NCBI GenBank assembly: GCA_037143135.1
Contig: JBAWZH010000001.1
Coordinates: 9,553-73,552 of the forward strand
Length of the DNA: 64,000 nucleotides
From: a bacterium
Lineage (GTDB): Bacteria; Verrucomicrobiota; Kiritimatiellia; CAIKKV01; CAITUY01
Direction: 5' to 3'
Shown here: in pieces, positions 1 to 64,000 of the stretch
Layout: every line of letters begins with the position of its first letter
Numbering within the stretch: position 1 is the first letter of the stretch
Notes under the pieces: generated by a model
The model's input: only the letters and a program-made list of their open reading frames with translations
The model's database searches: none
What the model was told of the DNA's origin: nothing
Made by a program: the position numbers and the translations under genes

Positions 1-1
1 C

Positions 2-1984
2 GAAAAAGGGATTGCCGAAAAACTTGATGAACAGCTGAACCTTCTTGCAAGATTTGACCGCCCTATTCCAGATCGTCTCGAAGAACGTGCCCACGCACTG
101 ATTGATGCCCATCATCTTGCACAAGAGAGGCGTCGCAAAAGATGGATGGTTACAGCTGCTGTCGGCATCGTTCTAATTGCGAGCGCAGTAGCATTCGTGT
201 TTATTCGGCACAGTCATAAAGAGATAAAAGCCCAACTGTTGAATAATTTGGCGAATGCATACAAGGTTGAGGACGTAGAACGCTTCAACATGTTGTTATC
301 CCGTACAGAACGAGACCAGTCATGGCTCATGCGAGACCCGGATGTTAGACTATGGGCACAGAAGAGTGCGCACTTAGCAGGTCTTTTAGCCAAGAAACAA
401 AGTTCATTCCTGCAGTCACTCTCACGGTTGGAGTCAATTCGAGATGGCGGGTTCAAGCAGGGATTAGACGGCATTGAAGATCTCATCACAGTTGCTAAAA
501 ATAATGTGACTCAAGGTGCTGACCGTGGACGTTTAGCAGTAATTCTTCAAGAGTGGGAGTCGCATAAGCTTGCAAATCAGGCTGAAATAGATCGTCAGGC
601 AGCAGCGTCTATTGACGAGATTACGTACTCCCTTGAAAAAATAGCAAGTCTCTGTGTTACCAATTGGGCGTCTGCTAAATCTGAACTGGCTGAGTTGCGG
701 TTCAAAGCCAAAGCGGTTGAAAATAAGATTGAAAGTGCATCTCCTGAACCGAAAGCAAGGATGGCATCGCAGATCAGCAGAATTGACGCGATCTGCAAGG
801 AAATAGAATGCAAGGAGCGGCAGCTTCAAGTAATTCGTGAAGCTTCAACATTGCGCGACTATTTGAATGGTGTTCAGACTTATGTTCGAGCTTTTCCAAA
901 TGATAAGAGCAGCAACTTGATGAAAGATGTTTTACGGGAACAGAGTGACTATCTATCATTCATTGAACCATCATTTAACTGCAATTCAAGCAATCCCTTC
1001 TGGTATTCCCTTTCTAAAGATCGTGCAGCGATAACCCAACTTACAACAGAGAAATGGCCAGAGGTTAAAACCCTTTTGATGGGCTTGAATCAAGAAACGA
1101 GATTAATGGAGCTCTGGGAATGCGACACGACCAAAGGGAAAGTATTCTTCGAAGGGAAGCCGAAGGAAGTCTACCTTAAAGGTTTCAGGGAATATGAGGG
1201 CTCTGCTTATACACCAGGTGAGTCCGACATTCAGCCTGAATTTAAATCTACTACAGTTGACGGGAATACCATTAAGTCAGCGCGAATTATGTCGCATTGT
1301 GACTTTGTAAAAGGAGTCATTAGCATGGCTAGGTTCTCGACGGCGAGCACAGCGCCAGACGATTTGATGAATAAAATGCAAGAACTTTATGAAACTAATG
1401 GGATATCACCCCTTTTGAAGATTCGCTTGATGGGTATACTTTTCGATAGCTTAACAACGTTGATCGGTCAAGATCAGATCCCCGGAGGCAGGTCACTAAC
1501 ACGTGATTTGAAATCTATTGATTCGGATCTCCATTGGTTGTGTATTCGGAATAGAGACGTATTGATTGCCAACAAAAAGGCAGAGACCATCATGCGGCCA
1601 TACTTTGATGGCGGATCTCTGTTCCGGCGAAACCGTTTTAATAACGATGTTCGAAACCTATGCCTGCAAAGGAGCATTAGGTGGCTCGGATATGCTGATT
1701 TGGAAGATTCTTCCAAGGTAATTTGGAAAACACAGTCTAAACCTGTAGAAATCTGGATCGTGAGATCATCAGGCAGTAATGGATTGCAGGTTATACTAGC
1801 CGCAGAACGAAAGGGCGAAGTTATGACTCAATATGTGCCGTACATTTGTGGAGAACCACTTTTTGCGCCGGCTGATGACATTGCAACACGAGTTCATATG
1901 ACTAAACTAAAAACCAAATATAACCTCACAGAAACTAAGACTTTAAAATGGCCATTGGTGTGGCCGGCAAATTTCCGGCAATGA
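2..1984 (+). CDS. Membrane-anchored protein of unknown function; 5' end lies outside the window
   Basis: The frame of ORF 146..1984 has no stop back to base 2 (48 sense codons before the ATG), so the gene probably starts upstream. RRRKRW is followed by TM helix VTAAVGIVLIASAVAFVFI. The stop overlaps the next start (ATGA at 1981). No family recognised. Confidence 0.55.
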   Translation, partial: EKGIAEKLDEQLNLLARFDRPIPDRLEERAHALIDAHHLAQERRRKRWMVTAAVGIVLIASAVAFVFIRHSHKEIKAQLLNNLANAYKVEDVERFNMLLSRTERDQSWLMRDPDVRLWAQKSAHLAGLLAKKQSSFLQSLSRLESIRDGGFKQGLDGIEDLITVAKNNVTQGADRGRLAVILQEWESHKLANQAEIDRQAAASIDEITYSLEKIASLCVTNWASAKSELAELRFKAKAVENKIESASPEPKARMASQISRIDAICKEIECKERQLQVIREASTLRDYLNGVQTYVRAFPNDKSSNLMKDVLREQSDYLSFIEPSFNCNSSNPFWYSLSKDRAAITQLTTEKWPEVKTLLMGLNQETRLMELWECDTTKGKVFFEGKPKEVYLKGFREYEGSAYTPGESDIQPEFKSTTVDGNTIKSARIMSHCDFVKGVISMARFSTASTAPDDLMNKMQELYETNGISPLLKIRLMGILFDSLTTLIGQDQIPGGRSLTRDLKSIDSDLHWLCIRNRDVLIANKKAETIMRPYFDGGSLFRRNRFNNDVRNLCLQRSIRWLGYADLEDSSKVIWKTQSKPVEIWIVRSSGSNGLQVILAAERKGEVMTQYVPYICGEPLFAPADDIATRVHMTKLKTKYNLTETKTLKWPLVWPANFRQ

Positions 1985-3180
1985 ATGATCGAGATTCAAT
2001 TGATACGCGGAACCACGGACTGATACATGTGAGGTGGCGTGGAGTTGTAACCGGGCCTTATCTTGAGCAGACAATTCTTCAAATGCTGCGCGACAATAGC
2101 ATCACAAAGCACCACGAAATATCGAGAGACAGTGTTCGTTGGAGTTCGATCGCTCGAAGTGACTTATTGTCGAAGGCGTTTAATCAAAGCAGTAATGCAA
2201 ATTCTCAGGCCAAAGGTATTGTTGTGAATCACTCGGCAACAAAATCAATGCACAATGCGATATCCTTACAGGATCGGCGAAGCGAGCACGGGACGGGTAT
2301 TGCGCCAAACCGTGAATGCGGCAATCAGGATCCCCTCGATATCAGCGTCTCATCTCATCCCCTAGCCATGGTTTTGTTTGAAATTAAATCCGTTCCCTGG
2401 ATTCTTGCATTTGGCCTGTCCCCGCTGTTGATTCTGTTTCTGCAATCACTTCTAGGGTTATACTTTGCTCAAATCGCATGGCTTTTTAGTGCATACTTTT
2501 GCGCTTTATGGGCCTATATAGTCGGGAGACTCGCAGATCGGAATACTGAGACATGGAAAACAGGCATTTTATATGCCGTATTTACTGCCTTTATTGGAAT
2601 CGCAATGTTGCTTATTTGGCGATTCATACCGGTTATCGGGTCACTTTATGGCGCTATTGAAAGCGCGAATCCTATTAAGCGTCTGTTGGGTTTTGTTTTT
2701 GGTGTCGGCATTTGTGAGGAACTATGCAAGGCAGCCCCTTTGCTGATATTTGGGCTACGTTCCAAAATACTGCAATCTCCAGTTGATGGGCTTTTCTTAG
2801 GTATGATGTCAGGATTGGGTTTCGCCATGAACGAAGGCGTTGGATATACGATACAATACTGGTCAGCCGCGTCTGATCTGGGAGCCACATCTTTTGAACA
2901 ATACGGACAGATATTAGTTGTTCAATTGGTTCGATTCATGTCTCTTCCTCTATTGCATGCTGCTTGGGCAGGATTAGTCGGCTATGGTATAGCTTATGCG
3001 TTTCTCAATGCCCGTTGGGAGTTTGTCTTCCTTAGCATTGGTGCTGCGGCAATATTACATGGTTTCTACAACTTTGCGTCTCCGACAGTGTATTCACTTT
3101 TGATTGCAGGGTTATCGATGTCATTGACTCTGAGTTTACTTGTCAGAGAAACTCAATCCCACAGGAGGTGTTTTTCGTGA
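1981..3180 (+). CDS. PrsW-family intramembrane protease with N-terminal GYF_2-like domain
   Basis: The multi-TM C-terminal half carries PrsW-type motifs: GICEELCKAAPLL (EExxK), GLGFAMNEGVGY, LLHAAWAGLVGYG and ILHGFYNF. The N-terminus IHVRWRGVVTGPYLEQTILQMLRDNSITKHHEISRDSVRWSSI resembles GYF_2. Start moved from 1948 to ATG 1981, which overlaps the upstream stop. Confidence 0.7.
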   Translation: MNDRDSIDTRNHGLIHVRWRGVVTGPYLEQTILQMLRDNSITKHHEISRDSVRWSSIARSDLLSKAFNQSSNANSQAKGIVVNHSATKSMHNAISLQDRRSEHGTGIAPNRECGNQDPLDISVSSHPLAMVLFEIKSVPWILAFGLSPLLILFLQSLLGLYFAQIAWLFSAYFCALWAYIVGRLADRNTETWKTGILYAVFTAFIGIAMLLIWRFIPVIGSLYGAIESANPIKRLLGFVFGVGICEELCKAAPLLIFGLRSKILQSPVDGLFLGMMSGLGFAMNEGVGYTIQYWSAASDLGATSFEQYGQILVVQLVRFMSLPLLHAAWAGLVGYGIAYAFLNARWEFVFLSIGAAAILHGFYNFASPTVYSLLIAGLSMSLTLSLLVRETQSHRRCFS

Positions 3181-4139
3181 GTGACACATATTATCTTCGT
3201 TGGAAATCCCAAGTCACTGGTCCTTACCAAGATGAGGACATAAGGACAATGCTTGAAGAAGCAAGGATTACAAAACACCATCAAGTCTCGACAGATCAAA
3301 CAACATGGATCTCCCTAATAGAATCAGAGGCTTTTCGAAACAATTGCCGTGTTACGCTTGCTCCTAACGTAATCCAAGGTGCCGCTCAGGTAATTAGCGC
3401 GACACCAGTACGCAATCCTGATTGGGAATCGAACACGGGCCGTCTTCGTGTTAAAACGGCTGAAGACATTGCCGATGAATCGATGTGGTATTATGTTGAT
3501 GGCAGTTCTTCAGCGGGACCCGTAAGTGGTGCTGAGTTACAACGACTTGCTGATGAAGGTGTAATAGCAGGTCAAAGTCCAATTTGCCGAGAAGGCGAGG
3601 AGCGCTGGGTCAAGGCAATAACTGTATTCCCCAGTTACTGGTCTGATCAGCCGCGCTCTGTAGATCGAAGTGGTCAAGGGTCTTTGGCTGAGTCTTCTGA
3701 TTTTAGATATGCAGGCTTTTGGATTCGTTTTTGTGCATTATTCATAGACTCAATAATTGTCGGTATTTTTGCGGTTATTACAGAATTTGTCGTTTGTTTT
3801 GCGCTGGGGCTTTCGCTCGGTGCCGCTGGCGCCAATATTGCCTCGATCACATCAAAAGCTGCCCTTCTAGCCATGGCCGTAGGTGCTACAGTCAATTGGC
3901 TCTACTATGCTGCTGGTGAATCTTCTATGGCTCAGGCTACTCTAGGAAAACGCGCTATGGGGATAATTGTCACCGATATGAACGGAAAACGAATCACGTT
4001 CGGACATGCCACTGGGCGATACATAGGGAAGTTTATCTCTAGTATTTTATTGTGCGTTGGGTATCTGATGGTGGCCTTTACTGAAAAGAAACAAGGATTG
4101 CATGACATTATGGCAGGCACATTAGTGCTTCGGAAATAG
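3177..4139 (+). CDS. RDD-family membrane protein with two N-terminal GYF_2-like modules
   Basis: RDD-type membrane domain (RYAGFWIRFCALFIDSIIVG ... QGLHDIMAGTLVL). Two GYF_2-like modules (YYLRWKSQVTGPY..., WYYVDGSSSAGPVSGAELQRLADEGVI...). AGGAGG at 3163-3168 lies 8 nt before GTG 3177, which overlaps the upstream stop (GTGA). The ORF-track start is 3168. Confidence 0.7.
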   Translation: MSDTYYLRWKSQVTGPYQDEDIRTMLEEARITKHHQVSTDQTTWISLIESEAFRNNCRVTLAPNVIQGAAQVISATPVRNPDWESNTGRLRVKTAEDIADESMWYYVDGSSSAGPVSGAELQRLADEGVIAGQSPICREGEERWVKAITVFPSYWSDQPRSVDRSGQGSLAESSDFRYAGFWIRFCALFIDSIIVGIFAVITEFVVCFALGLSLGAAGANIASITSKAALLAMAVGATVNWLYYAAGESSMAQATLGKRAMGIIVTDMNGKRITFGHATGRYIGKFISSILLCVGYLMVAFTEKKQGLHDIMAGTLVLRK

Positions 4140-4174
4140 GGTGCCTTTTTGAGCAATAAGAAAGGGAATGAACG

Positions 4175-5053
4175 ATGACGGAGACAAACCACGAGAAACT
4201 TATTCGCATTCTCGATTGGCGAAAAGAAGATATTGAGCAAAGGATGGGCTTCAAGGGGGGCAAATACACTGATGTTAATAATTTTCTGGCCTTTGGAATA
4301 GCCGCGCTTGTGACGATATTGTTTTATGGTGCGTTGATCGGAACCGGGGAGACTTTGCGTCGGGCGAGTTTCAGCCAAACCTTTTTAGACCGGGGGCCTA
4401 CCCCATACTTCATAATGTTCTTCACCTTTTGGTCACTGAGTACTTTAGCGCTCAAATGGCGAAAACTATTATTTCAGAAAAAAGCCCTTGATCTGGAAAT
4501 TGTACCTCACTCTCACGACTTCTCCCTAGCTCCTGCAACTGCGAGAGATGTTCTAGATCGTATGTACGGGCTTGTCGATGATCCCAAACATTTTGTCCTT
4601 TTCAATAGGATTGAACGCGCATTATTGAACTTGCACAACATAGGGATGATATCTGACGTATCTGAAATGCTTCGATCCCAGGCGCAAAATGATGAGGATC
4701 AGATGGAGTCGAGTTATGGTCTTATACGAGGCTTCATCTGGGGTGTCCCGATTCTCGGATTCATAGGCACAGTGCTCGGATTATCCATTGCCATTGGAAA
4801 GTTTGGAGCCGTACTGAGTGCTGGTGATGCCGTATTACAATTAAAGACATCCCTCACAGAAGTGACTTCCGGGCTTTCTGTTGCCTTCGACTGCACATTT
4901 CTGGCCCTTGTCTCGGCATTTGTGATGCAACTCATATTGACAGCCCTCAAGAAACAAGAGGAAGCCTTCTTTGATGATTGTAAGGACTATTGCCACCGGC
5001 ACATTATCAGCAAATTGCGGCTTAGTCACTTGCAGGGCGAGACTCAAGGGTAA
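4175..5053 (+). CDS. MotA/TolQ/ExbB-family ion-channel (stator-type) protein
   Basis: Two N-terminal TM helices, a cytoplasmic insert, then the family-typical TM pair GFIWGVPILGFIGTVLGLSIAIG ... GLSVAFDCTFLALVSAFVMQLIL. Confidence 0.7.
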   Translation: MTETNHEKLIRILDWRKEDIEQRMGFKGGKYTDVNNFLAFGIAALVTILFYGALIGTGETLRRASFSQTFLDRGPTPYFIMFFTFWSLSTLALKWRKLLFQKKALDLEIVPHSHDFSLAPATARDVLDRMYGLVDDPKHFVLFNRIERALLNLHNIGMISDVSEMLRSQAQNDEDQMESSYGLIRGFIWGVPILGFIGTVLGLSIAIGKFGAVLSAGDAVLQLKTSLTEVTSGLSVAFDCTFLALVSAFVMQLILTALKKQEEAFFDDCKDYCHRHIISKLRLSHLQGETQG

Positions 5054-5071
5054 TATTAGTCAGGTCAATTC

Positions 5072-5866
5072 ATGAGTCGAAGAAACAGAGAAGATAAAAC
5101 TCCCCCAATTTCGCTATTTGCATTTCAAGACGTCATTTCCACTCTTTCTGGAATATTTATCTTTATTGTTTTGATAATGGCCGTTGATCTTTCGATGCTC
5201 AAGCCTGTTGGGGCGGATGGCGACTCGATCAACGATAAAGCGGTCATAGATCAACTCAGGACCTCCGTCCAGGCACTCAAGCAGCGTATTGTTGCTTTGA
5301 AAAGCGCTATGACCACTTTGAGTTCGCAGGACTCTGTAAATATTGCCGAGAAATGTACTCAGACCGAAAACGAAAATGAACTATTGCTTCGCCGGCATCA
5401 ACAACTCGTTGACGCGAATGTGTTGCTCGAAAAGCGACTGAGTGATGTTAAGCACAAACAGCGTGAGTCTGAGGTTAGGATAAATCCGTTGAACCATGAA
5501 ATTCAACGTTTACAGGCTGCGCTTGCAAAGGCGGCAAAAGAGAAGCAACTCTTTTTCATCCCAGAACCCGGTATAACAAAAACACCCCTTATCGTTGAAT
5601 GTTCAAAGGATAAAATTCGCGCAGGCTTTATTGCGCGTGACGCTGAGCCTGTCGTTTTTGAAATTTCTAACCATGGTTATGAAGCTTTCGAGAAATATAT
5701 TGGGCATCTGTCAATTACCAGTGAATATCTTGTATTTATGATAAAACCTTCAGGCAGTATTCATCGCTCGCGCCTATATTCTATCGCAAAATCTGCCGGC
5801 TTTGACTTGGGATTCGATGCCCTCGAGGAGTCGAAAGCGATTAACTTTGGGAAGGCCACACAGTGA
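5072..5866 (+). CDS. ExbD/TolR-like single-TM protein with a long coiled-coil insert
   Basis: N-terminal PPISLFAFQDVISTLSGIFIFIVLIMAV resembles the ExbD/TolR TM helix with its membrane-edge Asp. About 110 aa of heptad-like Q/E/L/K-rich sequence follows. The C-terminal alpha/beta part (PLIVECSKDKIRAGF ... YLVFMIKPSG ... AKSAGFDLGF) is ExbD-periplasmic-domain-like. Confidence 0.45.
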   Translation: MSRRNREDKTPPISLFAFQDVISTLSGIFIFIVLIMAVDLSMLKPVGADGDSINDKAVIDQLRTSVQALKQRIVALKSAMTTLSSQDSVNIAEKCTQTENENELLLRRHQQLVDANVLLEKRLSDVKHKQRESEVRINPLNHEIQRLQAALAKAAKEKQLFFIPEPGITKTPLIVECSKDKIRAGFIARDAEPVVFEISNHGYEAFEKYIGHLSITSEYLVFMIKPSGSIHRSRLYSIAKSAGFDLGFDALEESKAINFGKATQ

Positions 5867-6768
5867 GGCAACGCGCTGAAAGTGATACAAGCAGTTTTTA
5901 CCTGCTGCTTGACATGATGTGCAACGCATTTGGTGGCATAGTATTCATAGGCTTGCTAATTGCTATCCTGTCTAGCTCCATGAGTCGTCAGGATGCAGAA
6001 AAAAAGAGTAACAGCAGTCGAAACCTCGACAAGGTTGAACAGAAATTAGAGGCTGAACGCCTTGCTAGAGAGCAACAAGAACTTACAGCAGCTCAGAGAC
6101 ATTTGGAAGAAACGTTAAGAAAGATTAAGGGGCCATCTGGGGCAAGTCCAGCAACTGATCTTGCTTCTTTGATCTGTAGCAATGGATTATTACAATCTGC
6201 CTGTGATGCTCTTGCCGCTTCTAACTCATTGATATCTGTTTCAATTTTCGACTCCGAAACATCGATTGAGTTAAATTCAACATCAGCAGCCGACGTTGAA
6301 AAGCAAATCACCCGACTTCGTGCGGATCTTTTACAAAAGCAGGAGGCGTCCAAGGAGACGTTGAGATTACCGCGAGAACATCCTGTTACAGGCAAAAACG
6401 CCGCGTTTATCGGAATTAAGGATGGAAAGTTATATGCGATAAGTAATGTGTCAGGATCTCGTCCGCGTAACTACGACCGTGAGGATGTTGATGTCGAAAG
6501 TGGCCCAGGACGGGACGTGGTCGAGTTACGTAAAAACAGAGGGCAGTTCATTAAGCGGGGTTGCGAAGATGAGGGTAAGTTCGCACAGGCGCTCGCAAGT
6601 TTGAATAGTCATTACGAATTTGTGTCATTTGCAGTGTCTACTAATTCATTTGCTGAGTTTAATTATGTGAAAGCTATTTTTGTCGGGCATGGATTCTTAT
6701 ACAACTGGGTCGTCACAGAGGGAGCCATTGAAATTGTGGTTCAGGATGAACCACTCCGTGTTCAGTGA
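5863..6768 (+). CDS. Second ExbD/TolR-like single-TM protein with coiled-coil insert
   Basis: GTG 5863 overlaps the upstream stop (GTGA), with GGGAAGG 8 nt upstream. The TM segment SFYLLLDMMCNAFGGIVFIGLLIAIL has an Asp at the helix edge. A coiled-coil-like region follows, then a C-terminal alpha/beta domain (AAFIGIKDGKLYAISN ... EFVSFAVSTNSF). Confidence 0.4.
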   Translation: MRQRAESDTSSFYLLLDMMCNAFGGIVFIGLLIAILSSSMSRQDAEKKSNSSRNLDKVEQKLEAERLAREQQELTAAQRHLEETLRKIKGPSGASPATDLASLICSNGLLQSACDALAASNSLISVSIFDSETSIELNSTSAADVEKQITRLRADLLQKQEASKETLRLPREHPVTGKNAAFIGIKDGKLYAISNVSGSRPRNYDREDVDVESGPGRDVVELRKNRGQFIKRGCEDEGKFAQALASLNSHYEFVSFAVSTNSFAEFNYVKAIFVGHGFLYNWVVTEGAIEIVVQDEPLRVQ

Positions 6769-6769
6769 G

Positions 6770-7903
6770 TTATTGATGGAAAGAGCGGGCGATCAACATC
6801 ATTAGGCGTAATTCCTCTTCGGTATAAGCGGCAAGTCGAATAAAAGAATTCGCGTTTTCGGTAAACGATTTCACGCGATCCGCCATAATACCTCTAATGA
6901 CTTGCTCATTTGACATACTTCGATCCCAAGCGCGCGCGGATCCCTCGAGAATTGCACAAAGTGATGCGTGTATAGATTCATTCTTGCGGACAATGTGTAG
7001 ATTGCTCTCCATAGTGATGTTCAGTGTGTGTTCGAGTTGATCCCAAGGTTGGGAATGACCCGTGGATCGTGTGCCTTTGCGCCCTATTAGCATAAATGCA
7101 CGTCCAGTCACATAAGCAGCATCACATGCGCCCTCAACATTGGATGGGCGAATGGCGGATAACTTATCAGCAAGGGAGGGAGATGCTGACATTTCACTTT
7201 CTGTCTGGGACGCGACTACAACCGTTACGTCTGCAAGGAGTCGACTGTAACTGGCTATTGCAGATGAATAGTACGGTGCATCTTCTTGTGCGTATATAAG
7301 TTCCATTTGTTTCTGTATTTTATTAGCCAGATTTGTTGAGTCGGCCACATTGGCGCTCTTCAAAAGAATTACCTGTACCTTTATGGATTGTTTGATTGCG
7401 TTCATAATGCGCTGATAAACACTAGTATCGGGCATCTCTAGATATGCGTTATGATCGTGCTCAATTCGCGTCAACTCTTCGATTCGTTCGCTATTGTCCA
7501 GATCTGATGTGTTTGAGGTGACCTTTCTTACTGCTGAGGCATTATCCATAGGTGTACGAACAGTTGAATTTGTGATGGATTCTACTCCATTAGGGAATTG
7601 ACTCGTCTCTGGGGAAACATTCTCAGGGTGCACTTCGGTCGATGTTTTGCCACTGGATGTGTTTGTTAGATTGGGGCTTGTATCTTTACTTGGATCGCTT
7701 GGTTCTTGCTTCCCTCCTGTGTAGTATTTGACACCTGTAAAGACAGCAAATAGAAGCCCTATAACGGTGATGATGATGATGCTGATGAGAAATAGGTTTG
7801 GAGCCGAGCTATTGCGATCCGGCTTCTTTGTGCTAAGCAGTTCTCTGGGAATACGTGGTGGCCTGGGTGGTGTCAGAGATTGGGTATATTTCTTGTCACT
7901 CAT
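6770..7903 (-). CDS. Hypothetical single-TM anchored protein
   Basis: 377-aa ORF with a basic/Pro-rich N-terminus, TM helix LFLISIIIITVIGLLFAVFTGV, an S/T/N-rich linker and a helical C-terminal domain. No family recognised. Confidence 0.5.
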   Translation of the reverse strand: MSDKKYTQSLTPPRPPRIPRELLSTKKPDRNSSAPNLFLISIIIITVIGLLFAVFTGVKYYTGGKQEPSDPSKDTSPNLTNTSSGKTSTEVHPENVSPETSQFPNGVESITNSTVRTPMDNASAVRKVTSNTSDLDNSERIEELTRIEHDHNAYLEMPDTSVYQRIMNAIKQSIKVQVILLKSANVADSTNLANKIQKQMELIYAQEDAPYYSSAIASYSRLLADVTVVVASQTESEMSASPSLADKLSAIRPSNVEGACDAAYVTGRAFMLIGRKGTRSTGHSQPWDQLEHTLNITMESNLHIVRKNESIHASLCAILEGSARAWDRSMSNEQVIRGIMADRVKSFTENANSFIRLAAYTEEELRLMMLIARSFHQ

Positions 7904-7966
7904 TCGAAACCTTTTGCCATCAAATTGTTGACGATCAGAAAATCGCGACCGTAGTGGGGTGGTGTC

Positions 7967-8506
7967 TCACTTTCGGATTGTCGACTTCTTCCCTTGATTT
8001 GGTTGCATCCTTGAGTTTCCCGTAAGTTTGCTCTCGCCGATTATTGGATAGAGAAATGCGGACACTTGAGCGGTTGTAGCAGTAGATGCGATGCCCGATG
8101 CTCGAATCGAAACTGGGGGTTGACCAGGCCTATCAACTGTGTAGTTCCCGCCGCTGGATTGCCGGACATAGATAGGCAGTTTCCCTGGCGTGTTGATAGT
8201 GGCACCACCACCAGATGACGGTCTAATGGTGACTGGTAGCTGCCCAGGCATCGACACCGTCGAGCCCCCTCCCGATACTGGCCTCACGTAGGTCGGCAAT
8301 TGCCCTGGGGTGCTGATTATTGCGCCTCCACCTTGATTAGGCCTTACAGAGATGGGTAGCTCACCCGGCCTATTGATCGTTACTCCACCTCCCTGTGCAG
8401 TCCTCACATAGGTCGGAAGCTTGCCGGGTTCTTGAATAATGTAGGATTGAGCTTCTACTGATAATGCGCAGACGAGAAGTGCCAGAATGAAAACTATATT
8501 TTTCAC
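7967..8506 (-). CDS. Secreted protein with tandem 20-aa PGxLPxxVR-x3-GGG repeats
   Basis: Signal peptide MKNIVFILALLVCALSVEA/QS. It has five full copies and one partial copy of PG(K/E/Q)LP(T/I/V)x(V/I)Rxxx(G/S)GGxx(I/V)xx. Confidence 0.6.
   Translation of the reverse strand: MKNIVFILALLVCALSVEAQSYIIQEPGKLPTYVRTAQGGGVTINRPGELPISVRPNQGGGAIISTPGQLPTYVRPVSGGGSTVSMPGQLPVTIRPSSGGGATINTPGKLPIYVRQSSGGNYTVDRPGQPPVSIRASGIASTATTAQVSAFLYPIIGESKLTGNSRMQPNQGKKSTIRK
8090..8428 (-). repeat. In-frame 60-bp tandem repeat array inside CDS 7967..8506
   Basis: Positions derived from protein residues 27 to about 139, which form consecutive 20-aa units. Boundaries are approximate. Confidence 0.6.
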
Positions 8507-8555
8507 AGGGAGGGAGCATCCTTCCGATTTAGGATTATGGATGATATTGACCCAG

Positions 8556-9095
8556 TTAGCTATTCAAATTCAGGCACACGGGGCAAGCACGGGGCAGATC
8601 CAGATCCTTAAACTGTTTGAAAACAATTCGAATGGATGCCTTGCTTTGTGGTGTGCGTTCCCTGTCGATCAAGGGATCTTGTTGCATTCGCCAGATTGAC
8701 TCATAACGCAGACTACCAAACCGAATTTCAAATGTTATGTCGGTGACGAAATGTAAACCGTTTGCGACATTCTCTAGCAATTGCTCGAGTCTATGTTTTT
8801 CTTTTGAGTTGGCGGTGGTGACTTTTCGCAACAGTTCCATGGCCTCTTGTTTTGCGATGTCATCTGCTACCATGTGTGAATTGTGACACAGCGCGGACAA
8901 TGGCGTTTCAGGAAGATCAACCTGTCCGCCACGACAACACATGACAAGATATGGCATCAAATCAGGGTTACTGTCTGCAATCGGTTGGAATAACCGTGAA
9001 GCTGTACGAATGGCGAGAGCCAATTCGTCCCAACATAAAACGTCCTTTTTCTCTTCTGATACCGGGATGATTTGTCCTGTATTCTCGTCATTCAT
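8556..9095 (-). CDS. Hypothetical protein
   Basis: 179-aa ORF with balanced composition. No motif recognised. Confidence 0.4.
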   Translation of the reverse strand: MNDENTGQIIPVSEEKKDVLCWDELALAIRTASRLFQPIADSNPDLMPYLVMCCRGGQVDLPETPLSALCHNSHMVADDIAKQEAMELLRKVTTANSKEKHRLEQLLENVANGLHFVTDITFEIRFGSLRYESIWRMQQDPLIDRERTPQSKASIRIVFKQFKDLDLPRACPVCLNLNS

Positions 9096-9169
9096 ATGAA
9101 TAGTCTAGGGGCTGCTGGTTCGCACGACCATGGGAGCATCAGGGAACAAACGGGATAATCTGGGATCAT

Positions 9170-9652
9170 TCATCGCGGTCTGTACGTGCGGATAAAATTC
9201 ACCAGATCAGATCCTGTCTTGACGATGACGCGCTTTACCGAGCGTCCAAATGCAATTTGCGCATTCGGAAATACTAGAACCGATACGATCCAGGGTTTCC
9301 TCCTGAATAACTGCTCAGTTATGCTCCGTATCCACCGGATGCCCCGGTTGATCTGTGAAATGGGGTTGGAGGAAAAGCGATGGCGGTTGATTAAAAGATG
9401 TTTTCCGTCCCAGGTAACATTCCCCTCATGCGACTTGGTTTCAATGAGGAATATGATGCCATCGGGACGAACAACTACATGATCCAGATTGCCATAAGGA
9501 TATGGCACATTATTCAGTATGAGGCAACCATCTGAGAGAAGGGGTGTCAGCAACCTGCAGATTTCTTGTTCTGCCACCACCCATCGGGCGTTCTCTGTGC
9601 GACTTTCTCGATCATAAGTGGTTTTGCCACGGACGGTGTCTTTCTGAACCAT
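9170..9652 (-). CDS. NERD (nuclease-related) domain protein
   Basis: The core GNLDHVVVRPDGIIFLIETKSHEGNV matches the NERD D...E-x-K pattern. Confidence 0.6.
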   Translation of the reverse strand: MVQKDTVRGKTTYDRESRTENARWVVAEQEICRLLTPLLSDGCLILNNVPYPYGNLDHVVVRPDGIIFLIETKSHEGNVTWDGKHLLINRHRFSSNPISQINRGIRWIRSITEQLFRRKPWIVSVLVFPNAQIAFGRSVKRVIVKTGSDLVNFIRTYRPR

Positions 9653-9743
9653 TTCTCATGAAGGAATCATCTACTTATAAAACTTTCGGATAAACAATCA
9701 GCATACCGAAACATTCAAATACTCCCCTTCGCATCCCTACGGG

Positions 9744-10133
9744 ATGAGTGATTATCATTATCAAACAGGCCGACGGCCTGAGTACAAATCTCGCATGGAA
9801 CGCCAAATCGGGGATTACTTGGCCAGCCGTCGCATTCCTTTCATCTATGAAAAACCGACGGCTGTTATAGATTCAGGCAAACTTAAAGTCTGGTATCCCG
9901 ACTTTAGTCTCAAATATGGCCTGATCATTGAATATTTTGGCATTACCGGAGACCCCCAATATCTCGCTAGTGCCCGGCACAAGCTTCGCGTCTATCATGA
10001 GAACCAGTTCGACGTGATCCCGCTATACCCCGCAGACATCGTGCCTGAATGGGAAAACAACCTTATGCATCGAATGGACACGGTGCTGGAGGGGCGGCTT
10101 CAGGATATTCGGTCGTGCTCCTTGATCGGCTGA
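9744..10133 (+). CDS. Hypothetical protein, possible PD-(D/E)XK-fold nuclease-like
   Basis: The VWYPDFSLKYGLIIEYFG arrangement (PD ... E) is reminiscent of restriction-endonuclease-fold cores, but the Lys of ExK is not evident. Confidence 0.35.
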   Translation: MSDYHYQTGRRPEYKSRMERQIGDYLASRRIPFIYEKPTAVIDSGKLKVWYPDFSLKYGLIIEYFGITGDPQYLASARHKLRVYHENQFDVIPLYPADIVPEWENNLMHRMDTVLEGRLQDIRSCSLIG

Positions 10134-10272
10134 ATAATGTCTCCCGATTTATCCCCGAGCATCCCATAAACCACCCATTAAATCCCTCATCCACCCATAT
10201 ATCGGAACTCATGTTTTGTGAGATCGTATTTCTGGGGAAGAGAAAGGTTGAATAGCAAAAAGGAGAGACAAT

Positions 10273-10986
10273 ATGAACACAATCAAAGACGACTTTAAGC
10301 TTGGGGTAATGGAGACTATAGCGGCCTCTTTTAACGGCGCATTTGCAATGAATGACATAACAACACTCGAGGACGACAGCAGGCTTATTGTTCCGATTTG
10401 CGGCTTAATCGAAGCATGCCTGCCAGTGCCCACGTTGCACATCGTCGAACGACCGTCTCTCATTCTTATTGAGGCGCATGCATTGGCGGTTCTTGGATCC
10501 CCTGGCAGCCTAATGAACTGCGTTCCCCAGGAACTTCTAGCGTTCTTTTTAAACGAAAAGGATCTGAAGGAGGGCGATGAACGCCTGAAGCTTAGCGCCA
10601 TGATCCTGCGGATGTGCGCTAACACATATCTTTCAAGTGTGCGCACTCAAGACGAACTGCTTGCCTCCGTCATCCAAGCCTCGAATATCAACGCCATGAT
10701 CACTAAGGCGGTCAAGGATCCGCTCGACGGGGAAATTTATGTCTCGGCGTATGTCTTTAGTGATTTTCTTTGTATCCCAAAGGAAGTTGACATGGTAGCG
10801 CAGGGTGTCTTGGATCACGCCAGTCGCATTCGTAAATTCATCCAGATCATGCGTCGCATGGTGCTTCCCGACACTACAAGGTGGGAAGATCTTGCGGCCG
10901 CCTTGTTGGTAGCAAATTCTGCACAGGCGTCTAGCGGGGAAGCCACTCCTTCGTCTTCCAACTCGTCGCCTCGTGCCACTCTGTAG
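10273..10986 (+). CDS. Hypothetical protein
   Basis: 237-aa ORF preceded by AAAGGAGAGA. Its composition is more protein-like than the antisense ORFs 10209..10646 and 10633..11376. Confidence 0.45.
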   Translation: MNTIKDDFKLGVMETIAASFNGAFAMNDITTLEDDSRLIVPICGLIEACLPVPTLHIVERPSLILIEAHALAVLGSPGSLMNCVPQELLAFFLNEKDLKEGDERLKLSAMILRMCANTYLSSVRTQDELLASVIQASNINAMITKAVKDPLDGEIYVSAYVFSDFLCIPKEVDMVAQGVLDHASRIRKFIQIMRRMVLPDTTRWEDLAAALLVANSAQASSGEATPSSSNSSPRATL

Positions 10987-11017
10987 ATTGAAATGACAAA
11001 TATGAGGAGATGCAGCC

Positions 11018-11962
11018 GTGAAACCTCGAACTCCAGAAAGCGCAGGCATCGCTAAGTCAATTGCTCTCACCAGGAAACTGGCCTTATCCCAGTTCTCGGG
11101 CCAAAATGTTGCTATTGGTCCTGAGTTTCTGGCAGCAGGAATATTGAAATCTCTCCCTGATGGTGGCGAGTATTTGAAGAGTTGCGGCCTGGCGCATATC
11201 GCTACGTTTATGTCCAGTATGCCTGATGCTTTAGAGTCAGAAATGGACAAGGTTCCGCCATTACAAGTTACCGATGAACTGAATCTGCTGCTGAACAGCA
11301 AACTTAGCGGGTTTAAGGATGGAACGCTATCGGCTAAAGATGCTTTACGTATCCTTCTGGAAATTCCGGGCATCACTGATCGACTGGTAACGCTTTCTGA
11401 GGATATACAAAATAGGCAGAATCCGGTTATTGGTGAACGTGAAATAATGGCGAGGGTAACAAGGCTGTTTCAGTATGGTTACAGGCTAGCCCTGACGTAC
11501 TATTCTCCGGATTCGAAAATAGGCATCTCTGAATTCGCGACTGAACAACCGACTCAGTCTTTTCTTAAGGCCGCTGACGAGTATCGAAAGGAACGTGATG
11601 CCGTGCGCAGCATGATGTACAGCGGCCCCCGAAAACAAAAAATGTCCGCTTATGAACGATACATGCGTACCTATGGTCCCTTTACGGCTGATGTCGCCAC
11701 GGCGGTCGTTGTCAACGAGTTAACTCCTTATGTTTGTGATGGGTCGCTGATAACGGTGCGTGACATCGCTTACACGATTGCGCCTTATGATTACCACCGA
11801 ATGGCTGGCAAAGTAATTGAGGCGGTACAAACCTTGAAAAAGGATGCCCTTGTCCGCCTTTTCCCGGAGCCGGATTATTGTCAAATGTTCTCTGGCGTTC
11901 TGCCCACCGAGGCTCTGATCAGCGATTATACTCAATATCTTGGTAGATCGGCTGATTGGTAA
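11018..11962 (+). CDS. Hypothetical protein with Clp_N-like N-terminal repeats
   Basis: IGPEFLAAGILKSLPDGG and LSAKDALRILLEIPG resemble the paired helical repeats of Clp N-terminal domains. The rest is unrecognised. Confidence 0.4.
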   Translation: MKPRTPESAGIAKSIALTRKLALSQFSGQNVAIGPEFLAAGILKSLPDGGEYLKSCGLAHIATFMSSMPDALESEMDKVPPLQVTDELNLLLNSKLSGFKDGTLSAKDALRILLEIPGITDRLVTLSEDIQNRQNPVIGEREIMARVTRLFQYGYRLALTYYSPDSKIGISEFATEQPTQSFLKAADEYRKERDAVRSMMYSGPRKQKMSAYERYMRTYGPFTADVATAVVVNELTPYVCDGSLITVRDIAYTIAPYDYHRMAGKVIEAVQTLKKDALVRLFPEPDYCQMFSGVLPTEALISDYTQYLGRSADW

Positions 11963-12117
11963 CTCTGGTGGATGACGCGCGGAGGGTGGCCGGTGCTCGA
12001 CCATCCGGCACCCACGAACAAAAATGGCCAGCATGAAAAATCTTCGAGTGATTCATTTCAGGATTGGATGTTTATATGGTGTCGGACCTGACGAAAGCCA
12101 TGTTTGAGGGAAGCCGC

Positions 12118-12152
12118 CGACCCAGTCACCGATCTAGTCGAGCGACCCAGTC
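12118..12152 (+). promoter_or_regulatory. Direct repeat CGACCCAGTC x2 (25-bp period) upstream of the XRE gene; possible operator
   Basis: Exact 10-mers at 12118-12127 and 12143-12152. Confidence 0.25.
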
Positions 12153-12181
12153 GTGAGGTGAAATAAGGTTAGAAATAGTGC

Positions 12182-12211
12182 TTGACTCAGAAAGCGTACG
12201 CATCGTAAGCT
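12182..12211 (+). promoter_or_regulatory. Candidate sigma70-type promoter giving a near-leaderless XRE transcript
   Basis: TTGACT (12182-12187), an 18-nt spacer containing the palindrome GCGTACGC (12194-12201), then TAAGCT (12206-12211). The ATG is at 12218, only 6 nt after the -10 element. Confidence 0.3.
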
Positions 12212-12217
12212 GACAGC

Positions 12218-12571
12218 ATGAACGATTCATTAGGCAAACGAATACGTGAGCTTCGAGAAGCCAAGGATCTGTCGCTGAGAGATCTGGCTAAGAAGATTAA
12301 CGTTTCAGCTGCATTCCTGTCAGATGTTGAGTTAGAACGGCGTTATCCCTCCGAGGATAAGCTCTTGCTGCTTGCTACGGAACTTGGTGTCCCGACCGAG
12401 GATCTTCGGCGTTTCGACACGCGGGTGCCAGTGAAAGCTTTGCAGGAGGCATCCCGCCGAGACCCGACGGTAGGAATGGCACTTCGTTCCATTCTAAAAT
12501 CTGGAATCTCGTTCGATGAATTGAATGAGATCGCTCAGAAGAAAAAGGCGGAGGAGGTTGACGAAAAGTGA
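12218..12571 (+). CDS. capH: XRE-family HTH regulator (CapH-like, by context)
   Basis: LGKRIRELREAKDLSLRDLAKKINVSAAFLSDVELERRYPS is a classic XRE/Cro-C1 HTH. The stop overlaps the start of a downstream ImmA/IrrE peptidase, and a CBASS core follows. Confidence 0.75.
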   Translation: MNDSLGKRIRELREAKDLSLRDLAKKINVSAAFLSDVELERRYPSEDKLLLLATELGVPTEDLRRFDTRVPVKALQEASRRDPTVGMALRSILKSGISFDELNEIAQKKKAEEVDEK

Positions 12572-13284
12572 GAACACGCCGATCACAATCAGGTCCCTTC
12601 AAGGAAAAGGTCTATTATCGGGACAGTGATTTCGAGGGTATCTGTCTCGATGCCCTGAAAGCATCAGCCTGCCTCCCCGCTTCACCATCTCCGGTGAGGA
12701 TAGATCGGTTTGTCGAGAAGCATTTCGCTAGTCTCCAGTTTGCGGATCTCGGGCCGAACATCCTTGGTTGTACCGAATTCTCGGCTAAGGGCGTTAGTGC
12801 GATCCTCATATCCTCTTCCTTGGAAGAGGAGCCAGGAAAGCCTGCGGAACGTAGGCTCCGATCCACGATTGCCCACGAAGCTGGCCATGGATTGCTTCAT
12901 GCACATCTGTTTGCCGACTTGGCTGCGGCACAGGCGCAATCGCAATTCGCGGATTGGACGAACCCCTCGAAGCCGCGGATCTTGTGCCGCGAGATTGAGG
13001 GGCTGTCTCCGTCCGTGAGGGTATCTTCATATGCTGGCCGTTGGTGGGAGTATCAGGCAAATAGGTGTATTGGGTCGCTGCTACTTCCTCAGAAACTCTT
13101 CACAGAGGCGATCAGGCCATACGGCCAGATGAAAGGCATGTTGGGAACCCTCGTTGTGCCATCTGACAAACGGCAAGTCGCTGCTGAGGGCTTGGCCGAG
13201 GTGTTTGATGTAAACCCTGCTGCAGTTAGGATTCGGATGGATCAGCTTTTCCCAGAAACTCAGGAGAATCAGCTTTCACTGTGA
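12568..13284 (+). CDS. capP: ImmA/IrrE-family zinc metallopeptidase (CapP-like, by context)
   Basis: HExxH motif in STIAHEAGHGLLHAHLF. GTGA overlap with the XRE gene. Confidence 0.75.
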   Translation: MRTRRSQSGPFKEKVYYRDSDFEGICLDALKASACLPASPSPVRIDRFVEKHFASLQFADLGPNILGCTEFSAKGVSAILISSSLEEEPGKPAERRLRSTIAHEAGHGLLHAHLFADLAAAQAQSQFADWTNPSKPRILCREIEGLSPSVRVSSYAGRWWEYQANRCIGSLLLPQKLFTEAIRPYGQMKGMLGTLVVPSDKRQVAAEGLAEVFDVNPAAVRIRMDQLFPETQENQLSL

Positions 13285-13359
13285 TTTTTTTTGGATTTAG
13301 TGTCCGCTTTGTCGGCTGACACTGTTGTTGTGAGAATACGTAAACTAGGAGACTGAAGA

Positions 13360-13881
13360 ATGACAGACATGACAAATGAGCAGAAATTCCAGGTTCTGAT
13401 GGCCGAGTTGCAGGAACGATACGATTCGTCTCATAAGATCCGGGACCGAAGCACACAGTTCACCTTATGGATTTCAGGTATGGCGATTGGCCTATCGTGG
13501 TTGTTAGTCAGCGAAGCTGTGCTATCCACACTACAAAAAGTCGCGATCACATTGTTGACTCTCGCGCTCTATTTTGGGGCAGTCTTCTTGATTCGTGCCC
13601 TTCATAAGGGTGCCCACGCAAACCGTGAAGCCATGATCAGAACAGAACGGGCGCTAGGCATGTATGAAAAGGGACTGTATTTGCAAGACGTTACATTGCT
13701 TCCTACTCAATATGGGCACACCGTTCCAAAGTGGAGTCACGATTCATGTACGCTCCCAATCTGGTTGACGGTGGTAGCCGTTGCCTTACTGATCCTGACC
13801 TGGACAACCCCATGTTCTCGAAAACAACAGAGTGAATCAACACAACCGCAACAACAGACAGGAGTACACAACCATGGCTGA
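13360..13881 (+). CDS. Small multi-TM protein, candidate CBASS membrane effector
   Basis: It has three predicted TM helices (FTLWISGMAIGLSWLLV, VAITLLTLALYFGAVFLI, LPIWLTVVAVALLILTW). AGGAGA RBS. The 3' end overlaps the CD-NTase start by 8 nt. Confidence 0.5.
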   Translation: MTDMTNEQKFQVLMAELQERYDSSHKIRDRSTQFTLWISGMAIGLSWLLVSEAVLSTLQKVAITLLTLALYFGAVFLIRALHKGAHANREAMIRTERALGMYEKGLYLQDVTLLPTQYGHTVPKWSHDSCTLPIWLTVVAVALLILTWTTPCSRKQQSESTQPQQQTGVHNHG

Positions 13882-14863
13882 CCTACACAGTGAATTCGGA
13901 ACATTCCACGATAAAGTCGCTCTTTCCTCAAGCAAGAAGGCGTCTTTACGCACATCGCGAGACGCCATTCGTGACCGTATTCGCAAACACTTTATTGAGG
14001 TTCTGAAAGTCGATCCTCCAAAGTTCCATGCCCAGGGCTCATTTACCATGGTAACGACAATGAACCCGCTCGACGGCGAGTTCGACATCGACGATGGTGT
14101 TTACCTGCAACACTTGGATCCTCATGACAGCAGCAAATGGCCGACGCCTGAAACCGTCCATGGATGGATCATCGACGCTATTGATGATCATACGGATGAG
14201 AAGCCGATAGACAAGCGCACGTGTGTTCGTGTTCAGTACGCAGGGCAGTATCATGTGGACCTCCCATCCTATGCCAAACTGAATGGCGATTACATGCTGG
14301 CAGTCAAAGGAGATGCCGGTTGGCATCGCAGCGATCCAAAAGCTATCACCGACTGGTTCAAGAAGCGCGTGAAACAGAACGGTGAGCAATTTCGGCGCAT
14401 CGTGCGTTATCTGAAGGCATGGACTGACTACCAGTCTGGGAAGCGTGGTAAGATGCCGAATGGACTGATCATGACCGTTCTGGCATCAGACTGTTTCTGC
14501 GCGGATGCACGAGATGATGTGTCTCTGGCAAATACCGCCGCCGCCATCAAGCGTGCCGTCACACCAGTCTTCTGTGTTCGCAACCCAACTGACACCTCAG
14601 AGGAGATCACACGACGCTTGACAGATGAGCAAAAGAGTCGTTTCCAGGCGGCAATAACGGACTTAGCGGCAGATGGTGCGGCTGCCGTCGCGGAGAAAAG
14701 CAGGAAGAAGGCGTCGAAGCTATGGCAGGGGCAACTGGGTGATCGTTTTCCTCTAATTGATGAAGAGGATAGTAAAGATGAAGACCGAAAGAAAGAGGAT
14801 GCCAACCGACTGGCGGCGTTCTTCGTGTCCACGAAGCCCCCAAAGCCATGGGCATTCCAATGA
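13874..14863 (+). CDS. CD-NTase / SMODS-family cyclic oligonucleotide synthase
   Basis: Pol-beta NTase core QGSFTMVTTMNPLDGEFDIDDGVYL (GS ... DxD). The N-terminal helix pattern (FHDKVALSSSKKASLRTSRDAIRDRIRKHF) is typical of CD-NTases. ATG 13874 has AGGAG upstream; the ORF-track start is 13832. Confidence 0.75.
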   Translation: MADLHSEFGTFHDKVALSSSKKASLRTSRDAIRDRIRKHFIEVLKVDPPKFHAQGSFTMVTTMNPLDGEFDIDDGVYLQHLDPHDSSKWPTPETVHGWIIDAIDDHTDEKPIDKRTCVRVQYAGQYHVDLPSYAKLNGDYMLAVKGDAGWHRSDPKAITDWFKKRVKQNGEQFRRIVRYLKAWTDYQSGKRGKMPNGLIMTVLASDCFCADARDDVSLANTAAAIKRAVTPVFCVRNPTDTSEEITRRLTDEQKSRFQAAITDLAADGAAAVAEKSRKKASKLWQGQLGDRFPLIDEEDSKDEDRKKEDANRLAAFFVSTKPPKPWAFQ

Positions 14864-15672
14864 CTGCCTGGTACCAGATCAACCAGCGGCTCTTTCGGAA
14901 GGAAAAGGCGGCACTAGAAACTGCTCAGCCAGGCATGAGCCTCGAAATACGAGAAACTGGTTTCAGGATCAATCGGGAGCTCAGTCTTAAACGGGAATGC
15001 GCTGTCGCCGCTGGCGTCTTCAGCCTCAAAGCTCCTGGGACGGGAGTCTATGACTATCGGATCGCCGTGCTCCCGCCGGATAACTACCCTGCATCTCCGT
15101 GCATAGTCTTCTGCGATGATCCACGATTACCGATCGGCAACATCGATCGTCACATTCTCTCCGATGGACAGGCATGCCTGGCGGTTCCTGGGGATCTTTG
15201 GCATCGCTGGAGGCCTGAAGACGGCATCGTCGGTTTTCTTGATGAATTCGTTGCGCCATTTCTGGCATGGCAGGTGTACTACGATGCACATGGGTGTCCG
15301 CCTCCTTGGGGACAGCGGGCTCATGGTCTCCTGGGCATAACCGAGTACTACACGGAAGTCTTGGGCATTCCAGCCGAATCCAACATTACCGCATTCATTC
15401 CGCTCATTGCCCGGAAGAATCCCCCACAAGGCCACGAAACATGCCCTTGTGGCTCAGGACTCCGTCTCCGGCATTGCCATATTAAAGAATTAAGAGAAGC
15501 TCGATCACGGATCCCCTGGCAGGCCGCAAAGCAGGATCTCTCCGCCGTATCTCGGATCGTGGGAAACAGGAACAATGGCAATAAACAACCTGGCTCACTC
15601 GCTTCAATAAAGGTGTCTAGTTTTGCAGAATCAAGATCAATGTCCACAACCGTCGCCGCAGGCGAAGGCTGA
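14860..15672 (+). CDS. Prokaryotic E2-like (UBC-fold) protein with C-terminal SEC-C zinc motif
   Basis: IDRHILSDGQACLAVPGD matches the E2 H-x-N/D ... G-x-x-C-L catalytic-Cys loop. C-terminal CPCGSGLRLRHCH is a SEC-C motif. ATG 14860 overlaps the CD-NTase stop (ATGA); the alternative start is 14848. Confidence 0.6.
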   Translation: MTAWYQINQRLFRKEKAALETAQPGMSLEIRETGFRINRELSLKRECAVAAGVFSLKAPGTGVYDYRIAVLPPDNYPASPCIVFCDDPRLPIGNIDRHILSDGQACLAVPGDLWHRWRPEDGIVGFLDEFVAPFLAWQVYYDAHGCPPPWGQRAHGLLGITEYYTEVLGIPAESNITAFIPLIARKNPPQGHETCPCGSGLRLRHCHIKELREARSRIPWQAAKQDLSAVSRIVGNRNNGNKQPGSLASIKVSSFAESRSMSTTVAAGEG

Positions 15673-15689
15673 ATCAGGACCGAAAGGAG

Positions 15690-15911
15690 GTGAAAAATAT
15701 GGCGAAAGATGCAGAAGGTATGCGGGGCTATCGGTCTCGGAACGAAAACGGTCACTTACGTGACACCCGAGATGATAAGCATGTCGGCACTCTGGAGAAG
15801 CAGTACAATCGTGACTTCGGGGTTCGGAAAGACATGCATGTTGGCACTCTCTTGAAGGAAACTGGAAAGGCGTCAGTCAATGACCTTGTTCACAGTAATA
15901 TCGGCAAGTAG
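15690..15911 (+). CDS. Small basic hypothetical protein with an internal repeat
   Basis: 73-aa ORF with AAAGGAGG just upstream. DKHVGTLEK and DMHVGTLLK are repeated 21 aa apart. Confidence 0.35.
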   Translation: MKNMAKDAEGMRGYRSRNENGHLRDTRDDKHVGTLEKQYNRDFGVRKDMHVGTLLKETGKASVNDLVHSNIGK

Positions 15912-15926
15912 TAGTGACCACCCGGG

Positions 15927-15977
15927 GAACACGCGCTAAGTCTAATGGGAGGCCCATAACCGGCGCGTGTTCTTTTT
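15927..15977 (+). terminator. Rho-independent terminator candidate closing the CBASS operon
   Basis: GAACACGCGC (15927-15936) pairs with GCGCGTGTTC (15963-15972) and is followed by TTTTT. The loop contains an inner TGGG-AGG-CCCA hairpin. Confidence 0.45.
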
Positions 15978-16006
15978 CCATAGCCCAATCATTCTTTCGT
16001 CCGTCC

Positions 16007-16480
16007 TTATTTGCGTATAAAGAATATGAGGCCCAGCAGAATGGCCATGCCAACAATGGCAACTCCGATAGATAAGAAGTTCCGTGGAGCGACACCTTCT
16101 CTCCTCATTAACAGCCGCCACCCTTGCTCGTATTCAACATATTTTCGCATCACTGGTCCCGGATCAGGGCCGAGTGATGAAACAAAGACAGTGCATGATT
16201 GAGCCATGATATCTCTTTGTCTTCTGTCTCCCGCCAGATGAGACCATGCTGAAATAAACGAGGATGCCAGCATGTATCGGTGCATTAAGGATAGCTCATC
16301 GAGAGAAAGGGACATCGAGCGCGACCAATCAGAATCAGTTGCCGTGCTTGCCCCCTCAATAAATGCTCTTAATCCATTCGTGTAGACCAAAGCTATCGCG
16401 GGCGGATGTCTATTAATTGCCTGTTCCTGTTGATCTGTGAGCTCTGCTATATGCTGAAGTGATTTTTGCTTCTCAGTCAT
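16007..16480 (-). CDS. Hypothetical protein with C-terminal TM anchor, coupled to the PLD nuclease
   Basis: Its start overlaps the PLD gene stop by 4 nt. C-terminal helix FLSIGVAIVGMAILLGLIFFI. Confidence 0.5.
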   Translation of the reverse strand: MTEKQKSLQHIAELTDQQEQAINRHPPAIALVYTNGLRAFIEGASTATDSDWSRSMSLSLDELSLMHRYMLASSFISAWSHLAGDRRQRDIMAQSCTVFVSSLGPDPGPVMRKYVEYEQGWRLLMRREGVAPRNFLSIGVAIVGMAILLGLIFFIRK

Positions 16481-17010
16481 TTTCCCTCGTAAATATCAGA
16501 ATGAGCTGCATGAGTTTTCCAGTTCTTAAGATACTTCTCTGCTAGAGTCGGATCCCTAATTACAAGGATGTTTTCAGCGTTATTACTTTCCGCCGCCTTG
16601 GTAAAGTTAAAACTCCCGGTGATCACAATATTTTCATCAATGACTATGACCTTGTTATGGGCAATGGCGTGCTGGGCATCTATCATCGTTTCGATCCCTG
16701 AGTGAGCAAAGAAGTCTGCCGAAGAATATTTCCCGGTTCGTTGGCTCTTGTCCAAAATAACGCTTACCTTAACACCCTGCTTATGGGCATTCAGGAGCGC
16801 CTTCGCGATGGTATCGGATGTGAATGAGTATGCCTGCACATGGATGGTGGTTCGTGCCTTTGCTATCTCAGCGACGATGGCTGCAGTACACCCGCCCTGC
16901 GGTGAGAAATAGACCGCCCAGGCCGGGTTTGTGCCGTTTGCCCAGACCGGGCCTGATAGTAGAGCAGCTAAGCAGACTGCAAAAAGCGATGAAAATCTAG
17001 ACCCAGTCAT
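16477..17010 (-). CDS. Secreted phospholipase-D-family endonuclease (Nuc-like)
   Basis: Signal peptide MTGSRFSSLFAVCLAALLSGPVWA. Single HKD motif HNKVIVIDENIVITGSFNFTKAAESNNAEN. The size (177 aa) is typical of Nuc. Confidence 0.8.
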   Translation of the reverse strand: MTGSRFSSLFAVCLAALLSGPVWANGTNPAWAVYFSPQGGCTAAIVAEIAKARTTIHVQAYSFTSDTIAKALLNAHKQGVKVSVILDKSQRTGKYSSADFFAHSGIETMIDAQHAIAHNKVIVIDENIVITGSFNFTKAAESNNAENILVIRDPTLAEKYLKNWKTHAAHSDIYEGK

Positions 17011-17269
17011 GCAGGGACATTAGCACCGTTCCTTCGTAATGAAAACCGTGATGACGAGCTGATGGAAGCGCATATGCCGGAAAAGGGTAAAATCCACCGC
17101 CAGAAACGGGGTTTACCCTCTTGATTGACAGCAGCAATCGTGTCGCCGACAGGTGAAAACTAGACAGAATATACCATGGTCTTGACATCTGGAGGCACCT
17201 AAGTTACAAGATTCAACTAGAGCAACGGCGAATAACTGTGATTCGATTGCGTCATTGAGGTTCACTGCA

Positions 17270-17500
17270 ATGCCACATGAAAAACAGATCAAGCATGATG
17301 ATGTATTGAACGCTGACGAGGCTTCCACCTGGCTTAAAATCCCTAAGTCCACCCTCTACAAGTTATGTAGCGAAGGTGAACTGCCGGCCGCAAAGGTGGG
17401 GCGTCATTGGCGATTCCACCGGGAAACGCTTGAGCAATGGTTGTTAGAGAAGACTCAGCGCCCCCAGGCCGATGACCCAGAAGCCAATTCAGAGGAATAA
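17270..17500 (+). CDS. Excisionase/MerR-superfamily HTH DNA-binding protein
   Basis: LNADEASTWLKIPKSTLYKLCSEGELPAAKVGRHWRFHRETLEQWL matches the excisionase-family HTH. ATG 17270 chosen; the ORF track uses TTG 17255. Confidence 0.7.
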   Translation: MPHEKQIKHDDVLNADEASTWLKIPKSTLYKLCSEGELPAAKVGRHWRFHRETLEQWLLEKTQRPQADDPEANSEE

Positions 17501-17501
17501 T

Positions 17502-18608
17502 ATGCCACTTCTCCAGGAAGGCTTAAATATACGAGGGACATACGAAGTGGAGAAATTCCTCGGCGAGGGCGCTTTTGCCGAGGTTTACCGCGTCCGGCAC
17601 CGGTTTCTTGGCCGACAGGCCATGAAGGTTTTCAAGCGCCTTAACATGACCGAAGAGGAAGTGCTCGATGCGCTGAATGAGGCGATTCTGCTGACGCACC
17701 TCAAACACCCCAATATTGTTAGTGTCCACGATGCAAACGTTTTTGAATTTCCCAAAGGTGTCTGCGGCTACTTCACAATGGAATTTGTGCCAGGGGGCAG
17801 TCTTGATAGGTTTTGGAGATCGCACGGCTCCACTCTTGTCCCGATTGAGACGACGGTCGACGTCATGCGTCAGGTATGCCGGGGTCTTTCCATTGCTCAT
17901 GCAGGAACCCCACCCATCATTCACCGTGACATAAAACCTCAAAATATTCTCGTGGGTTATGAGGCCGACGGGCTTCGCGCCCGAGTAAGCGATTTCGGAT
18001 TAGCCAAGAAGGTTAATCCGCTGACACTCCTTGCAACTGCTGCCGGGACGCTTCAATTCAAACCCCCGGAAACATTTCTGAAGTCGAAGGCAGATTCGTG
18101 TGCAGCTGACGTTTGGGCGCTTGGTGTGACGCTCTACCTCTTATTAACCGATCAATTTCCCTTCGAGCTTGATTCTGATTTGGGCTGGTCAAACAAGAAG
18201 GCATTTGAAAAGGAAATCACTCCTCCCAATTCATGGAACGTCGAAGTCGATCCTGCCCTTGAGAAAATTGTTTACAAATGTCTCAAGCCGAAACCAGAGG
18301 ATCGATATCCGACAGCCAAAGAATTGCTTGAAGCCTTGGAATCCTGGAAAAAGCCTTCACCCTCCAAAATCATCAAGCCGGCAAAAACAGTTTCTTCGGA
18401 AATGTCAAAAAGCATTCTTGGGGCACATTCACCTATCAATCAAGAAGAAGGTCATCGCCTAGTCAAGCAAGCCGTCAAGAAGGCTAAGGAAGAGGGGCGA
18501 TTGTTTGAGGCTGCTGATCTTATGGAAGAGGCTTTTAACAAGTCGCCATCACTTCGGCAGAAGTATGCGAACCAAGTCAAACTATGGCGTTGCGGCATCA
18601 GCATGTAA
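17502..18608 (+). CDS. Hanks-type Ser/Thr protein kinase
   Basis: LGEGAFAEVY (G-loop), QAMKVF (Lys), IIHRDIKPQNIL, VSDFGLAK and GTLQFKPPE are all present. ATG 17502 has GAGGA 5 nt upstream, directly after the HTH stop. Confidence 0.85.
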   Translation: MPLLQEGLNIRGTYEVEKFLGEGAFAEVYRVRHRFLGRQAMKVFKRLNMTEEEVLDALNEAILLTHLKHPNIVSVHDANVFEFPKGVCGYFTMEFVPGGSLDRFWRSHGSTLVPIETTVDVMRQVCRGLSIAHAGTPPIIHRDIKPQNILVGYEADGLRARVSDFGLAKKVNPLTLLATAAGTLQFKPPETFLKSKADSCAADVWALGVTLYLLLTDQFPFELDSDLGWSNKKAFEKEITPPNSWNVEVDPALEKIVYKCLKPKPEDRYPTAKELLEALESWKKPSPSKIIKPAKTVSSEMSKSILGAHSPINQEEGHRLVKQAVKKAKEEGRLFEAADLMEEAFNKSPSLRQKYANQVKLWRCGISM

Positions 18609-18612
18609 ACCA

Positions 18613-21420
18613 ATGAACACCAACGAAGATATATACGAATGTCGTTTGGCGGCAGAAGGTGGCGATGCCGAAGCCCAGTACCAGCTGGGCTTGAAGTTCG
18701 TTAACGGACAAGGTGTAGAAAAGGATGAGGCAGAAGCTGTAAGGTGGTATCGAAAAGCTGCCGAACAGGGGCATTCTACTTGTCAATATTTCCTTGGCTG
18801 GTATCTCGCCAACGGTCGGGGTGTTGAAAAGAATGAAGCGGAAGCCGTCACATGGTATCGAAAAGCTGCCACTCAGAATGTTTTAGGCGCACAATTTGAC
18901 CTTGGGGTTATGTATGCCAATGGTCGTGGCGTGACTAAGGATGCTGTTGAGGCGGCTAAATGGGCTCGCAAGGCAGCTGAACAGGGGCATGCAGAAGGTC
19001 AATATTATCTTGGGTGGTATCTCGCCCGTGGTCAGGGAGTGAATAAGGACGAAGTAGCGGCAGTCACATGGTATCGTAAGGCCGCTGAACAGGGTAATGC
19101 TGGCGCGCAGTGCGAAATGGGGATTATGTGTGCCGATGGGCGAGGTACGGGAAAAGATGCAGCAGAAGCCGCGATGTGGTTTCGCAAGGCCGCAGCTCAG
19201 GGAAACAAGAAAGCGCAGGAACTTCTATCCAATCTGCCTCAAGCAGCTCAAACAATACAAGCCCCAGCGGCTAAACCACGAGCCGCAAGTCGTGAAGCAA
19301 AAGCGGCTGCGCCAGAGTGCAAACCCCTATTGGATGCCAGTACACCCAGAGTTTACGTCCAAAACGCCTTCAGAATCACGGGACTTGCTGTTGATGCACA
19401 AACGCGAGACATCAAGCGTCGCATCGATGACCTAAAACACGCCGAAGAAAATGGGGAAGCAGAGGATGAGCATAATCATGCGTTTGCAATTGTTCCGCCC
19501 CCCTCAATTGAACATATCCGTGAAGCTGCACAGAGATTGCATGATCCGGAGCGTCGTCTAATCGAGGAGTTCTTTTGGTTTTGGCCTAGTGAATGGGGTA
19601 AAGGGAATTCAGATCCCTCATTACTTGCGATGAAGAATGGGGATAAAGACACCGCGTTTAAGAATTGGCTGGCATGTATCTCCGATGACGCCAAGAGTGG
19701 AGTCGTTTCGCGAAATGGAGGAATAGTAATCCGCGATCAGTCGGCTTTGGCAAGCCCTCGCGAAATTGCGGTTGCCAAGCATAATCTTGCAGTGATGTAT
19801 CAACTGGTTGCTCTCGACTCAGAGCATCACGTTCTGGAAAACGAATTTACTGCGGCACAACTTGAAACCATCGAGCAATATTGGCGTAAATGTTTCAAAT
19901 GGTGGGAAGAACTAACTGAGGACGAAACCTTTTGGAGCCTGATAACTGAGAGAATTCGCATGTATAACGAGCCGGAACGCCTCAAAACCGGATTTGCTCG
20001 ACAAATGCGTGCTTCTCTCCCGGAGGCGATGGACAAAATCAATGCCATGCTGGCAATTAGCTATTCTGAACGCGGGAAACTGGCGCTAGCGGAGAATCAC
20101 ATCCGTTATATGAAGGAGACGCATCAAGGTCAGGATGATATTGAGAAAACCTTAGCAATGGTGACGCAACCGCTTAAGGCTCGTGTCATAAGTTATGTGG
20201 AGAAAGCTACTGGCGTGGCGGATAGGCAACCACAGCAAGCCGCTAAATCGGCACGTGAATTGTTGCAGGCGGTTGCCGAACCAATGAAGATCATTCAGCA
20301 GATCCTGTCGCCAGAGGATCACGTGCGAATTGATCTATTCGACAGCGTCGCTGAAGCGTGCCTGACATGCCAACTTGCCTATGCGCGCGAAACGAAAGAT
20401 TGGTCAGCGAGCCTAGCAATTATCGAAGATGGCGCCAAGTACGCCGTCTCCAGTGAGACGAAAAAAAGACTTGCCGAGAATATTGCAAAAGTTACCAGAA
20501 ATAAACTTTTCGGGCAGTATATTGAACCTCTAGCAGAGTTAATTGAGAAGAGCCGAGCCAGAAGTTCAACAGCGGCGAAAGTGAGATCCGTTGAAGAGAA
20601 TCTGCTGCCCTACCTTAAGAAAATAGAGAGTGCCAAAGGCGTTAGCATTGATGTCTATAATGAGTGTGCGGATCTTGTTGCACTCTTTGTCCGGGGGGTA
20701 TCAATTTCTGCATATAATGAGGATAACGATTTGGCCGGCTCGATTAACATTTTAAATATTGCGCTAAACACAGCTCGAGGCCGAGAAGCACGTGAACAAT
20801 TGCAAAAAGATAAAGATCAGCTTAAAGGTTTTGAGGCTGAATCCACCAAACATAATCTTCGTATGCAGATTCGTGGTGACGACATTGAGATCACTCGCGA
20901 CTATGTTCGCTACAAACAGGATAAAATTCCAGTTTCTCAAATCCAAGGCGTTAAATTTGGTGTCTTTGTGCAGTACACAAACGGCGTGGAATCAAGTTCA
21001 TCGTATTTGATCGATATTACGGATGGCGGCAACATAAGAATCCACATTGAGTGCAAGCGAATATTTCGCGGTAAATCAGATGCCGAACAGGATTACAGAC
21101 GGATCCTCGACGCGATTTTTGAGCAGATCGCCACTCCGCTAGTTCAGAAGTTGGCTCAAAGCGTAGTCGCGGGGCGACCCTTGCAGATGGGGGGAGCTCG
21201 ATTAACGTCCGAAGGAGTCTATCTAACAACAGGATCTCTTTGGTGGCAAAAAGAAATAATGGTCCCGTGGTCAGACATCCGATACGGAAATCATCAAGGT
21301 TCGCTGAATCTGTCATCATCAAAGGATAAGAATATTTCTACTTCCATGGCATTACGTGACGCGTGGAATGCTGTTTTCTTTGAATATATTGCCAAAGCAG
21401 TAGTAAAGCTTAAAGGCTAA
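18613..21420 (+). CDS. Sel1-repeat protein with a degenerate J-like segment and a large C-terminal region
   Basis: About six Sel1 repeats (AEAVRWYRKAAEQGH ... AQYxLGxxYxxGxGVxKD). The J-like segment is NAFRITGLAVDAQTRDIKRRIDDLKH ... AAQRLHDPERRLIEEFFWFW, without HPD. ATG 18613 lies 4 nt after the kinase stop; the ORF-track start 18505 overlaps the kinase. Confidence 0.65.
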   Translation: MNTNEDIYECRLAAEGGDAEAQYQLGLKFVNGQGVEKDEAEAVRWYRKAAEQGHSTCQYFLGWYLANGRGVEKNEAEAVTWYRKAATQNVLGAQFDLGVMYANGRGVTKDAVEAAKWARKAAEQGHAEGQYYLGWYLARGQGVNKDEVAAVTWYRKAAEQGNAGAQCEMGIMCADGRGTGKDAAEAAMWFRKAAAQGNKKAQELLSNLPQAAQTIQAPAAKPRAASREAKAAAPECKPLLDASTPRVYVQNAFRITGLAVDAQTRDIKRRIDDLKHAEENGEAEDEHNHAFAIVPPPSIEHIREAAQRLHDPERRLIEEFFWFWPSEWGKGNSDPSLLAMKNGDKDTAFKNWLACISDDAKSGVVSRNGGIVIRDQSALASPREIAVAKHNLAVMYQLVALDSEHHVLENEFTAAQLETIEQYWRKCFKWWEELTEDETFWSLITERIRMYNEPERLKTGFARQMRASLPEAMDKINAMLAISYSERGKLALAENHIRYMKETHQGQDDIEKTLAMVTQPLKARVISYVEKATGVADRQPQQAAKSARELLQAVAEPMKIIQQILSPEDHVRIDLFDSVAEACLTCQLAYARETKDWSASLAIIEDGAKYAVSSETKKRLAENIAKVTRNKLFGQYIEPLAELIEKSRARSSTAAKVRSVEENLLPYLKKIESAKGVSIDVYNECADLVALFVRGVSISAYNEDNDLAGSINILNIALNTARGREAREQLQKDKDQLKGFEAESTKHNLRMQIRGDDIEITRDYVRYKQDKIPVSQIQGVKFGVFVQYTNGVESSSSYLIDITDGGNIRIHIECKRIFRGKSDAEQDYRRILDAIFEQIATPLVQKLAQSVVAGRPLQMGGARLTSEGVYLTTGSLWWQKEIMVPWSDIRYGNHQGSLNLSSSKDKNISTSMALRDAWNAVFFEYIAKAVVKLKG

Positions 21421-21470
21421 CCTGACAAAAACTGTCTGATTTTATGTAACACAACGAATAGGAAGCACCT

Positions 21471-22034
21471 ATGAGCAAACAGAAGCGTATGCAGGCGAGT
21501 CCGCCGAGTCGTGGTATTGTCCACATGTTTAACATGCTTAATCTCAAGCTCCCAAAGGAGCTGCGACTTCCTCCCCTCAATGACGCACCTAATTTAAACG
21601 CCCTTAAGACTCGCTTCAATGAGCTTGAAGCATTGTTGGCGCGGTCGAAGACTTCAACCCGAATCTCATCTTCTACCCCGGCTGCACCGAATCTTGATGA
21701 AAAAGCGATTGCGAACCTGGCCACTAATGCTTGGCGTGCTAAAACCAAGATGCTTGACCAGGATTCGGGTGAAGTTAAGGAAGAAATGAAGCGTGTGTAT
21801 CGGCACATTGAAGCTATCTTTGAAACGCTGAAAGGGCTGGGTGCTGAGATTCTTGACCCATGCGGTCGAAATTATGATTCCGGCATGGCGTTAAAGGTTA
21901 TCAGTTTTGAGCCGACCCCGGGAGTTTCAAAGGAAGAAATTAAGGAAACAATCAAACCATCTGTGATGTGGCAAGGACGCCTTATACAAATGGGTGAGGT
22001 AATTGTGGGTACTCCCAGCAAAGTAGATAAATGA
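21471..22034 (+). CDS. GrpE-like nucleotide-exchange-factor homologue
   Basis: The C-terminal part IEAIFETLKGLGAEILDPCGRNYDSGMALKVISFEP ... GRLIQMGEVIVG follows the GrpE four-helix/beta-domain pattern (G-x-E-x-I ... G-x-x-(F/Y)D ... V-x-V). It sits directly upstream of an Hsp70 gene with an ATGA overlap. Confidence 0.55.
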   Translation: MSKQKRMQASPPSRGIVHMFNMLNLKLPKELRLPPLNDAPNLNALKTRFNELEALLARSKTSTRISSSTPAAPNLDEKAIANLATNAWRAKTKMLDQDSGEVKEEMKRVYRHIEAIFETLKGLGAEILDPCGRNYDSGMALKVISFEPTPGVSKEEIKETIKPSVMWQGRLIQMGEVIVGTPSKVDK

Positions 22035-24529
22035 TTAATGAGGGAATGAATATGACAAGAACAACTATTGACTTCGGAATCGATCTTGGGACAACAAACA
22101 GCGCGATCGCTGTTCTAAATGGCACGCGGCCCGATGTCATTAAAAACAACGTGGATACTGATATTACTCCGTCGGCTGTGTTTATTGATAAGCGTGGATT
22201 GGTTCAAGTAGGTCAACGTGCAAAGAATCGCCAGGAGGATGAAAGCGCTGTAGACGACGTTTACATTGAGTTCAAACGCCGCATGGGTACTGACCACCGG
22301 TACGAGTTCAAAACAGCGGCGCGAACTATGCGGCCAGAAGAAGTTTCCGCCGAAGTCCTGAAAAGTTTACGTGGTGATGTTCAACAACGCCTGGGTGAGG
22401 ATGTCCAATCAGCCGTTATTACTGTGCCTGCTATATTTGAACAGAATCAATGTGCGGCAACTATTAAGGCTGGGCAACTTGCAGGGTTTGTTCAGTGTCC
22501 ACTGCTTCAAGAACCGGTTGCGGCAGCTCTTGCCTATGGTTTTCAATCTGATGTTACAAAAGAGTATTGGCTCATTTACGACTTCGGTGGCGGTACATTT
22601 GACGCTGCAATCATGAAGGCGGAAGACGGTGGTATTAGCGTGGTTAATCACGGTGGGGATAACTACCTTGGCGGCTCTGATATTGACTGGGCAATTATCG
22701 ATCAATTGATAATTCCAGACCTTAAGTCAAAGTTCAACCTGCCCGAGTTTTCGAGAAATAACAATAAATGGCGGACCGAATTTGCTCGCATTAAAAATGC
22801 AGTTGAAATTGCGAAAATTCAGCTTTCTCGCAGTGATACTGCCTTTTTGGAAGGGGGTGTGCTTAAAGATGCGGATGGGAAAAGGGTGGAACTGGATTTC
22901 AAGCTAACCAGAAATGCACTTGTTGGAGTTGCCGAGCCATTCATTATGCGCTCGGTCGAAATATGCAAAAGAGTTTTGAAGGAGAAGGGGCTATCGCCGA
23001 CTGCAATCGAGAAGGTTATTCTGGTTGGTGGGCCAACCCTTGCGCCATATTTCCGTGATATGCTGAAGTCCGGCTTAGGTATTCACCTTGATCATTCCGT
23101 AGATCCGCTGGTTGTTGTGGCGAAGGGTGCTGCTGTGTTTGCAGGAACTCAACGATTTGATACTGGTGCGGCGCCTCGACCCATTGCGGGCGAGTACAGC
23201 GTCGACCTGAAATACAAACCCGTTGGCGCTGATGAGGATCCGACTGTTCGAGGGGAAGTTACAGCAGATTCCGGCACAAGTATTGAGGGATTAACAATTG
23301 AGTTCGTCAATAATAAGAGCCTCTGGCGGAGCGGTAAAATTCCGCTAAAAACAGGAGGGAAATTTAAAGTCAACTTGTTGGCAGAGAAAGGCGGCCAAAA
23401 TGTATTCAGTATTGAGCTTGTAGACTCAAAAGGGCGCAAGCAGATTGTTAAACCGGATAATCTCTCCTACACAATCGGTATGGCGATATCTGAGCAGCCG
23501 TTTTGTAACGATGTTCGGTTAGCACTTGCAAATAACGATAGTGAGATATTCTTTAAAAAAGGTGATGCGTATCCCGCTACGCATTCATACCGGGGTTTCA
23601 AGACAACTCAAACGGTTCGCAAAGGCGAAAGTGGTGACATGCTCCGCATTCCAGTGGTTGAAGGTAATGAGGAGAAAGCAGACTGGAACCGCAAGTTGGG
23701 TGAACTAGTCATTTCCGGATCACAAATTAGACGCGACGTGCCTGCTGGCAGTGACCTTGAGGTTACTTTGCACGCAAAAGGTCCGGGAGCAATCCTCGCC
23801 AAAGCATATGTACCGTTGCTTGATGAGGAATTTGAGGCGATTATTGATTATGATAGGAAAGAACTGAATGTTAAGGATTTGCGCCGCCAATTTGAAGCCG
23901 AGTCAAAACGGCTTAAATCTTTAACTGCTAAAGCGAATGATGCAGAAGATGAGGGCGCTGGTAACTTGCTCGAAAGCGTGCCCGATATGGAAGTGATAGA
24001 CGGCCTCCTTGATACGGCAAAGGGGGATCCTGACTCGGCAAAAAAAGCGGAAAAGCGACTTATTGAATTGCGCATTCATTTGGATAAGGCCGAAGATTTA
24101 CTCAAATGGCCCGCGCTGGTGACGGAAGCCAAAACGGCGCTTGATGATTTAGATGAACTGATCGAGAAACACGGCGACGATACTCATCGCGATCAAAGTG
24201 CAAAATTCCGGGATCAGATTAAAGATCTAATTACCCAAAAACGCACTGAACCATTACGAAAGAAAGTCGCTCAAGTCTCAGATCTGCGTCTTGAAATACT
24301 TTTAGCACAACCAGGTTGGTGGGTGGGTTACCTTGAATATCTCATCGAACGACAGGGTAAGATGAATGATCAAGATAGCGCCGAGCGTCTTATCAATCAG
24401 GGAAGGCTTGCTATCAGCAAAAACAATCTTCAGGGGTTGCGTAGCGCCGTTGTCCAACTCTTAGACCTCTTGCCTAAGGAGGTTCAGGATGAAGTTCAGA
24501 GGGGATTTGGATCGGGAGTAATCAAGTAA
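22031..24529 (+). CDS. Non-canonical Hsp70 (DnaK-family) ATPase, 832 aa
   Basis: IDFGIDLGTTNSAIAVL, AVITVPAIFEQNQ, IYDFGGGTFDAAIMK and ILVGGPTLAPYFRDML are the actin-fold phosphate-1, connect, phosphate-2 and adenosine motifs. An SBD-beta-like part follows (LRIPVVEGNEEKADWNRKLGELVISG ... LEVTLHAKGPGAILAKAYV), then a long helical tail. Confidence 0.85.
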   Translation: MINEGMNMTRTTIDFGIDLGTTNSAIAVLNGTRPDVIKNNVDTDITPSAVFIDKRGLVQVGQRAKNRQEDESAVDDVYIEFKRRMGTDHRYEFKTAARTMRPEEVSAEVLKSLRGDVQQRLGEDVQSAVITVPAIFEQNQCAATIKAGQLAGFVQCPLLQEPVAAALAYGFQSDVTKEYWLIYDFGGGTFDAAIMKAEDGGISVVNHGGDNYLGGSDIDWAIIDQLIIPDLKSKFNLPEFSRNNNKWRTEFARIKNAVEIAKIQLSRSDTAFLEGGVLKDADGKRVELDFKLTRNALVGVAEPFIMRSVEICKRVLKEKGLSPTAIEKVILVGGPTLAPYFRDMLKSGLGIHLDHSVDPLVVVAKGAAVFAGTQRFDTGAAPRPIAGEYSVDLKYKPVGADEDPTVRGEVTADSGTSIEGLTIEFVNNKSLWRSGKIPLKTGGKFKVNLLAEKGGQNVFSIELVDSKGRKQIVKPDNLSYTIGMAISEQPFCNDVRLALANNDSEIFFKKGDAYPATHSYRGFKTTQTVRKGESGDMLRIPVVEGNEEKADWNRKLGELVISGSQIRRDVPAGSDLEVTLHAKGPGAILAKAYVPLLDEEFEAIIDYDRKELNVKDLRRQFEAESKRLKSLTAKANDAEDEGAGNLLESVPDMEVIDGLLDTAKGDPDSAKKAEKRLIELRIHLDKAEDLLKWPALVTEAKTALDDLDELIEKHGDDTHRDQSAKFRDQIKDLITQKRTEPLRKKVAQVSDLRLEILLAQPGWWVGYLEYLIERQGKMNDQDSAERLINQGRLAISKNNLQGLRSAVVQLLDLLPKEVQDEVQRGFGSGVIK

Positions 24530-24640
24530 GGACGGTACGTCTTACGACCATAATTAGGAGTTCTTTTTGTCAGTACCAAGGCATAAGAAACAGTGATGGA
24601 TTCCAGGGTTAGCGGTCAATGCAAGTGAACGGCGATCTTC

Positions 24641-25897
24641 ATGGCGAATGGGGAAATCAACTTCGACGAAATGCGAGCACCCGAGGTGGTTCGACCGCTT
24701 TCATTAAAGCAGGAAAAACCACCACGGGTGTCTACGCCCCCCCCGCCACTTAAGCAGCCCCCTCCGCCGCCCATTCCGCGTGCAGCCGCTCGCCCTCCAT
24801 CACCCCCGGCCGCAACACAAACTTCTCAAAAACAAAAACCAACTTCGATCGCACCAAAACCGCCAGAGACTAATAACGCATGGGTCGGCATCCTCGTTGT
24901 TGCGGGAATCATATTGTTGATCTGTTTCATGGTCGGGATTAGTTCGAGTCAGAACGGCGAAACTCCCAGGAATAATACCAGTGCGCCATCCGATCAAGTA
25001 CGCGTTCCGGAACAATCGATTATTCAACACATTCCCGAAACCGTAACAACAGTATTCCCGGAAACTCCAAAGGCGCCGATCCCGACACAAGTTGTACCTG
25101 ATATTCCGAAAACGACAGGTTCATGTCGGATTTCTGCTTTTGCAGTCGCTGGGAACGGAGAAAGACATTCTGTAACTGGAAATGCCGTTATTGCGTTCAG
25201 GCATGTTGATACAAGCGCGGCAATTTCGACGAATGTGATGATTCCGCGGATATGGCACGATATGCCAGCCGGGGAATACCACTTTGCCATTTTTATTTCT
25301 GGATTCACCCAGTCTTTTACAAATAAGATCAACATAACTGCGGATGATTACAATAATGTCGCTTTTTCATTGCAACCTCTCCCCGCTCGAGTGACCTTTG
25401 TCTGCCCATCAAATTCATTACCCTTCGCGATCTTTGATGATCACGGGTACCTGGGAAGCTCTGACAAAAGTTTTGAACTTTCGCCCTACCTCACCCATTT
25501 CTTGACGTTCAAAGCAGAAGGATGGCGTGACAAACCCATGAAGGTCAAGTTGGAGAAGCCAGGCGGGGCGTACCGATGTGCTGTTGAAATGGAACGTATC
25601 GCGTCAGGGCTTCGCATCACAGTTAGTGCAAATAAAGGGGAACCGCCGGTGGCCGGTGCTCTGATTGTGAATGGCGGGGAACCGGTAAAAGTGGCGTTCC
25701 CGTCCGAACAATCAAATTTGGCTTTCGCTGGCCCGTTGTCACTCGTTCTGGCGGTTGACGGGTATCAGGTCATTAACAACACCCAGCAAGTCACTCTCAT
25801 TGATAGAGAAATGGTTAACATTGAATTTCAGGTTGTGAAGAAATCATGGCTGTCGCGGATGCTTAACGGATCAGCTCGTAAGCAAATACAAAAGTAA
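24641..25897 (+). CDS. Pro-rich single-TM protein with PEGA/beta-sandwich-like extracytoplasmic repeats
   Basis: PPPPLKQPPPPPIPRAAARPPSPP tract, TM helix AWVGILVVAGIILLICFMVGI, then beta-rich segments with PEGA-like MPAGEYHFAIFISGF. Confidence 0.45.
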   Translation: MANGEINFDEMRAPEVVRPLSLKQEKPPRVSTPPPPLKQPPPPPIPRAAARPPSPPAATQTSQKQKPTSIAPKPPETNNAWVGILVVAGIILLICFMVGISSSQNGETPRNNTSAPSDQVRVPEQSIIQHIPETVTTVFPETPKAPIPTQVVPDIPKTTGSCRISAFAVAGNGERHSVTGNAVIAFRHVDTSAAISTNVMIPRIWHDMPAGEYHFAIFISGFTQSFTNKINITADDYNNVAFSLQPLPARVTFVCPSNSLPFAIFDDHGYLGSSDKSFELSPYLTHFLTFKAEGWRDKPMKVKLEKPGGAYRCAVEMERIASGLRITVSANKGEPPVAGALIVNGGEPVKVAFPSEQSNLAFAGPLSLVLAVDGYQVINNTQQVTLIDREMVNIEFQVVKKSWLSRMLNGSARKQIQK

Positions 25898-25945
25898 GTG
25901 CGACAATCCGCTTGTGACTGCGGTCATTGCGAGGAAGGTAAAGTA

Positions 25946-26959
25946 ATGAATAACGAAATCGAAACCGGCGAGGATAATTCAGGGTTATCCAATGATCTTG
26001 ATCTTCTTGAGGCTTCGCGCCTTATAACGGCTGGCGAAATCACTCAGGCGGAGGAAATCCTTCGGCGGATACATGCACGCATGCCCTCCTGTGAAGCATT
26101 AGACTTGATGGCGCGCATCTCAGTTTCAAAAGGGCAAATGTCCGAGGCGAGGCGCCTGTGGCAGGAGGTACTGGAAATTGATCGTTCCAATGTCTCGGCC
26201 AAATCTGCATTGGCGCGGCTCGACAGCCCATGGCTTGTTCCGGCAATTCTCGCGAGGTGTGGCTTTCTTGTCACAATTGCATTGCTGGCGAGTTTGGTGA
26301 TCGTTGGCGTTTTTGCTTTGTTCAACATTCAGCGTTTTATCGATTCAAATCATCCTGGTGGTTTTCAATCTTCAGAAACTGTAATTCATATTTCCAGTTC
26401 CGAATGCCCAACGAGAGATCAATCTCAGCCATCCACCACAGGAGATATCAAATCATCGAAAACAGTAGCGCAGGAAGACGCACCCATTCCGGTGCAACCT
26501 TTCAGCAACCCGCCTCCATTGTTTTCAATTCCTGCTTGTAGCGTCACCACGAATTTAACAGAAACCAGGATCATCTTTGAGGAGGGCATATTTGCGCGGC
26601 GATGCGAGTTAGTCAGCGATGCAAATGCGCGCCTCGATGCAGTCTCCCGAACCTTGTCTGAGCGCGGGACAGGTTGTTGGATCATAGTTGAGGGCTATAC
26701 GGATTCCGATCCGATTTCGGCTAATAGCATCTATCAGGATAATTTTGACTTGGGCATGCATCGCGGATTAGTAGTGGCTGAAGTACTGAAAATGTCGACG
26801 ACAATTCCTTCGCAAGATATTCTTGTCGGTTCAGCTGGGGATAATATCTCCCCATTGTTCCCGGGAGACGAGCCTGAGGTGAAAATGAAAAACAGAACGG
26901 TGGTCATTCATGTTATGCCGAAAGCATCAGCAACGACCACACTCGGAGAATCAAAATGA
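25946..26959 (+). CDS. TPR - TM - OmpA_C-like (peptidoglycan-binding) protein
   Basis: N-terminal TPR-like helices, TM helix FLVTIALLASLVIVGVFALF, and C-terminal IIVEGYTDSDPISANSIYQDNFDLGMHRGLVVAEVL (OmpA/MotB C-domain pattern). ATG 25946 has GAGGAAGG upstream; the ORF track uses GTG 25898. Confidence 0.65.
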   Translation: MNNEIETGEDNSGLSNDLDLLEASRLITAGEITQAEEILRRIHARMPSCEALDLMARISVSKGQMSEARRLWQEVLEIDRSNVSAKSALARLDSPWLVPAILARCGFLVTIALLASLVIVGVFALFNIQRFIDSNHPGGFQSSETVIHISSSECPTRDQSQPSTTGDIKSSKTVAQEDAPIPVQPFSNPPPLFSIPACSVTTNLTETRIIFEEGIFARRCELVSDANARLDAVSRTLSERGTGCWIIVEGYTDSDPISANSIYQDNFDLGMHRGLVVAEVLKMSTTIPSQDILVGSAGDNISPLFPGDEPEVKMKNRTVVIHVMPKASATTTLGESK

Positions 26960-28329
26960 GTTTGAACGCAGACCTTTCTATTCAACTTGTCTGGGCCATA
27001 GCGAACACTGAAGCTAATCTTTCAGGCGAGAAACGCATTCGACCAATTCACTTCTATTTAGGCATTCTCAAGTTGGTTGATCCAAGATTCCTGAAACAGT
27101 TGCATGGTGTGGATATACCGGAAGAGGAACAGCGCAGCCTCGGACAACTGTCCAAAGATGTCCGGCACTATCTTGAGATGACGGTTGATGAAATCACGAA
27201 ATTGCGCCGAGCCCTTAGAAGCGGGTTGCGAGAGGGAACGCCTGAAAAAGTCGAAATACACATGCTGCACAGATCAGATGATTCGAGAAAAGTCTTTCTG
27301 GAGGCTGGGAATAAAGTGATTCAAGCCGGGGGTAAGTCTTTGTCCGTCCTCCAGCTCGCAGAAGCTCTTTTCGAGTCTGGCGCCATCAGTCTAGATGGCC
27401 TTAAACGTCCCCATGGGCGTCCAAGTTCGAAAGGCGCGAAATGGGAGGTCGTTAATGACGGGAAGCCAGACAATCAAAAAAAGTATTCAGAATGGTTCGG
27501 GCGTAATCTGCTGAAAATGGCAATTGAGGGGACACTGCCACCTTTTGAGGGAAGAGAGCGGGAAATTAAAACCATCCTACGCGTTCTTTCCCGAACAAGA
27601 AAACGCCATATTGCCATCATCGGTGATCCTGGAGTTGGTAAAACGGCGCTAGTCGAAGGTCTGGCAAAGACTATTGCAGAGAAAAAGGTGCCTGTTGATT
27701 TGCATAATTCGGAAGTCCTTGAACTTCATGGCAGCGATATTTCAGCTGATTGTAAGAGCGAAGCAGAAATTAACCGGCGCATCTCGCATGTATTTCATGT
27801 TCTCGAGAACCATAAGCGGGCTGTACTTCTGCTCGATGATTTTCATGGTCTGTTCCCCAGCCATTTGAAGCATGATGCGACAGTTGACCTTCTTACAACT
27901 CTTCTGGCTGAGGATAATACTCCTGTGATTATTACAACCTTACCCGGGAAATGGGCGGGATTAACTGCCAGTGCGCCATCTCTTTTGAGGCATTTCGAGG
28001 TCATCAATATAACGGATCCGTCAGAAATGGAATGTAAGCGTGTTGCAGAGGCGTGGGTAAAGCGTATCGCAGAATCGCAAAGGATTAACTTCGCCCCAAA
28101 AGTGCTTGAGGCCATAATATCAGCGGCGGCTGGGTTATCGGCAGATCGGGCTTTAATTGATCGAATTGTGGATTTGATCGAGAATGCGGCAACATATGTA
28201 AAAGTGTCGGCGTTTTCATCAAATGATGCACGGCGCGACGTAACCACCGAGGTTATAGCGTCTGTCCTTACGGAGCATCACAAAGTTCGCTCAGTTAGAG
28301 CACCAAGAAGCATTGGTGAAAATCCATGA
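26956..28329 (+). CDS. Clp_N domain + single ClpA/ClpB-D1-like AAA+ module
   Basis: Clp_N-like N-terminus (IRPIHFYLGILKLVDP). FEGREREIKTILRVLSRTRKRHIAIIGDPGVGKTALVEGLA (Walker A). Walker B reads VLLLDDFH. ATGA overlap with the upstream gene. Confidence 0.75.
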   Translation: MSLNADLSIQLVWAIANTEANLSGEKRIRPIHFYLGILKLVDPRFLKQLHGVDIPEEEQRSLGQLSKDVRHYLEMTVDEITKLRRALRSGLREGTPEKVEIHMLHRSDDSRKVFLEAGNKVIQAGGKSLSVLQLAEALFESGAISLDGLKRPHGRPSSKGAKWEVVNDGKPDNQKKYSEWFGRNLLKMAIEGTLPPFEGREREIKTILRVLSRTRKRHIAIIGDPGVGKTALVEGLAKTIAEKKVPVDLHNSEVLELHGSDISADCKSEAEINRRISHVFHVLENHKRAVLLLDDFHGLFPSHLKHDATVDLLTTLLAEDNTPVIITTLPGKWAGLTASAPSLLRHFEVINITDPSEMECKRVAEAWVKRIAESQRINFAPKVLEAIISAAAGLSADRALIDRIVDLIENAATYVKVSAFSSNDARRDVTTEVIASVLTEHHKVRSVRAPRSIGENP

Positions 28330-28497
28330 AAGATGGCTATCAATTGGCAATATCATTCTCAAAGATGATATAGGTCAGCCAATACGTACTGTCCAAAAGT
28401 GAGACGCAACAACTTTATGTCTTGATCATCCTGGTATACCAAACGATAAACTGAACCATTCTTATCCTAATTCATCCGTCTTCATACCACTAGAAGC

Positions 28498-28526
28498 TTG
28501 ACAAGTGGCTTGATTTGGAGTCTAAT
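28498..28526 (+). promoter_or_regulatory. Candidate sigma70-type promoter for the HTH-SNF2 operon
   Basis: TTGACA (28498-28503), a 17-nt spacer, then TCTAAT (28521-28526), about 50 nt upstream of ATG 28575. Confidence 0.3.
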
Positions 28527-28574
28527 TACATAAGTTGTTGTCTCCGTGAATATTCCATAAAGGGGGGCATTGTT

Positions 28575-28754
28575 ATGGATGACCGATGGTTCTCTGTTGA
28601 AGACATAGCTGCATATCTGGGAGTCAAAAAAGACACCATCTATAAATGGGTGCGCCTTAAGGCAATGCCAGCTCACAAGGTAGGGCGGTTGGTGAAATTC
28701 AAGGTCACAGAAGTTGACCAGTGGATTAGGTCAGGCAAGGCTAGACAACAATAA
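28575..28754 (+). CDS. Excisionase/MerR-superfamily HTH DNA-binding protein
   Basis: FSVEDIAAYLGVKKDTIYKWVRLKAMPAHKVGRLVKFKVTEVDQWI. ATG 28575 has a G-rich RBS 8 nt upstream; the ORF-track start is 28515. Confidence 0.7.
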   Translation: MDDRWFSVEDIAAYLGVKKDTIYKWVRLKAMPAHKVGRLVKFKVTEVDQWIRSGKARQQ

Positions 28755-28757
28755 TGT

Positions 28758-31622
28758 ATGAAGATTACCGACTACCATGCCAAATACTACGCTTGTGAGT
28801 TGACCAAACGGTGTCCATCCGACAGCGTTGAGAAACTTGCGGCTTCGCTGGTTGATGCCCAGGTCGATCTGAACCCCCATCAAGTTGAAGCGGCCCTCTT
28901 TGCGTTCAAATCCCCATTTTCAACCGGGGCAATTCTCGCCGATGAAGTGGGCTTGGGTAAAACCATTGAAGCGGGACTCGTTCTGTCCCAGATATGGGCT
29001 GAAAAGAAACGCAAGATACTCATCGTTGTCCCATCAAGCTTGCGTAAACAATGGAACCAGGAACTCGCTGAAAAGTTCTTTCTTCCCTCCGAAATCCTGG
29101 AATCCAAGCCATTCAATGATTACGTCAAGGCCGGGCATCCGAATCCATTCCAGCAAGACAAGATCGTTATCTGTTCCTATCATTTCGCCCGGAACAAGGC
29201 AGATTACGCCGGTAAGGTTAGTTGGGATCTTGTGATTTTCGATGAAGCGCATCGTTTGCGCAACGTATATAAGCCGGAAAACAAGATAGCAAGGACCCTC
29301 AAAGAATCGCTAGGTCATTGCCCGAAATTGCTTCTAACAGCCACCCCTCTCCAAAACTCTTTGCTGGAGCTCTATGGGCTTGTGAGTTTCATTGATGAAT
29401 ACAGTTTCGGTGATCTGAAAAGTTTCAAGAATCAGTATGCTCGGATCAATACGCAGGAGACGTTTATCGAACTCAAAGCCCGCCTTGCGCCGATCTGTAA
29501 GAGAACCTTGCGACGGCAAGTCCTTGAGTATGTCAAATATACGAACCGCATTCCCATAACCCAAGAGTTTGTGCCGACGAAGGACGAAGAAAGACTTTAC
29601 GATCTCGTCTCCGACTACTTGCAGAGGCCTAATCTTCAGGCGCTCCCAGCCAGTCAACGTTCTCTTATGACGCTGGTGCTCCGCAAACTGCTTGCTTCCT
29701 CTACATTTGCAATTGCAGGGGCTTTGAACACGCTCATACACCGCCTCGAAGCCCGCATGAAGAACTCCAAAGTCGTTGATGCCAGCGCAGAGTTGTCCAT
29801 TGACTTTGAGGGGCTGGACGAAATCAAAGATGAATGGAATGACGAAGATAGTGATGCTGATGGGCCTGAGCAGATTACCAAAGAGGATGCGGATGCCATT
29901 GCGCAGGAGATCAGGGAACTTAAGGATTTCAGGATGTTGGCTGAATCCATTGCTCAGAATGCCAAAGGGAAAGCCCTCATCAAGGCTTTGAAAGCGGGAT
30001 TTGATAAGGCCACGACCCTTGGCGCAAGCAAAAAGGCTGTGATATTCACCGAATCCTGCCGCACCCAGGAATACCTGATTCGCCTCCTTTCCAATACCGA
30101 GTATGCGAATGGTATTGTGTTATTCAATGGCCAGAATAATCATCCGCAAGCCAAGCAGATTTATGGCGAGTGGCTCAAGAAGCATGAAGGCACCGATTTA
30201 ATCACGGGTTCAAGGACCGCCGATCTTCGCGCGTCTCTCATTGATAATTTCCGCGACGATGCACAGATCCTCATTGCGACTGAAGCCGCGGCAGAAGGTA
30301 TAAACCTGCAATTCTGTTCCCTAGTCGTGAATTATGATCTGCCATGGAATCCCCAACGCATTGAACAGCGCATTGGCCGTTGTCACCGATACGGGCAGAA
30401 ACATGATGTAGTTGTCGTCAATTTCCTGAATAAGAAGAATGCCGCCGATCAGCGGGTTTACCAGCTACTTGCCGAGAAGTTTCAGTTGTTTAGCGGCGTA
30501 TTCGGTGCCAGCGACGAAGTTCTGGGCAGTATTGAGTCCGGCGTGGATTTTGAAAAGCGTATTGTGGCCATCTATCAGACCTGCCGAACACCGGAGGAAA
30601 TTGAGGCCTCATTCGACCTTCTTCAGAAAGAGCTTTCTGGTCAAATTGATGAGACCATGAAAGTCACCCGGCAGCAGCTTCTGGATAACTTTGACGAAGA
30701 AGTCCATGAGAAGCTTCGGGTGAACCTGCAAGCCAGCAAGGATTACTTGAATCGGTATGAATCGCTTCTCTGGCGCCTCACATCACATGCCCTTACTAAC
30801 TTTGCGAAAATAGATGATTCAGCGTTAACATTTGACCTAACGGCCAATCCTTTCCCAACAAATAGCATTCCCTTAGGCCATTATCGCTTTGGCAGAGAGG
30901 TGGCTGATGCGCATCATTATCGGTTTGCCCACCCTCTTGCTCAACAGATCCTGCACGATTCCAAGGGTCTGAAACTACCGGCCGCAGAGGTTTGTTTCGA
31001 CTACTCTGCAAATCAGGCGCAGATCACGGCGATCATGCCTTTATTGAAGAAATCCGGGTGGATACGGCTTTGTCAGCTCACAGTCTCGTCATTTGAGGCC
31101 GCCGATTACCTTCTGTGGGCCGGGATCACAGATGATGGGGCGGCGCTCTCCGATGAACAATGCAAAAGACTATTCAACCTCCCTGCCGTTTCTGGGAAAA
31201 CTTGCTATTCAGCGCCTTCCGAGGATTCTTCCCTGAATAGCATTCTTAAGGGGGGTGAGAAGTCTATTCTCCAGAGCAATGCAGAGCGTGACGCTGGATT
31301 GTTTGACGCAGAAATGGGTAAGCTCGAACATTGGTCTGAAGACATGAAGACCAGCTTGGAAATCAAATTGAAGCAATTGGATATGGACATCAAAATGCGC
31401 AAAGCCGAAGCGCGTAAGATCACCAACCTTGAAGATAAGGTCAAAGCCCACCGCGAAATTAAAGACCTTGAGAAATCCCGTAACGATATGCGTCTCAACC
31501 TCTACCAAGCTCAGGATGACGTAGAGAACCAGAAAGAACGTTTGATAGAAAAGATTGAGGCAAGACTGAAGCAAAACGTAAATAAAACCGACATCTTTAC
31601 CATTCGCTGGAGGGTAGTATGA
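28758..31622 (+). CDS. SNF2-family helicase/translocase with unassigned ~350-aa C-terminal region
   Basis: ILADEVGLGKTIEAG (I), DLVIFDEAHRLRN (II), LLLTATPLQNSLLELYGL (III), NYDLPWNPQRIEQRIGRCHRYGQ (VI). The C-terminus ends in a K/E-rich coiled coil. Confidence 0.85.
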   Translation: MKITDYHAKYYACELTKRCPSDSVEKLAASLVDAQVDLNPHQVEAALFAFKSPFSTGAILADEVGLGKTIEAGLVLSQIWAEKKRKILIVVPSSLRKQWNQELAEKFFLPSEILESKPFNDYVKAGHPNPFQQDKIVICSYHFARNKADYAGKVSWDLVIFDEAHRLRNVYKPENKIARTLKESLGHCPKLLLTATPLQNSLLELYGLVSFIDEYSFGDLKSFKNQYARINTQETFIELKARLAPICKRTLRRQVLEYVKYTNRIPITQEFVPTKDEERLYDLVSDYLQRPNLQALPASQRSLMTLVLRKLLASSTFAIAGALNTLIHRLEARMKNSKVVDASAELSIDFEGLDEIKDEWNDEDSDADGPEQITKEDADAIAQEIRELKDFRMLAESIAQNAKGKALIKALKAGFDKATTLGASKKAVIFTESCRTQEYLIRLLSNTEYANGIVLFNGQNNHPQAKQIYGEWLKKHEGTDLITGSRTADLRASLIDNFRDDAQILIATEAAAEGINLQFCSLVVNYDLPWNPQRIEQRIGRCHRYGQKHDVVVVNFLNKKNAADQRVYQLLAEKFQLFSGVFGASDEVLGSIESGVDFEKRIVAIYQTCRTPEEIEASFDLLQKELSGQIDETMKVTRQQLLDNFDEEVHEKLRVNLQASKDYLNRYESLLWRLTSHALTNFAKIDDSALTFDLTANPFPTNSIPLGHYRFGREVADAHHYRFAHPLAQQILHDSKGLKLPAAEVCFDYSANQAQITAIMPLLKKSGWIRLCQLTVSSFEAADYLLWAGITDDGAALSDEQCKRLFNLPAVSGKTCYSAPSEDSSLNSILKGGEKSILQSNAERDAGLFDAEMGKLEHWSEDMKTSLEIKLKQLDMDIKMRKAEARKITNLEDKVKAHREIKDLEKSRNDMRLNLYQAQDDVENQKERLIEKIEARLKQNVNKTDIFTIRWRVV

Positions 31623-31719
31623 GTGAGCCGAACATCATCTGTCCAAAGTGCAAGGCGGAAATCAGGCTGTCCGAATCAATATGCTATTGTTTGCATTTTC
31701 GTTATGGAGAACCACTGAA

Positions 31720-33009
31720 ATGACCGTCATGAAATCTACAACTCACGACCCGCGCGAACACATTCGCGGCATTCACCAGATATTAATCTCCGACAAGAAA
31801 CGCATAGGCTTTCTTTTTGGAGCAGGCACTTCATTTGCAACGGGACTTGCCACAGTCAACGTGCCCACCATCGCGAAGATGACAGAATTGATCGTCTCCG
31901 AGTTGAAGAAACTCCCTCCTCCGATACCTAACGCCATAGACGAAATAGAGAAAGAAATTGGCGCCGACCATTTCACTGTTGAGTCGCTCCTATCAACAAT
32001 CGAAGCGAAGCGAGCCGTGATCGCATCTGGAAAACTGAATGGTCTCACAGCCGAGAAATTCTCAGAACTCTCAAAGGCTATGAAGAGTCATGTGAAAACA
32101 TTGGTATCAATTCACAGTGCCATTAAACCCGACGAGACTCGAAACCTTTCACACTTCAAGCTTGCGAGTTGGGTGTCAAAGGCGAGGCGAAGCTTTCCCG
32201 CCGAGTTATTCACAACAAACTATGACTACCTTTTCGAAATTGCACTAGAAACTCTGGGCATTCCCTACTTTGATGGATTCTCTGGAAGTTATGAACCCTT
32301 CTTTTGTCCAGAAGCTGTAGAAGACATTAAATGTTACCCTCAGCTCGTGAAGTTATGGAAACTTCACGGATCACTGGGTTGGATATACCGTGACGCAGAT
32401 AAGTCTGTGCGCAGAATCAACTCAGCAACGGATGACGACATTCTTATCTATCCATCACACCTCAAATACAACACCTCAAAGAAGCAGCCTTACGTCGGTC
32501 TAATTGATCGTTTGTGCGACTTCCTCCAACAAGACGACTCCGTCTTAATCACTTGCGGATATTCTTTCGGCGACAATCACATAAACGAACGCATTGGGAC
32601 ATCATTGAGACGCGGTGCCAATTCGCAGGTTATTGCCATGTACTACGACGAAGTATGCTGCAAAAATAATGAGCGCGAGTATGCATTGGCGAAGCCTGAC
32701 AATCATGTGCGAAGCATGGCAACGCACGAGACAGGTGGGAAAATGTCAGCATATGGAATGCGTCACGCGGTGATTGGTGGTAAATTCGGGGAATGGCAAC
32801 TGCGCGATGAGCCAAGAGCAGATGAAGCGATTCGTGTCAGCCAATACTTTGATGAGGACGCATCGATTCCGTCAGATAATGCTGGCGAGCAAACAGGTAA
32901 TGAAAGATGGGAAGGAACAGGCCGTTTCATTCTGCCGGATTTCTGCAAGCTCGCCGAATTCCTAAATTCTCTTTCAACGAGCGAGCAGAGCTTCGCGCCG
33001 GTGCAGTAA
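31720..33009 (+). CDS. SIR2-like protein (SIR2-HerA defence system)
   Basis: RIGFLFGAGTSFATGL, LFTTNYDYLFE and LWKLHGSLGW are SIR2_2-type motifs. A HerA gene lies immediately downstream. ATG 31720 has GGAGA upstream; the ORF track uses 31648. Confidence 0.75.
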   Translation: MTVMKSTTHDPREHIRGIHQILISDKKRIGFLFGAGTSFATGLATVNVPTIAKMTELIVSELKKLPPPIPNAIDEIEKEIGADHFTVESLLSTIEAKRAVIASGKLNGLTAEKFSELSKAMKSHVKTLVSIHSAIKPDETRNLSHFKLASWVSKARRSFPAELFTTNYDYLFEIALETLGIPYFDGFSGSYEPFFCPEAVEDIKCYPQLVKLWKLHGSLGWIYRDADKSVRRINSATDDDILIYPSHLKYNTSKKQPYVGLIDRLCDFLQQDDSVLITCGYSFGDNHINERIGTSLRRGANSQVIAMYYDEVCCKNNEREYALAKPDNHVRSMATHETGGKMSAYGMRHAVIGGKFGEWQLRDEPRADEAIRVSQYFDEDASIPSDNAGEQTGNERWEGTGRFILPDFCKLAEFLNSLSTSEQSFAPVQ

Positions 33010-33011
33010 CC

Positions 33012-34784
33012 ATGAAACACAATCCCACACTCATTGGTGAAGTCGAGAGCGTCAGCGGAAATGTGGTATCCGTAAGAATGTCGCAATCGTATCCGTCGAA
33101 TATGCCTATTGTCGATGGTACGGTTTATCGTATCGGTCAAATCGGTTCGTTTCTTAAAATTCCTTTGGGCTATGCCAATCTCTATGGAATCATAACGCAA
33201 GCGGGTGTCTTGGCCATGCCAGAGACCCTTGCGCAGGCATACAGGGATAACCCTTCACTCGCCGATGCACACCGATGGCTGAGAATGATCCTCATCGGTG
33301 AGCAAGTGGGATCGTCCTTTGAGAGAGGAGTGTTACAATCGCCAACGTCTGGCGATCAGGTTCATTTGGTCACAAATGAAGATCTTCGTATCGTTTACGG
33401 TGGATATCATTCTGAATCTTCCATTGTGGTTGGCAACCAGAGTGCTTCTGAGGGTCTGGCGGCTCAGTTTGACCTCGATAAGCTGCTCTCACGTCATTGC
33501 GCGATCCTTGGGGCAACCGGAAGTGGAAAATCAAACGCAGTCAGTGTCATAATAAGAGCAATTTCAGAAAAACCTTTCAAAAGTGCTCGCATATTGATGA
33601 TTGACCCACACGGCGAGTATGCAAATGCTCTTAGAGACAAGTGCCGAGTATTCAAAGTTGGAGCGGTGAATGCCAACGCTGAATTCGAGCTTTGCGTTCC
33701 GTATTGGGCTTTGCCCTTCAAAGAGCTTCTTTCAATATTTCCTGGCAAATTAAATGACCAGAATGAGGACTATGTTCGCGGTAAAGTCTTGGAAAAGAAA
33801 AGGGCTTCTGCAAAGAAGATTACTAATCTTCGGGAAGAAGCAATAACGGCCGACAGTCCAATTCCCTTTTCACTTAAACAGCTCTGGTATGAACTTGACG
33901 AGTTCGAAAGAATGACGCTGAAGGCTGACCGAGTGACACCAGAGAACAAGACGCCGGGTGATGCCGACAAGCTTGCGTCCTGCCAGTATCCTGTCGCAGG
34001 TCTTGGCTCGTCCGCGCCGTTCTTAAACAACAAGGCGAAAGGCATATTAGGGTTCTTGGATGGTATGCGTTCGCGCATGTTGGATCAACGATACGGCTTC
34101 CTGTTTGACCCTGCCGGATACAGCCCGAATCTTAAAGGCGAAATATCCAACGACCTTCCGGAACTCCTGGCAAGCTGGTTTTCCCACGGCGCGCCGATTT
34201 CTATTCTTGATCTGTCTGACGTGCCCGCTTCAATTACGCAAGAAATTTCAGGTTCAATTCTGAAGTTGATCTACGATGCACTGTTTTGGGGGCAGGAAAC
34301 GCCTGTTGGTGGCAAGAGACAACCCTTGCTCGTCGTGCTGGATGAGGCTCACGCCTATCTCAAGGCTGGAGAGGACTCTATCTCCTCTCGGACAGTACAG
34401 GCAATTGCCAAGGAAGGACGGAAACACGGAGTTGGACTCTTGTTAGTGACACAGCGGCCATCTGAACTAGATGAAACCGTGCTAAGCCAATGTGGCTCGG
34501 TTGTGGCTCTTCGCATGACGAACTCGAATGACAAGGGGCATGTGTCTGCTGCAATGCAAGATGAACTGCGCGAAATGGCGGACGTGCTTTCAAGTTTACG
34601 CACTGGAGAGGCGATAGTCAGTGGAGAAATGGTTCGAATTCCGTCTCGAATCAAGTTCTTTCAATCCACTAAATCAACGAAGAGTGCAGATCCAGTTGCA
34701 TCAAAACTATGGTCGAAGGACGCGCCAAATGGTACGGAATATGAAACCTCTATCCGAAAATGGAGAAATCAGTCATTCAATTAG
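33012..34784 (+). CDS. herA: HerA-like (DUF87/FtsK-HerA superfamily) ATPase of SIR2-HerA
   Basis: Walker A AILGATGSGKSNAVSVII and Walker B LLVVLDEAHAYL. N-terminal barrel-like LIGEVESVSGNVVSVRM. ATG 33012 lies 2 nt after the SIR2 stop. Confidence 0.8.
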   Translation: MKHNPTLIGEVESVSGNVVSVRMSQSYPSNMPIVDGTVYRIGQIGSFLKIPLGYANLYGIITQAGVLAMPETLAQAYRDNPSLADAHRWLRMILIGEQVGSSFERGVLQSPTSGDQVHLVTNEDLRIVYGGYHSESSIVVGNQSASEGLAAQFDLDKLLSRHCAILGATGSGKSNAVSVIIRAISEKPFKSARILMIDPHGEYANALRDKCRVFKVGAVNANAEFELCVPYWALPFKELLSIFPGKLNDQNEDYVRGKVLEKKRASAKKITNLREEAITADSPIPFSLKQLWYELDEFERMTLKADRVTPENKTPGDADKLASCQYPVAGLGSSAPFLNNKAKGILGFLDGMRSRMLDQRYGFLFDPAGYSPNLKGEISNDLPELLASWFSHGAPISILDLSDVPASITQEISGSILKLIYDALFWGQETPVGGKRQPLLVVLDEAHAYLKAGEDSISSRTVQAIAKEGRKHGVGLLLVTQRPSELDETVLSQCGSVVALRMTNSNDKGHVSAAMQDELREMADVLSSLRTGEAIVSGEMVRIPSRIKFFQSTKSTKSADPVASKLWSKDAPNGTEYETSIRKWRNQSFN

Positions 34785-34795
34785 GGAGAATTCAA

Positions 34796-35017
34796 ATGTC
34801 TATGCCCGAAATGCAACCTGTATCGTCTTCAAATATTACAGCAATTGGATACGATGTTGAGAATCAAGTCGTCTACGTGCAATTCCTGAACGGTTCAACA
34901 TATGCCTATAAAGGAGTTCCAGAGCACGAGTTTGAGAACCTAAAAACAGCGTCATCTATCGGATCATATCTGAATCGAAACTTCAAAAATGTTTATCCGT
35001 ACGAACGAGCATCCTAA
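34796..35017 (+). CDS. KTSC-domain protein
   Basis: ITAIGYDVENQVVYVQFLNGSTYAYKGVPEHEFENLKTASSIGSYLNRNFK matches the KTSC domain pattern. AGGGAGA RBS before ATG 34796. Confidence 0.6.
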   Translation: MSMPEMQPVSSSNITAIGYDVENQVVYVQFLNGSTYAYKGVPEHEFENLKTASSIGSYLNRNFKNVYPYERAS

Positions 35018-35061
35018 TTTATCGGACAAGACTGCTGTCGCAAGGTGGCAAGGATTTAGCA

Positions 35062-36789
35062 ATGAGTAACAAACCCAAACTTGAACTGACGTGGATTGGC
35101 AAGGACAAGCAGCCACAACTTGAGCCGCGGATTCTGATTGAGGATGCGGGTAAATCATATGGCGACAGGAATGCCGGCAACATGCTTATCCACGCCGACA
35201 ATCTTCTCGCGGTCAAGGCGCTGGAACAGGATTTCGCGGGAAAGATTAAATGCGAATTCATTGATCCGCCATACAATACCGGCTCGGCATTTTCGCACTA
35301 TGATGACGGAGTGGAACATTCCATCTGGTTATCGCTAATGCGAGATCGGCTTGTGTTGCTAAGGAGGTTGCTTTCGAATGATGGATCTCTCTGGATCACC
35401 ATTGATGACACTGAGTGCCACTATCTGAAGGTGCTTTGCGATGAAGTGTTTGGCCGGCAGAATTTTGTAGCAAACTGTGTTTGGCAGAAGAAATCATCCC
35501 CACAACCGAATGCAGTTTGGCTGTCCGATAGTCACGATCACATTCTTGTCTATGCGAAGAATAAAAGCATCTGGCGCCCCGGCCGGTTAGAGCGCACGGA
35601 AGAGCACAATTCGATCTATAAACATTCAGATGAGTGGGACGGCGTAGCAAAAGATGGCAAAAGTTATGGTCGCGGCACCTGGTTTCCGGGTGACGCAACC
35701 GCTAGTCTACGAGGTGGTCAGCGTGGCGCTCAATTTGCACGCACGGGATATTCAGCGAATGCGTACGAGATTACTACGCCTTCCGGACGCAAGATATCAC
35801 CACCCTCCGGCACGTGTTGGAGATTCAGCAAGGAACGTATGGTGGAAATGATTGCTGATCACCGTATTACTTTCGGCAAAGCCGGGAATAATCGCCCCTG
35901 CGTGAAGCGGTTCCTTTCTGAACTCGAAGGGAAAGGGGTAGTGCCAATGACGGTTTGGCATTATGAAGATGTTGGTGAAAATCGTGTTGCTGCTCAAGAA
36001 GTTAAGGAATTCAACCCTATAAACCCTTTTGCAACACCCAAGCCAGAAAGATTAATTCATAGAGTCATTTCCCTCGCTTCCAATCCCGGTGATCTTGTTC
36101 TTGATTCGTTCGGTGGTTCAGGCACAACGGGCGCAGTGGCGCACAAGATGGGTCGTAGATGGATCATGGTTGAGCTAGGTGAACAATGTGAAACGCATTG
36201 TCTTCCTAGGCTTAAAATGGTTTGTGATGGCACGGATCAAGGTGGCATTTCCGAGGATGTTGAATGGAAAGGTGGCGGTGGATTCAAATATTATGAGCTA
36301 GCGCCAAGCCTTCTCTCAAAAGATAAGTACGGAAACTGGGTTATTAGCGAAGGTTACAATGCTAATATGCTTGCAGCGGCCATGGCTAAACATGAGGGAT
36401 TCAAGTATTCGCCACACCCAGAGATTTATTGGAAGCACGGCAATTCTTCGGAAAAAGATTTCATATTCACGACGACAGCTTTCGTGCAAGCCGCATTCAT
36501 TGACAGTATTCACGAGGAAATGGCAAAAGATGAACACTTGCTGATTTGCTGTAAAAAGTATTCGTCCGCATGCAAGGGGCGATATCCAAATATAGAGATC
36601 AAAAAGATTCCATCGATGCTTCTTGGCCGATGTGAATTTGGGCGGGACGATTACAGCCTCAATATTGTCAATATGCCGGAAGATCCAGATGAGTCTGATT
36701 TCGTGCCAGTCGGCCCAACAAAAGTGAAGGCAAAAACCAAAGACAATCCTGCACAGCCGGGTCTTTTTGACAATGAGGAGGTCGAATGA
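35062..36789 (+). CDS. mod: Type III restriction-modification methyltransferase (Mod)
   Basis: Motif IV FIDPPYNTG precedes motif I VLDSFGGSGTTGAVA (beta-class order). Its 3' end overlaps a Res helicase-nuclease gene. Confidence 0.85.
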   Translation: MSNKPKLELTWIGKDKQPQLEPRILIEDAGKSYGDRNAGNMLIHADNLLAVKALEQDFAGKIKCEFIDPPYNTGSAFSHYDDGVEHSIWLSLMRDRLVLLRRLLSNDGSLWITIDDTECHYLKVLCDEVFGRQNFVANCVWQKKSSPQPNAVWLSDSHDHILVYAKNKSIWRPGRLERTEEHNSIYKHSDEWDGVAKDGKSYGRGTWFPGDATASLRGGQRGAQFARTGYSANAYEITTPSGRKISPPSGTCWRFSKERMVEMIADHRITFGKAGNNRPCVKRFLSELEGKGVVPMTVWHYEDVGENRVAAQEVKEFNPINPFATPKPERLIHRVISLASNPGDLVLDSFGGSGTTGAVAHKMGRRWIMVELGEQCETHCLPRLKMVCDGTDQGGISEDVEWKGGGGFKYYELAPSLLSKDKYGNWVISEGYNANMLAAAMAKHEGFKYSPHPEIYWKHGNSSEKDFIFTTTAFVQAAFIDSIHEEMAKDEHLLICCKKYSSACKGRYPNIEIKKIPSMLLGRCEFGRDDYSLNIVNMPEDPDESDFVPVGPTKVKAKTKDNPAQPGLFDNEEVE

Positions 36790-39467
36790 TGAATAGCACG
36801 GCACTATATGTCAGGAATCGGCTCAGTTTGCGCCCTCCTCAGGAGGAAAGCCTGCGGATTCTTTCCGAGTTAGCGACAGAATTGACGCTTAAGAAGGGAT
36901 GTGATCTAAGTTCAGAACTGACGAAGGTGAAGGCAAAATATCCGACCTGTTCGGACTTCGAGAGAAACTTCCCCTCCATGTGTTTCGCCTTGGCAACAGG
37001 TGTTGGCAAGACGCGTCTTATGGGTGCTTTCATCGCATATCTTTATCTTGAGAAGAAGATTCGCAATTTCTTTGTTTTGGCCCCGAACCTGACGGTCTAC
37101 ACGAAATTGATCGAGGACTTCTCGAATCCACTGAATCCGAAGTACGTTTTTCCGGGTATTGGCGTACTAGCCCAGAATGCACCCAATATCATCACTGGCG
37201 ACAACTATGATGACGCTCGGCATGGAAATTTATACACAGATTTGAATATCAATGTGTTCAATATCTCGAAAATCAATGCCGAAGCGAGAGGTGGCGCAGA
37301 ACCTCGAATTAAACGAATGGTTGAATACTTAGGCGAGCCGTATTTCAACTATCTCTCGAATCTCGATGACCTTGTTATTCTCATGGATGAATCCCATCAC
37401 TATCGGGCTGATCGCGGTATGGCTGTAATCAATGAGCTGAACCCGATTCTCGGACTGGAACTAACCGCGACGCCACAGGTCGAACGAGGAAGTAACACGC
37501 TCAAATTCAAGAATGTGGTCTACGAATACTCGCTAAAAAAAGCCATAGACGGCGGGTTTGTGAAGATTCCGGCGGTTGCCACTCGAAAGGACTTTAACCC
37601 GGCACAATATAGCGATGATGATCTTGATCGGATCAAACTTGAGGATGGTATTCGTATTCACGAAGACACGAAAGTTGCCCTTCAAATCTATTCCAGGGAT
37701 TCACGAAAGCGGCTGGTCAAGCCCTTCGTTCTTGTCGTGGCTAAAGATACACAGCACGCCGGGCAATTGAAGGAACTTATTGAATCACCGTCGTTCTTCA
37801 AGGGACAGTATGCTGGAAAAGTCATGGAGATCCATTCTGGCCAAAGCGGTTCAGAGAAAGACGAGAATATCGCCAAGTTGCTTTTGCTAGAGCATCCTGA
37901 AAACACAATAGAGATCGTCATTCACGTCAACATGCTTAAAGAAGGCTGGGACGTGACGAACCTTTACACAATCATCCCTCTCCGGACGGCCGCATCCACA
38001 ACTTTGCGCGAACAGACAATTGGTAGAGGTCTTCGCTTGCCTTATAACGGCGAAAAGACGGGCGACCCCAAGGTAGACAAGCTAACTATTGTATCACATG
38101 ACCGGTTCCAGGAGATCCTTGACGCCGCTAATTTGTCCGGCTCAATCTTCCGGCGGGAAAACATCATTGAGATTGACGAAGAACTCACGGCACAGAAAGA
38201 GACCCTCACGGCCACCTCACCAATGACGCGGGGATTGCAGGACGAGCAGAAACGAATTGAGACACTTGCCGATCCAGTGGAGAAACAAAAAGCGCAACTT
38301 ACCCTTGAGACGAAGAAACAGATCGTTTCAACCCTTAATGACCTCAATACCGAGATCAAATCCGTTCAAGAACTGAGTCGGCCTGAAATCAAACAGAGGG
38401 CCATGGATAAATTCAAGGAGCGCATTCAGTCAGCATCCCAGCAATCGCTCTTTGTGAACGAAATGGTCAAGGAGGCCGAGTCGCATTACGACGAAGTTGC
38501 CAGGGAATTCGTGCTCAATATTATTGAAATACCGCGAATTATTATTCAGCAGTCGGATAAGGTCCGCTCCGGTTTTCATGGCTTTACTCTCGACACAATC
38601 GGCTTGAGCTATCGCCCGGTCTCTGAGGCGATTCTTCGGCGGTCCTTGATGGACAACAAGGAGGAAATCATTCATGGCGTTGGCCGGATCACTCCGGAAA
38701 GTCTCGGCAATCTGATTGTGAGTGAATTAATAAACTACCCTGAAATTGACTACGATGAACAATCAGCGCTGCTTTTCAGTCTCGCGAATGATGCCTTGTC
38801 CAAACTAAAGGGTGATCTTACCGGGGATGAACTGATCAACGTTGTGCAGTATCACAAGCGCGAAATCGGAGCATTCATTTATGCCCAGATGATGTCATCC
38901 GAGCATTTCTATTGTGATACTCCGGTATATGACGAGCCCATTGTCAAACCATTCACGGTAATTGAGGAGCATAATTATTCCAAGTTTACCGCCGATAACG
39001 TACATGACTACTCAGAGACCATTACACCAACCCGTCTCATTCCGACCAAGATTTTCAGCGGGTTCAAGAAAGCGTGCCATACGCTCTATAAGTTCGACTC
39101 AAAAACAGAAAAGGATTTCGCGGCGATCCTTGAGAATCCCAATAACGAAGTTCTGAAATGGCTTCGCCCGGCGAAGAATCAGTTTCAAATATACTGGAAA
39201 CACAATTCCAGCCGGTATATTCCCGATTTTGTTGTTGAGACGCCCGACACCATTTACATGGTGGAAACTAAAAAAGAGGGGGATATTGACACCGGCGAGG
39301 TACAAGAAAAGGCGACAGCGGCCGATGAGTACTGCAAACATGCCACCGACTTCACCACAAAGCACAAAGGCAAACCTTGGAAATACGTCATCATTCCGCA
39401 CAACGCTGTGTTGGCGAATATGAGTTTCCGCACGCTTGCTGTAAAATACGAGTACAAGGGTGTGTGA
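36786..39467 (+). CDS. res: Type III restriction enzyme Res subunit (helicase + PD-ExK nuclease)
   Basis: LATGVGKTRLM (Walker A), VILMDESHHY (DEAH-type), TIGRGLRLP (motif VI), and C-terminal YIPDFVVETPDTIYMVETKKEGD (PD ... ExK). Confidence 0.85.
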   Translation: MMNSTALYVRNRLSLRPPQEESLRILSELATELTLKKGCDLSSELTKVKAKYPTCSDFERNFPSMCFALATGVGKTRLMGAFIAYLYLEKKIRNFFVLAPNLTVYTKLIEDFSNPLNPKYVFPGIGVLAQNAPNIITGDNYDDARHGNLYTDLNINVFNISKINAEARGGAEPRIKRMVEYLGEPYFNYLSNLDDLVILMDESHHYRADRGMAVINELNPILGLELTATPQVERGSNTLKFKNVVYEYSLKKAIDGGFVKIPAVATRKDFNPAQYSDDDLDRIKLEDGIRIHEDTKVALQIYSRDSRKRLVKPFVLVVAKDTQHAGQLKELIESPSFFKGQYAGKVMEIHSGQSGSEKDENIAKLLLLEHPENTIEIVIHVNMLKEGWDVTNLYTIIPLRTAASTTLREQTIGRGLRLPYNGEKTGDPKVDKLTIVSHDRFQEILDAANLSGSIFRRENIIEIDEELTAQKETLTATSPMTRGLQDEQKRIETLADPVEKQKAQLTLETKKQIVSTLNDLNTEIKSVQELSRPEIKQRAMDKFKERIQSASQQSLFVNEMVKEAESHYDEVAREFVLNIIEIPRIIIQQSDKVRSGFHGFTLDTIGLSYRPVSEAILRRSLMDNKEEIIHGVGRITPESLGNLIVSELINYPEIDYDEQSALLFSLANDALSKLKGDLTGDELINVVQYHKREIGAFIYAQMMSSEHFYCDTPVYDEPIVKPFTVIEEHNYSKFTADNVHDYSETITPTRLIPTKIFSGFKKACHTLYKFDSKTEKDFAAILENPNNEVLKWLRPAKNQFQIYWKHNSSRYIPDFVVETPDTIYMVETKKEGDIDTGEVQEKATAADEYCKHATDFTTKHKGKPWKYVIIPHNAVLANMSFRTLAVKYEYKGV

Positions 39468-39713
39468 CTTTCGACATTTATGTTTGAGGTACGACGAATT
39501 CCAATTCCTAGTAAAGTATGAACTTCTTGCCCTTCTCAACAGTATATGATCCTGCGGAAGACCCTCCGGTTACCCATGGCGGCTGGGGCATGGTTTTGTT
39601 CAGAATAGGTCGAATATCATCGATCTGGTAATCTGTGGAAGCGAAGAGTATCCGGTGTAGCCTAGAATTGGGAATATGGTGTCGTCCTTAGACCGAAACA
39701 AGGAGATTAAGAG

Positions 39714-41582
39714 ATGTGGCATGACGTAGAGACAACCAGAGACCTACTCAATTTCACCGTCGTTGCCGAAACTGCTGCGCAGCTTGTACGGGAGTCCGCT
39801 GGGCAGCCCCTCTCGATCGGTGTCTCTGGTAACTGGGGTACCGGGAAATCATCCCTGGTCAAGATGATCGGGTCCTCCTTGAAGACGGCAGACGCTCATG
39901 AGGGCAAGTATGTATTCCTTGAGTTCAATGCGTGGCTTTACCAAGGGTACGACGATGCTCGAATGGCTTTGCTCCAATCTGTTGCGGACAAGCTTCTCGC
40001 TGAAGCAGAGCGACGTAAGACCCATCTTGACAAGGCCACTGAGTTCGCCAAGCGGGTGAACTGGCTTCGCGTGGGAAAGCTCCTTGCACCAACCGTTTCC
40101 GGGGCGCTAATTGGTGGCACACTGGCAGGACCGGTTGGGGCCATTATCGGCGCCGTCGGGGGACTATGCAAAGCGGGGGTGCCCCCAAGCCCAGAGGATA
40201 TCGAAAAGGTTAAAGACGCTTACGCCACACTCCAGCCTGAGTTGGCGAGTTTGCTCAAGGAAAGAGAAGCAAAATCCCTTCCCAGGGAAATTGCTGAGTT
40301 ACGCGCTGCTTTTGAGGACATACTGACGTCCCTTGACGTTACGCTTATTGTGCTGGTCGATGACCTCGACCGTTGTTTGCCTGACACAGCCATCTCCACT
40401 CTTGAAGCAATGCGGCTACTGCTTTTTCTTCCCCGTACCGCTTTTATTATTGCCGCAGATGAGCAGATGATTCGGGGCGCCGTCCGCGTGCATTTCAGGG
40501 ATGTTGATTTGGACGACGACCTTGTGACGAGCTACTTCGACAAGCTTATTCAAGTGCCGTTGAGAGTTCCGAGGTTAGGCATCACAGAGGTTAAATGTTA
40601 CCTCATTCTACTTCTCGCCGAGTTATCTGAACGTAGAGGTGACATCACCAAAGAGGCACGCACCCGTGCCGAGACAACCATTCTGATTGCTGTGCGTCAG
40701 TCGTGGGCAGGCGGTCTCACGCGCAAGAAAATGGAAGAGGCGTTCGGCGCTGATGCCGCGAAAGTCAGCACGGCGATCGATATTGCCGATCAACTCGCGA
40801 GCATCATGGTCTCGGCTGACCGTATCGCAGGTAACCCGCGACTAATCAAACGGTTTCTCAATAATTTGATGATTCGTGACGCCGTTGCGAGAGCCCAGGG
40901 ATTGACAATTGCATTCGACCAACTCGTGAAACTGCAACTCTTTGAGCGCTGCGCACCAGCGGCAGCATTCGAGTATCTCGTGAAGCAGGTTGCAGATCGA
41001 GAAGACGGCAAGGCGGCGTTTCTAATTGAAATTGAGGCTTTCTTGGCAAAGGGCGAATCGTTTGGCATTCCTGATCCAAGCTGGGATGTGCCTTTCGTCG
41101 CTGATTGGCTCAAGCTCAACCCAAGACTCGGGGACGTAGACCTACGTCCGTTGCTCTATCTGAGCCGGGATCGTGCTCTCTCTCTGGCCAGTTTTGATGA
41201 ACTCTCGCCGGAAGGACGGGCATTGCTGGAGGGGCTTCTGGAGGCGAATAGCATTATGTCACCACTCGTGGATCAACTGAAGTCACTGGGCGAAGCTGAA
41301 AGTGAACGAATACTGAGTCGCATTCGGCGGCGGGCTAGGTCAAACCAATGGGATCGAGTCACGCTGACTCAAGCTCTGCACGTCCCGAAAGCCTTTCCGA
41401 ACTTGGGGCCATCATTCGTCAACCTTCTGAATGAGATCCCAGCATCCAAACGGCCTGCCCCGTTAATTCCACTGATTCGCAACGAAGCCTGGGCAAGAGA
41501 GATGTTGGAGCGATGGGGCGCTGACGAGAAGTCGCCCCAGCCTGTGAAGAATGCTGTTACTGGTTTAGGAAGGAAATCGTAG
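39714..41582 (+). CDS. qatA: KAP-family P-loop NTPase (QatA)
   Basis: IGVSGNWGTGKSSLVKMI and LIVLVDDLDRCLPD. It is the first gene of a four-gene set with QatABCD order. Confidence 0.8.
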   Translation: MWHDVETTRDLLNFTVVAETAAQLVRESAGQPLSIGVSGNWGTGKSSLVKMIGSSLKTADAHEGKYVFLEFNAWLYQGYDDARMALLQSVADKLLAEAERRKTHLDKATEFAKRVNWLRVGKLLAPTVSGALIGGTLAGPVGAIIGAVGGLCKAGVPPSPEDIEKVKDAYATLQPELASLLKEREAKSLPREIAELRAAFEDILTSLDVTLIVLVDDLDRCLPDTAISTLEAMRLLLFLPRTAFIIAADEQMIRGAVRVHFRDVDLDDDLVTSYFDKLIQVPLRVPRLGITEVKCYLILLLAELSERRGDITKEARTRAETTILIAVRQSWAGGLTRKKMEEAFGADAAKVSTAIDIADQLASIMVSADRIAGNPRLIKRFLNNLMIRDAVARAQGLTIAFDQLVKLQLFERCAPAAAFEYLVKQVADREDGKAAFLIEIEAFLAKGESFGIPDPSWDVPFVADWLKLNPRLGDVDLRPLLYLSRDRALSLASFDELSPEGRALLEGLLEANSIMSPLVDQLKSLGEAESERILSRIRRRARSNQWDRVTLTQALHVPKAFPNLGPSFVNLLNEIPASKRPAPLIPLIRNEAWAREMLERWGADEKSPQPVKNAVTGLGRKS

Positions 41583-42446
41583 ATGGGAACTTCCGCATCA
41601 AGCAATGGTCCCGGCGGTGGCGTCCCCTTCGATCCCCCTTGGTTGGACGATATCCCATCACCATCGCCCGGAAACGACTCGCCTCCTGACGACCAGGAAG
41701 CAGATGATAGCGATTCAGGCGATGACCAGTCAGCGCCGCCACAGGAACCACCCCGAAAACCATTGGACACTGCGCCGCAGCGGCGTTTTGCCAATGCTCG
41801 CCGTGCACTTGGGGAGTTTGCGCGCACAGGTAAGGAAGACGCATTCAGGAGGGCAGTCGGACACTACTCCCGTACCGGCATGGGTGGTGCACGCGGCATG
41901 GCGCACCGTATGCGGGCATCCACAAAGACCGGGGCACAAGTATTTAGCATTCTTCAGTCGGCTCGTGAAGGGATCGACCCCGCAGTCAACGAGTGGGTTG
42001 CTTCGCTTACTGGAAGAAACGCAAGCGCACAGGAGATCGCCGACGAAATCATACAGCGAGCAACGCCTAGTGGCGGACGCCAAGACGAAGTGGCCTGCCA
42101 AGAATCGATCGCTCAGGCGATGGAAGACCTACTTGCGGACGACCCTGCAGTCGACCTTCTACATTTAGACGATGACCATATCTGGTCACTCATAGAATCG
42201 TTTCTTGGTTATGAAGCCTTTCATCGTATGTGTCTAGACATCGGCCAGGTATTTGAAAAGTCCACACTAAGCCCTCGTGACCGGGTTGCGCGAATGAACG
42301 AGATGCAGGATTACCTTAAGGCCGAAATCCGGGCACAAATCGAGGCGGTGAGGGCAAAGACCCCGAATGCCGGATCAGGCCAACTTCAGTTTGTTTTGCA
42401 AACCGCACTACAGAACACATTCGCCGTGTATGAGGGATCCATATGA
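41583..42446 (+). CDS. qatB: QatB-position protein (no recognisable domain)
   Basis: It starts directly after the qatA stop. The N-terminus is P/D/S-rich and low in complexity, and the rest is helical. Assignment is by position only. Confidence 0.55.
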   Translation: MGTSASSNGPGGGVPFDPPWLDDIPSPSPGNDSPPDDQEADDSDSGDDQSAPPQEPPRKPLDTAPQRRFANARRALGEFARTGKEDAFRRAVGHYSRTGMGGARGMAHRMRASTKTGAQVFSILQSAREGIDPAVNEWVASLTGRNASAQEIADEIIQRATPSGGRQDEVACQESIAQAMEDLLADDPAVDLLHLDDDHIWSLIESFLGYEAFHRMCLDIGQVFEKSTLSPRDRVARMNEMQDYLKAEIRAQIEAVRAKTPNAGSGQLQFVLQTALQNTFAVYEGSI

Positions 42447-43711
42447 AAAAGGTCATGTGTTGCCCGGAGTCCCTTTTGCCAGATCCCATCGATCCCGATA
42501 TCTTGTATTTCACCACGTTTTATTCCACAGGACGTGAGGGCATAGGACACATCGCTGTTGATCTGCCGACTGCCATCCGTAGAGACGGGCTTGAGCCTTC
42601 GGTGCGCGCTTGGGACTTCGCCGCTATTGCCTCAGCCGTTGCTGCCTCCGACAAGGCCATTCTTCGTCAGGACAGCGCAGACGGCTGGACCCGCATGATC
42701 GAACTTAGCATTTGCCTGTGCGAACCTGCTCCTTGGGACGCCAAGCGTGCTGAATTGGAGTCGCTTCTCGGCTTCCTCACAGGTGACTTCTGGACGCTGC
42801 GCCTTCTGCCGGGTGGCAAGGAAGTTCCGAAGGCGAAGAAACCAATGAATCGGAGCGCCGACTGTGTTTGTCTTCTGTCTGGTGGAATTGACAGTCTTGT
42901 AGGAGCAATCGACCAGACAGCGGCGGGCAAGAAGCCACTTTTCGTTTCGCAAGTTGTCAGAGGAGACCGAGATGCCCAGGCGAGATTCTCGTCAACACTT
43001 GGCAGCTCTAACTGCCACTGTCAGTGGAGTTTTGCCGTCGGCCATCCTGGCTCTTCAGAGAAATCAACAAGAGCTAGATCGATTGTGTTTTTTGCGTTTG
43101 CGGCGCTCGCAGCGTCCGCAGTTTTCTCAAGCAAGAAACAACCTGTCGAGATTATCGTTCCCGAAAATGGTTTCATCAGTCTGAACGTGCCGCTCGGACC
43201 TGGGCGACTGGGAAGCCTGAGCACCAAGACAACGCATCCTGTGTATATGACTGGCATCCAAGCTCTGTGGGATGCGGTTGGCATCCATGCGAGTCTGTCC
43301 TTCCCATACCGAGAAAGAACTAAGGGCGAGTTGCTCTTACAATGCGCCGATCAGAAACAGCTAGCGGCCTTGATCGGGGACTCAACGAGCTGTGGTAAGT
43401 TCCAGCGGCACAACCTGAGACACTGCGGCGAGTGCGTTCCGTGTATGGTGCGCCGCGCAGCATTTTTACGGGCACAGTTACCTGATATCACTGCCAAAGG
43501 TTACTGCCGCCAGTGTCTCAAAACCTCCGAATCGAAGGATGTGGCCGCAGCTGCAGCTGCGTATCTTCGCTATCGGGACAAGGGTATACGTCGTTTTGTG
43601 GGCGGCGCGCTCGCCTTCGCTTCCCAAGGCGAACGCGGGCGGTATGAAGCCCTTGTATCGCGCGGAATGGACGAACTGGGGCAGCTTCTTATTGGTCACG
43701 GCGTCATATGA
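42443..43711 (+). CDS. qatC: QueC-like PP-loop ATPase (QatC)
   Basis: CLLSGGIDSLVGA (SGGxDS PP-loop). C-terminal Cys cluster CGKFQRHNLRHCGECVPCMVRR. Confidence 0.8.
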   Translation: MKKVMCCPESLLPDPIDPDILYFTTFYSTGREGIGHIAVDLPTAIRRDGLEPSVRAWDFAAIASAVAASDKAILRQDSADGWTRMIELSICLCEPAPWDAKRAELESLLGFLTGDFWTLRLLPGGKEVPKAKKPMNRSADCVCLLSGGIDSLVGAIDQTAAGKKPLFVSQVVRGDRDAQARFSSTLGSSNCHCQWSFAVGHPGSSEKSTRARSIVFFAFAALAASAVFSSKKQPVEIIVPENGFISLNVPLGPGRLGSLSTKTTHPVYMTGIQALWDAVGIHASLSFPYRERTKGELLLQCADQKQLAALIGDSTSCGKFQRHNLRHCGECVPCMVRRAAFLRAQLPDITAKGYCRQCLKTSESKDVAAAAAAYLRYRDKGIRRFVGGALAFASQGERGRYEALVSRGMDELGQLLIGHGVI

Positions 43712-44436
43712 TCGATTTCCACTGCCATCTTGACTTGTATCCAGATGCGCTGAAGCTCCTGCCAGAAGTCGTCGCCCGGAACAGATTCACCCTCGTGGTT
43801 ACGACAAGCCCCCGTGCATGGCTGGCAACTTCACGCATATTCTCCGGGTATGACAACATTAAGGTCGCTTTGGGCATGCACCCTGAGATCGTCGAAAAGA
43901 AGGCCAACGAACGCGCGCTGCTGATGTCTAGCATTTCTAGCGCCAAATTCTTGGGCGAAGTCGGTCTTGACGGGTCAGTTCAGCACACGGACACCATGCC
44001 TCTCCAGCAGTCTATTCTAAGTGAAGTGCTGACTGAATGCGAACGGGTTGGAGGAAGGATCCTCAGCATCCATTCGAAAAATGCTGCAACCCACGTTCTT
44101 AACCTCCTCGAGCGCCATTGTCACAGAAGTGTACCCGTTTTGCACTGGTTCTCGGGTACGATTCAAGAGACACGTCGTGCTGTTGCTATGGGGTGTTGGT
44201 TCAGTGTTGGGCCTGCCATGTTACGGGGCGCAACAGGCCGGGCAATACTTCAAGAGTTACCGATAGATAAAGTTCTGCCGGAGACGGACGGACCATTCGC
44301 TAAGAATCGCTCTGTTCCGCTCATGCCGTGGGACGCCATGACAATTGTGGATACAGTCGCGTCCACTTGGCAAATGCCGAAAGTTAGTGTGTGTCGACAG
44401 CTTGAACAAAACCTTCTTGCGTTATTGGCATGCTGA
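43708..44436 (+). CDS. qatD: TatD-family metal-dependent hydrolase/DNase (QatD)
   Basis: MIDFHCHLD (HxH), ALGMHPE, GEVGLD, SIHS, and LPETDGP near the C-terminus. Confidence 0.85.
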   Translation: MIDFHCHLDLYPDALKLLPEVVARNRFTLVVTTSPRAWLATSRIFSGYDNIKVALGMHPEIVEKKANERALLMSSISSAKFLGEVGLDGSVQHTDTMPLQQSILSEVLTECERVGGRILSIHSKNAATHVLNLLERHCHRSVPVLHWFSGTIQETRRAVAMGCWFSVGPAMLRGATGRAILQELPIDKVLPETDGPFAKNRSVPLMPWDAMTIVDTVASTWQMPKVSVCRQLEQNLLALLAC

Positions 44437-44585
44437 TAGCCTGCCTGGCCGACGACTTGGCCAAGGCAATCCAAAAATACCAGCGCGCCAAGGCCGTTGA
44501 GGGAGATCGACTGGTGACATCTCAGAAAATGATCCTGGGCCAAATATAGGGTCAAGAGTGTATTGATTGTGATTTATCGAGAGTC

Positions 44586-44870
44586 TTATACTCGTTTCAG
44601 TGTCTTTTTGGCTTTTCGTATGAATTCATCTTCATTTTTACAAATGTCGGCTCGAACCCCTGTTATTTCCTGCATATCTGCTGCTAAGTCTTGCATTATT
44701 TCATCATTATCAAAGCTGAAGAAGGCAACACCCTTGTGAATTGCAAAACTCCGCATTTTACAGTCATAGGCTTGAGCACAATTCTGCAGGAGATTCATGA
44801 ACTCCTTAACCTGTGGATCATCCAGTGAGTCAACTGTGGCTTCAAACAGATTCATTGTCATTACGCTCAT
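44586..44870 (-). CDS. Hypothetical small protein
   Basis: 94-aa ORF with AGGGGAAACC upstream on the minus strand. No family recognised. Confidence 0.4.
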   Translation of the reverse strand: MSVMTMNLFEATVDSLDDPQVKEFMNLLQNCAQAYDCKMRSFAIHKGVAFFSFDNDEIMQDLAADMQEITGVRADICKNEDEFIRKAKKTLKRV

Positions 44871-45040
44871 TAGGTTTCCCCTCCCAGTCTGAACGTCCGA
44901 AGATCGCAGGGCCCTTCGACGAATCAGCCAAAACAGTCCTGAAAAGAATATTTAAGGTACCAGTAGCTTTTCATTATTATTATGTCAATACCCATCAGTG
45001 AAGCGCCATCAAAAAAAGCTACCGCTAGGCAGAGAAAGAA

Positions 45041-45065
45041 GCCCGGATCAGAAAAAGATCCGGGC
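45041..45065 (-). terminator. Rho-independent terminator candidate downstream of 45085..45420
   Basis: GCCCGGATC / GATCCGGGC form a 9-bp stem with a 7-nt loop. On the minus strand it is followed by TTCTTTCTCT. Confidence 0.4.
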
Positions 45066-45084
45066 AAGGAAAAAGAAGTAAGAA

Positions 45085-45420
45085 TCAGGCTATCTGGAGT
45101 TCAGCTTCGTCTTCTTGAATAATCACTGGCTCAAGATTCCTGGTATATTCTCTGGCTTCCACCTCGACATGGCATATGCCGCCATTCGCCCGCCATACGG
45201 CCTGCTCTATTCGCTTAATAATCCAACTTGCATCCTCAAACTCGTAGAGCGTGCCCATGGATGACGCGTGGAGCAATCTTCTGCGCCCGTATGCCGGCTT
45301 CATAAAGCCAAAGTCATACTTCTTAAAGCACCATTCCACCATACAGGCGGAGATGATGCTCTTTGTCCTGAGCGCGTTGTAGTTGCCAATCGTTACCCTC
45401 AATTCGCATAACCTCTCCAT
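45085..45420 (-). CDS. Hypothetical protein
   Basis: 111-aa ORF with GGAGACTGAA upstream on the minus strand. Confidence 0.45.
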   Translation of the reverse strand: MERLCELRVTIGNYNALRTKSIISACMVEWCFKKYDFGFMKPAYGRRRLLHASSMGTLYEFEDASWIIKRIEQAVWRANGGICHVEVEAREYTRNLEPVIIQEDEAELQIA

Positions 45421-45491
45421 TTCAGTCTCCTTCCGATAAAAAGGGCGGACCCTTTGTTGGTGAGCCCTCCCTCATGGTTTGCCGTCAATGT

Positions 45492-47036
45492 TTATGCCGC
45501 GGCTTCACTCGAAGCCTGGCTTGTCGTTTCCGGTGGAGTGGCCGCTATCACCTTCCGGCCTGTTCGCTCCTGTTCCTGCGTGGTCGCCGGTCTGGCCCTG
45601 CCTTTGGCCCATTTGCGCAGCGCCGATATCTGGTCGCCCATCAACTTGCTGAGGGGCACCAAATCGTTCAACACCATGCTGATGGTGAGATCTGACGGCT
45701 CCTTGCCCTGACTGAACGCCGTATAGAGTGCGTCAATAAACGCCTGCTCAATCTCTGCGCCGGTCAGTCCTTCCGTAGCTTTTGCCAATTGGGTGACATC
45801 AAACCGTTCCGGCTTGCGGCCATACTTGACGATTTGAATCCGCCAAATGGCTACCCGTTCCTCATAAGTAGGCAAATCCACAAAGATCGTCTCATCAAAA
45901 CGCCCCTTTCTGAGGAATTCCGGTGGCAGTTGCGTCACATCATTGGCTGTAGCCACGACGAATACCGGCGCTGACCGTTCCTGCATCCAGGAAAGAAATG
46001 TCCCGAATACCCGGCTGGCGGTCCCGCCATCAGATGCTCCTGAACTTTTGGATCCGCTGAAACCCTTCTCGATCTCGTCAATCCAAACTACGGCGGGCGC
46101 AATGGCCTCCGCCGTTTGAATGACTGACCGAAGATTGGATTCCGACTGGCCCACAAGCCCGCCGAACAACCGCCCGGCATCTAACTTGAGCAAAGGCCGC
46201 TGAAATACGCTCGCAGTAGCCTTTGCCGTTAGTGACTTGCCGGTTCCCGGAATGCCTATAATGAGCAACCCTTTTGGCGAGGGGAGCCCATACTCCCGTG
46301 CTTTCGGACCAAAGGCGTCCTTGCGTTGTACAAGCCACGCCTTGAGCAGATCCAGCCCGCCAATATCATCCAGTGAACGCGCAGTGGAGCAGACCTCCAA
46401 GAGCCCGTTCTTCTTCACCGCCTGCGACTTTTCCCGCGATACCACCGACGGGGAAAGCTCTCCGCTCTCAACCAGTGACAGTGCAAACGCATTCTCCGCC
46501 TCAATGGAGGTGAGCCCTGATGCTGAATCCAGCAACAGCTCCCGCCGGTCTTTCTTCGGCTTCGCTTTGCCTGCCGACTCAGCGATGTTGTCGAGTACGT
46601 CACCAAGTTCATCTTTTCCTGGTAGCGCAAACTCAACCATCACAAACTCCCGCTCCAGTTCTGGCGGCAAAATTGTCCGGCACCCGACAATAATCAGCGC
46701 CTTGCCCCTGGTCTTGGCAACCCTGAGCACGTCCTTCACCGTGCGAATCAACACCGGATTGCCGTTTTCCAGGAACTGGTGAAAGTCCCGGAGGAAAACA
46801 ACGGTATTTTCCGGCAGTTCCAGCACATGGAGCAGCATTTCCTGGGGATCCTGCCCCCCTTGACTGCTTCCATCTGATGTGTCCACCAATCCTTCCGTAA
46901 TGGACCAGGCATAAAGACCGTGGCCCAATTCCTTTGCCACCGTCTTGATCTCACCTTCAATCCGTGATTCCTCGCTCGATACTATATAAATTCCGGGGTA
47001 TCCCGCCCGGATGTAGTTCATAATTGCAGTTTTCAT
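45492..47036 (-). CDS. AAA+ ATPase (classic-clade, single module)
   Basis: [19 protein letters not shown] (Walker A), [12 protein letters not shown] (Walker B), and second-region-of-homology-like [25 protein letters not shown]. Confidence 0.8.
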
Positions 47037-47064
47037 TCCTATTCTTTTCCTTTCATGATTTCAG

Positions 47065-47388
47065 TTATTCAGCCCCACTGGCGGCTTTTGCCAATGTTTC
47101 GCGGATCAGTTTGAAATCCGTGTCCGCGTAGCGGTGCGGGATGTCATTGAGCCGCCTCTGTGCATGCTCAAGGGCATGTATAAGTTCACGAATCAAATCC
47201 GAGGCGCGATTCTTGGGAAGGTGTCGAGCTATGCCGTCCGACAGGTCAACCCTGACCATCTTCCCCCGGTATTGAACGTCAAACACCGTCGCGATGGACG
47301 CCGGATCCCGCTGAATGGCCAGCGCCTTGCGCGCCGCCTCCATGGGGGTCCTAGCATCTACATCTATTTCCCAACATACACGGATCAT
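47065..47388 (-). CDS. Hypothetical protein
   Basis: 107-aa ORF. Its start overlaps the upstream gene's stop. Confidence 0.45.
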   Translation of the reverse strand: MIRVCWEIDVDARTPMEAARKALAIQRDPASIATVFDVQYRGKMVRVDLSDGIARHLPKNRASDLIRELIHALEHAQRRLNDIPHRYADTDFKLIRETLAKAASGAE

Positions 47389-47612
47389 CGGTACACCTCC
47401 GGGGTTAAATCGTCATGCCAGCCTTCCAATGTAATCAGCGGGTGATAATCAATGGACTCAAGATCGAGGTCGTCGATCTTGGCCACTTCCGCCTGTGCCG
47501 CCAAAACAGCAGCCGAAACGGAATCCGCCTCCACTTGAGCCAGGTATGTGTCGGTCCCAAAACCATCAGCCACATAGTCTGGCCGTAACAAAAGCACTGT
47601 ATATTTCTTCAT
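47385..47612 (-). CDS. Hypothetical protein
   Basis: 75-aa ORF in the operon string. Confidence 0.4.
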   Translation of the reverse strand: MKKYTVLLLRPDYVADGFGTDTYLAQVEADSVSAAVLAAQAEVAKIDDLDLESIDYHPLITLEGWHDDLTPEVYR

Positions 47613-47625
47613 GTCTTGCCTCTCA

Positions 47626-47910
47626 TCATGTTGTTTGTCCTTTTATTGGATCGAACCACGGCACAATCTGCCCAATGGCTTCCGGATCGCTGTTGCTAAT
47701 GGTGAAATCCCCATAGAGGACGCCGTCGTAGTACAGCAGATCGCCGACGAACTTCAGAAAATGCCAATCCTCGTCAGCCAGTTTCACCCGGTAGGTAGAC
47801 AGATAGGTGACGTGAAGTCCTCCGATTGCCAATAGCGGCCCATCGGATCCCCAGTCATTCATCTGCTCCTCCGGATTCTTACGCCCGTGATACAGCTTGA
47901 TTGTCAGCAT
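47626..47910 (-). CDS. Hypothetical protein
   Basis: 94-aa ORF that overlaps the upstream gene by 7 nt. Confidence 0.4.
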   Translation of the reverse strand: MLTIKLYHGRKNPEEQMNDWGSDGPLLAIGGLHVTYLSTYRVKLADEDWHFLKFVGDLLYYDGVLYGDFTISNSDPEAIGQIVPWFDPIKGQTT

Positions 47911-48368
47911 GACAGCATTCCCTCCCCAGCGCTAAAGTCCCTTGTTTCCCAGTGGGTGCCACTATGCTTGCCGTACGCCCCCACATAAACTTCGGTATCG
48001 GTGATGGTGAGGTGCATACAGTCAACACGCGTCACACTGTCATCCTCGATGGCGAACAACCGTTCGGCCTCCTCATGCCCGATTCTGGTTGCTGTTCCGC
48101 CATCTAGCCCTTCCCGCAGTCCCTCGACGTCATCCACCCAATCCGGTAGATAATTGAGGAATTGTACGCGCGGACCGGGCCCGGTCTTTACCGAGTACCA
48201 CCGGCCGCCTGTGTCCATTATCTTTAATTGCCGCCGCACCATCTCAACTACGCACTCTTCAGCCTTCGTCCACTGAAAAACCAAATACCGTGTGTCCTCC
48301 ATGGAATTCCCTGTAGCTGGCGCCTCGGCGATGTAATAGCCTTCTTTCAATTTATTTTTCATGCTCAT
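47904..48368 (-). CDS. Hypothetical protein
   Basis: 154-aa ORF. Confidence 0.45.
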   Translation of the reverse strand: MSMKNKLKEGYYIAEAPATGNSMEDTRYLVFQWTKAEECVVEMVRRQLKIMDTGGRWYSVKTGPGPRVQFLNYLPDWVDDVEGLREGLDGGTATRIGHEEAERLFAIEDDSVTRVDCMHLTITDTEVYVGAYGKHSGTHWETRDFSAGEGMLSC

Positions 48369-48418
48369 GATTCCTTCCCGGAAACCCGGCCTTGTTTGAG
48401 GCCTGGCTCCATTACTTG

Positions 48419-48703
48419 TTATGCTGCTTTCTCCTTCATGAGCCCTGCTAGTGCATCTGCGACCCTTTGCAGGTCATCAGCCGCTGTCTGCATGGCTTTC
48501 ACCGCATTGGTGATTTGTTCCGTATCGGAAGCGTTGACGTCATAGATGTCGTGAATCTCCTGGGCAATGAACTGGGCCAGGGTGTCGCCACCCATCCTGT
48601 TCTCCCGGGGTTCCGACGCTTCCTTGTCCCAATACTCCAGGATGAAGGCTTCGGGATAAACCGATGCCGCGCTGGAGATCAGTTGATTCAATGTCATTCT
48701 CAC
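48419..48703 (-). CDS. Hypothetical protein
   Basis: 94-aa ORF. Confidence 0.4.
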   Translation of the reverse strand: MRMTLNQLISSAASVYPEAFILEYWDKEASEPRENRMGGDTLAQFIAQEIHDIYDVNASDTEQITNAVKAMQTAADDLQRVADALAGLMKEKAA

Positions 48704-48769
48704 TCCTTAATAGAAAGGCCCGCTCGACCAAAATAGGCAAAGCGGGCTGGTTGTTTTGATGTTTGTTAA

Positions 48770-49483
48770 CTATGCCGCGAAACCGGGTAGCTCCTGTTGC
48801 CCGTTACGGATCACCACATCAGGAACGGCGTCCGGGATCACATCGGGAATGGCCTCTTGGCTTGTCGCGGAAACTTGCCCCGCCAACAGCCCGGCCATCC
48901 TGCCGAAATAATCCAGTCCATTCATCCTGAGTTGAATCCGGCACATGTTCACGCACCGGATATCCATGTCGGTTCCGTAGAGCCTGAGCTTGCCGGTCCC
49001 CCAGCGTCCCAACGCCTGATGTACAACTTTGGCGAAGGATAGGAGCATGACTCCCGACCCGACCGCCGGATCACACACCGTGACAACGCCTTTCTCTTCA
49101 ACCAGTTGCTTGAATGTTTCCTGGTCAAATTGCATGCGCGCCATCATTTCGGCGATTGGCTCTGGAGTGAAGAACTGTCCGGAACGCACTGAGTTGACGT
49201 CCAGCCGCATGAAGAGTTCCCCCAGGATATCCCGGAATGGATCTTGTTCAACGGCGTCAACGTACAATCCCAGCAACCGGCTAAATTCTGCACCCTCGGC
49301 CCCGCTATACCGATCCAGGCACTGCTTGAACCCAGCAGGATCCTTCACGGCATCGAGAAATGCCCACATGGCTTCGAGCCAATTCCGGTAAAGGTCATAC
49401 GAATGCATATGACCAAACACAGGATTATTTTCAAAGCTACGGGCAAGCTCCTCGAACGCCGATCGCGTTACTGCGCTACCCAT
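48770..49483 (-). CDS. N6-DNA-methyltransferase-like SAM-binding protein lacking catalytic motif IV
   Basis: SGQFFTPEPIAEMMARM (motif X), VCDPAVGSGVMLLSF (motif I), LYGTDMD (motif II/III). No (D/N)PP(Y/F) follows before the stop. Confidence 0.55.
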   Translation of the reverse strand: MGSAVTRSAFEELARSFENNPVFGHMHSYDLYRNWLEAMWAFLDAVKDPAGFKQCLDRYSGAEGAEFSRLLGLYVDAVEQDPFRDILGELFMRLDVNSVRSGQFFTPEPIAEMMARMQFDQETFKQLVEEKGVVTVCDPAVGSGVMLLSFAKVVHQALGRWGTGKLRLYGTDMDIRCVNMCRIQLRMNGLDYFGRMAGLLAGQVSATSQEAIPDVIPDAVPDVVIRNGQQELPGFAA

Positions 49484-49531
49484 TCTTTTCCCGCCTTTCC
49501 AGCTTTACGCGATTGCATCGATAATCTGATG

Positions 49532-49786
49532 TCATGCATGTTTCATGTCCTCCTTTCGCTCCAGGTACCGGCGTTCCCAGTCTAGGCATTCCTGACGGGA
49601 AGGCGCAGTGAAGAGGGGTTGCCCCTTCATGTCCTTGACCCGCCATGACTGCTTGACGTTATCGAACTCGATGCGGGTCGCCCGGCTGATCTTGAGTCGG
49701 CCCAGGCAGGCGAGATCAATGACCTCGCTATAGGTGCCCCGAATCATGCCTTTGGGTGTGAAGATGAGTGAAGCCACCGCATTCAT
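49532..49786 (-). CDS. Hypothetical protein
   Basis: 84-aa ORF with a 4-nt overlap to the upstream gene. Confidence 0.4.
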   Translation of the reverse strand: MNAVASLIFTPKGMIRGTYSEVIDLACLGRLKISRATRIEFDNVKQSWRVKDMKGQPLFTAPSRQECLDWERRYLERKEDMKHA

Positions 49787-49980
49787 TGTCCCACCTTCTG
49801 TTCCTGGCGTTGTGTGTTGCGGATGAAGTAGTCCGCCTTCTTGGTTTTCCGGCCTGTCACCCCCAGCGCTTTCTCCAGAAAGGCTGTTGCCTTTTCACAG
49901 TCCGCGCCCTGAAACCCCATGGCCTCAATGCGAATGGTGCCGTCCGGCGCCACCACCACTTCAATGGTTTTCTGTGTCAT
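49783..49980 (-). CDS. DUF2997-like small protein
   Basis: MTQKTIEVVVAPDGTIRIEAMGFQGADCEKATAFLEKALG resembles DUF2997. The internal ATG at 49980 overlaps the upstream stop (ATGA). The ORF-track start 50151 would overlap the neighbouring gene by 175 nt. Confidence 0.5.
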   Translation of the reverse strand: MTQKTIEVVVAPDGTIRIEAMGFQGADCEKATAFLEKALGVTGRKTKKADYFIRNTQRQEQKVGQ

Positions 49981-50363
49981 TGGCGGGGCCCTCCTGAAAG
50001 AAGCACTTTGATGCTTCCATTCTTGAGACCTTGCCGCGTGACCATGTAGCCTTTGCGGGTGGCTTCCATGGCGGTTTTCCACACGCCATAAAGCTGGAGC
50101 AGTTTTCCGTAGTTTGCTCCGACTTCCTTTTCCACATGGCCGTCCCACCAATCGGTGGTAAGACCATAGGTGCCGTCGGGCTGCCGGTTGACGGCAATGT
50201 CATAGGGCCCTTTGAGCACAATAATGTGCTCACCAATATGGCGGTTGGCGCCATACCCCCTTGCTTCGATTCCCTGCCTGAGTGAAAGGCCTATCTCCTC
50301 ACAGGCCTTGCGTAGCGCCTCAATGTCCTTGATTTGTGTCGTTATCGTTGTGAAATGACTCAC
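49977..50363 (-). CDS. DUF1257-like protein
   Basis: VSHFTTITTQIKDIEALRKACEEIGL resembles the DUF1257 N-terminus. GTG 50363 has AAAGGAGAA 7 nt upstream; the ORF-track start is 50447. Confidence 0.55.
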   Translation of the reverse strand: MSHFTTITTQIKDIEALRKACEEIGLSLRQGIEARGYGANRHIGEHIIVLKGPYDIAVNRQPDGTYGLTTDWWDGHVEKEVGANYGKLLQLYGVWKTAMEATRKGYMVTRQGLKNGSIKVLLSGGPRQ

Positions 50364-50443
50364 TTTGGTTCTCCTTTTATTAATGAAAAAGCCCACGCCC
50401 CGGTAAAGGGCAGTGGGCCTTATTGTTTGCTGTAGGTATTGGA

Positions 50444-51517
50444 TCAACCGGCTTTCATCATGGGCGCTTCATCCTGGCGTTCCACGAAACCGGGTTCTGC
50501 CAGAGGGGCGGTCGCGATATGGAGCTTTCTGTGGCCCAACTGGCCAAACTGCTCCACAAGTTGACGGTTATCCTGCCGGGTCATCTCCCGCGCTGTATCC
50601 GCCAGTGACTGCAACCCCGTCTGGAGTTTGCCCCGGTAGAACGCGCTGTCCCGGTATTGTTCAGCCGGCCGGGTCAGGAATTCCTGCCTCACCCGGTTCA
50701 ACTGTGCCTCAAGCTCAACGTCGCCGACAAAGTTCAAAGATTTGAACTCATCAATGAACTTCACCAGCCGGTTGAGCGTTTTCTGGTGTACCCCGGTCTT
50801 TCCGGACTTCATGCTATCCAGCATTTCCTCGCAGAGTTTTGCTGTCTGCTCCCGCAGGGATGCCACACAATCCGAGACAAAGCCCTCCACACCCTTGTGG
50901 ATTTGTTCGGCTGCCTCCCGGACCGCCTGGTCCCTGGCATTGATGATATCCTGCTGTTCCCCAAGGCTGATCTGATCCATCGTGAACCCATCCGGCACAC
51001 TGATCTGGAAGAGTTGGGTCGTGAACCCAAAGGACCGCTCCATCCTTTCCGGTGTGGGGAAGGCTTCCTCGATCTTTTCGACCAATCTTTCCGGGTTGCC
51101 GCCGAGTCGCCCTGCGGCTTCCCGCCATTCGGCAAGACCCAGTGCGCGCATTTCGGCGTACCGGCCCAGGAAAACATCCTTTTCAGCCATGAATTCCTGT
51201 TCCAGTTTCGCTAGCTTGCCCATGGTTTCCTCCAGCCGGGTATTGGGCAGAAAATGCCCGAGTCCGTTAAGGAATGGAAACGTACACGTATCCACCAGCG
51301 CATGGGTTCGGCTCTCAATCAGGGCAAAGGCCTGCAATGATCCCCGTGGAATCAGGTTCTTATGCCCCAGGCTGAAAAGCCGCTTTTCCACGCTCTCCGG
51401 ATCCAGACCCAGATCCTCAGCGGTCAGTTTCTTGGTAGCCCGCCAGTAGCGAACCGATACATTCAAAAGCACGCCTTTGCGGGTGAGTACGTCCAATATA
51501 TGATTATTATCCTGCAT
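50444..51517 (-). CDS. Conserved mobile-element protein, possibly DUF3150-like
   Basis: 357-aa ORF. The N-terminus LLNVSVRYWRATKKLTAEDLGLD is reminiscent of DUF3150. The family name is recalled from memory and not verified. Confidence 0.45.
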   Translation of the reverse strand: MQDNNHILDVLTRKGVLLNVSVRYWRATKKLTAEDLGLDPESVEKRLFSLGHKNLIPRGSLQAFALIESRTHALVDTCTFPFLNGLGHFLPNTRLEETMGKLAKLEQEFMAEKDVFLGRYAEMRALGLAEWREAAGRLGGNPERLVEKIEEAFPTPERMERSFGFTTQLFQISVPDGFTMDQISLGEQQDIINARDQAVREAAEQIHKGVEGFVSDCVASLREQTAKLCEEMLDSMKSGKTGVHQKTLNRLVKFIDEFKSLNFVGDVELEAQLNRVRQEFLTRPAEQYRDSAFYRGKLQTGLQSLADTAREMTRQDNRQLVEQFGQLGHRKLHIATAPLAEPGFVERQDEAPMMKAG

Positions 51518-51568
51518 TGTTATTCTCCTGTTTTGTGTTGTTTTCTTATCCTGCCAGCTTGTCCGCCA

Positions 51569-52243
51569 TCAGGGCGTCAGTCGGCATTTTGTTTTCATAC
51601 TGTTCGATTTCATCTCTGCCGGGGTCGCCATCCTGAGCCTTACGGTTCGAGCCAAGGCAACACCCATAACACTCCGGGCACCTGCTTCACGCAGAACCCT
51701 CGCGCATTCCCGCATTGTGGCCCCAGAGGTCAGCACATCATCCACCAGGATGACATGACACCCTTCCACCGCTAACTTGTCGGATACTGCGTAAAGACCG
51801 GTCACATTGGCCTTTCGTTCCTTCATACCCGCACACTGATGCTGTTTCTTGCCCTTGGGGCGCAATTGCACGAGCAGTGTGTCCAAGTGAACGTTCACCC
51901 GGCGGCCCAGATGCCGATAGATGCTTTCTGCCAACATTTCCGGAGCGCCGTGTCCATAAGCGTTGAACAGGTATTGCACCGGTTCAGGCTCAGCGGGCAC
52001 ATGCGTAACCACATAGGACACATCATTCCCAAGCCAGCGCTCCAGCCGTTCTGCAATCATGACCCCAAATTGGTCTATGATCTCAGTGGCCCGCCGCTTG
52101 GCCAGGATGACAGCCCTGCTCCAATCAGAATGTTGGTGTTCAACAGCCTGATGGCGGGGGTAATACACACCAAAAGCATGTATCCAACCTGAATCCACTA
52201 TCTCTCTTGGAACTAAATGCAGAAAACCAAACCGGTTTTCCAT
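51569..52243 (-). CDS. ComF-like phosphoribosyltransferase-domain protein
   Basis: PRPP-binding loop HVILVDDVLTSGATMRECARVL. Confidence 0.7.
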   Translation of the reverse strand: MENRFGFLHLVPREIVDSGWIHAFGVYYPRHQAVEHQHSDWSRAVILAKRRATEIIDQFGVMIAERLERWLGNDVSYVVTHVPAEPEPVQYLFNAYGHGAPEMLAESIYRHLGRRVNVHLDTLLVQLRPKGKKQHQCAGMKERKANVTGLYAVSDKLAVEGCHVILVDDVLTSGATMRECARVLREAGARSVMGVALARTVRLRMATPAEMKSNSMKTKCRLTP

Positions 52244-52421
52244 ATAACCTTCCTTTCAATGAAAAAAGCGGCCCTGTCATGGGGACCGCCCGTTACTGTC
52301 TGATCCACCGACCCCTCTACAACAGAATCCTGCCACCAGGGCAGAGCTCCGCCATAAAAGGGTGTCGGTGGGTTATTATTCTTCAATCAACCGCATTGCA
52401 CGGTTGCGATTCATGCGCGGT

Positions 52422-52904
52422 TCAGTCGAACTCGCATAGGCCTGATTCACGCATGGACAGAAATTCCCGGCTGACGGTCGCCATGTTGTCGCCGTGCTTT
52501 CGCCCGACGATGACATGATCCAGCACCTTGATGCCGAGAATCTGACCACCCTGAATCATCTGTTTGGTCAACTTGACGTCTTCCGCGCTCGGGGAGGGAT
52601 CGCCGGAGGGATGGTTGTGCACGAGTATGACGGCCGACGCGCTTTCGCTGATCGCCCGCCGAAACACCTCTCGCGCATGAACGAGGCAGGAATCCACCAC
52701 GCCCATGCCAATCATCCGTTTGTCCAATAACCGGTTCCTTGTGTTCAAGGCCAGTACCACAAAGGTCTCCTGGCCCAGATCACGCATTTCCCGGCATTCT
52801 ACCCAGGTATCTTCCGGGGTGCGGATCATGGTGGTTCCGTCCCTCGCCAAAGGCAACTCGCACATGAACGAGATTGCCCGGTATTCAGGTTTTTTCATCA
52901 CCAC
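52422..52904 (-). CDS. radC: RadC-like JAB/MPN-domain protein
   Basis: JAMM motif AVILVHNHPSGDPSPSAEDVKLT. Confidence 0.8.
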   Translation of the reverse strand: MVMKKPEYRAISFMCELPLARDGTTMIRTPEDTWVECREMRDLGQETFVVLALNTRNRLLDKRMIGMGVVDSCLVHAREVFRRAISESASAVILVHNHPSGDPSPSAEDVKLTKQMIQGGQILGIKVLDHVIVGRKHGDNMATVSREFLSMRESGLCEFD

Positions 52905-53269
52905 TCCGATCCGTTTCCATCACCTGAAGCTTCAACAATTCCCTGTAACTCCAGCACTTCAAGGCTGCGTTCATCCACAATAACCTCTGTGCTGTACTTG
53001 GTCTGCCCATCCTTGGTCTCGAACTTGGACGTGTTAACCCGGCCTTCCAGCCCGATCAACACACCTTTCGGATCCCCGGTCAGCAGGCTGATGGCGAGTT
53101 CGGACGGACTGAACACCACGCAAGGCACAAAGGCCTTGTGAGGCTTTTTGTCCTTTCCCCCATGACCATTCTTTGTGGCCAGCGTAAACCTGAGAACCTT
53201 CTTCTCATTACCATTCAATGTGCCGCTGCGCGGCAGGGTTCCAACTCCTATGAACTTATTCATGATCAT
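52898..53269 (-). CDS. ssb: Single-stranded DNA-binding protein (OB fold)
   Basis: MNKFIGVGTLPRSGTLNGNEKKVLRFTLA ... FVPCVVFS ... LIGLEGRVNTSKFETKDGQTKYSTEVIV follows the SSB OB-fold pattern. Confidence 0.7.
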   Translation of the reverse strand: MIMNKFIGVGTLPRSGTLNGNEKKVLRFTLATKNGHGGKDKKPHKAFVPCVVFSPSELAISLLTGDPKGVLIGLEGRVNTSKFETKDGQTKYSTEVIVDERSLEVLELQGIVEASGDGNGSEW

Positions 53270-53723
53270 TTCCTTTCAGTTCGGTTGATTGTCATTATTT
53301 TCAATTACAGACATGCTTTCCTCATAAACACCTTCTTCCGCGTTAGCGGAACATCATGGAATAGCCTCCTTTCAATTGATTTCCTCGTAGAGGACACTGG
53401 AGCTACCGCTCCTGTGATTATTGCCGTTTCCAGAAATATGGACGCCCGAATCCGGCTTGATTCAGTCGCATCACGCAGACACTTGCCCGCGATTTCAATA
53501 ACGAACGAATTTCTCCGCTCATGAACTATTGGTTCAACAGGAGAAGGTGAATAGAGTTTATAAATCTTGCCCTGGCAGATGGCGGAAGTTGTGCAAAGGC
53601 GTTACTACTTCACAAAGGCAAAAGCTTTAAATAGATTCGTGCGTTTATAGTGGGGTATCAGTTTGCCCGGAAGGGCCCCTTCTTTACGTACCAATACGTG
53701 TACTTATATGTAGGTAAGACTGA

Positions 53724-53975
53724 TTGCTCTGGAATATGCGGAATACCTCACCCGAAAAAATCATCATGGTTGGCTCATGTAGAGTCTCTATATTTCGGAA
53801 TCTCGTCTGGATAGATGGAAAAGAAATCGAGATCCCAAAACTGGTTCTGGAAGTACGGTACAAGGACAAGCAGGGCCGCTGGTGCGGGACGCCGGCCATC
53901 AGTTTAAGAGAATTGCCCAAAGCCATTCTGGCTTTACAACAGGCTTTTGAATATCTGACTTCTAATGAGAAATGA
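53724..53975 (+). CDS. Small hypothetical protein, possibly PC4/YdbC-like
   Basis: RVSIFRNLVWIDGKEI ... YKDKQGRWCGTPAISLRELPKAILALQQAFEYL loosely resembles PC4-like ssDNA-binding folds. Weak. Confidence 0.3.
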   Translation: MLWNMRNTSPEKIIMVGSCRVSIFRNLVWIDGKEIEIPKLVLEVRYKDKQGRWCGTPAISLRELPKAILALQQAFEYLTSNEK

Positions 53976-53979
53976 GTAC

Positions 53980-54234
53980 TTACCGTGCCGCCGCGATTCT
54001 TCGGTCGATTTCAGATCCGAGGGCATCGGATAATACCACTGCAATGAATGCCAGCAGGACAATCATGAAACCCATTTCCATAGCAATTAAGAGGGTCATC
54101 GTTCCCGCAAAGAACATGATGCCAAAACTGACTGCGATGAGGGCAAGAAAGGATAAAAGGCGTCCGCAGATATAGATGACGACGCTACGGATTGAGTTAT
54201 TTCTGTTTCTCATATTTGACCCTCCACATGTCAA
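53980..54234 (-). CDS. Small two-TM membrane protein
   Basis: 84-aa ORF with two hydrophobic helices (VVIYICGRLLSFLALIAVSFGIMFF, LLIAMEMGFMIVLLAFIAVVL). Confidence 0.35.
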   Translation of the reverse strand: MTCGGSNMRNRNNSIRSVVIYICGRLLSFLALIAVSFGIMFFAGTMTLLIAMEMGFMIVLLAFIAVVLSDALGSEIDRRIAAAR

Positions 54235-54254
54235 TAATGGGGCGTATCAACTAT

Positions 54255-54995
54255 TTAAAGCTTTCGGGCGAAATCATCCGTGATCTCGTTATACGCCGCG
54301 CGTACAGCTTCCTCTGATGGATTGAGGTAAACGCTGGTGGCCCGGAGTGTTCTATGGCCAACCTGTTTCTGAACAATCGGCAGAGGTAGCTTGTAGCTGT
54401 GGATATGATGCATGATATGCGAGTGGCGCATGGAATGAACCGTGATCTGGCGCAGTTTTCGGCCTTTGGAGTCCTGGCCATACTCCCGGTTGAATCCGGC
54501 TTTAATGACATAGCGCTGGAATATCTGCCGTATTCGATTCTCACTGTAATGCCTGGCGGATCGAGTGGATCGCCGGAATAGATATTCATCCGGGCTGGTC
54601 ACACTTTCCGTTCGTTTCAACATCCGACCTTCCCTCCTGAGGAGGCTTTTGATCTCATTGATGACACCTTCCGGAAGGTGACTGGTCCGCTTGTGGCCCG
54701 TCTTGGTGTTGTCTGCTGGGATAAAGACGCTGTTCCGGCTGAAATCAAGGTGTTTGACCTGGATCCTGACAAACTCACCTACACGGCATCCAAGGTGGTA
54801 AATCACTCTGAACATGAGTTTGTGCCGGTAATCCTCTATACCATCAAGGAGTTTCTGCCATTCATCCAAGGTCAGGTACCGAATGGTCTCCCCAAAACGC
54901 TCATATTTCGGGGAATGTTTCACATTTGACGCTTTTGGGCCGATTCCGGCCTGTTTCACGCTTGGGAATGATTCGTTTTCTGTCATTTTCTTCAC
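54255..54995 (-). CDS. Tyrosine recombinase / integrase (short form, 246 aa)
   Basis: YHLGCRVGEFVRIQVKHLD (box I Arg), VHSMRHSHIMHHI (H-x-x-R), GHRTLRATSVYL (catalytic Tyr). Confidence 0.8.
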   Translation of the reverse strand: MKKMTENESFPSVKQAGIGPKASNVKHSPKYERFGETIRYLTLDEWQKLLDGIEDYRHKLMFRVIYHLGCRVGEFVRIQVKHLDFSRNSVFIPADNTKTGHKRTSHLPEGVINEIKSLLRREGRMLKRTESVTSPDEYLFRRSTRSARHYSENRIRQIFQRYVIKAGFNREYGQDSKGRKLRQITVHSMRHSHIMHHIHSYKLPLPIVQKQVGHRTLRATSVYLNPSEEAVRAAYNEITDDFARKL

Positions 54996-55139
54996 ACTGG
55001 GTCACAAATGTGAAGTTCGCCCCCTATTTATAGTTTGCGGAGAAAGCCTGAATAGTGAGAGACGTTACTTTTTGCCACCAACCGGCGGGGTTTTGAGTAT
55101 GCAAAGGTATATAAACCCTGATTGCGTTGTCATCCCAGA

Positions 55140-55361
55140 ATGACAACACATAATAAATACACCGAGAACACAAAGCTGTACCGGATGCTTGAAAGCATGG
55201 ATCGGGACATCAAAGGGATCGGCGTCGCCGTGCGAGGCATGAATGACACGGTCAGCGAGTTGCTGGCTAGAACTGAATGCATCTACGATGCCGTCTCCCA
55301 GCAACCTGAAAGTCGCATCGCCGGCATGACCGACGATAGCTTTTTGGATGAACTGGAATAG
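55140..55361 (+). CDS. Small hypothetical protein
   Basis: 73 aa from ATG 55140, embedded in the inverted repeat GTTGTCAT-N6-ATGACAAC (55127-55148). The ORF track uses TTG 55122. Confidence 0.3.
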   Translation: MTTHNKYTENTKLYRMLESMDRDIKGIGVAVRGMNDTVSELLARTECIYDAVSQQPESRIAGMTDDSFLDELE

Positions 55362-55905
55362 TAGGGATTCAGCGCGCGAGCAAAGAATGAATCGCCGTTC
55401 ATAGCGTCAGACGCGTCCAATCAGGGAGAACGGCAAACACTGATCCCCTGCGATTCTAGCAAGATCTGTAACGATCCCCGCATGTCCTGGATGATGAACC
55501 CTGCCGTAACAAACGTATTACCCCCGGCGAAAATCGTGCCCTATGGTCGGTAAATGCTCCTTATGACACGTGGGGAGGTGCGGATCCAACGGCTGCGGCA
55601 ACTTCATGGTCGGCGTGGCGGCGCGAAGTCCGCCTCTGCTGTTCAGCCAATGCAACCTCTAATCTCTCGTTAAAGGGAAAATCCCTGCGAACGACGATCT
55701 TCCACAAATAATTGTGGAATGCCCCCGTATCGGGAAGTATAGTCTAGACAAAGGGTGGCGGAATGGTCATTGAGCCGTGTCTCACAATGATGAATGAGAA
55801 AGTCTATATACATTATCGGGATGTTTTCCGTGGATAACAGGCAGGACTTTCGACTTTATCAAGATAATCGGGATCGGAATTAATAATTGTTGGGCATGAA
55901 ATATT

Positions 55906-56622
55906 GTGAGCAGTGCAATCAAATACGTCCTCAGCAACAAAGAGTGGATATTCTCCGGCTGTGGCTTGTTAGTTGTTAGTGCGATCGTATGGCTACTGCG
56001 CAGCTTGTTTTTCAGAACAAAAGAGGGAAGGCGCAGCGATGTACGGAGCGCATCAAATGCCGAGACGGAAAGCGTGCGCACGAAGAAAAGCCAGAACGAA
56101 GTGCCGCAACATTGGCATGGGATAATGCCTCCCGACAGCAAGTACAGCTTCTCGACAACAGAAGAGAGTTCATTCCCGATTGGCGAACAAACAATTTCGC
56201 TGGAATATGGTCCACGTGGGCACGCTTATCCCTTGCAGATGAAGGGATCACTCGTCAGCGCGCATATCGCCTTTACATGCCGAATCGTCAATGTTTCTCA
56301 GGCAATAGCCGGAGCAGACGGTTACGCATTGAATATCCTCCCGCCCATGTTCCTGACAGCAGCGAGATCTGTGCTTGAGTCTGCAACACTGTCACAACTC
56401 CGAAACGGGAGGGAGCGATACGCTACAGATGTCGTGAACAAGCTCAAACCACTCTTCAGCAAGCATGGCTTTCATCTTGAATCCGTGACTATTGGCGCAC
56501 TTGAGAGACTTGAACGGCCGGCGGCTGACAAGCGCAAATCAACAACTCTGATTAACGTGAACGTGACCCATCAAGTGCCCAACAATCGACCGGAGGTTAT
56601 TCGCCCGAAGACAGGCGAATAA
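55906..56622 (+). CDS. N-terminally TM-anchored protein with SPFH/band-7-like C-terminal half
   Basis: TM helix WIFSGCGLLVVSAIVWLL. AHIAFTCRIVNVSQAIAG ... LTAARSVLESATLSQLRNGRERYATDVVNKLKPLFSKHGFHLESVTIGALE resembles the SPFH pattern. Confidence 0.4.
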   Translation: MSSAIKYVLSNKEWIFSGCGLLVVSAIVWLLRSLFFRTKEGRRSDVRSASNAETESVRTKKSQNEVPQHWHGIMPPDSKYSFSTTEESSFPIGEQTISLEYGPRGHAYPLQMKGSLVSAHIAFTCRIVNVSQAIAGADGYALNILPPMFLTAARSVLESATLSQLRNGRERYATDVVNKLKPLFSKHGFHLESVTIGALERLERPAADKRKSTTLINVNVTHQVPNNRPEVIRPKTGE

Positions 56623-56677
56623 CCTCAGCCGTAACGTTAGGCCACCAAATTGAGATTGTGGAAACAAAGGAGCGGGA

Positions 56678-57427
56678 TTGAGACCTGAGACGCATTTTGC
56701 CGATTGGAGGGAGTTCGAGGACTACGTCTATGGCTTACTTCTTACCGCCAAGCCTGCGCTCGCACATCGCAATCTCGCTGTCCACAAACACAGACGGATG
56801 CGCGGGAACCGCACAACATGGACGATTGACGTGGAGTACGAACTTGATGTGCTTGGCATCAGGCATGTCGTCTTGGTTGAGTGCAAGTACTTCGCTCGCA
56901 AGGTCACACGACGGGAAGCCTCCTATCTCCTCGCGTGTGTGCAGGATGTCGGAGCGGCCAAAGGCATTCTCGTTAGCAATCAAGGGTTCACGGCTGGGGC
57001 TAGGGAAGTCGTTGCCGCCTCGCCCGTTCTTCTCCTTCAAGTCCCGGAGTTGTTCGGGATCTTGGAGGCTGATTTGCTTGTGTCCCTGAAGAAACGGCTC
57101 TTCCGCGACATAATCGACATGCGCGACGAGGCAATCTGGGTGCCAAAGGTTCGCGGCTTTGGCGGTGACCACGGGAGGTTCGTCGAGATTCAGAGTGAAC
57201 TGAGTCAGTACGTGGACTTCCCCCATCGCTTCCCTTTGCCCCTCGCCTTCAGCCGCCTCCAACTCGATGGACAGGATTCTGCGCCCATCAAGATCAGCAG
57301 CAAACTTGAATACGTCCTAACAGTGATTGACAACATCGCCGAGGTCAGGAAGCAGTACGGCGATAGGTACGGCTTCGCTGGATGTGAATACACGCAACAG
57401 CAGGAAGCACAAGAGCAGAGAGCCTAA
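56678..57427 (+). CDS. Mrr-like (restriction endonuclease fold) protein
   Basis: WTIDVEYELDVLGIRHVVLVECKYFARKVTRREASYLLACVQDVGAAKGILVSNQGFT shows the D ... E-x-K core of the Mrr_cat type. TTG start. Confidence 0.6.
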   Translation: MRPETHFADWREFEDYVYGLLLTAKPALAHRNLAVHKHRRMRGNRTTWTIDVEYELDVLGIRHVVLVECKYFARKVTRREASYLLACVQDVGAAKGILVSNQGFTAGAREVVAASPVLLLQVPELFGILEADLLVSLKKRLFRDIIDMRDEAIWVPKVRGFGGDHGRFVEIQSELSQYVDFPHRFPLPLAFSRLQLDGQDSAPIKISSKLEYVLTVIDNIAEVRKQYGDRYGFAGCEYTQQQEAQEQRA

Positions 57428-57694
57428 CAAAAGTACGGAAGGTATGGCGCTCCCCTGCGCTCCACGCCAACCTTCACGCTATTTGTACCTCGCCCACTCA
57501 GGTTATAAGGAGCATTTGCCGATCGTGAGGACACTGATTCCTGAGTTAATGATGTTAGAGGTTTTGCCCAACTATATTATCCTGATCCTGGCGATTCCTT
57601 CTTGATGCTCCCACCCGGCGGTGACACTCATGTGGGTTCGGTTCATGGAAACCTTTATATACTGCTCCACCTTCTCTACCCCGAGGTGAAGCCA

Positions 57695-57886
57695 ATGGGA
57701 AAAGGAAGACCGTCGAAATGTCCACACTGCAAGAAATCCGCAAGAAGTATATCCAAGGGGTTCAAATACCGTGCTCATGGAAAAGCTAAGGATCGGAAAT
57801 GTTGCAACTGCGGTAAAAGATATCTGGTTGAAGTGAAGCCGGGCATACATCGTGTGTGCCCGTCTCACGACTGTATGTCCGATTGA
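57695..57886 (+). CDS. Small zinc-ribbon protein
   Basis: CPHCKK ... CCNCGKRY gives two CxxC pairs. GAGGTG RBS before ATG 57695; the ORF-track start is 57602. Confidence 0.4.
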   Translation: MGKGRPSKCPHCKKSARSISKGFKYRAHGKAKDRKCCNCGKRYLVEVKPGIHRVCPSHDCMSD

Positions 57887-57898
57887 GAATACCTCTGG

Positions 57899-58219
57899 GT
57901 GGTGTCATGTCAGATGAAGAAAAACGATGAAGGGATCCAGAAGTTAATCGCAGAATTGCGTTTGTTATACGGAAAAGTTCGGGGGGAACGCGAGTTCCTC
58001 GCGCTTAAAAAGTCAGAGCTCCGGCCGGGTGATGAAATCTCGTTCTTTGGTTTCATACAAGCGCGGGAGCAGTTGGCGTGTGAGACATCATTACTGACCG
58101 GCCATGCGATCCTGGTCCAGGAGATCATTGCCAGGAAGAAGATCGTGGTTCCTGCGGCTGATCAGCGTTTTCTAAAGGAGATCAACGCCCTTTCTTGGAT
58201 GTATATATCCCGCATCTAA
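57899..58219 (+). CDS. Hypothetical protein
   Basis: 106-aa ORF with helical composition. Confidence 0.35.
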   Translation: MVSCQMKKNDEGIQKLIAELRLLYGKVRGEREFLALKKSELRPGDEISFFGFIQAREQLACETSLLTGHAILVQEIIARKKIVVPAADQRFLKEINALSWMYISRI

Positions 58220-58299
58220 CCCGGCGGGTTTCTGCCAATGCAAAGATATATAAAGGGGCTTTGTGTCTTATCACTGTACTACTCAGGAATGACAACAAC

Positions 58300-58887
58300 A
58301 TGGCAAACTATTCATTTATGACCGATCAAGGTTGGCGGGTTACGGAATACCGTCCATTCAGCCCAAGCTATGCGGTTTTGCATACGCCGGGAATGAAGGA
58401 GGAACGCAAATCCGCCTATGCAACTGCATTGTATTCTCATAGTGAGACAACCAATCTGGCGCCGGATGAAAACTCATCAGGGGACTTGCTCAAAACTCTC
58501 ACAGGCCAACAATTGAAGTTCGATTATTTCTCGGAGGATGTGCTGAAACAATTGCTCAAAGAGCGGGTGACTATACGCGACAGGAACCGTGCCGCGATCC
58601 AAGGCCGGCTTTCGGATCTTTCGGGCGAAATATACGGAGCAGTAATACTCAAAACACCCGATGGGGATAAACGCAGGCAGGGCTTGGAAAAGACCAAGAT
58701 GGATCTTGAAAAACAACTTCGCGACGAAGATGTTACGCTCTGGAAGGATGCCGTCGAACTTAGACGGGAACTCATTATTGCTGCCAAGAAATATGAAGGC
58801 ACAAAACTCAGGACCGGACTATTTGCTATGCCGCTGACTCAGGATGACCAACATAAAATCGAAGGATACGGTAACTTTTCAGGATAG
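58300..58887 (+). CDS. Hypothetical protein with coiled-coil C-terminal half
   Basis: ATG 58300 chosen because ORF-track start 58195 overlaps the previous ORF. Its 3' end overlaps the ATPase gene by 44 nt. Confidence 0.4.
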   Translation: MANYSFMTDQGWRVTEYRPFSPSYAVLHTPGMKEERKSAYATALYSHSETTNLAPDENSSGDLLKTLTGQQLKFDYFSEDVLKQLLKERVTIRDRNRAAIQGRLSDLSGEIYGAVILKTPDGDKRRQGLEKTKMDLEKQLRDEDVTLWKDAVELRRELIIAAKKYEGTKLRTGLFAMPLTQDDQHKIEGYGNFSG

Positions 58888-60514
58888 ATGCATCGCGCTT
58901 CGCCCAATTCTGGGGAAACAGGTCGATCAGATATGGCAATGCTACCTTTTTCAGGATGAAGATGGAAAATTCGAACTAGAGCAACAGCTTGAGCTCATGG
59001 TCAATTCGGCACTGAATACCGATGTGCAGGATAAAGCCCCAGTCTTTCCGCCGCCAACCGCCGAGGTTGCCGCCGGGGAGATTGCCCTCGGTGATGTCGA
59101 ATATAATCATAAGCCATATTGTCCCTTCGGGCTCAGGAAAGACGAACTGATGAAGCACGTCGGGCTCTTTGGTCAAACCGGTACCGGTAAAACCAATGCC
59201 GCCCATCTTCTGGCCTCCCAAATTCACAAACTGGGCACTCCGATCTGGGTGCTTGAATTCAAAAGGGGTTGGAGGGAATTGCGAGCATTGCCGGAATTCC
59301 AGGATTTATTGGTATTTACCGTCGGGCGTAATGACATTGCCCCCATTTCTTTCAACCCGCTCATCCCGGTGGAGGGCGTGGACCCGCATACATGGATAAA
59401 GAAGATCTCCCACACAATTTCCAACGCGTTCTTTCTCGGGCAGGGAGTTCTCTATTTGCTGGAGGTTGTTTTGGCAAAGCTATACGAGGAATATGGGATC
59501 TTTGAGGGTAAACCGGAGCGATATCCCACATTTCGGGATGTCTTGCGAATGCTGCAGAATTACCCGATCCGAAGTGGTAGGGAAACCCTTTGGCTGTCCT
59601 CAGCGCTAAGGGCGATACATTCGCTGTGTTTTGGCCAGATGGACCGGATTGTTAATGCCCAGGGAAATGACAGTCTCAAATCCCTGATCAATCATTCTGT
59701 CGTTTTTGAAATGGACTCCCTTGGCCATGAGGACAAGGTTTTCTTCACCGAATGTGTCATGCTCTGGGCCTATGAATATTACCAGGCGAGGCCGGTTAGG
59801 GAACAACTCCAACTGGTGATGTTCCTTGAGGAGGCCCATAACATCGCCGGGCGACAGGGACGGGATGATTCCGGGTCTAAGATCATTGTGGATCAGATGT
59901 TCCGTCAGAGCCGTGAATATGGGATTGGATTGGTCATCATAGACCAGATGCCCTCCGCCATCTCGCGTACGGCCCTGGCCAATGTGCATTGCCTCATCGC
60001 TATGGGTGTAAAAGAGAAGGCGGATGCCGTGGCTTTGACAGGTTCCATGCTGTTGGATCGGGAGCAGGGCGACATGCTCGGGCGACTCAGTCTGGGATCC
60101 GCGATTGTTAAGTTGCAGCGAAAGGGGCTGATTGATCCCTTTATCTTGAAGACCCCCTTGATGCCAGTGAAGAAGGGAACTATGTCGGATGATATGATCC
60201 GGGATATGATGCAGGTATATGTCCGGCCCGTTGAACATTCTGGAGAGGCATCCCATTCGACTTCTCAGCCGAAACTCTCGGAATCAGAAATGGCACTATT
60301 GGTGGATGTGGCGATCATGCCCGACTCCGGCGTGGTGGCGCGATATACAAGATGCAAACTGTCCGGCCGACAGGGCGACAAGGCCAAACGATCCCTGATA
60401 GAAATGGGATTCATCGAGGAAGTTGAACAGCTTACCCCAAGGGGGCGTTCAAAAATGATTCGGCTTACCGAAAAAGGAACGAGTTTTCTGGAAGCCAGGC
60501 CATCTGAAATATAA
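58844..60514 (+). CDS. HerA/FtsK-superfamily (DUF87-like) P-loop ATPase with C-terminal winged-helix
   Basis: VGLFGQTGTGKTNAAHLLA (Walker A), LVMFLEEAHNIAG (Walker B), and C-terminal wHTH-like LSGRQGDKAKRSLIEMGFIEEVEQLTPRGRSKMIRLTEKG. Confidence 0.7.
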   Translation: MTNIKSKDTVTFQDRCIALRPILGKQVDQIWQCYLFQDEDGKFELEQQLELMVNSALNTDVQDKAPVFPPPTAEVAAGEIALGDVEYNHKPYCPFGLRKDELMKHVGLFGQTGTGKTNAAHLLASQIHKLGTPIWVLEFKRGWRELRALPEFQDLLVFTVGRNDIAPISFNPLIPVEGVDPHTWIKKISHTISNAFFLGQGVLYLLEVVLAKLYEEYGIFEGKPERYPTFRDVLRMLQNYPIRSGRETLWLSSALRAIHSLCFGQMDRIVNAQGNDSLKSLINHSVVFEMDSLGHEDKVFFTECVMLWAYEYYQARPVREQLQLVMFLEEAHNIAGRQGRDDSGSKIIVDQMFRQSREYGIGLVIIDQMPSAISRTALANVHCLIAMGVKEKADAVALTGSMLLDREQGDMLGRLSLGSAIVKLQRKGLIDPFILKTPLMPVKKGTMSDDMIRDMMQVYVRPVEHSGEASHSTSQPKLSESEMALLVDVAIMPDSGVVARYTRCKLSGRQGDKAKRSLIEMGFIEEVEQLTPRGRSKMIRLTEKGTSFLEARPSEI

Positions 60515-60698
60515 CAGGCCGGCGAAGAGAGAGTGCGCCGTTTACGTCGAGGTGTTAATGCCTTCACATCAGGATTCATCATTGTTGTCACGCAACAACA
60601 ACAACAAAAACTTTTTAAAGAAAAGAAGAAGAAGAGAAGAGGTTCACTGCTCACATTACTGGATGATCTGACTCATCTGACGCGTTCAGCGCACTCTC

Positions 60699-61796
60699 TT
60701 ACTGGAACCGGGCGGAAAAGACGGCGCTCAGTTCCTCGGGTGAGACTAATGGCTCAATCCTGTTTGTAAAGGTCCGATCTACTTTGGCGCTGACCAGCAG
60801 GATCAGGCCAAGGGATGCCAAGTATCCCAGGGTTGAATAGAATTGTGTGTAACCGTAGGGTTCCTCCCCGCAAGCCCGACTCAGGGTGCTATAATGCTGA
60901 TACACCGACTTCACCAGTTTTGAAGACTCTTCCATGCTTGCCTTAAGAATGAGGAGCGCCTTGTCATTGGTACCCACCAGGACATCTTTCACCACATCTT
61001 CCCGTGCCTTGGCAAAACACTCATCCACGGTTGGAGCCTCCCCGGTGGAACAGTAAAGGAGGGCCTTGATGGCGACCCTGACATCGCCGTTTGTATTCTT
61101 GGCCGTCATGGCGGCGATTTCTTCCAACAACCCAGGAGCAACCCTCTTTAGGCCTGTCTCTGCCCGGTCTTTCAGGATGTCTAGGATCTCACTGGCTGAG
61201 TAGGTTCTGAATGATATGACTTCTGGCTGGAGTGAGGAGCGAGTGCTCTCATCCAGTTGCTTAAGGTAGCGGTGGTTATTGCTGAGGAGGACCAGGGAAT
61301 AGCGGTTGGGGCTTCGGCTCAGGAAGTACAGGATATCCCGCTTGAGGTCATTTTCGACCAGCATGTCGGCCTCGTCGAGGACGATGACCGCCGGGCCGGG
61401 GATTTCCTTCTCGAATCGTTCGCATAGCTCGGAATAGGCGTACCCCCGCGGCTTGGCTTTCAAGATGGCGGCCAATGCCTTAAAGCTGGAATTATGGATC
61501 CGGCAATTCACGCCAAAGAAGGGGAGTTTTAGCTTTTCAGAAAAGGCTTTTTCAAGGTACCGAAATGTCAGGGTTTTCCCGCAACCCCTGGCACCGAATA
61601 CCATCATGTTTCGGGCAATCCCGCTACCCTGATAGCGGACCAGGCAGTCCACAATCCGTTTAACTTCAGGCCGAATGACCGGCCGGTCCGGGATGTGGTC
61701 GAAGCTGAAAACCCGGAAGTCCTTTACACTGGATGCGACGCGTTCAGCCTCCTGACGCGACTGCTCAATGTATGCCAATAACTCTTCCTGACCCAT
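60699..61796 (-). CDS. Orc1/Cdc6-type AAA+ protein with C-terminal winged helix
   Basis: FDHIPDRPVIRPEVKRIVDCL, MMVFGARGCGKTLTFRYL (Walker A), AVIVLDEADML (Walker B), ISFRTYSASEILDILKDRA, TNGDVRVAIKALL, and the wH-like YTQFYSTLGYLASLGLILLV. Confidence 0.8.
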   Translation of the reverse strand: MGQEELLAYIEQSRQEAERVASSVKDFRVFSFDHIPDRPVIRPEVKRIVDCLVRYQGSGIARNMMVFGARGCGKTLTFRYLEKAFSEKLKLPFFGVNCRIHNSSFKALAAILKAKPRGYAYSELCERFEKEIPGPAVIVLDEADMLVENDLKRDILYFLSRSPNRYSLVLLSNNHRYLKQLDESTRSSLQPEVISFRTYSASEILDILKDRAETGLKRVAPGLLEEIAAMTAKNTNGDVRVAIKALLYCSTGEAPTVDECFAKAREDVVKDVLVGTNDKALLILKASMEESSKLVKSVYQHYSTLSRACGEEPYGYTQFYSTLGYLASLGLILLVSAKVDRTFTNRIEPLVSPEELSAVFSARFQ

Positions 61797-62145
61797 TCTC
61801 TTTTGACGTATTCACCTCACTCTTCAAGATGAATCGAAGTTAATAAACCTTTCGCTTTCTTGCTGAAATGGTGGCCAAAATAATTAATTTCCATACTTCT
61901 CATTATCCCCCCTCTCTCCTCAAAATTAATTAATCTCATTACAAATCAACAACTTACACAACAAAATCAATTCACATCATAAAATCAATACTCGTCGTCA
62001 CACGTCGTCGTCCCGTCGTCACGCGAACGCCAAAGCGACCGCGCACTCCCTTACTTCCACACCCTATCTTTCATCTCCCTGCCCCCAGAAATCATTACCA
62101 ATAACATCCCCAGATTCCCATCATTACACATCATAACTTCAATAC

Positions 62146-62294
62146 TCGTCGTCGTCCGTCGTCGTCCGTCGTCGTCCGTCCGTTCGTCCGTCCGTTCGTC
62201 CGTCCGTTCGTCCGTCGTCCGTTCGTCCGTCCGTTCGTCCGTCCGTTCGTCCGTCGTTCGTCCGTCCGTCGTCCGTCGTCCGTCCGTCGTCCGT
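62146..62294. repeat. Tandem 10-mer/12-mer repeat tract (CGTCGTCCGT x3, then CCGTTCGTCCGT x3 + CGT + x3, then degenerate copies)
   Basis: Read directly from 62146-62294. A related CTCGTCGTC...CGTCGTCGTC...CGTCGTC patch lies at about 61990-62020, and TCAATACTCGTCGTC occurs at about 61985 and about 62139. Confidence 0.85.
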
Positions 62295-62448
62295 TACTAT
62301 AAATATGGCACCCGCAGGTGCCCTTTACTTTCGTCTCCGTTATATCATCCATCCGTAGGCGTATCCGAGGCCTCCATCAGCGCGCCGTAGCGCGCCTATC
62401 TCCATTTGCCCAAAGTTGGCCCCGCCAACCTGATATTTGGACAAGCTG

Positions 62449-62607
62449 TTATCCGCTAACAGCGATTCTTCCGCTTGCCTCCAATACCTCTCTTGCTCGA
62501 TTAACGAGCCAAAGATTATCTGTTTTCTTCACTGAAGCCGCTTCGGCTTCCTGAATCATATCTTTGACAAGCTTCAAGAGCTCTTTGAGTCGCTTTGTGT
62601 CTTCCAT
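62449..62607 (-). CDS. Small helical hypothetical protein (52 aa)
   Basis: ATG at 62607 has AAAGGAGGTG 8 nt upstream, which favours this start over ORF-track start 62640. A hairpin GTTGGC-GGG-GCCAAC followed by TTT lies just downstream (62415-62429). Confidence 0.4.
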   Translation of the reverse strand: MEDTKRLKELLKLVKDMIQEAEAASVKKTDNLWLVNRAREVLEASGRIAVSG

Positions 62608-62640
62608 TCTCTGAGCACCTCCTTTTACTGATTTTTCCAT

Positions 62641-63289
62641 GCCGGAGGCCGCGGGCTTCGATAGATAAATTTTTCGGTTACCGCAGTGACCGAAAGATTT
62701 ACTGAGCGAAGCCTGCTTCGTTCGGGAAAAATCAGGGAGGTGCGAAGCCAGAAATCACACAATGCGGCAAACGAGCGCCGCTTGTCTTTTCGGCTTCCTT
62801 GCCTTCCTGGTTCCCTTATAGATAGTTGCCCGCGCGCGTATTCATAACCGCCCGCAGGCGGCTAACGTTAGGGGTGGGCGAAGCCCCCTCGCATTAGCGT
62901 GCCGCAGCACGCCTAGATTTCGTCGTCAGTCGTCATATGCGCGCCGCAGCGCGTCTATCATTTCCCCTTCGGTCGAAGACCGAAATCCGGGTCCCGTTCC
63001 CTGACACGGGCTCACAATGCCATTCAAATGACCGTGTCATTTCATAAGCGCCCTCTGGAGCCAGATTCAGAGCGGTACCTCGAATCTGGTGACGAGCGGC
63101 AGCGGATCACCGAACGGACCGAAAGCCATTGGGTTGAGGTTGAGTGTCCGTTACCCTCCCACGAAACCTCCCCTTGGGTTTCGTGTCCGGAGGACAATTC
63201 GTCCCCCATCTTCCCTTCATCCATCTCTCGCTATATCCCTAAACAAGACAACGCCCCGACGGGGGCCCGTCAAGGCGTCGCTTGTTTCC
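62641..63289 (-). ncRNA. Candidate large structured RNA or structured leader (strand uncertain)
   Basis: A roughly 650-nt stretch without a credible ORF contains at least 10 stable hairpins, several with conserved CGCA loops on different stems. See findings. No Rfam family recognised by eye. Confidence 0.3.
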
Positions 63290-63811
63290 TTACCAGCTTA
63301 TGCAAGGGTAGGGCTTCAGCCCCTCTTTCTGTTTCCTGATTCCCAATTCAAAGAAACTGTACACAGAATCCAACCACGATACCGCCCACCTGAACTCGTC
63401 AATTTCGCTGGTTTTTATCCAGCCACCTTCCGGGACTGTATTCCTGATAACCTGCAAAATGGCTTCTGCCGTTGTTTTCTGGTTCTGAAGCACCTCCTGC
63501 TGCTGACTTTCACTTTCAAAGGGTTCATTTCTGGCCACACTTACCAGATACCGGCATCCAATTTCGTTTAGCCGTTCAAAGTTTCCCTCAAAGTCATATT
63601 CATCCGTAGACCCCTCGGCCCAATACTTTTCGGGGAATAGCACTCTCAAGATATGCTCCTCAAGAACCATACTGATACTTGTTCTCAAATACCCATCTTC
63701 GCCAGCATCAATAGCCCATCCGGTAAACTGAGCTTTCTGCTCCTCCTCTGTCTTTGTATCCCATTCGAGATAAACATCCGTTCCCATTTTTTCATTCAAA
63801 CCTCCTTTCAA
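63290..63811 (-). CDS. Hypothetical acidic protein
   Basis: 173-aa ORF with protein-like composition. TTG 63811 overlaps the upstream stop (TTGA). The alternative in-frame ATG at 63787 lies 13 nt after GGAGG. Confidence 0.45.
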   Translation of the reverse strand: MKGGLNEKMGTDVYLEWDTKTEEEQKAQFTGWAIDAGEDGYLRTSISMVLEEHILRVLFPEKYWAEGSTDEYDFEGNFERLNEIGCRYLVSVARNEPFESESQQQEVLQNQKTTAEAILQVIRNTVPEGGWIKTSEIDEFRWAVSWLDSVYSFFELGIRKQKEGLKPYPCISW

Positions 63812-63987
63812 TATTTATGCCAGGCCATCAGCCGATTGCATCTCAAGCAGAGATACACTGCCAGCCCTTCTTTATCCTGAACCCGGATTTGGCCCTTGGG
63901 TTCACCACATACAGCGCAAGCTATCACCGGTTTATTCGGTTTACCGATAAACTGCCGTGAAGCCCCTTCTGTCCTATTTTCCTCCAT
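63808..63987 (-). CDS. Unlisted 59-aa zinc-ribbon ORF
   Basis: My own translation of the minus strand gives MEENRTEGASRQFIGKPNKPVIACAVCGEPKGQIRVQDKEGLAVYLCLRCNRLMAWHKY, with CxxC ... CxxC. It falls below the track's length cutoff. Confidence 0.35.
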   Translation of the reverse strand: MEENRTEGASRQFIGKPNKPVIACAVCGEPKGQIRVQDKEGLAVYLCLRCNRLMAWHKY

Positions 63988-64000
63988 TGTTCTTCATCAC

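Follow-up and report, generated by a model that had tools for sequence, protein, structure and literature searches.

Layout of the locus

The window (the whole stretch of 64,000 nt analysed here) contains, at 61800-63290, what is probably the origin of an integrative element of PVC bacteria together with its replication-control sequences; the element carries a gene for an Orc1/Cdc6-like initiator. The minus strand is the sense strand of that gene, orc1, and of all the genes flanking the region. Read along this strand, the region passes from a terminator through a conserved element (CR1), a cluster of hairpins, a gene for a 52-aa protein whose leader conceals its ribosome-binding site, a further pair of hairpins, a polymorphic tandem array, and iteron-like boxes with an AT-rich stretch, to orc1. 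The features are as follows:

63240-63292, minus strand: intrinsic terminator (terminator scan) of the gene for a 165-aa protein (63290-63787, minus strand), a long GC-rich stem and then a U-rich tail
62960-63210, minus strand: CR1, a conserved non-coding structured element of about 250 nt, from alignments
63061-63089, minus strand: hairpin S3 of CR1, CCAGAUUC-GAG-GUACCG-CUC-U-GAAUCUGG
62968-62984, minus strand: terminal hairpin of CR1, UUCGGUC-UUC-GACCGAA, loop UNC on the minus strand and GNA on the plus strand
62939-62954, minus strand: hairpin H1, loop cUGCGg, (A)CGCGC-UGCG-GCGCG(C)
62897-62912, minus strand: hairpin H2, loop cUGCGg, type A, GCGUGC-UGCG-GCACGC
62876-62886, minus strand: degenerate type B hairpin, GGGC-UUC-GCCC
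62848-62861, minus strand: hairpin H3, loop cUGCGg, type C, CCGCC-UGCG-GGCGG, extended to 8 pairs through a minus-strand G.U
62608-62750, minus strand: structured 5' leader of the 52-aa gene (consensus fold), with 62672-62695 as its apex
62449-62607, minus strand: 52-aa gene, with AGGAGG 9 nt before its ATG
62406-62443, minus strand: terminator-like hairpin 3' of the small gene, UUGUCCAAA...GUUGGC-GGG-GCCAAC-UUUGGGCAA
62380-62395, minus strand: hairpin H5, loop cUACGg, type D, GCGCGC-UACG-GCGCGC
62307-62322, minus strand: hairpin H6, loop cUGCGg, type E, GGCACC-UGCG-GGUGCC
62149-62295, no strand assigned: tandem array (CGTC/CGTT)n, on the minus strand (GACG/GAAC)n, period 4 or 12 and about 38 copies by Tandem Repeats Finder
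61800-62148, no strand assigned: origin-like stretch, with a box, direct repeats and AT-rich DNA just upstream of orc1
about 61955-62000 and 62115-62152, no strand assigned: two direct repeats of about 35 bp, GACGACGAGTATTGA..TTATGATGTG
about 62010-62050, no strand assigned: iteron-like box, TGCGCGGTC-N6-GCGTTCGCGTGACGACG
60699-61796, minus strand: orc1/cdc6-like gene, 365 aa, with Pfam domains AAA_22, Cdc6_lid and Cdc6_C

The product of orc1 scores 128 bits against TIGR02928, below the cut-off of 181. Its homologues lie in genomes of Kiritimatiellae and Sedimentisphaerales, that is, in bacterial PVC genomes, and the setting is not archaeal; among PVC bacteria, such elements are borne by Kiritimatiellae, Verrucomicrobiota and Victivallales. 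A metagenome scan with the protein returned 28 loci, only one of which (L009) shares the upstream region. In Orc1 relatives of at most 88% identity, the upstream region is different or the upstream DNA is too short to judge. One ENA contig (L001) is identical to the window except for 27 nt within the tandem array. Nothing was found in IMG/VR with the Orc1 protein or with a 31-nt CR1 probe, and the pattern of the iteron-like box gave 47 matches there, almost all of them chance occurrences inside GC-rich coding DNA; the only one that looks related, in a tailed phage (L079), comes without UGCG hairpins.

Searches of the neighbouring genes with Pfam, PHROGs, NCBIfam and PADLOC turned up no domain of the polymerase, primase, Rep or RNA-binding kind. 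The element does encode an SSB. In PADLOC a 556-aa protein drew only generic, partial matches to the ATPases HerA, DndH and mad8, while the Orc1-like protein had nothing significant (mad8, E = 7e-4) and the partner proteins had no matches, so that the locus does not correspond to known anti-phage defence systems. Bacterial mobile elements replicating with an Orc1/Cdc6-like initiator are nearly unstudied: a search of the literature for bacterial Orc1 elements found nothing specific, and no paper on such elements in PVC bacteria. The locus supplies a concrete, conserved map of a control region, consisting of CR1, a small gene with its ribosome-binding site masked by the leader, iteron-like boxes, and an array of hairpins whose loops are fixed and whose stems drift.

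As judged from the sequences of relatives, 62300-63290 is made up of separable modules, any of which may be there or missing, doubled or in another order from one element to the next. The small gene and its leader are absent from L038 and L042 and occur in two copies in L009 and L050; L009 lacks the tandem array and has its second small-gene module there instead. In L050 the hairpin cluster lies apart from CR1. The parts are permuted in L021, where the hairpin array is on the strand opposite orc1, upstream of other genes, and the order from array to AT-rich stretch to downstream gene is still kept. L040 has a different candidate initiator and no Orc1; part of CR1 occurs there, as do boxes and a triloop-type hairpin flanked by GATAG. 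In all variants the minus strand is rich in G and poor in C (GC skew +0.15 to +0.36).

Conserved structures and the origin-like stretch

The terminator of the 165-aa gene is kept in the window and in L009, L038, L042 and L050, and in every sequence it contains three G.U pairs, which pair only on the minus strand. CR1, behind it, is a new structured element. It is regarded as non-coding because relatives differ by frame-breaking indels, and RNAalifold gives it -61.1 kcal/mol on the minus strand against -50.6 on the plus strand. Two stems picked out in a preliminary description of this DNA, at 63061-63089 and 62968-62984, belong to CR1 and are real, covarying structures. The outer helix of S3 is CCAGATTC/GAATCTGG in the window, CCTGCTTG/CAAGCAGG in L010, GGCTTC/GAAGCC in L038 and GCCCCTTC/GAAGGGGC in L050, and its apical GAG-GTNCCG-CTC is invariant. 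The terminal hairpin of CR1 is TTTGACC-TCC-GGTCAAA in L038, with three pairs changed on both sides, and its loop is TAC in L009 and L042. The comparison with Rfam proposed earlier led to no family: neither CR1 nor anything else in the whole window or in eight related loci matched Rfam 15 at gathering score, and 61700-63500, searched with E-values up to 10, gave matches at chance level only, led by mir-95 with 20.7 bits where the threshold is 67.5. Genes for tRNA or tmRNA are absent.

The 52-aa gene differs from its counterpart in L009 at 23 codons (10 synonymous) and from that in L050 at 40 (17 synonymous). Relatives of the protein are rare, only about five in 1.8 billion representative proteins. 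It is predicted to form a two-helix hairpin (helices at residues 2-27 and 29-44, mean pLDDT 74), and a Foldseek comparison of the model with the PDB found no match with E below 1, Rop not being among the results. The suggestion that the region might serve as a leader for this ORF turns out to be right for a part of it, the conserved leader, whose consensus fold from five copies comprises 51 pairs, 9 of them with changes on both sides. Within the fold, an anti-Shine-Dalgarno sequence, CACCUCC (62736-62742), pairs with the Shine-Dalgarno sequence, GGAGGUG (62616-62622); both are changed in the second copy of L009. The hairpin 3' of the small gene is kept after every copy of that gene in L009 and L050 and includes a U.G pair that forms only on the minus strand.

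The region does lie, as first supposed, in an origin-like setting beside orc1/cdc6. From its sequence features I infer that 61800-62148 is a replication origin: as in iteron-type plasmid origins, an initiator gene (orc1) is preceded by direct repeats, each about 35 bp long, and by AT-rich DNA, here along with GTTCGCG boxes and a tandem array, all kept in relatives. The iteron-like box is found in L009, L010, L038, L040, L042, L049 and L050, in the same orientation as the hairpins. The tandem array looks like an expansion of the GACGACG part of the box.

A family of UGCG hairpins

Six hairpins with CG(C/T)A loops were listed in the preliminary description, and the coordinates of all six are correct. 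Five of them, each a perfect hairpin, form a class; the one at 62672-62695 does not belong, since it forms the tip of the leader, where the orthologues have another, longer loop. Across the 64-kb window there are 90 perfect tetraloop hairpins with stems of at least 5 bp, and only the five (at 62307, 62380, 62848, 62897 and 62940) have CGCA or CGTA loops, or TGCG or TACG on the other strand. Positions 1-61000 contain 80 perfect tetraloop hairpins and none with such a loop. Perfect hairpins in 62300-63290 number 8, as compared to a mean of 1.0 and a maximum of 4 in 2000 dinucleotide shuffles, and those with CGCA or CGTA loops number 5, as compared to a mean of 0.011 and a maximum of 1. The folding energy of the same interval, a check also proposed earlier, is far below that of shuffled sequence (z = -10.3 on the minus strand and -13.8 on the plus strand).

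The five hairpins in the window span 62307-62954, about 650 nt. On the minus strand they read c(UGCG)g or c(UACG)g on stems of 5-7 GC-rich pairs, and related elements, with 5-8 hairpins apiece, have the same types in the same orientation; one cluster is made up of three hairpins in a row. In five element variants, the loop is UGCG in 24 of 26 hairpins and UACG in the other 2, with a closing C-G pair in all 26. Related DNA amounting to 458 kb was scanned for c(UNCG)g hairpins with stems of 5 bp or more, and all of them have UGCG or UACG; UUCG is absent from the family throughout that DNA. Fixed U1, C3 and G4 with C-G closure and a freer second position make up the cUNCGg pattern of hyperstable RNA tetraloops, a pattern to which, by sequence, all 26 hairpins and those across the 458 kb conform.

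The stems vary between relatives and continue to pair. The orthologue of H2 in L009 is GTGCGC-TGCG-GCGCAC, with two pairs changed on both sides, and the counterparts in L038 and L021 are GCGTGC-TACG-GCACGC and GCGTGC-TGCG-GCACGC. At the site of the degenerate type B hairpin, L009 has GGGGC-TGCG-GCCCC, L050 GGGGGC-TGCG-GCCCCC, L038 GGGGC-TGAT-GCCCC and L010 TGGGGC-TTC-GCCCCA. The outer pairs of H3 covary among its orthologues (GTCCGCC, TCCCGCC, CCCCGCC). A (G)GCGCGC-TGCG hairpin lies 3' of each small-gene module in L009 and L050, and the stem of H6 recurs with a TGCG loop in L042 and L050 and a TGCT loop in L009, the GACGACG motif always adjoining it. Through such changes on both sides, in orthologous and paralogous copies, the pairing is kept, which bears out the earlier view that these are selected structures and not chance palindromes. 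In the hairpin alignments, 91.4% of cells pair (53.4% in shuffles) and 65 have changes on both sides (25 in shuffles), and the covariation score comes to 0.86 against 0.20, a value reached by 0 of 500 shuffles, the sequences being few and related, so that these are not independent events. When the alignments are slid by 1-3 columns, only 32-53% of cells pair. Between orthologues there are paired substitutions and one paired insertion.

The preliminary description saw in the T-G pairs of two stems a sign of the plus strand. Of these two stems, however, one is the leader hairpin, not a member of the family, and among 25 family hairpins there are 8 G.U or U.G cells on the minus strand against 1 on the plus strand, counts that, coming from the same few related sequences, are likewise not independent. 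A looser scan for the first non-canonical pair beyond each stem gave 13 on the minus strand and 5 on the plus strand, of 30. The hairpins of an element all point the same way. They are conserved and covary in this fixed orientation, and a leader and a terminator of RNA type lie on the same strand.

Other regularities proposed for the hairpins proved less durable. The CAT-NN...CTA flanks (TAG...NNATG on the minus strand) amount to a weak tendency across the family, and the idea of pairing between the TAG and ATG flanks was dropped, none being possible. The short ATG frames 3' of the hairpins come without a Shine-Dalgarno sequence and are conserved in L009 in neither length nor sequence. The three copies of GCGAAGC, seen as possible mini-hairpins, are not conserved as such: the first makes up a single arm of a leader helix that covaries, another shows no conservation at all, and the last is a degenerate copy of the GGGGC hairpin, whose loop in L009 and L050 is UGCG. 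GGCACC-N4-GGTGCC was considered as a sigma-54 promoter, an idea dropped because the spacing is off by one. The class does not consist of intrinsic terminators either. Under the T-tail rule, only H6 passes on the minus strand, and H6 and H1 on the plus strand; the other members have no T-run, whereas the true terminators at 63248-63281 and 62415-62429 do have a U-tract.

Possible roles of the hairpins

It is scarcely credible that the hairpins accumulated in a non-coding gap as mobile or selfish palindromes, whether akin to REP/BIME sequences or to miniature transposons, or as solitary CRISPR-like repeats. They are GC-rich and intergenic and sometimes carry a 5' flank, (G)ATAG, that recalls the GTAG of REP elements, but no copies occur in the other 61 kb of the window (1-61000), the flank is more loosely (T)AG, and nearly all copies in the 458 kb of related loci adjoin origin-like boxes, the exceptions (L022-L026) being single hairpins. 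The stems all differ within an element, unlike those of spread copies, and the same hairpin types occupy the same relative positions although the neighbouring 165-aa protein is only 45% identical. As for a CRISPR array, its spacers of about 30 nt could not be accommodated in the gaps here, which measure 3-50 nt. The preliminary description also considered one large structured non-coding RNA extending over 62300-63290, in which the hairpins would be peripheral helices. The very low minimum free energy of the minus strand, the conserved structures of CR1 and the leader, and a minus strand rich in G and poor in C in every variant all speak for such an RNA. This proposal is nonetheless very improbable, since the modules separate (L038, L042, L009, L050, L021), a protein-coding gene stands in the middle, the alignments contain no conserved long-range pairing between modules, and Rfam has no match. 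Hardly better in its prospects, and improbable as well, is the idea that the palindromes are ordinary double-stranded protein sites, bound by a regulator or by Orc1, with the hairpin never forming. Archaeal origin recognition boxes contain a dyad and adjoin orc1 genes, and here, as there, repeated dyads lie beside orc1/cdc6 and an AT-rich stretch; moreover, distant variants share certain stems unchanged, GGCACC and (G)GCGCGC among them, and the central CTGCGG is invariant and polar. The archaeal boxes, however, share one sequence, whereas the arms within one element here (GCGTGC, GGGGC, CCGCC, GCGCGC, GGCACC, GGCGCC) are wholly different, yet stay complementary, which on sequence grounds sets them apart from origin recognition boxes; the host is bacterial, too, and the initiator below the curated Orc1 cut-off. 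A sequence-specific protein would not accept all these arms, and positions that it does not recognise need no complementarity, let alone the paired substitutions and paired insertion found between orthologues. The GTTCGCG boxes are a much better candidate for sequence-specific binding.

A real possibility, if a less likely one than the RNA proposal set out below, is that the hairpins act as DNA, as structures on one strand of an unwound, displaced or extruded origin that are recognised by a primase, a helicase loader, Orc1 or a polymerase. This mode of action is known from the ssi signals of IncQ plasmids, the complementary-strand origin of G4 and the hairpin promoters of phage N4. On the minus strand the loop with its closing pair gives CTG or CTA, trinucleotides at which DnaG primases of bacteria start, and on the plus strand the triloop hairpins of the window, L010 and L040 are c(GNA)g, a DNA mini-hairpin known to be very stable. 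The hairpins are interleaved with iteron-like boxes, GACGACG repeats, the tandem array and the AT-rich stretch beside an initiator gene, share the orientation of the boxes, and accompany them, in the form of the GATAG-flanked triloop-type hairpin, even in L040 without Orc1. Still, the DNA tetraloops known to be unusually stable do not, as far as I am aware, include d(cTGCGg) or d(cCGCAg), whereas read as RNA the loops match a known stable class exactly. The tetraloops indicate the minus strand and the triloops the plus strand, so that no single DNA strand accounts for both, and the Orc1 relatives L002 and L004 (80-83% identity) lack such hairpins. The sites extend over about 650 nt, between transcribed modules and after each small gene, and are more numerous and more widely spaced than known priming signals. 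The origin signals ssiA/ssiB of RSF1010 and the G4 origin have GC-rich hairpins by iterons and an AT-rich stretch, and the cluster of three in a row has a parallel in G4. Known signals of this sort, however, come in sets of one to three with conserved sequences, and those of IncQ plasmids occupy both strands, whereas the 5-8 hairpins here have differing stems and keep to one strand. The promoters of the N4 virion RNA polymerase also have hairpins of 5-7 GC-rich bp with a small conserved loop and variable paired stems, but with 3-nt loops, a conserved start site and a dedicated polymerase, of which none was found in this element. Short hairpins with stems of 5-7 bp are known to extrude at physiological superhelicity, and in the N4 promoters, whose function is strand-specific and aided by SSB, non-conserved stem bases may vary if the hairpin is kept (PMC4496689). 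The short stems here could extrude similarly and enjoy a similar freedom, and the element has an SSB of its own; classical long-inverted-repeat cruciforms were dropped from consideration, the arms being too short, while extrusion of the N4 type might still take place. The more specific proposal, that these would be structure-specific DNA signals of a bacterial Orc1-type replicon, the fixed CTGCGG apex recruiting primase, helicase loader or Orc1, is unlikely. Were it true, this origin architecture would have no described counterpart in bacterial plasmids or archaeal origins, and action as DNA in general would show how an archaeal-type initiator is wired into the bacterial replication apparatus. 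A literature search on UGCG hairpins at origins found nothing specific.

I prefer, tentatively and with somewhat less than even confidence, the view that the hairpins are RNA in sense transcripts, where they would delimit and protect modules and would probably be read by a factor. I infer their action as RNA, and the role proposed for it, from the cUNCGg signature of the loops, the covariation, the wobble bias, the RNA features on the same strand, the polarity and the position at module joints, all of which support RNA reading. The joints in question are those after CR1, after each small-gene module and beside the iteron-like boxes, and the hairpins keep to them in the window, L009, L038, L042 and L050 though the modules vary in number and order. 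Formed in minus-strand (sense) RNA, the hairpins would fold fast and independently, preventing neighbouring structures from mispairing, and would shield the 3' ends of upstream segments from exonucleases. A factor of the element or the host may read them as well, as the near-invariant exposed G at loop position 2 suggests. That stability is the sole object of selection is doubtful because UUCG, which should then be common, is absent; a loop that is almost only UGCG and never UUCG suggests that recognition matters in addition to stability. Taken together, these actions would control the small protein, the expression of orc1 and any transcription that enters the origin. Several observations count against RNA action: neither strand folds nearly as poorly as shuffled sequence; repeats of DNA type (GACGACG, GTTCGCG boxes) immediately adjoin hairpins of types E and F in an origin-like setting; a terminator stands just ahead of CR1 and the first hairpin cluster, for which no promoter is obvious; no promoter of the sigma-70 type was found in 61700-63900; the triloop hairpins have the form of the stable DNA mini-hairpin on the plus strand; the covariation and wobble counts come from few, related sequences; and the lack of UUCG does not fit selection for stability alone.

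If they do act as RNA, the hairpins would illustrate cleanly, in a natural setting, how UGCG tetraloops can punctuate a regulatory transcript in a repeated and recognisable way. They have something in common with several known RNAs. CsrB and RsmZ, the sponge RNAs, also have many hairpins with unrelated stems and one short loop motif, but here the motif is UGCG rather than GGA, there is no known CsrA-like partner, and the hairpins are spread among genes and DNA repeats and not contained in one small RNA. The REP/BIME stabilisers of malEFG in E. coli likewise are stable GC-rich hairpins that follow a functional RNA segment, and as at the module joints here, could block 3' exonucleases and so set segment levels; REP sequences, in contrast, are dispersed in hundreds of copies with a conserved stem, and the present hairpins are confined to one locus. 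The closest resemblance in the loop itself is to the cUNCGg tetraloops of rRNA and many structured RNAs: every member of the family carries C(UGCG)G or C(UACG)G at the end of a short, GC-rich stem, with only the second loop base varying. What differs is that the hairpins, known here from DNA sequence, form an array of 5-8 per element within one non-coding region.

The mobile element and its control region

The orc1/cdc6-like gene encodes AAA+, lid and winged-helix domains and scores under the curated Orc1 cut-off. The named Orc1 homologues are bacterial, coming from Kiritimatiellae and Sedimentisphaerales genome bins, and related loci derive from Verrucomicrobiota and Victivallales bins. Judging from these homologues and from neighbouring genes for a HerA/FtsK-type ATPase with a small partner, an Mrr nuclease, a tyrosine integrase and SSB, the locus belongs to an integrative mobile element carried by PVC bacteria (Kiritimatiellae, Verrucomicrobiota, Victivallales), and not to an archaeal chromosome. 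The region between orc1 and the gene for a conserved 165-aa protein is laid out as follows.

Features of the control region, listed in minus-strand order; all flanking genes are read in that sense (window positions).
63240-63292 (-): terminator of the conserved 165-aa gene
62960-63210 (-): CR1, a conserved, non-coding structured element of ~250 nt
62848-62954 (-): hairpin cluster H1, H2, a degenerate GGGC-UUC-GCCC, and H3
62449-62750 (-): 140-nt leader and 52-aa gene
62406-62443 (-): terminator-like hairpin
next in order (-): hairpins H5 and H6
62149-62295 (- reading): (GACG/GAAC)n tandem array, (CGTC/CGTT)n on the plus strand
next in order: iteron-like box, two direct repeats of ~35 bp, AT-rich DNA
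60699-61796 (-): orc1

Over 11.1 kb the window and the ENA contig L001 differ only by 27 nt, which fall within the tandem array, and the related locus L009 is missing the array; the array is therefore either unstable in length or hard to assemble. The direct-repeat box TTCGCGGTC-N6-9-GCGTTCGCGTGTYGACGACG is kept in all variants, including L040, a locus without Orc1 (window ~62010-62050; L009 4700-4735; L042 6917-6950 and 7140-7175; L049 6470-6520 and 6650-6730), and it makes the best candidate for an initiator binding site.

The hairpin array and its neighbors

The preliminary description listed six hairpins with CG(C/T)A loops (UGCG or UACG on the minus strand), and all six are present, although the one at 62672-62695 belongs to the leader of the 52-aa gene and not to the class. 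Only five of the 90 perfect tetraloop hairpins in the 64-kb window (stem at least 5 bp) have a CGCA or CGTA loop (62307, 62380, 62848, 62897 and 62940), and 2000 dinucleotide shuffles of 62300-63290 give a mean of 0.011 and a maximum of 1, as against these five. The other 61 kb contain 80 perfect hairpins, none with either loop on either strand. Folding energy, which had been proposed as a check, is far lower than that of shuffled sequence on both strands (z = -10.3 minus, -13.8 plus).

Five variants supply 26 hairpins, of which 24 have a UGCG loop and two a UACG loop, always closed by C-G; UUCG or UCCG hairpins of this kind number zero across 458 kb of related sequence. Nearly all hairpins in those 458 kb adjoin GCGTTCGCG boxes, whose orientation they share. 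The TAG...NNATG flanks (originally read as CAT-NN...CTA) persist as a weak tendency across the family, nothing firmer.

Stem types of the hairpins.
Type A: GCGTGC / GTGCGC / GCGCGC; first in cluster
Type B: GGGG(G)C; second in cluster
Type C: (NN)CCGCC; third in cluster
Type D: (G)GCGCGC; after each small gene
Type E: GGCACC; adjoins GACGACG and boxes
Type F: (C)GGCGC(C); adjoins GACGACG and boxes

The stem types are orthologous and change by paired substitutions, among them GCGTGC:GCACGC to GTGCGC:GCGCAC and those in the outer pairs of type C (GT, TC, CC). With 25 hairpins aligned by loop, 91.4% of cells are paired (53.4% when shuffled) and 65 show changes on both sides (25 when shuffled), and none of 500 shuffles reaches the covariation score; the sequences are related and the events not independent, yet the trend is clear. 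Sliding the alignment by 1-3 columns lowers pairing to 32-53%.

Non-canonical cells form wobbles (G.U/U.G) on the minus strand eight times and on the plus strand once; a looser scan gives 13 versus 5 of 30. Pairs possible only on the minus strand also occur in three neighbors: the leader, the hairpin 3' of the small gene, and the terminator with its three invariant G.U pairs. The two T-G pairs once cited for the plus strand do not sustain that argument: one lies in the leader hairpin, which is no member of the class, the other at the outermost position of H1.

Within CR1, S3 (63061-63089) is a genuine hairpin whose stem covaries around an invariant apex, GAG-GUNCCG-CUC, and the hairpin at 62968-62984 covaries in the related locus L038. 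For the stem at 63160-63185 there is a competing pairing, GGGGAGGUU : AACCUC..CCC, and it is this alternative that a compensatory change in L050 backs. CR1 folds at -61.1 kcal/mol on the minus strand versus -50.6 on the plus, and frame-breaking indels between relatives show that it is not coding. L040 also has part of it.

In the leader, CACCUCC pairs with the Shine-Dalgarno sequence GGAGGUG of the 52-aa gene, and compensatory change is seen at nine leader pairs, the anti-SD:SD pairing in L009 copy 2 among them. The gene itself is probably genuine: its Shine-Dalgarno sequence is good, differing codons are synonymous in 10 of 23 and 17 of 40 cases (two comparisons with relatives), and its product is predicted to fold as a helical hairpin. 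In L009 and L050, where the module is duplicated, it comes as two paralogue types. Because public data contain extremely few members of the family and the module is absent from L038 and L042, both with UGCG/UACG hairpins, the protein cannot be an obligatory partner of the hairpins.

RNA or DNA

Taken one by one, the components are familiar: stable tetraloop hairpins, the furniture of an iteron-type origin, and a leader masking a ribosome-binding site. Their combination is new, in that the control region of Orc1-type elements of bacteria carries a conserved, polar array of UGCG hairpins whose stems drift. I found no literature description of such arrays or elements, and Rfam, suggested earlier as a test, holds no matching family, for CR1 or otherwise.

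I tentatively prefer, at somewhat short of an even chance, that the hairpins act as RNA in sense transcripts, because loop and closure match the cUNCGg signature exactly, because the minus strand bears devices that work at the RNA level (the terminator and the Shine-Dalgarno-masking leader), and because the hairpins sit at the joints between modules. That they are instead DNA hairpin signals at an origin is possible, if doubtful. The array is mixed with iteron-like boxes, GACGACG repeats and an AT-rich stretch; a scan of 61700-63900 gave no sigma-70-type promoter; CR1 lies behind a terminator; UUCG is absent, though equally good for stability; and the triloop hairpins are c(GNA)g on the plus strand. 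There is also precedent in the promoters of phage N4, where short hairpins of similar size can extrude and be read as DNA (PMC4496689).

Beside the preferred reading as RNA, plain duplex binding sites with no role for a hairpin seem unlikely, and the single large RNA across the region envisaged by the preliminary description quite improbable. Selfish palindromes are the least credible, with very little chance of being right.

Relatives and cargo

Orc1 is a poor handle for finding related loci, and the 165-aa gene a better one: loci whose Orc1 is 73-88% identical have a different upstream region or, on short contigs, too little upstream DNA to tell.

Related loci.
L009, L035, L036: found via Orc1 (94% identical), not the 165-aa gene; whole upstream region in common
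L038: 165-aa identity 80%; hairpins present, small gene absent
L042, L048: 165-aa identity 57%; hairpins present, small gene absent
L050: 165-aa identity 45%; hairpins present, two small-gene modules
L049: Victivallales; 2.3-kb non-coding region
L040: another gene takes the place of Orc1; boxes plus a single imperfect UUC-loop hairpin with GATAG flanks, without UGCG hairpins

All Orc1-bearing members of this list have UGCG or UACG hairpins, in one orientation, between the 165-aa gene and orc1. L010 (Orc1 78% identical) keeps CR1 and the boxes, together with the hairpins in triloop form; there, as in L040, GATAG-flanked hairpins have a UUC triloop in place of UGCG. In L021 (Orc1 49% identical), the array lies on the opposite strand, where genes for an HTH protein and a 206-aa protein follow downstream, and the succession of array, AT-rich stretch and gene is preserved. 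L049 has at 5250-6300 about 1 kb of non-coding sequence with about a dozen small hairpins (e.g., AGCC-GAAG-GCU, UGCC-AGAG-GCA), its sense strand very G-rich and C-poor (GC skew +0.36).

Searches of IMG/VR with the Orc1 protein and a 31-nt CR1 probe turned up none of the elements. A tailed-phage contig from that source (L079, 9950-10000) has a near-identical copy of the box, GTTCGCGGTCATCTGCGTTCGCGTGTTGAG, with no UGCG hairpins nearby, in an AT-rich non-coding gap upstream of genes for a CcdA-like protein and a large terminase.

PADLOC assigned the gene set to no known defence system. Positions 58195-61796 hold a conserved three-gene core, common in PVC bacteria and likewise matching no known defence system: the Orc1/Cdc6-like gene, a divergently oriented HerA/FtsK-type ATPase (best partial match, the CedD DNA translocase) and an overlapping partner of ~195-230 aa. 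Positions 1-45000 and 45000-53000 look like a defence or cargo island, with Hsp70-like, SNF2 helicase, ResIII/TnsA-like, KAP NTPase and QueC-like proteins. The 45-53 kb block (55% GC) encodes an AAA ATPase, an N6 methylase fragment, a DUF3150 protein and a phosphoribosyltransferase, and the ENA contig ends at window position 52867, coinciding with a shift in GC content. In a Kiritimatiellae relative (L002 and L003, 1326-3457), CBASS-like cargo (SMODS cyclase, patatin and E2-like protein) lies directly upstream of the Orc1 gene, replacing the hairpin region.
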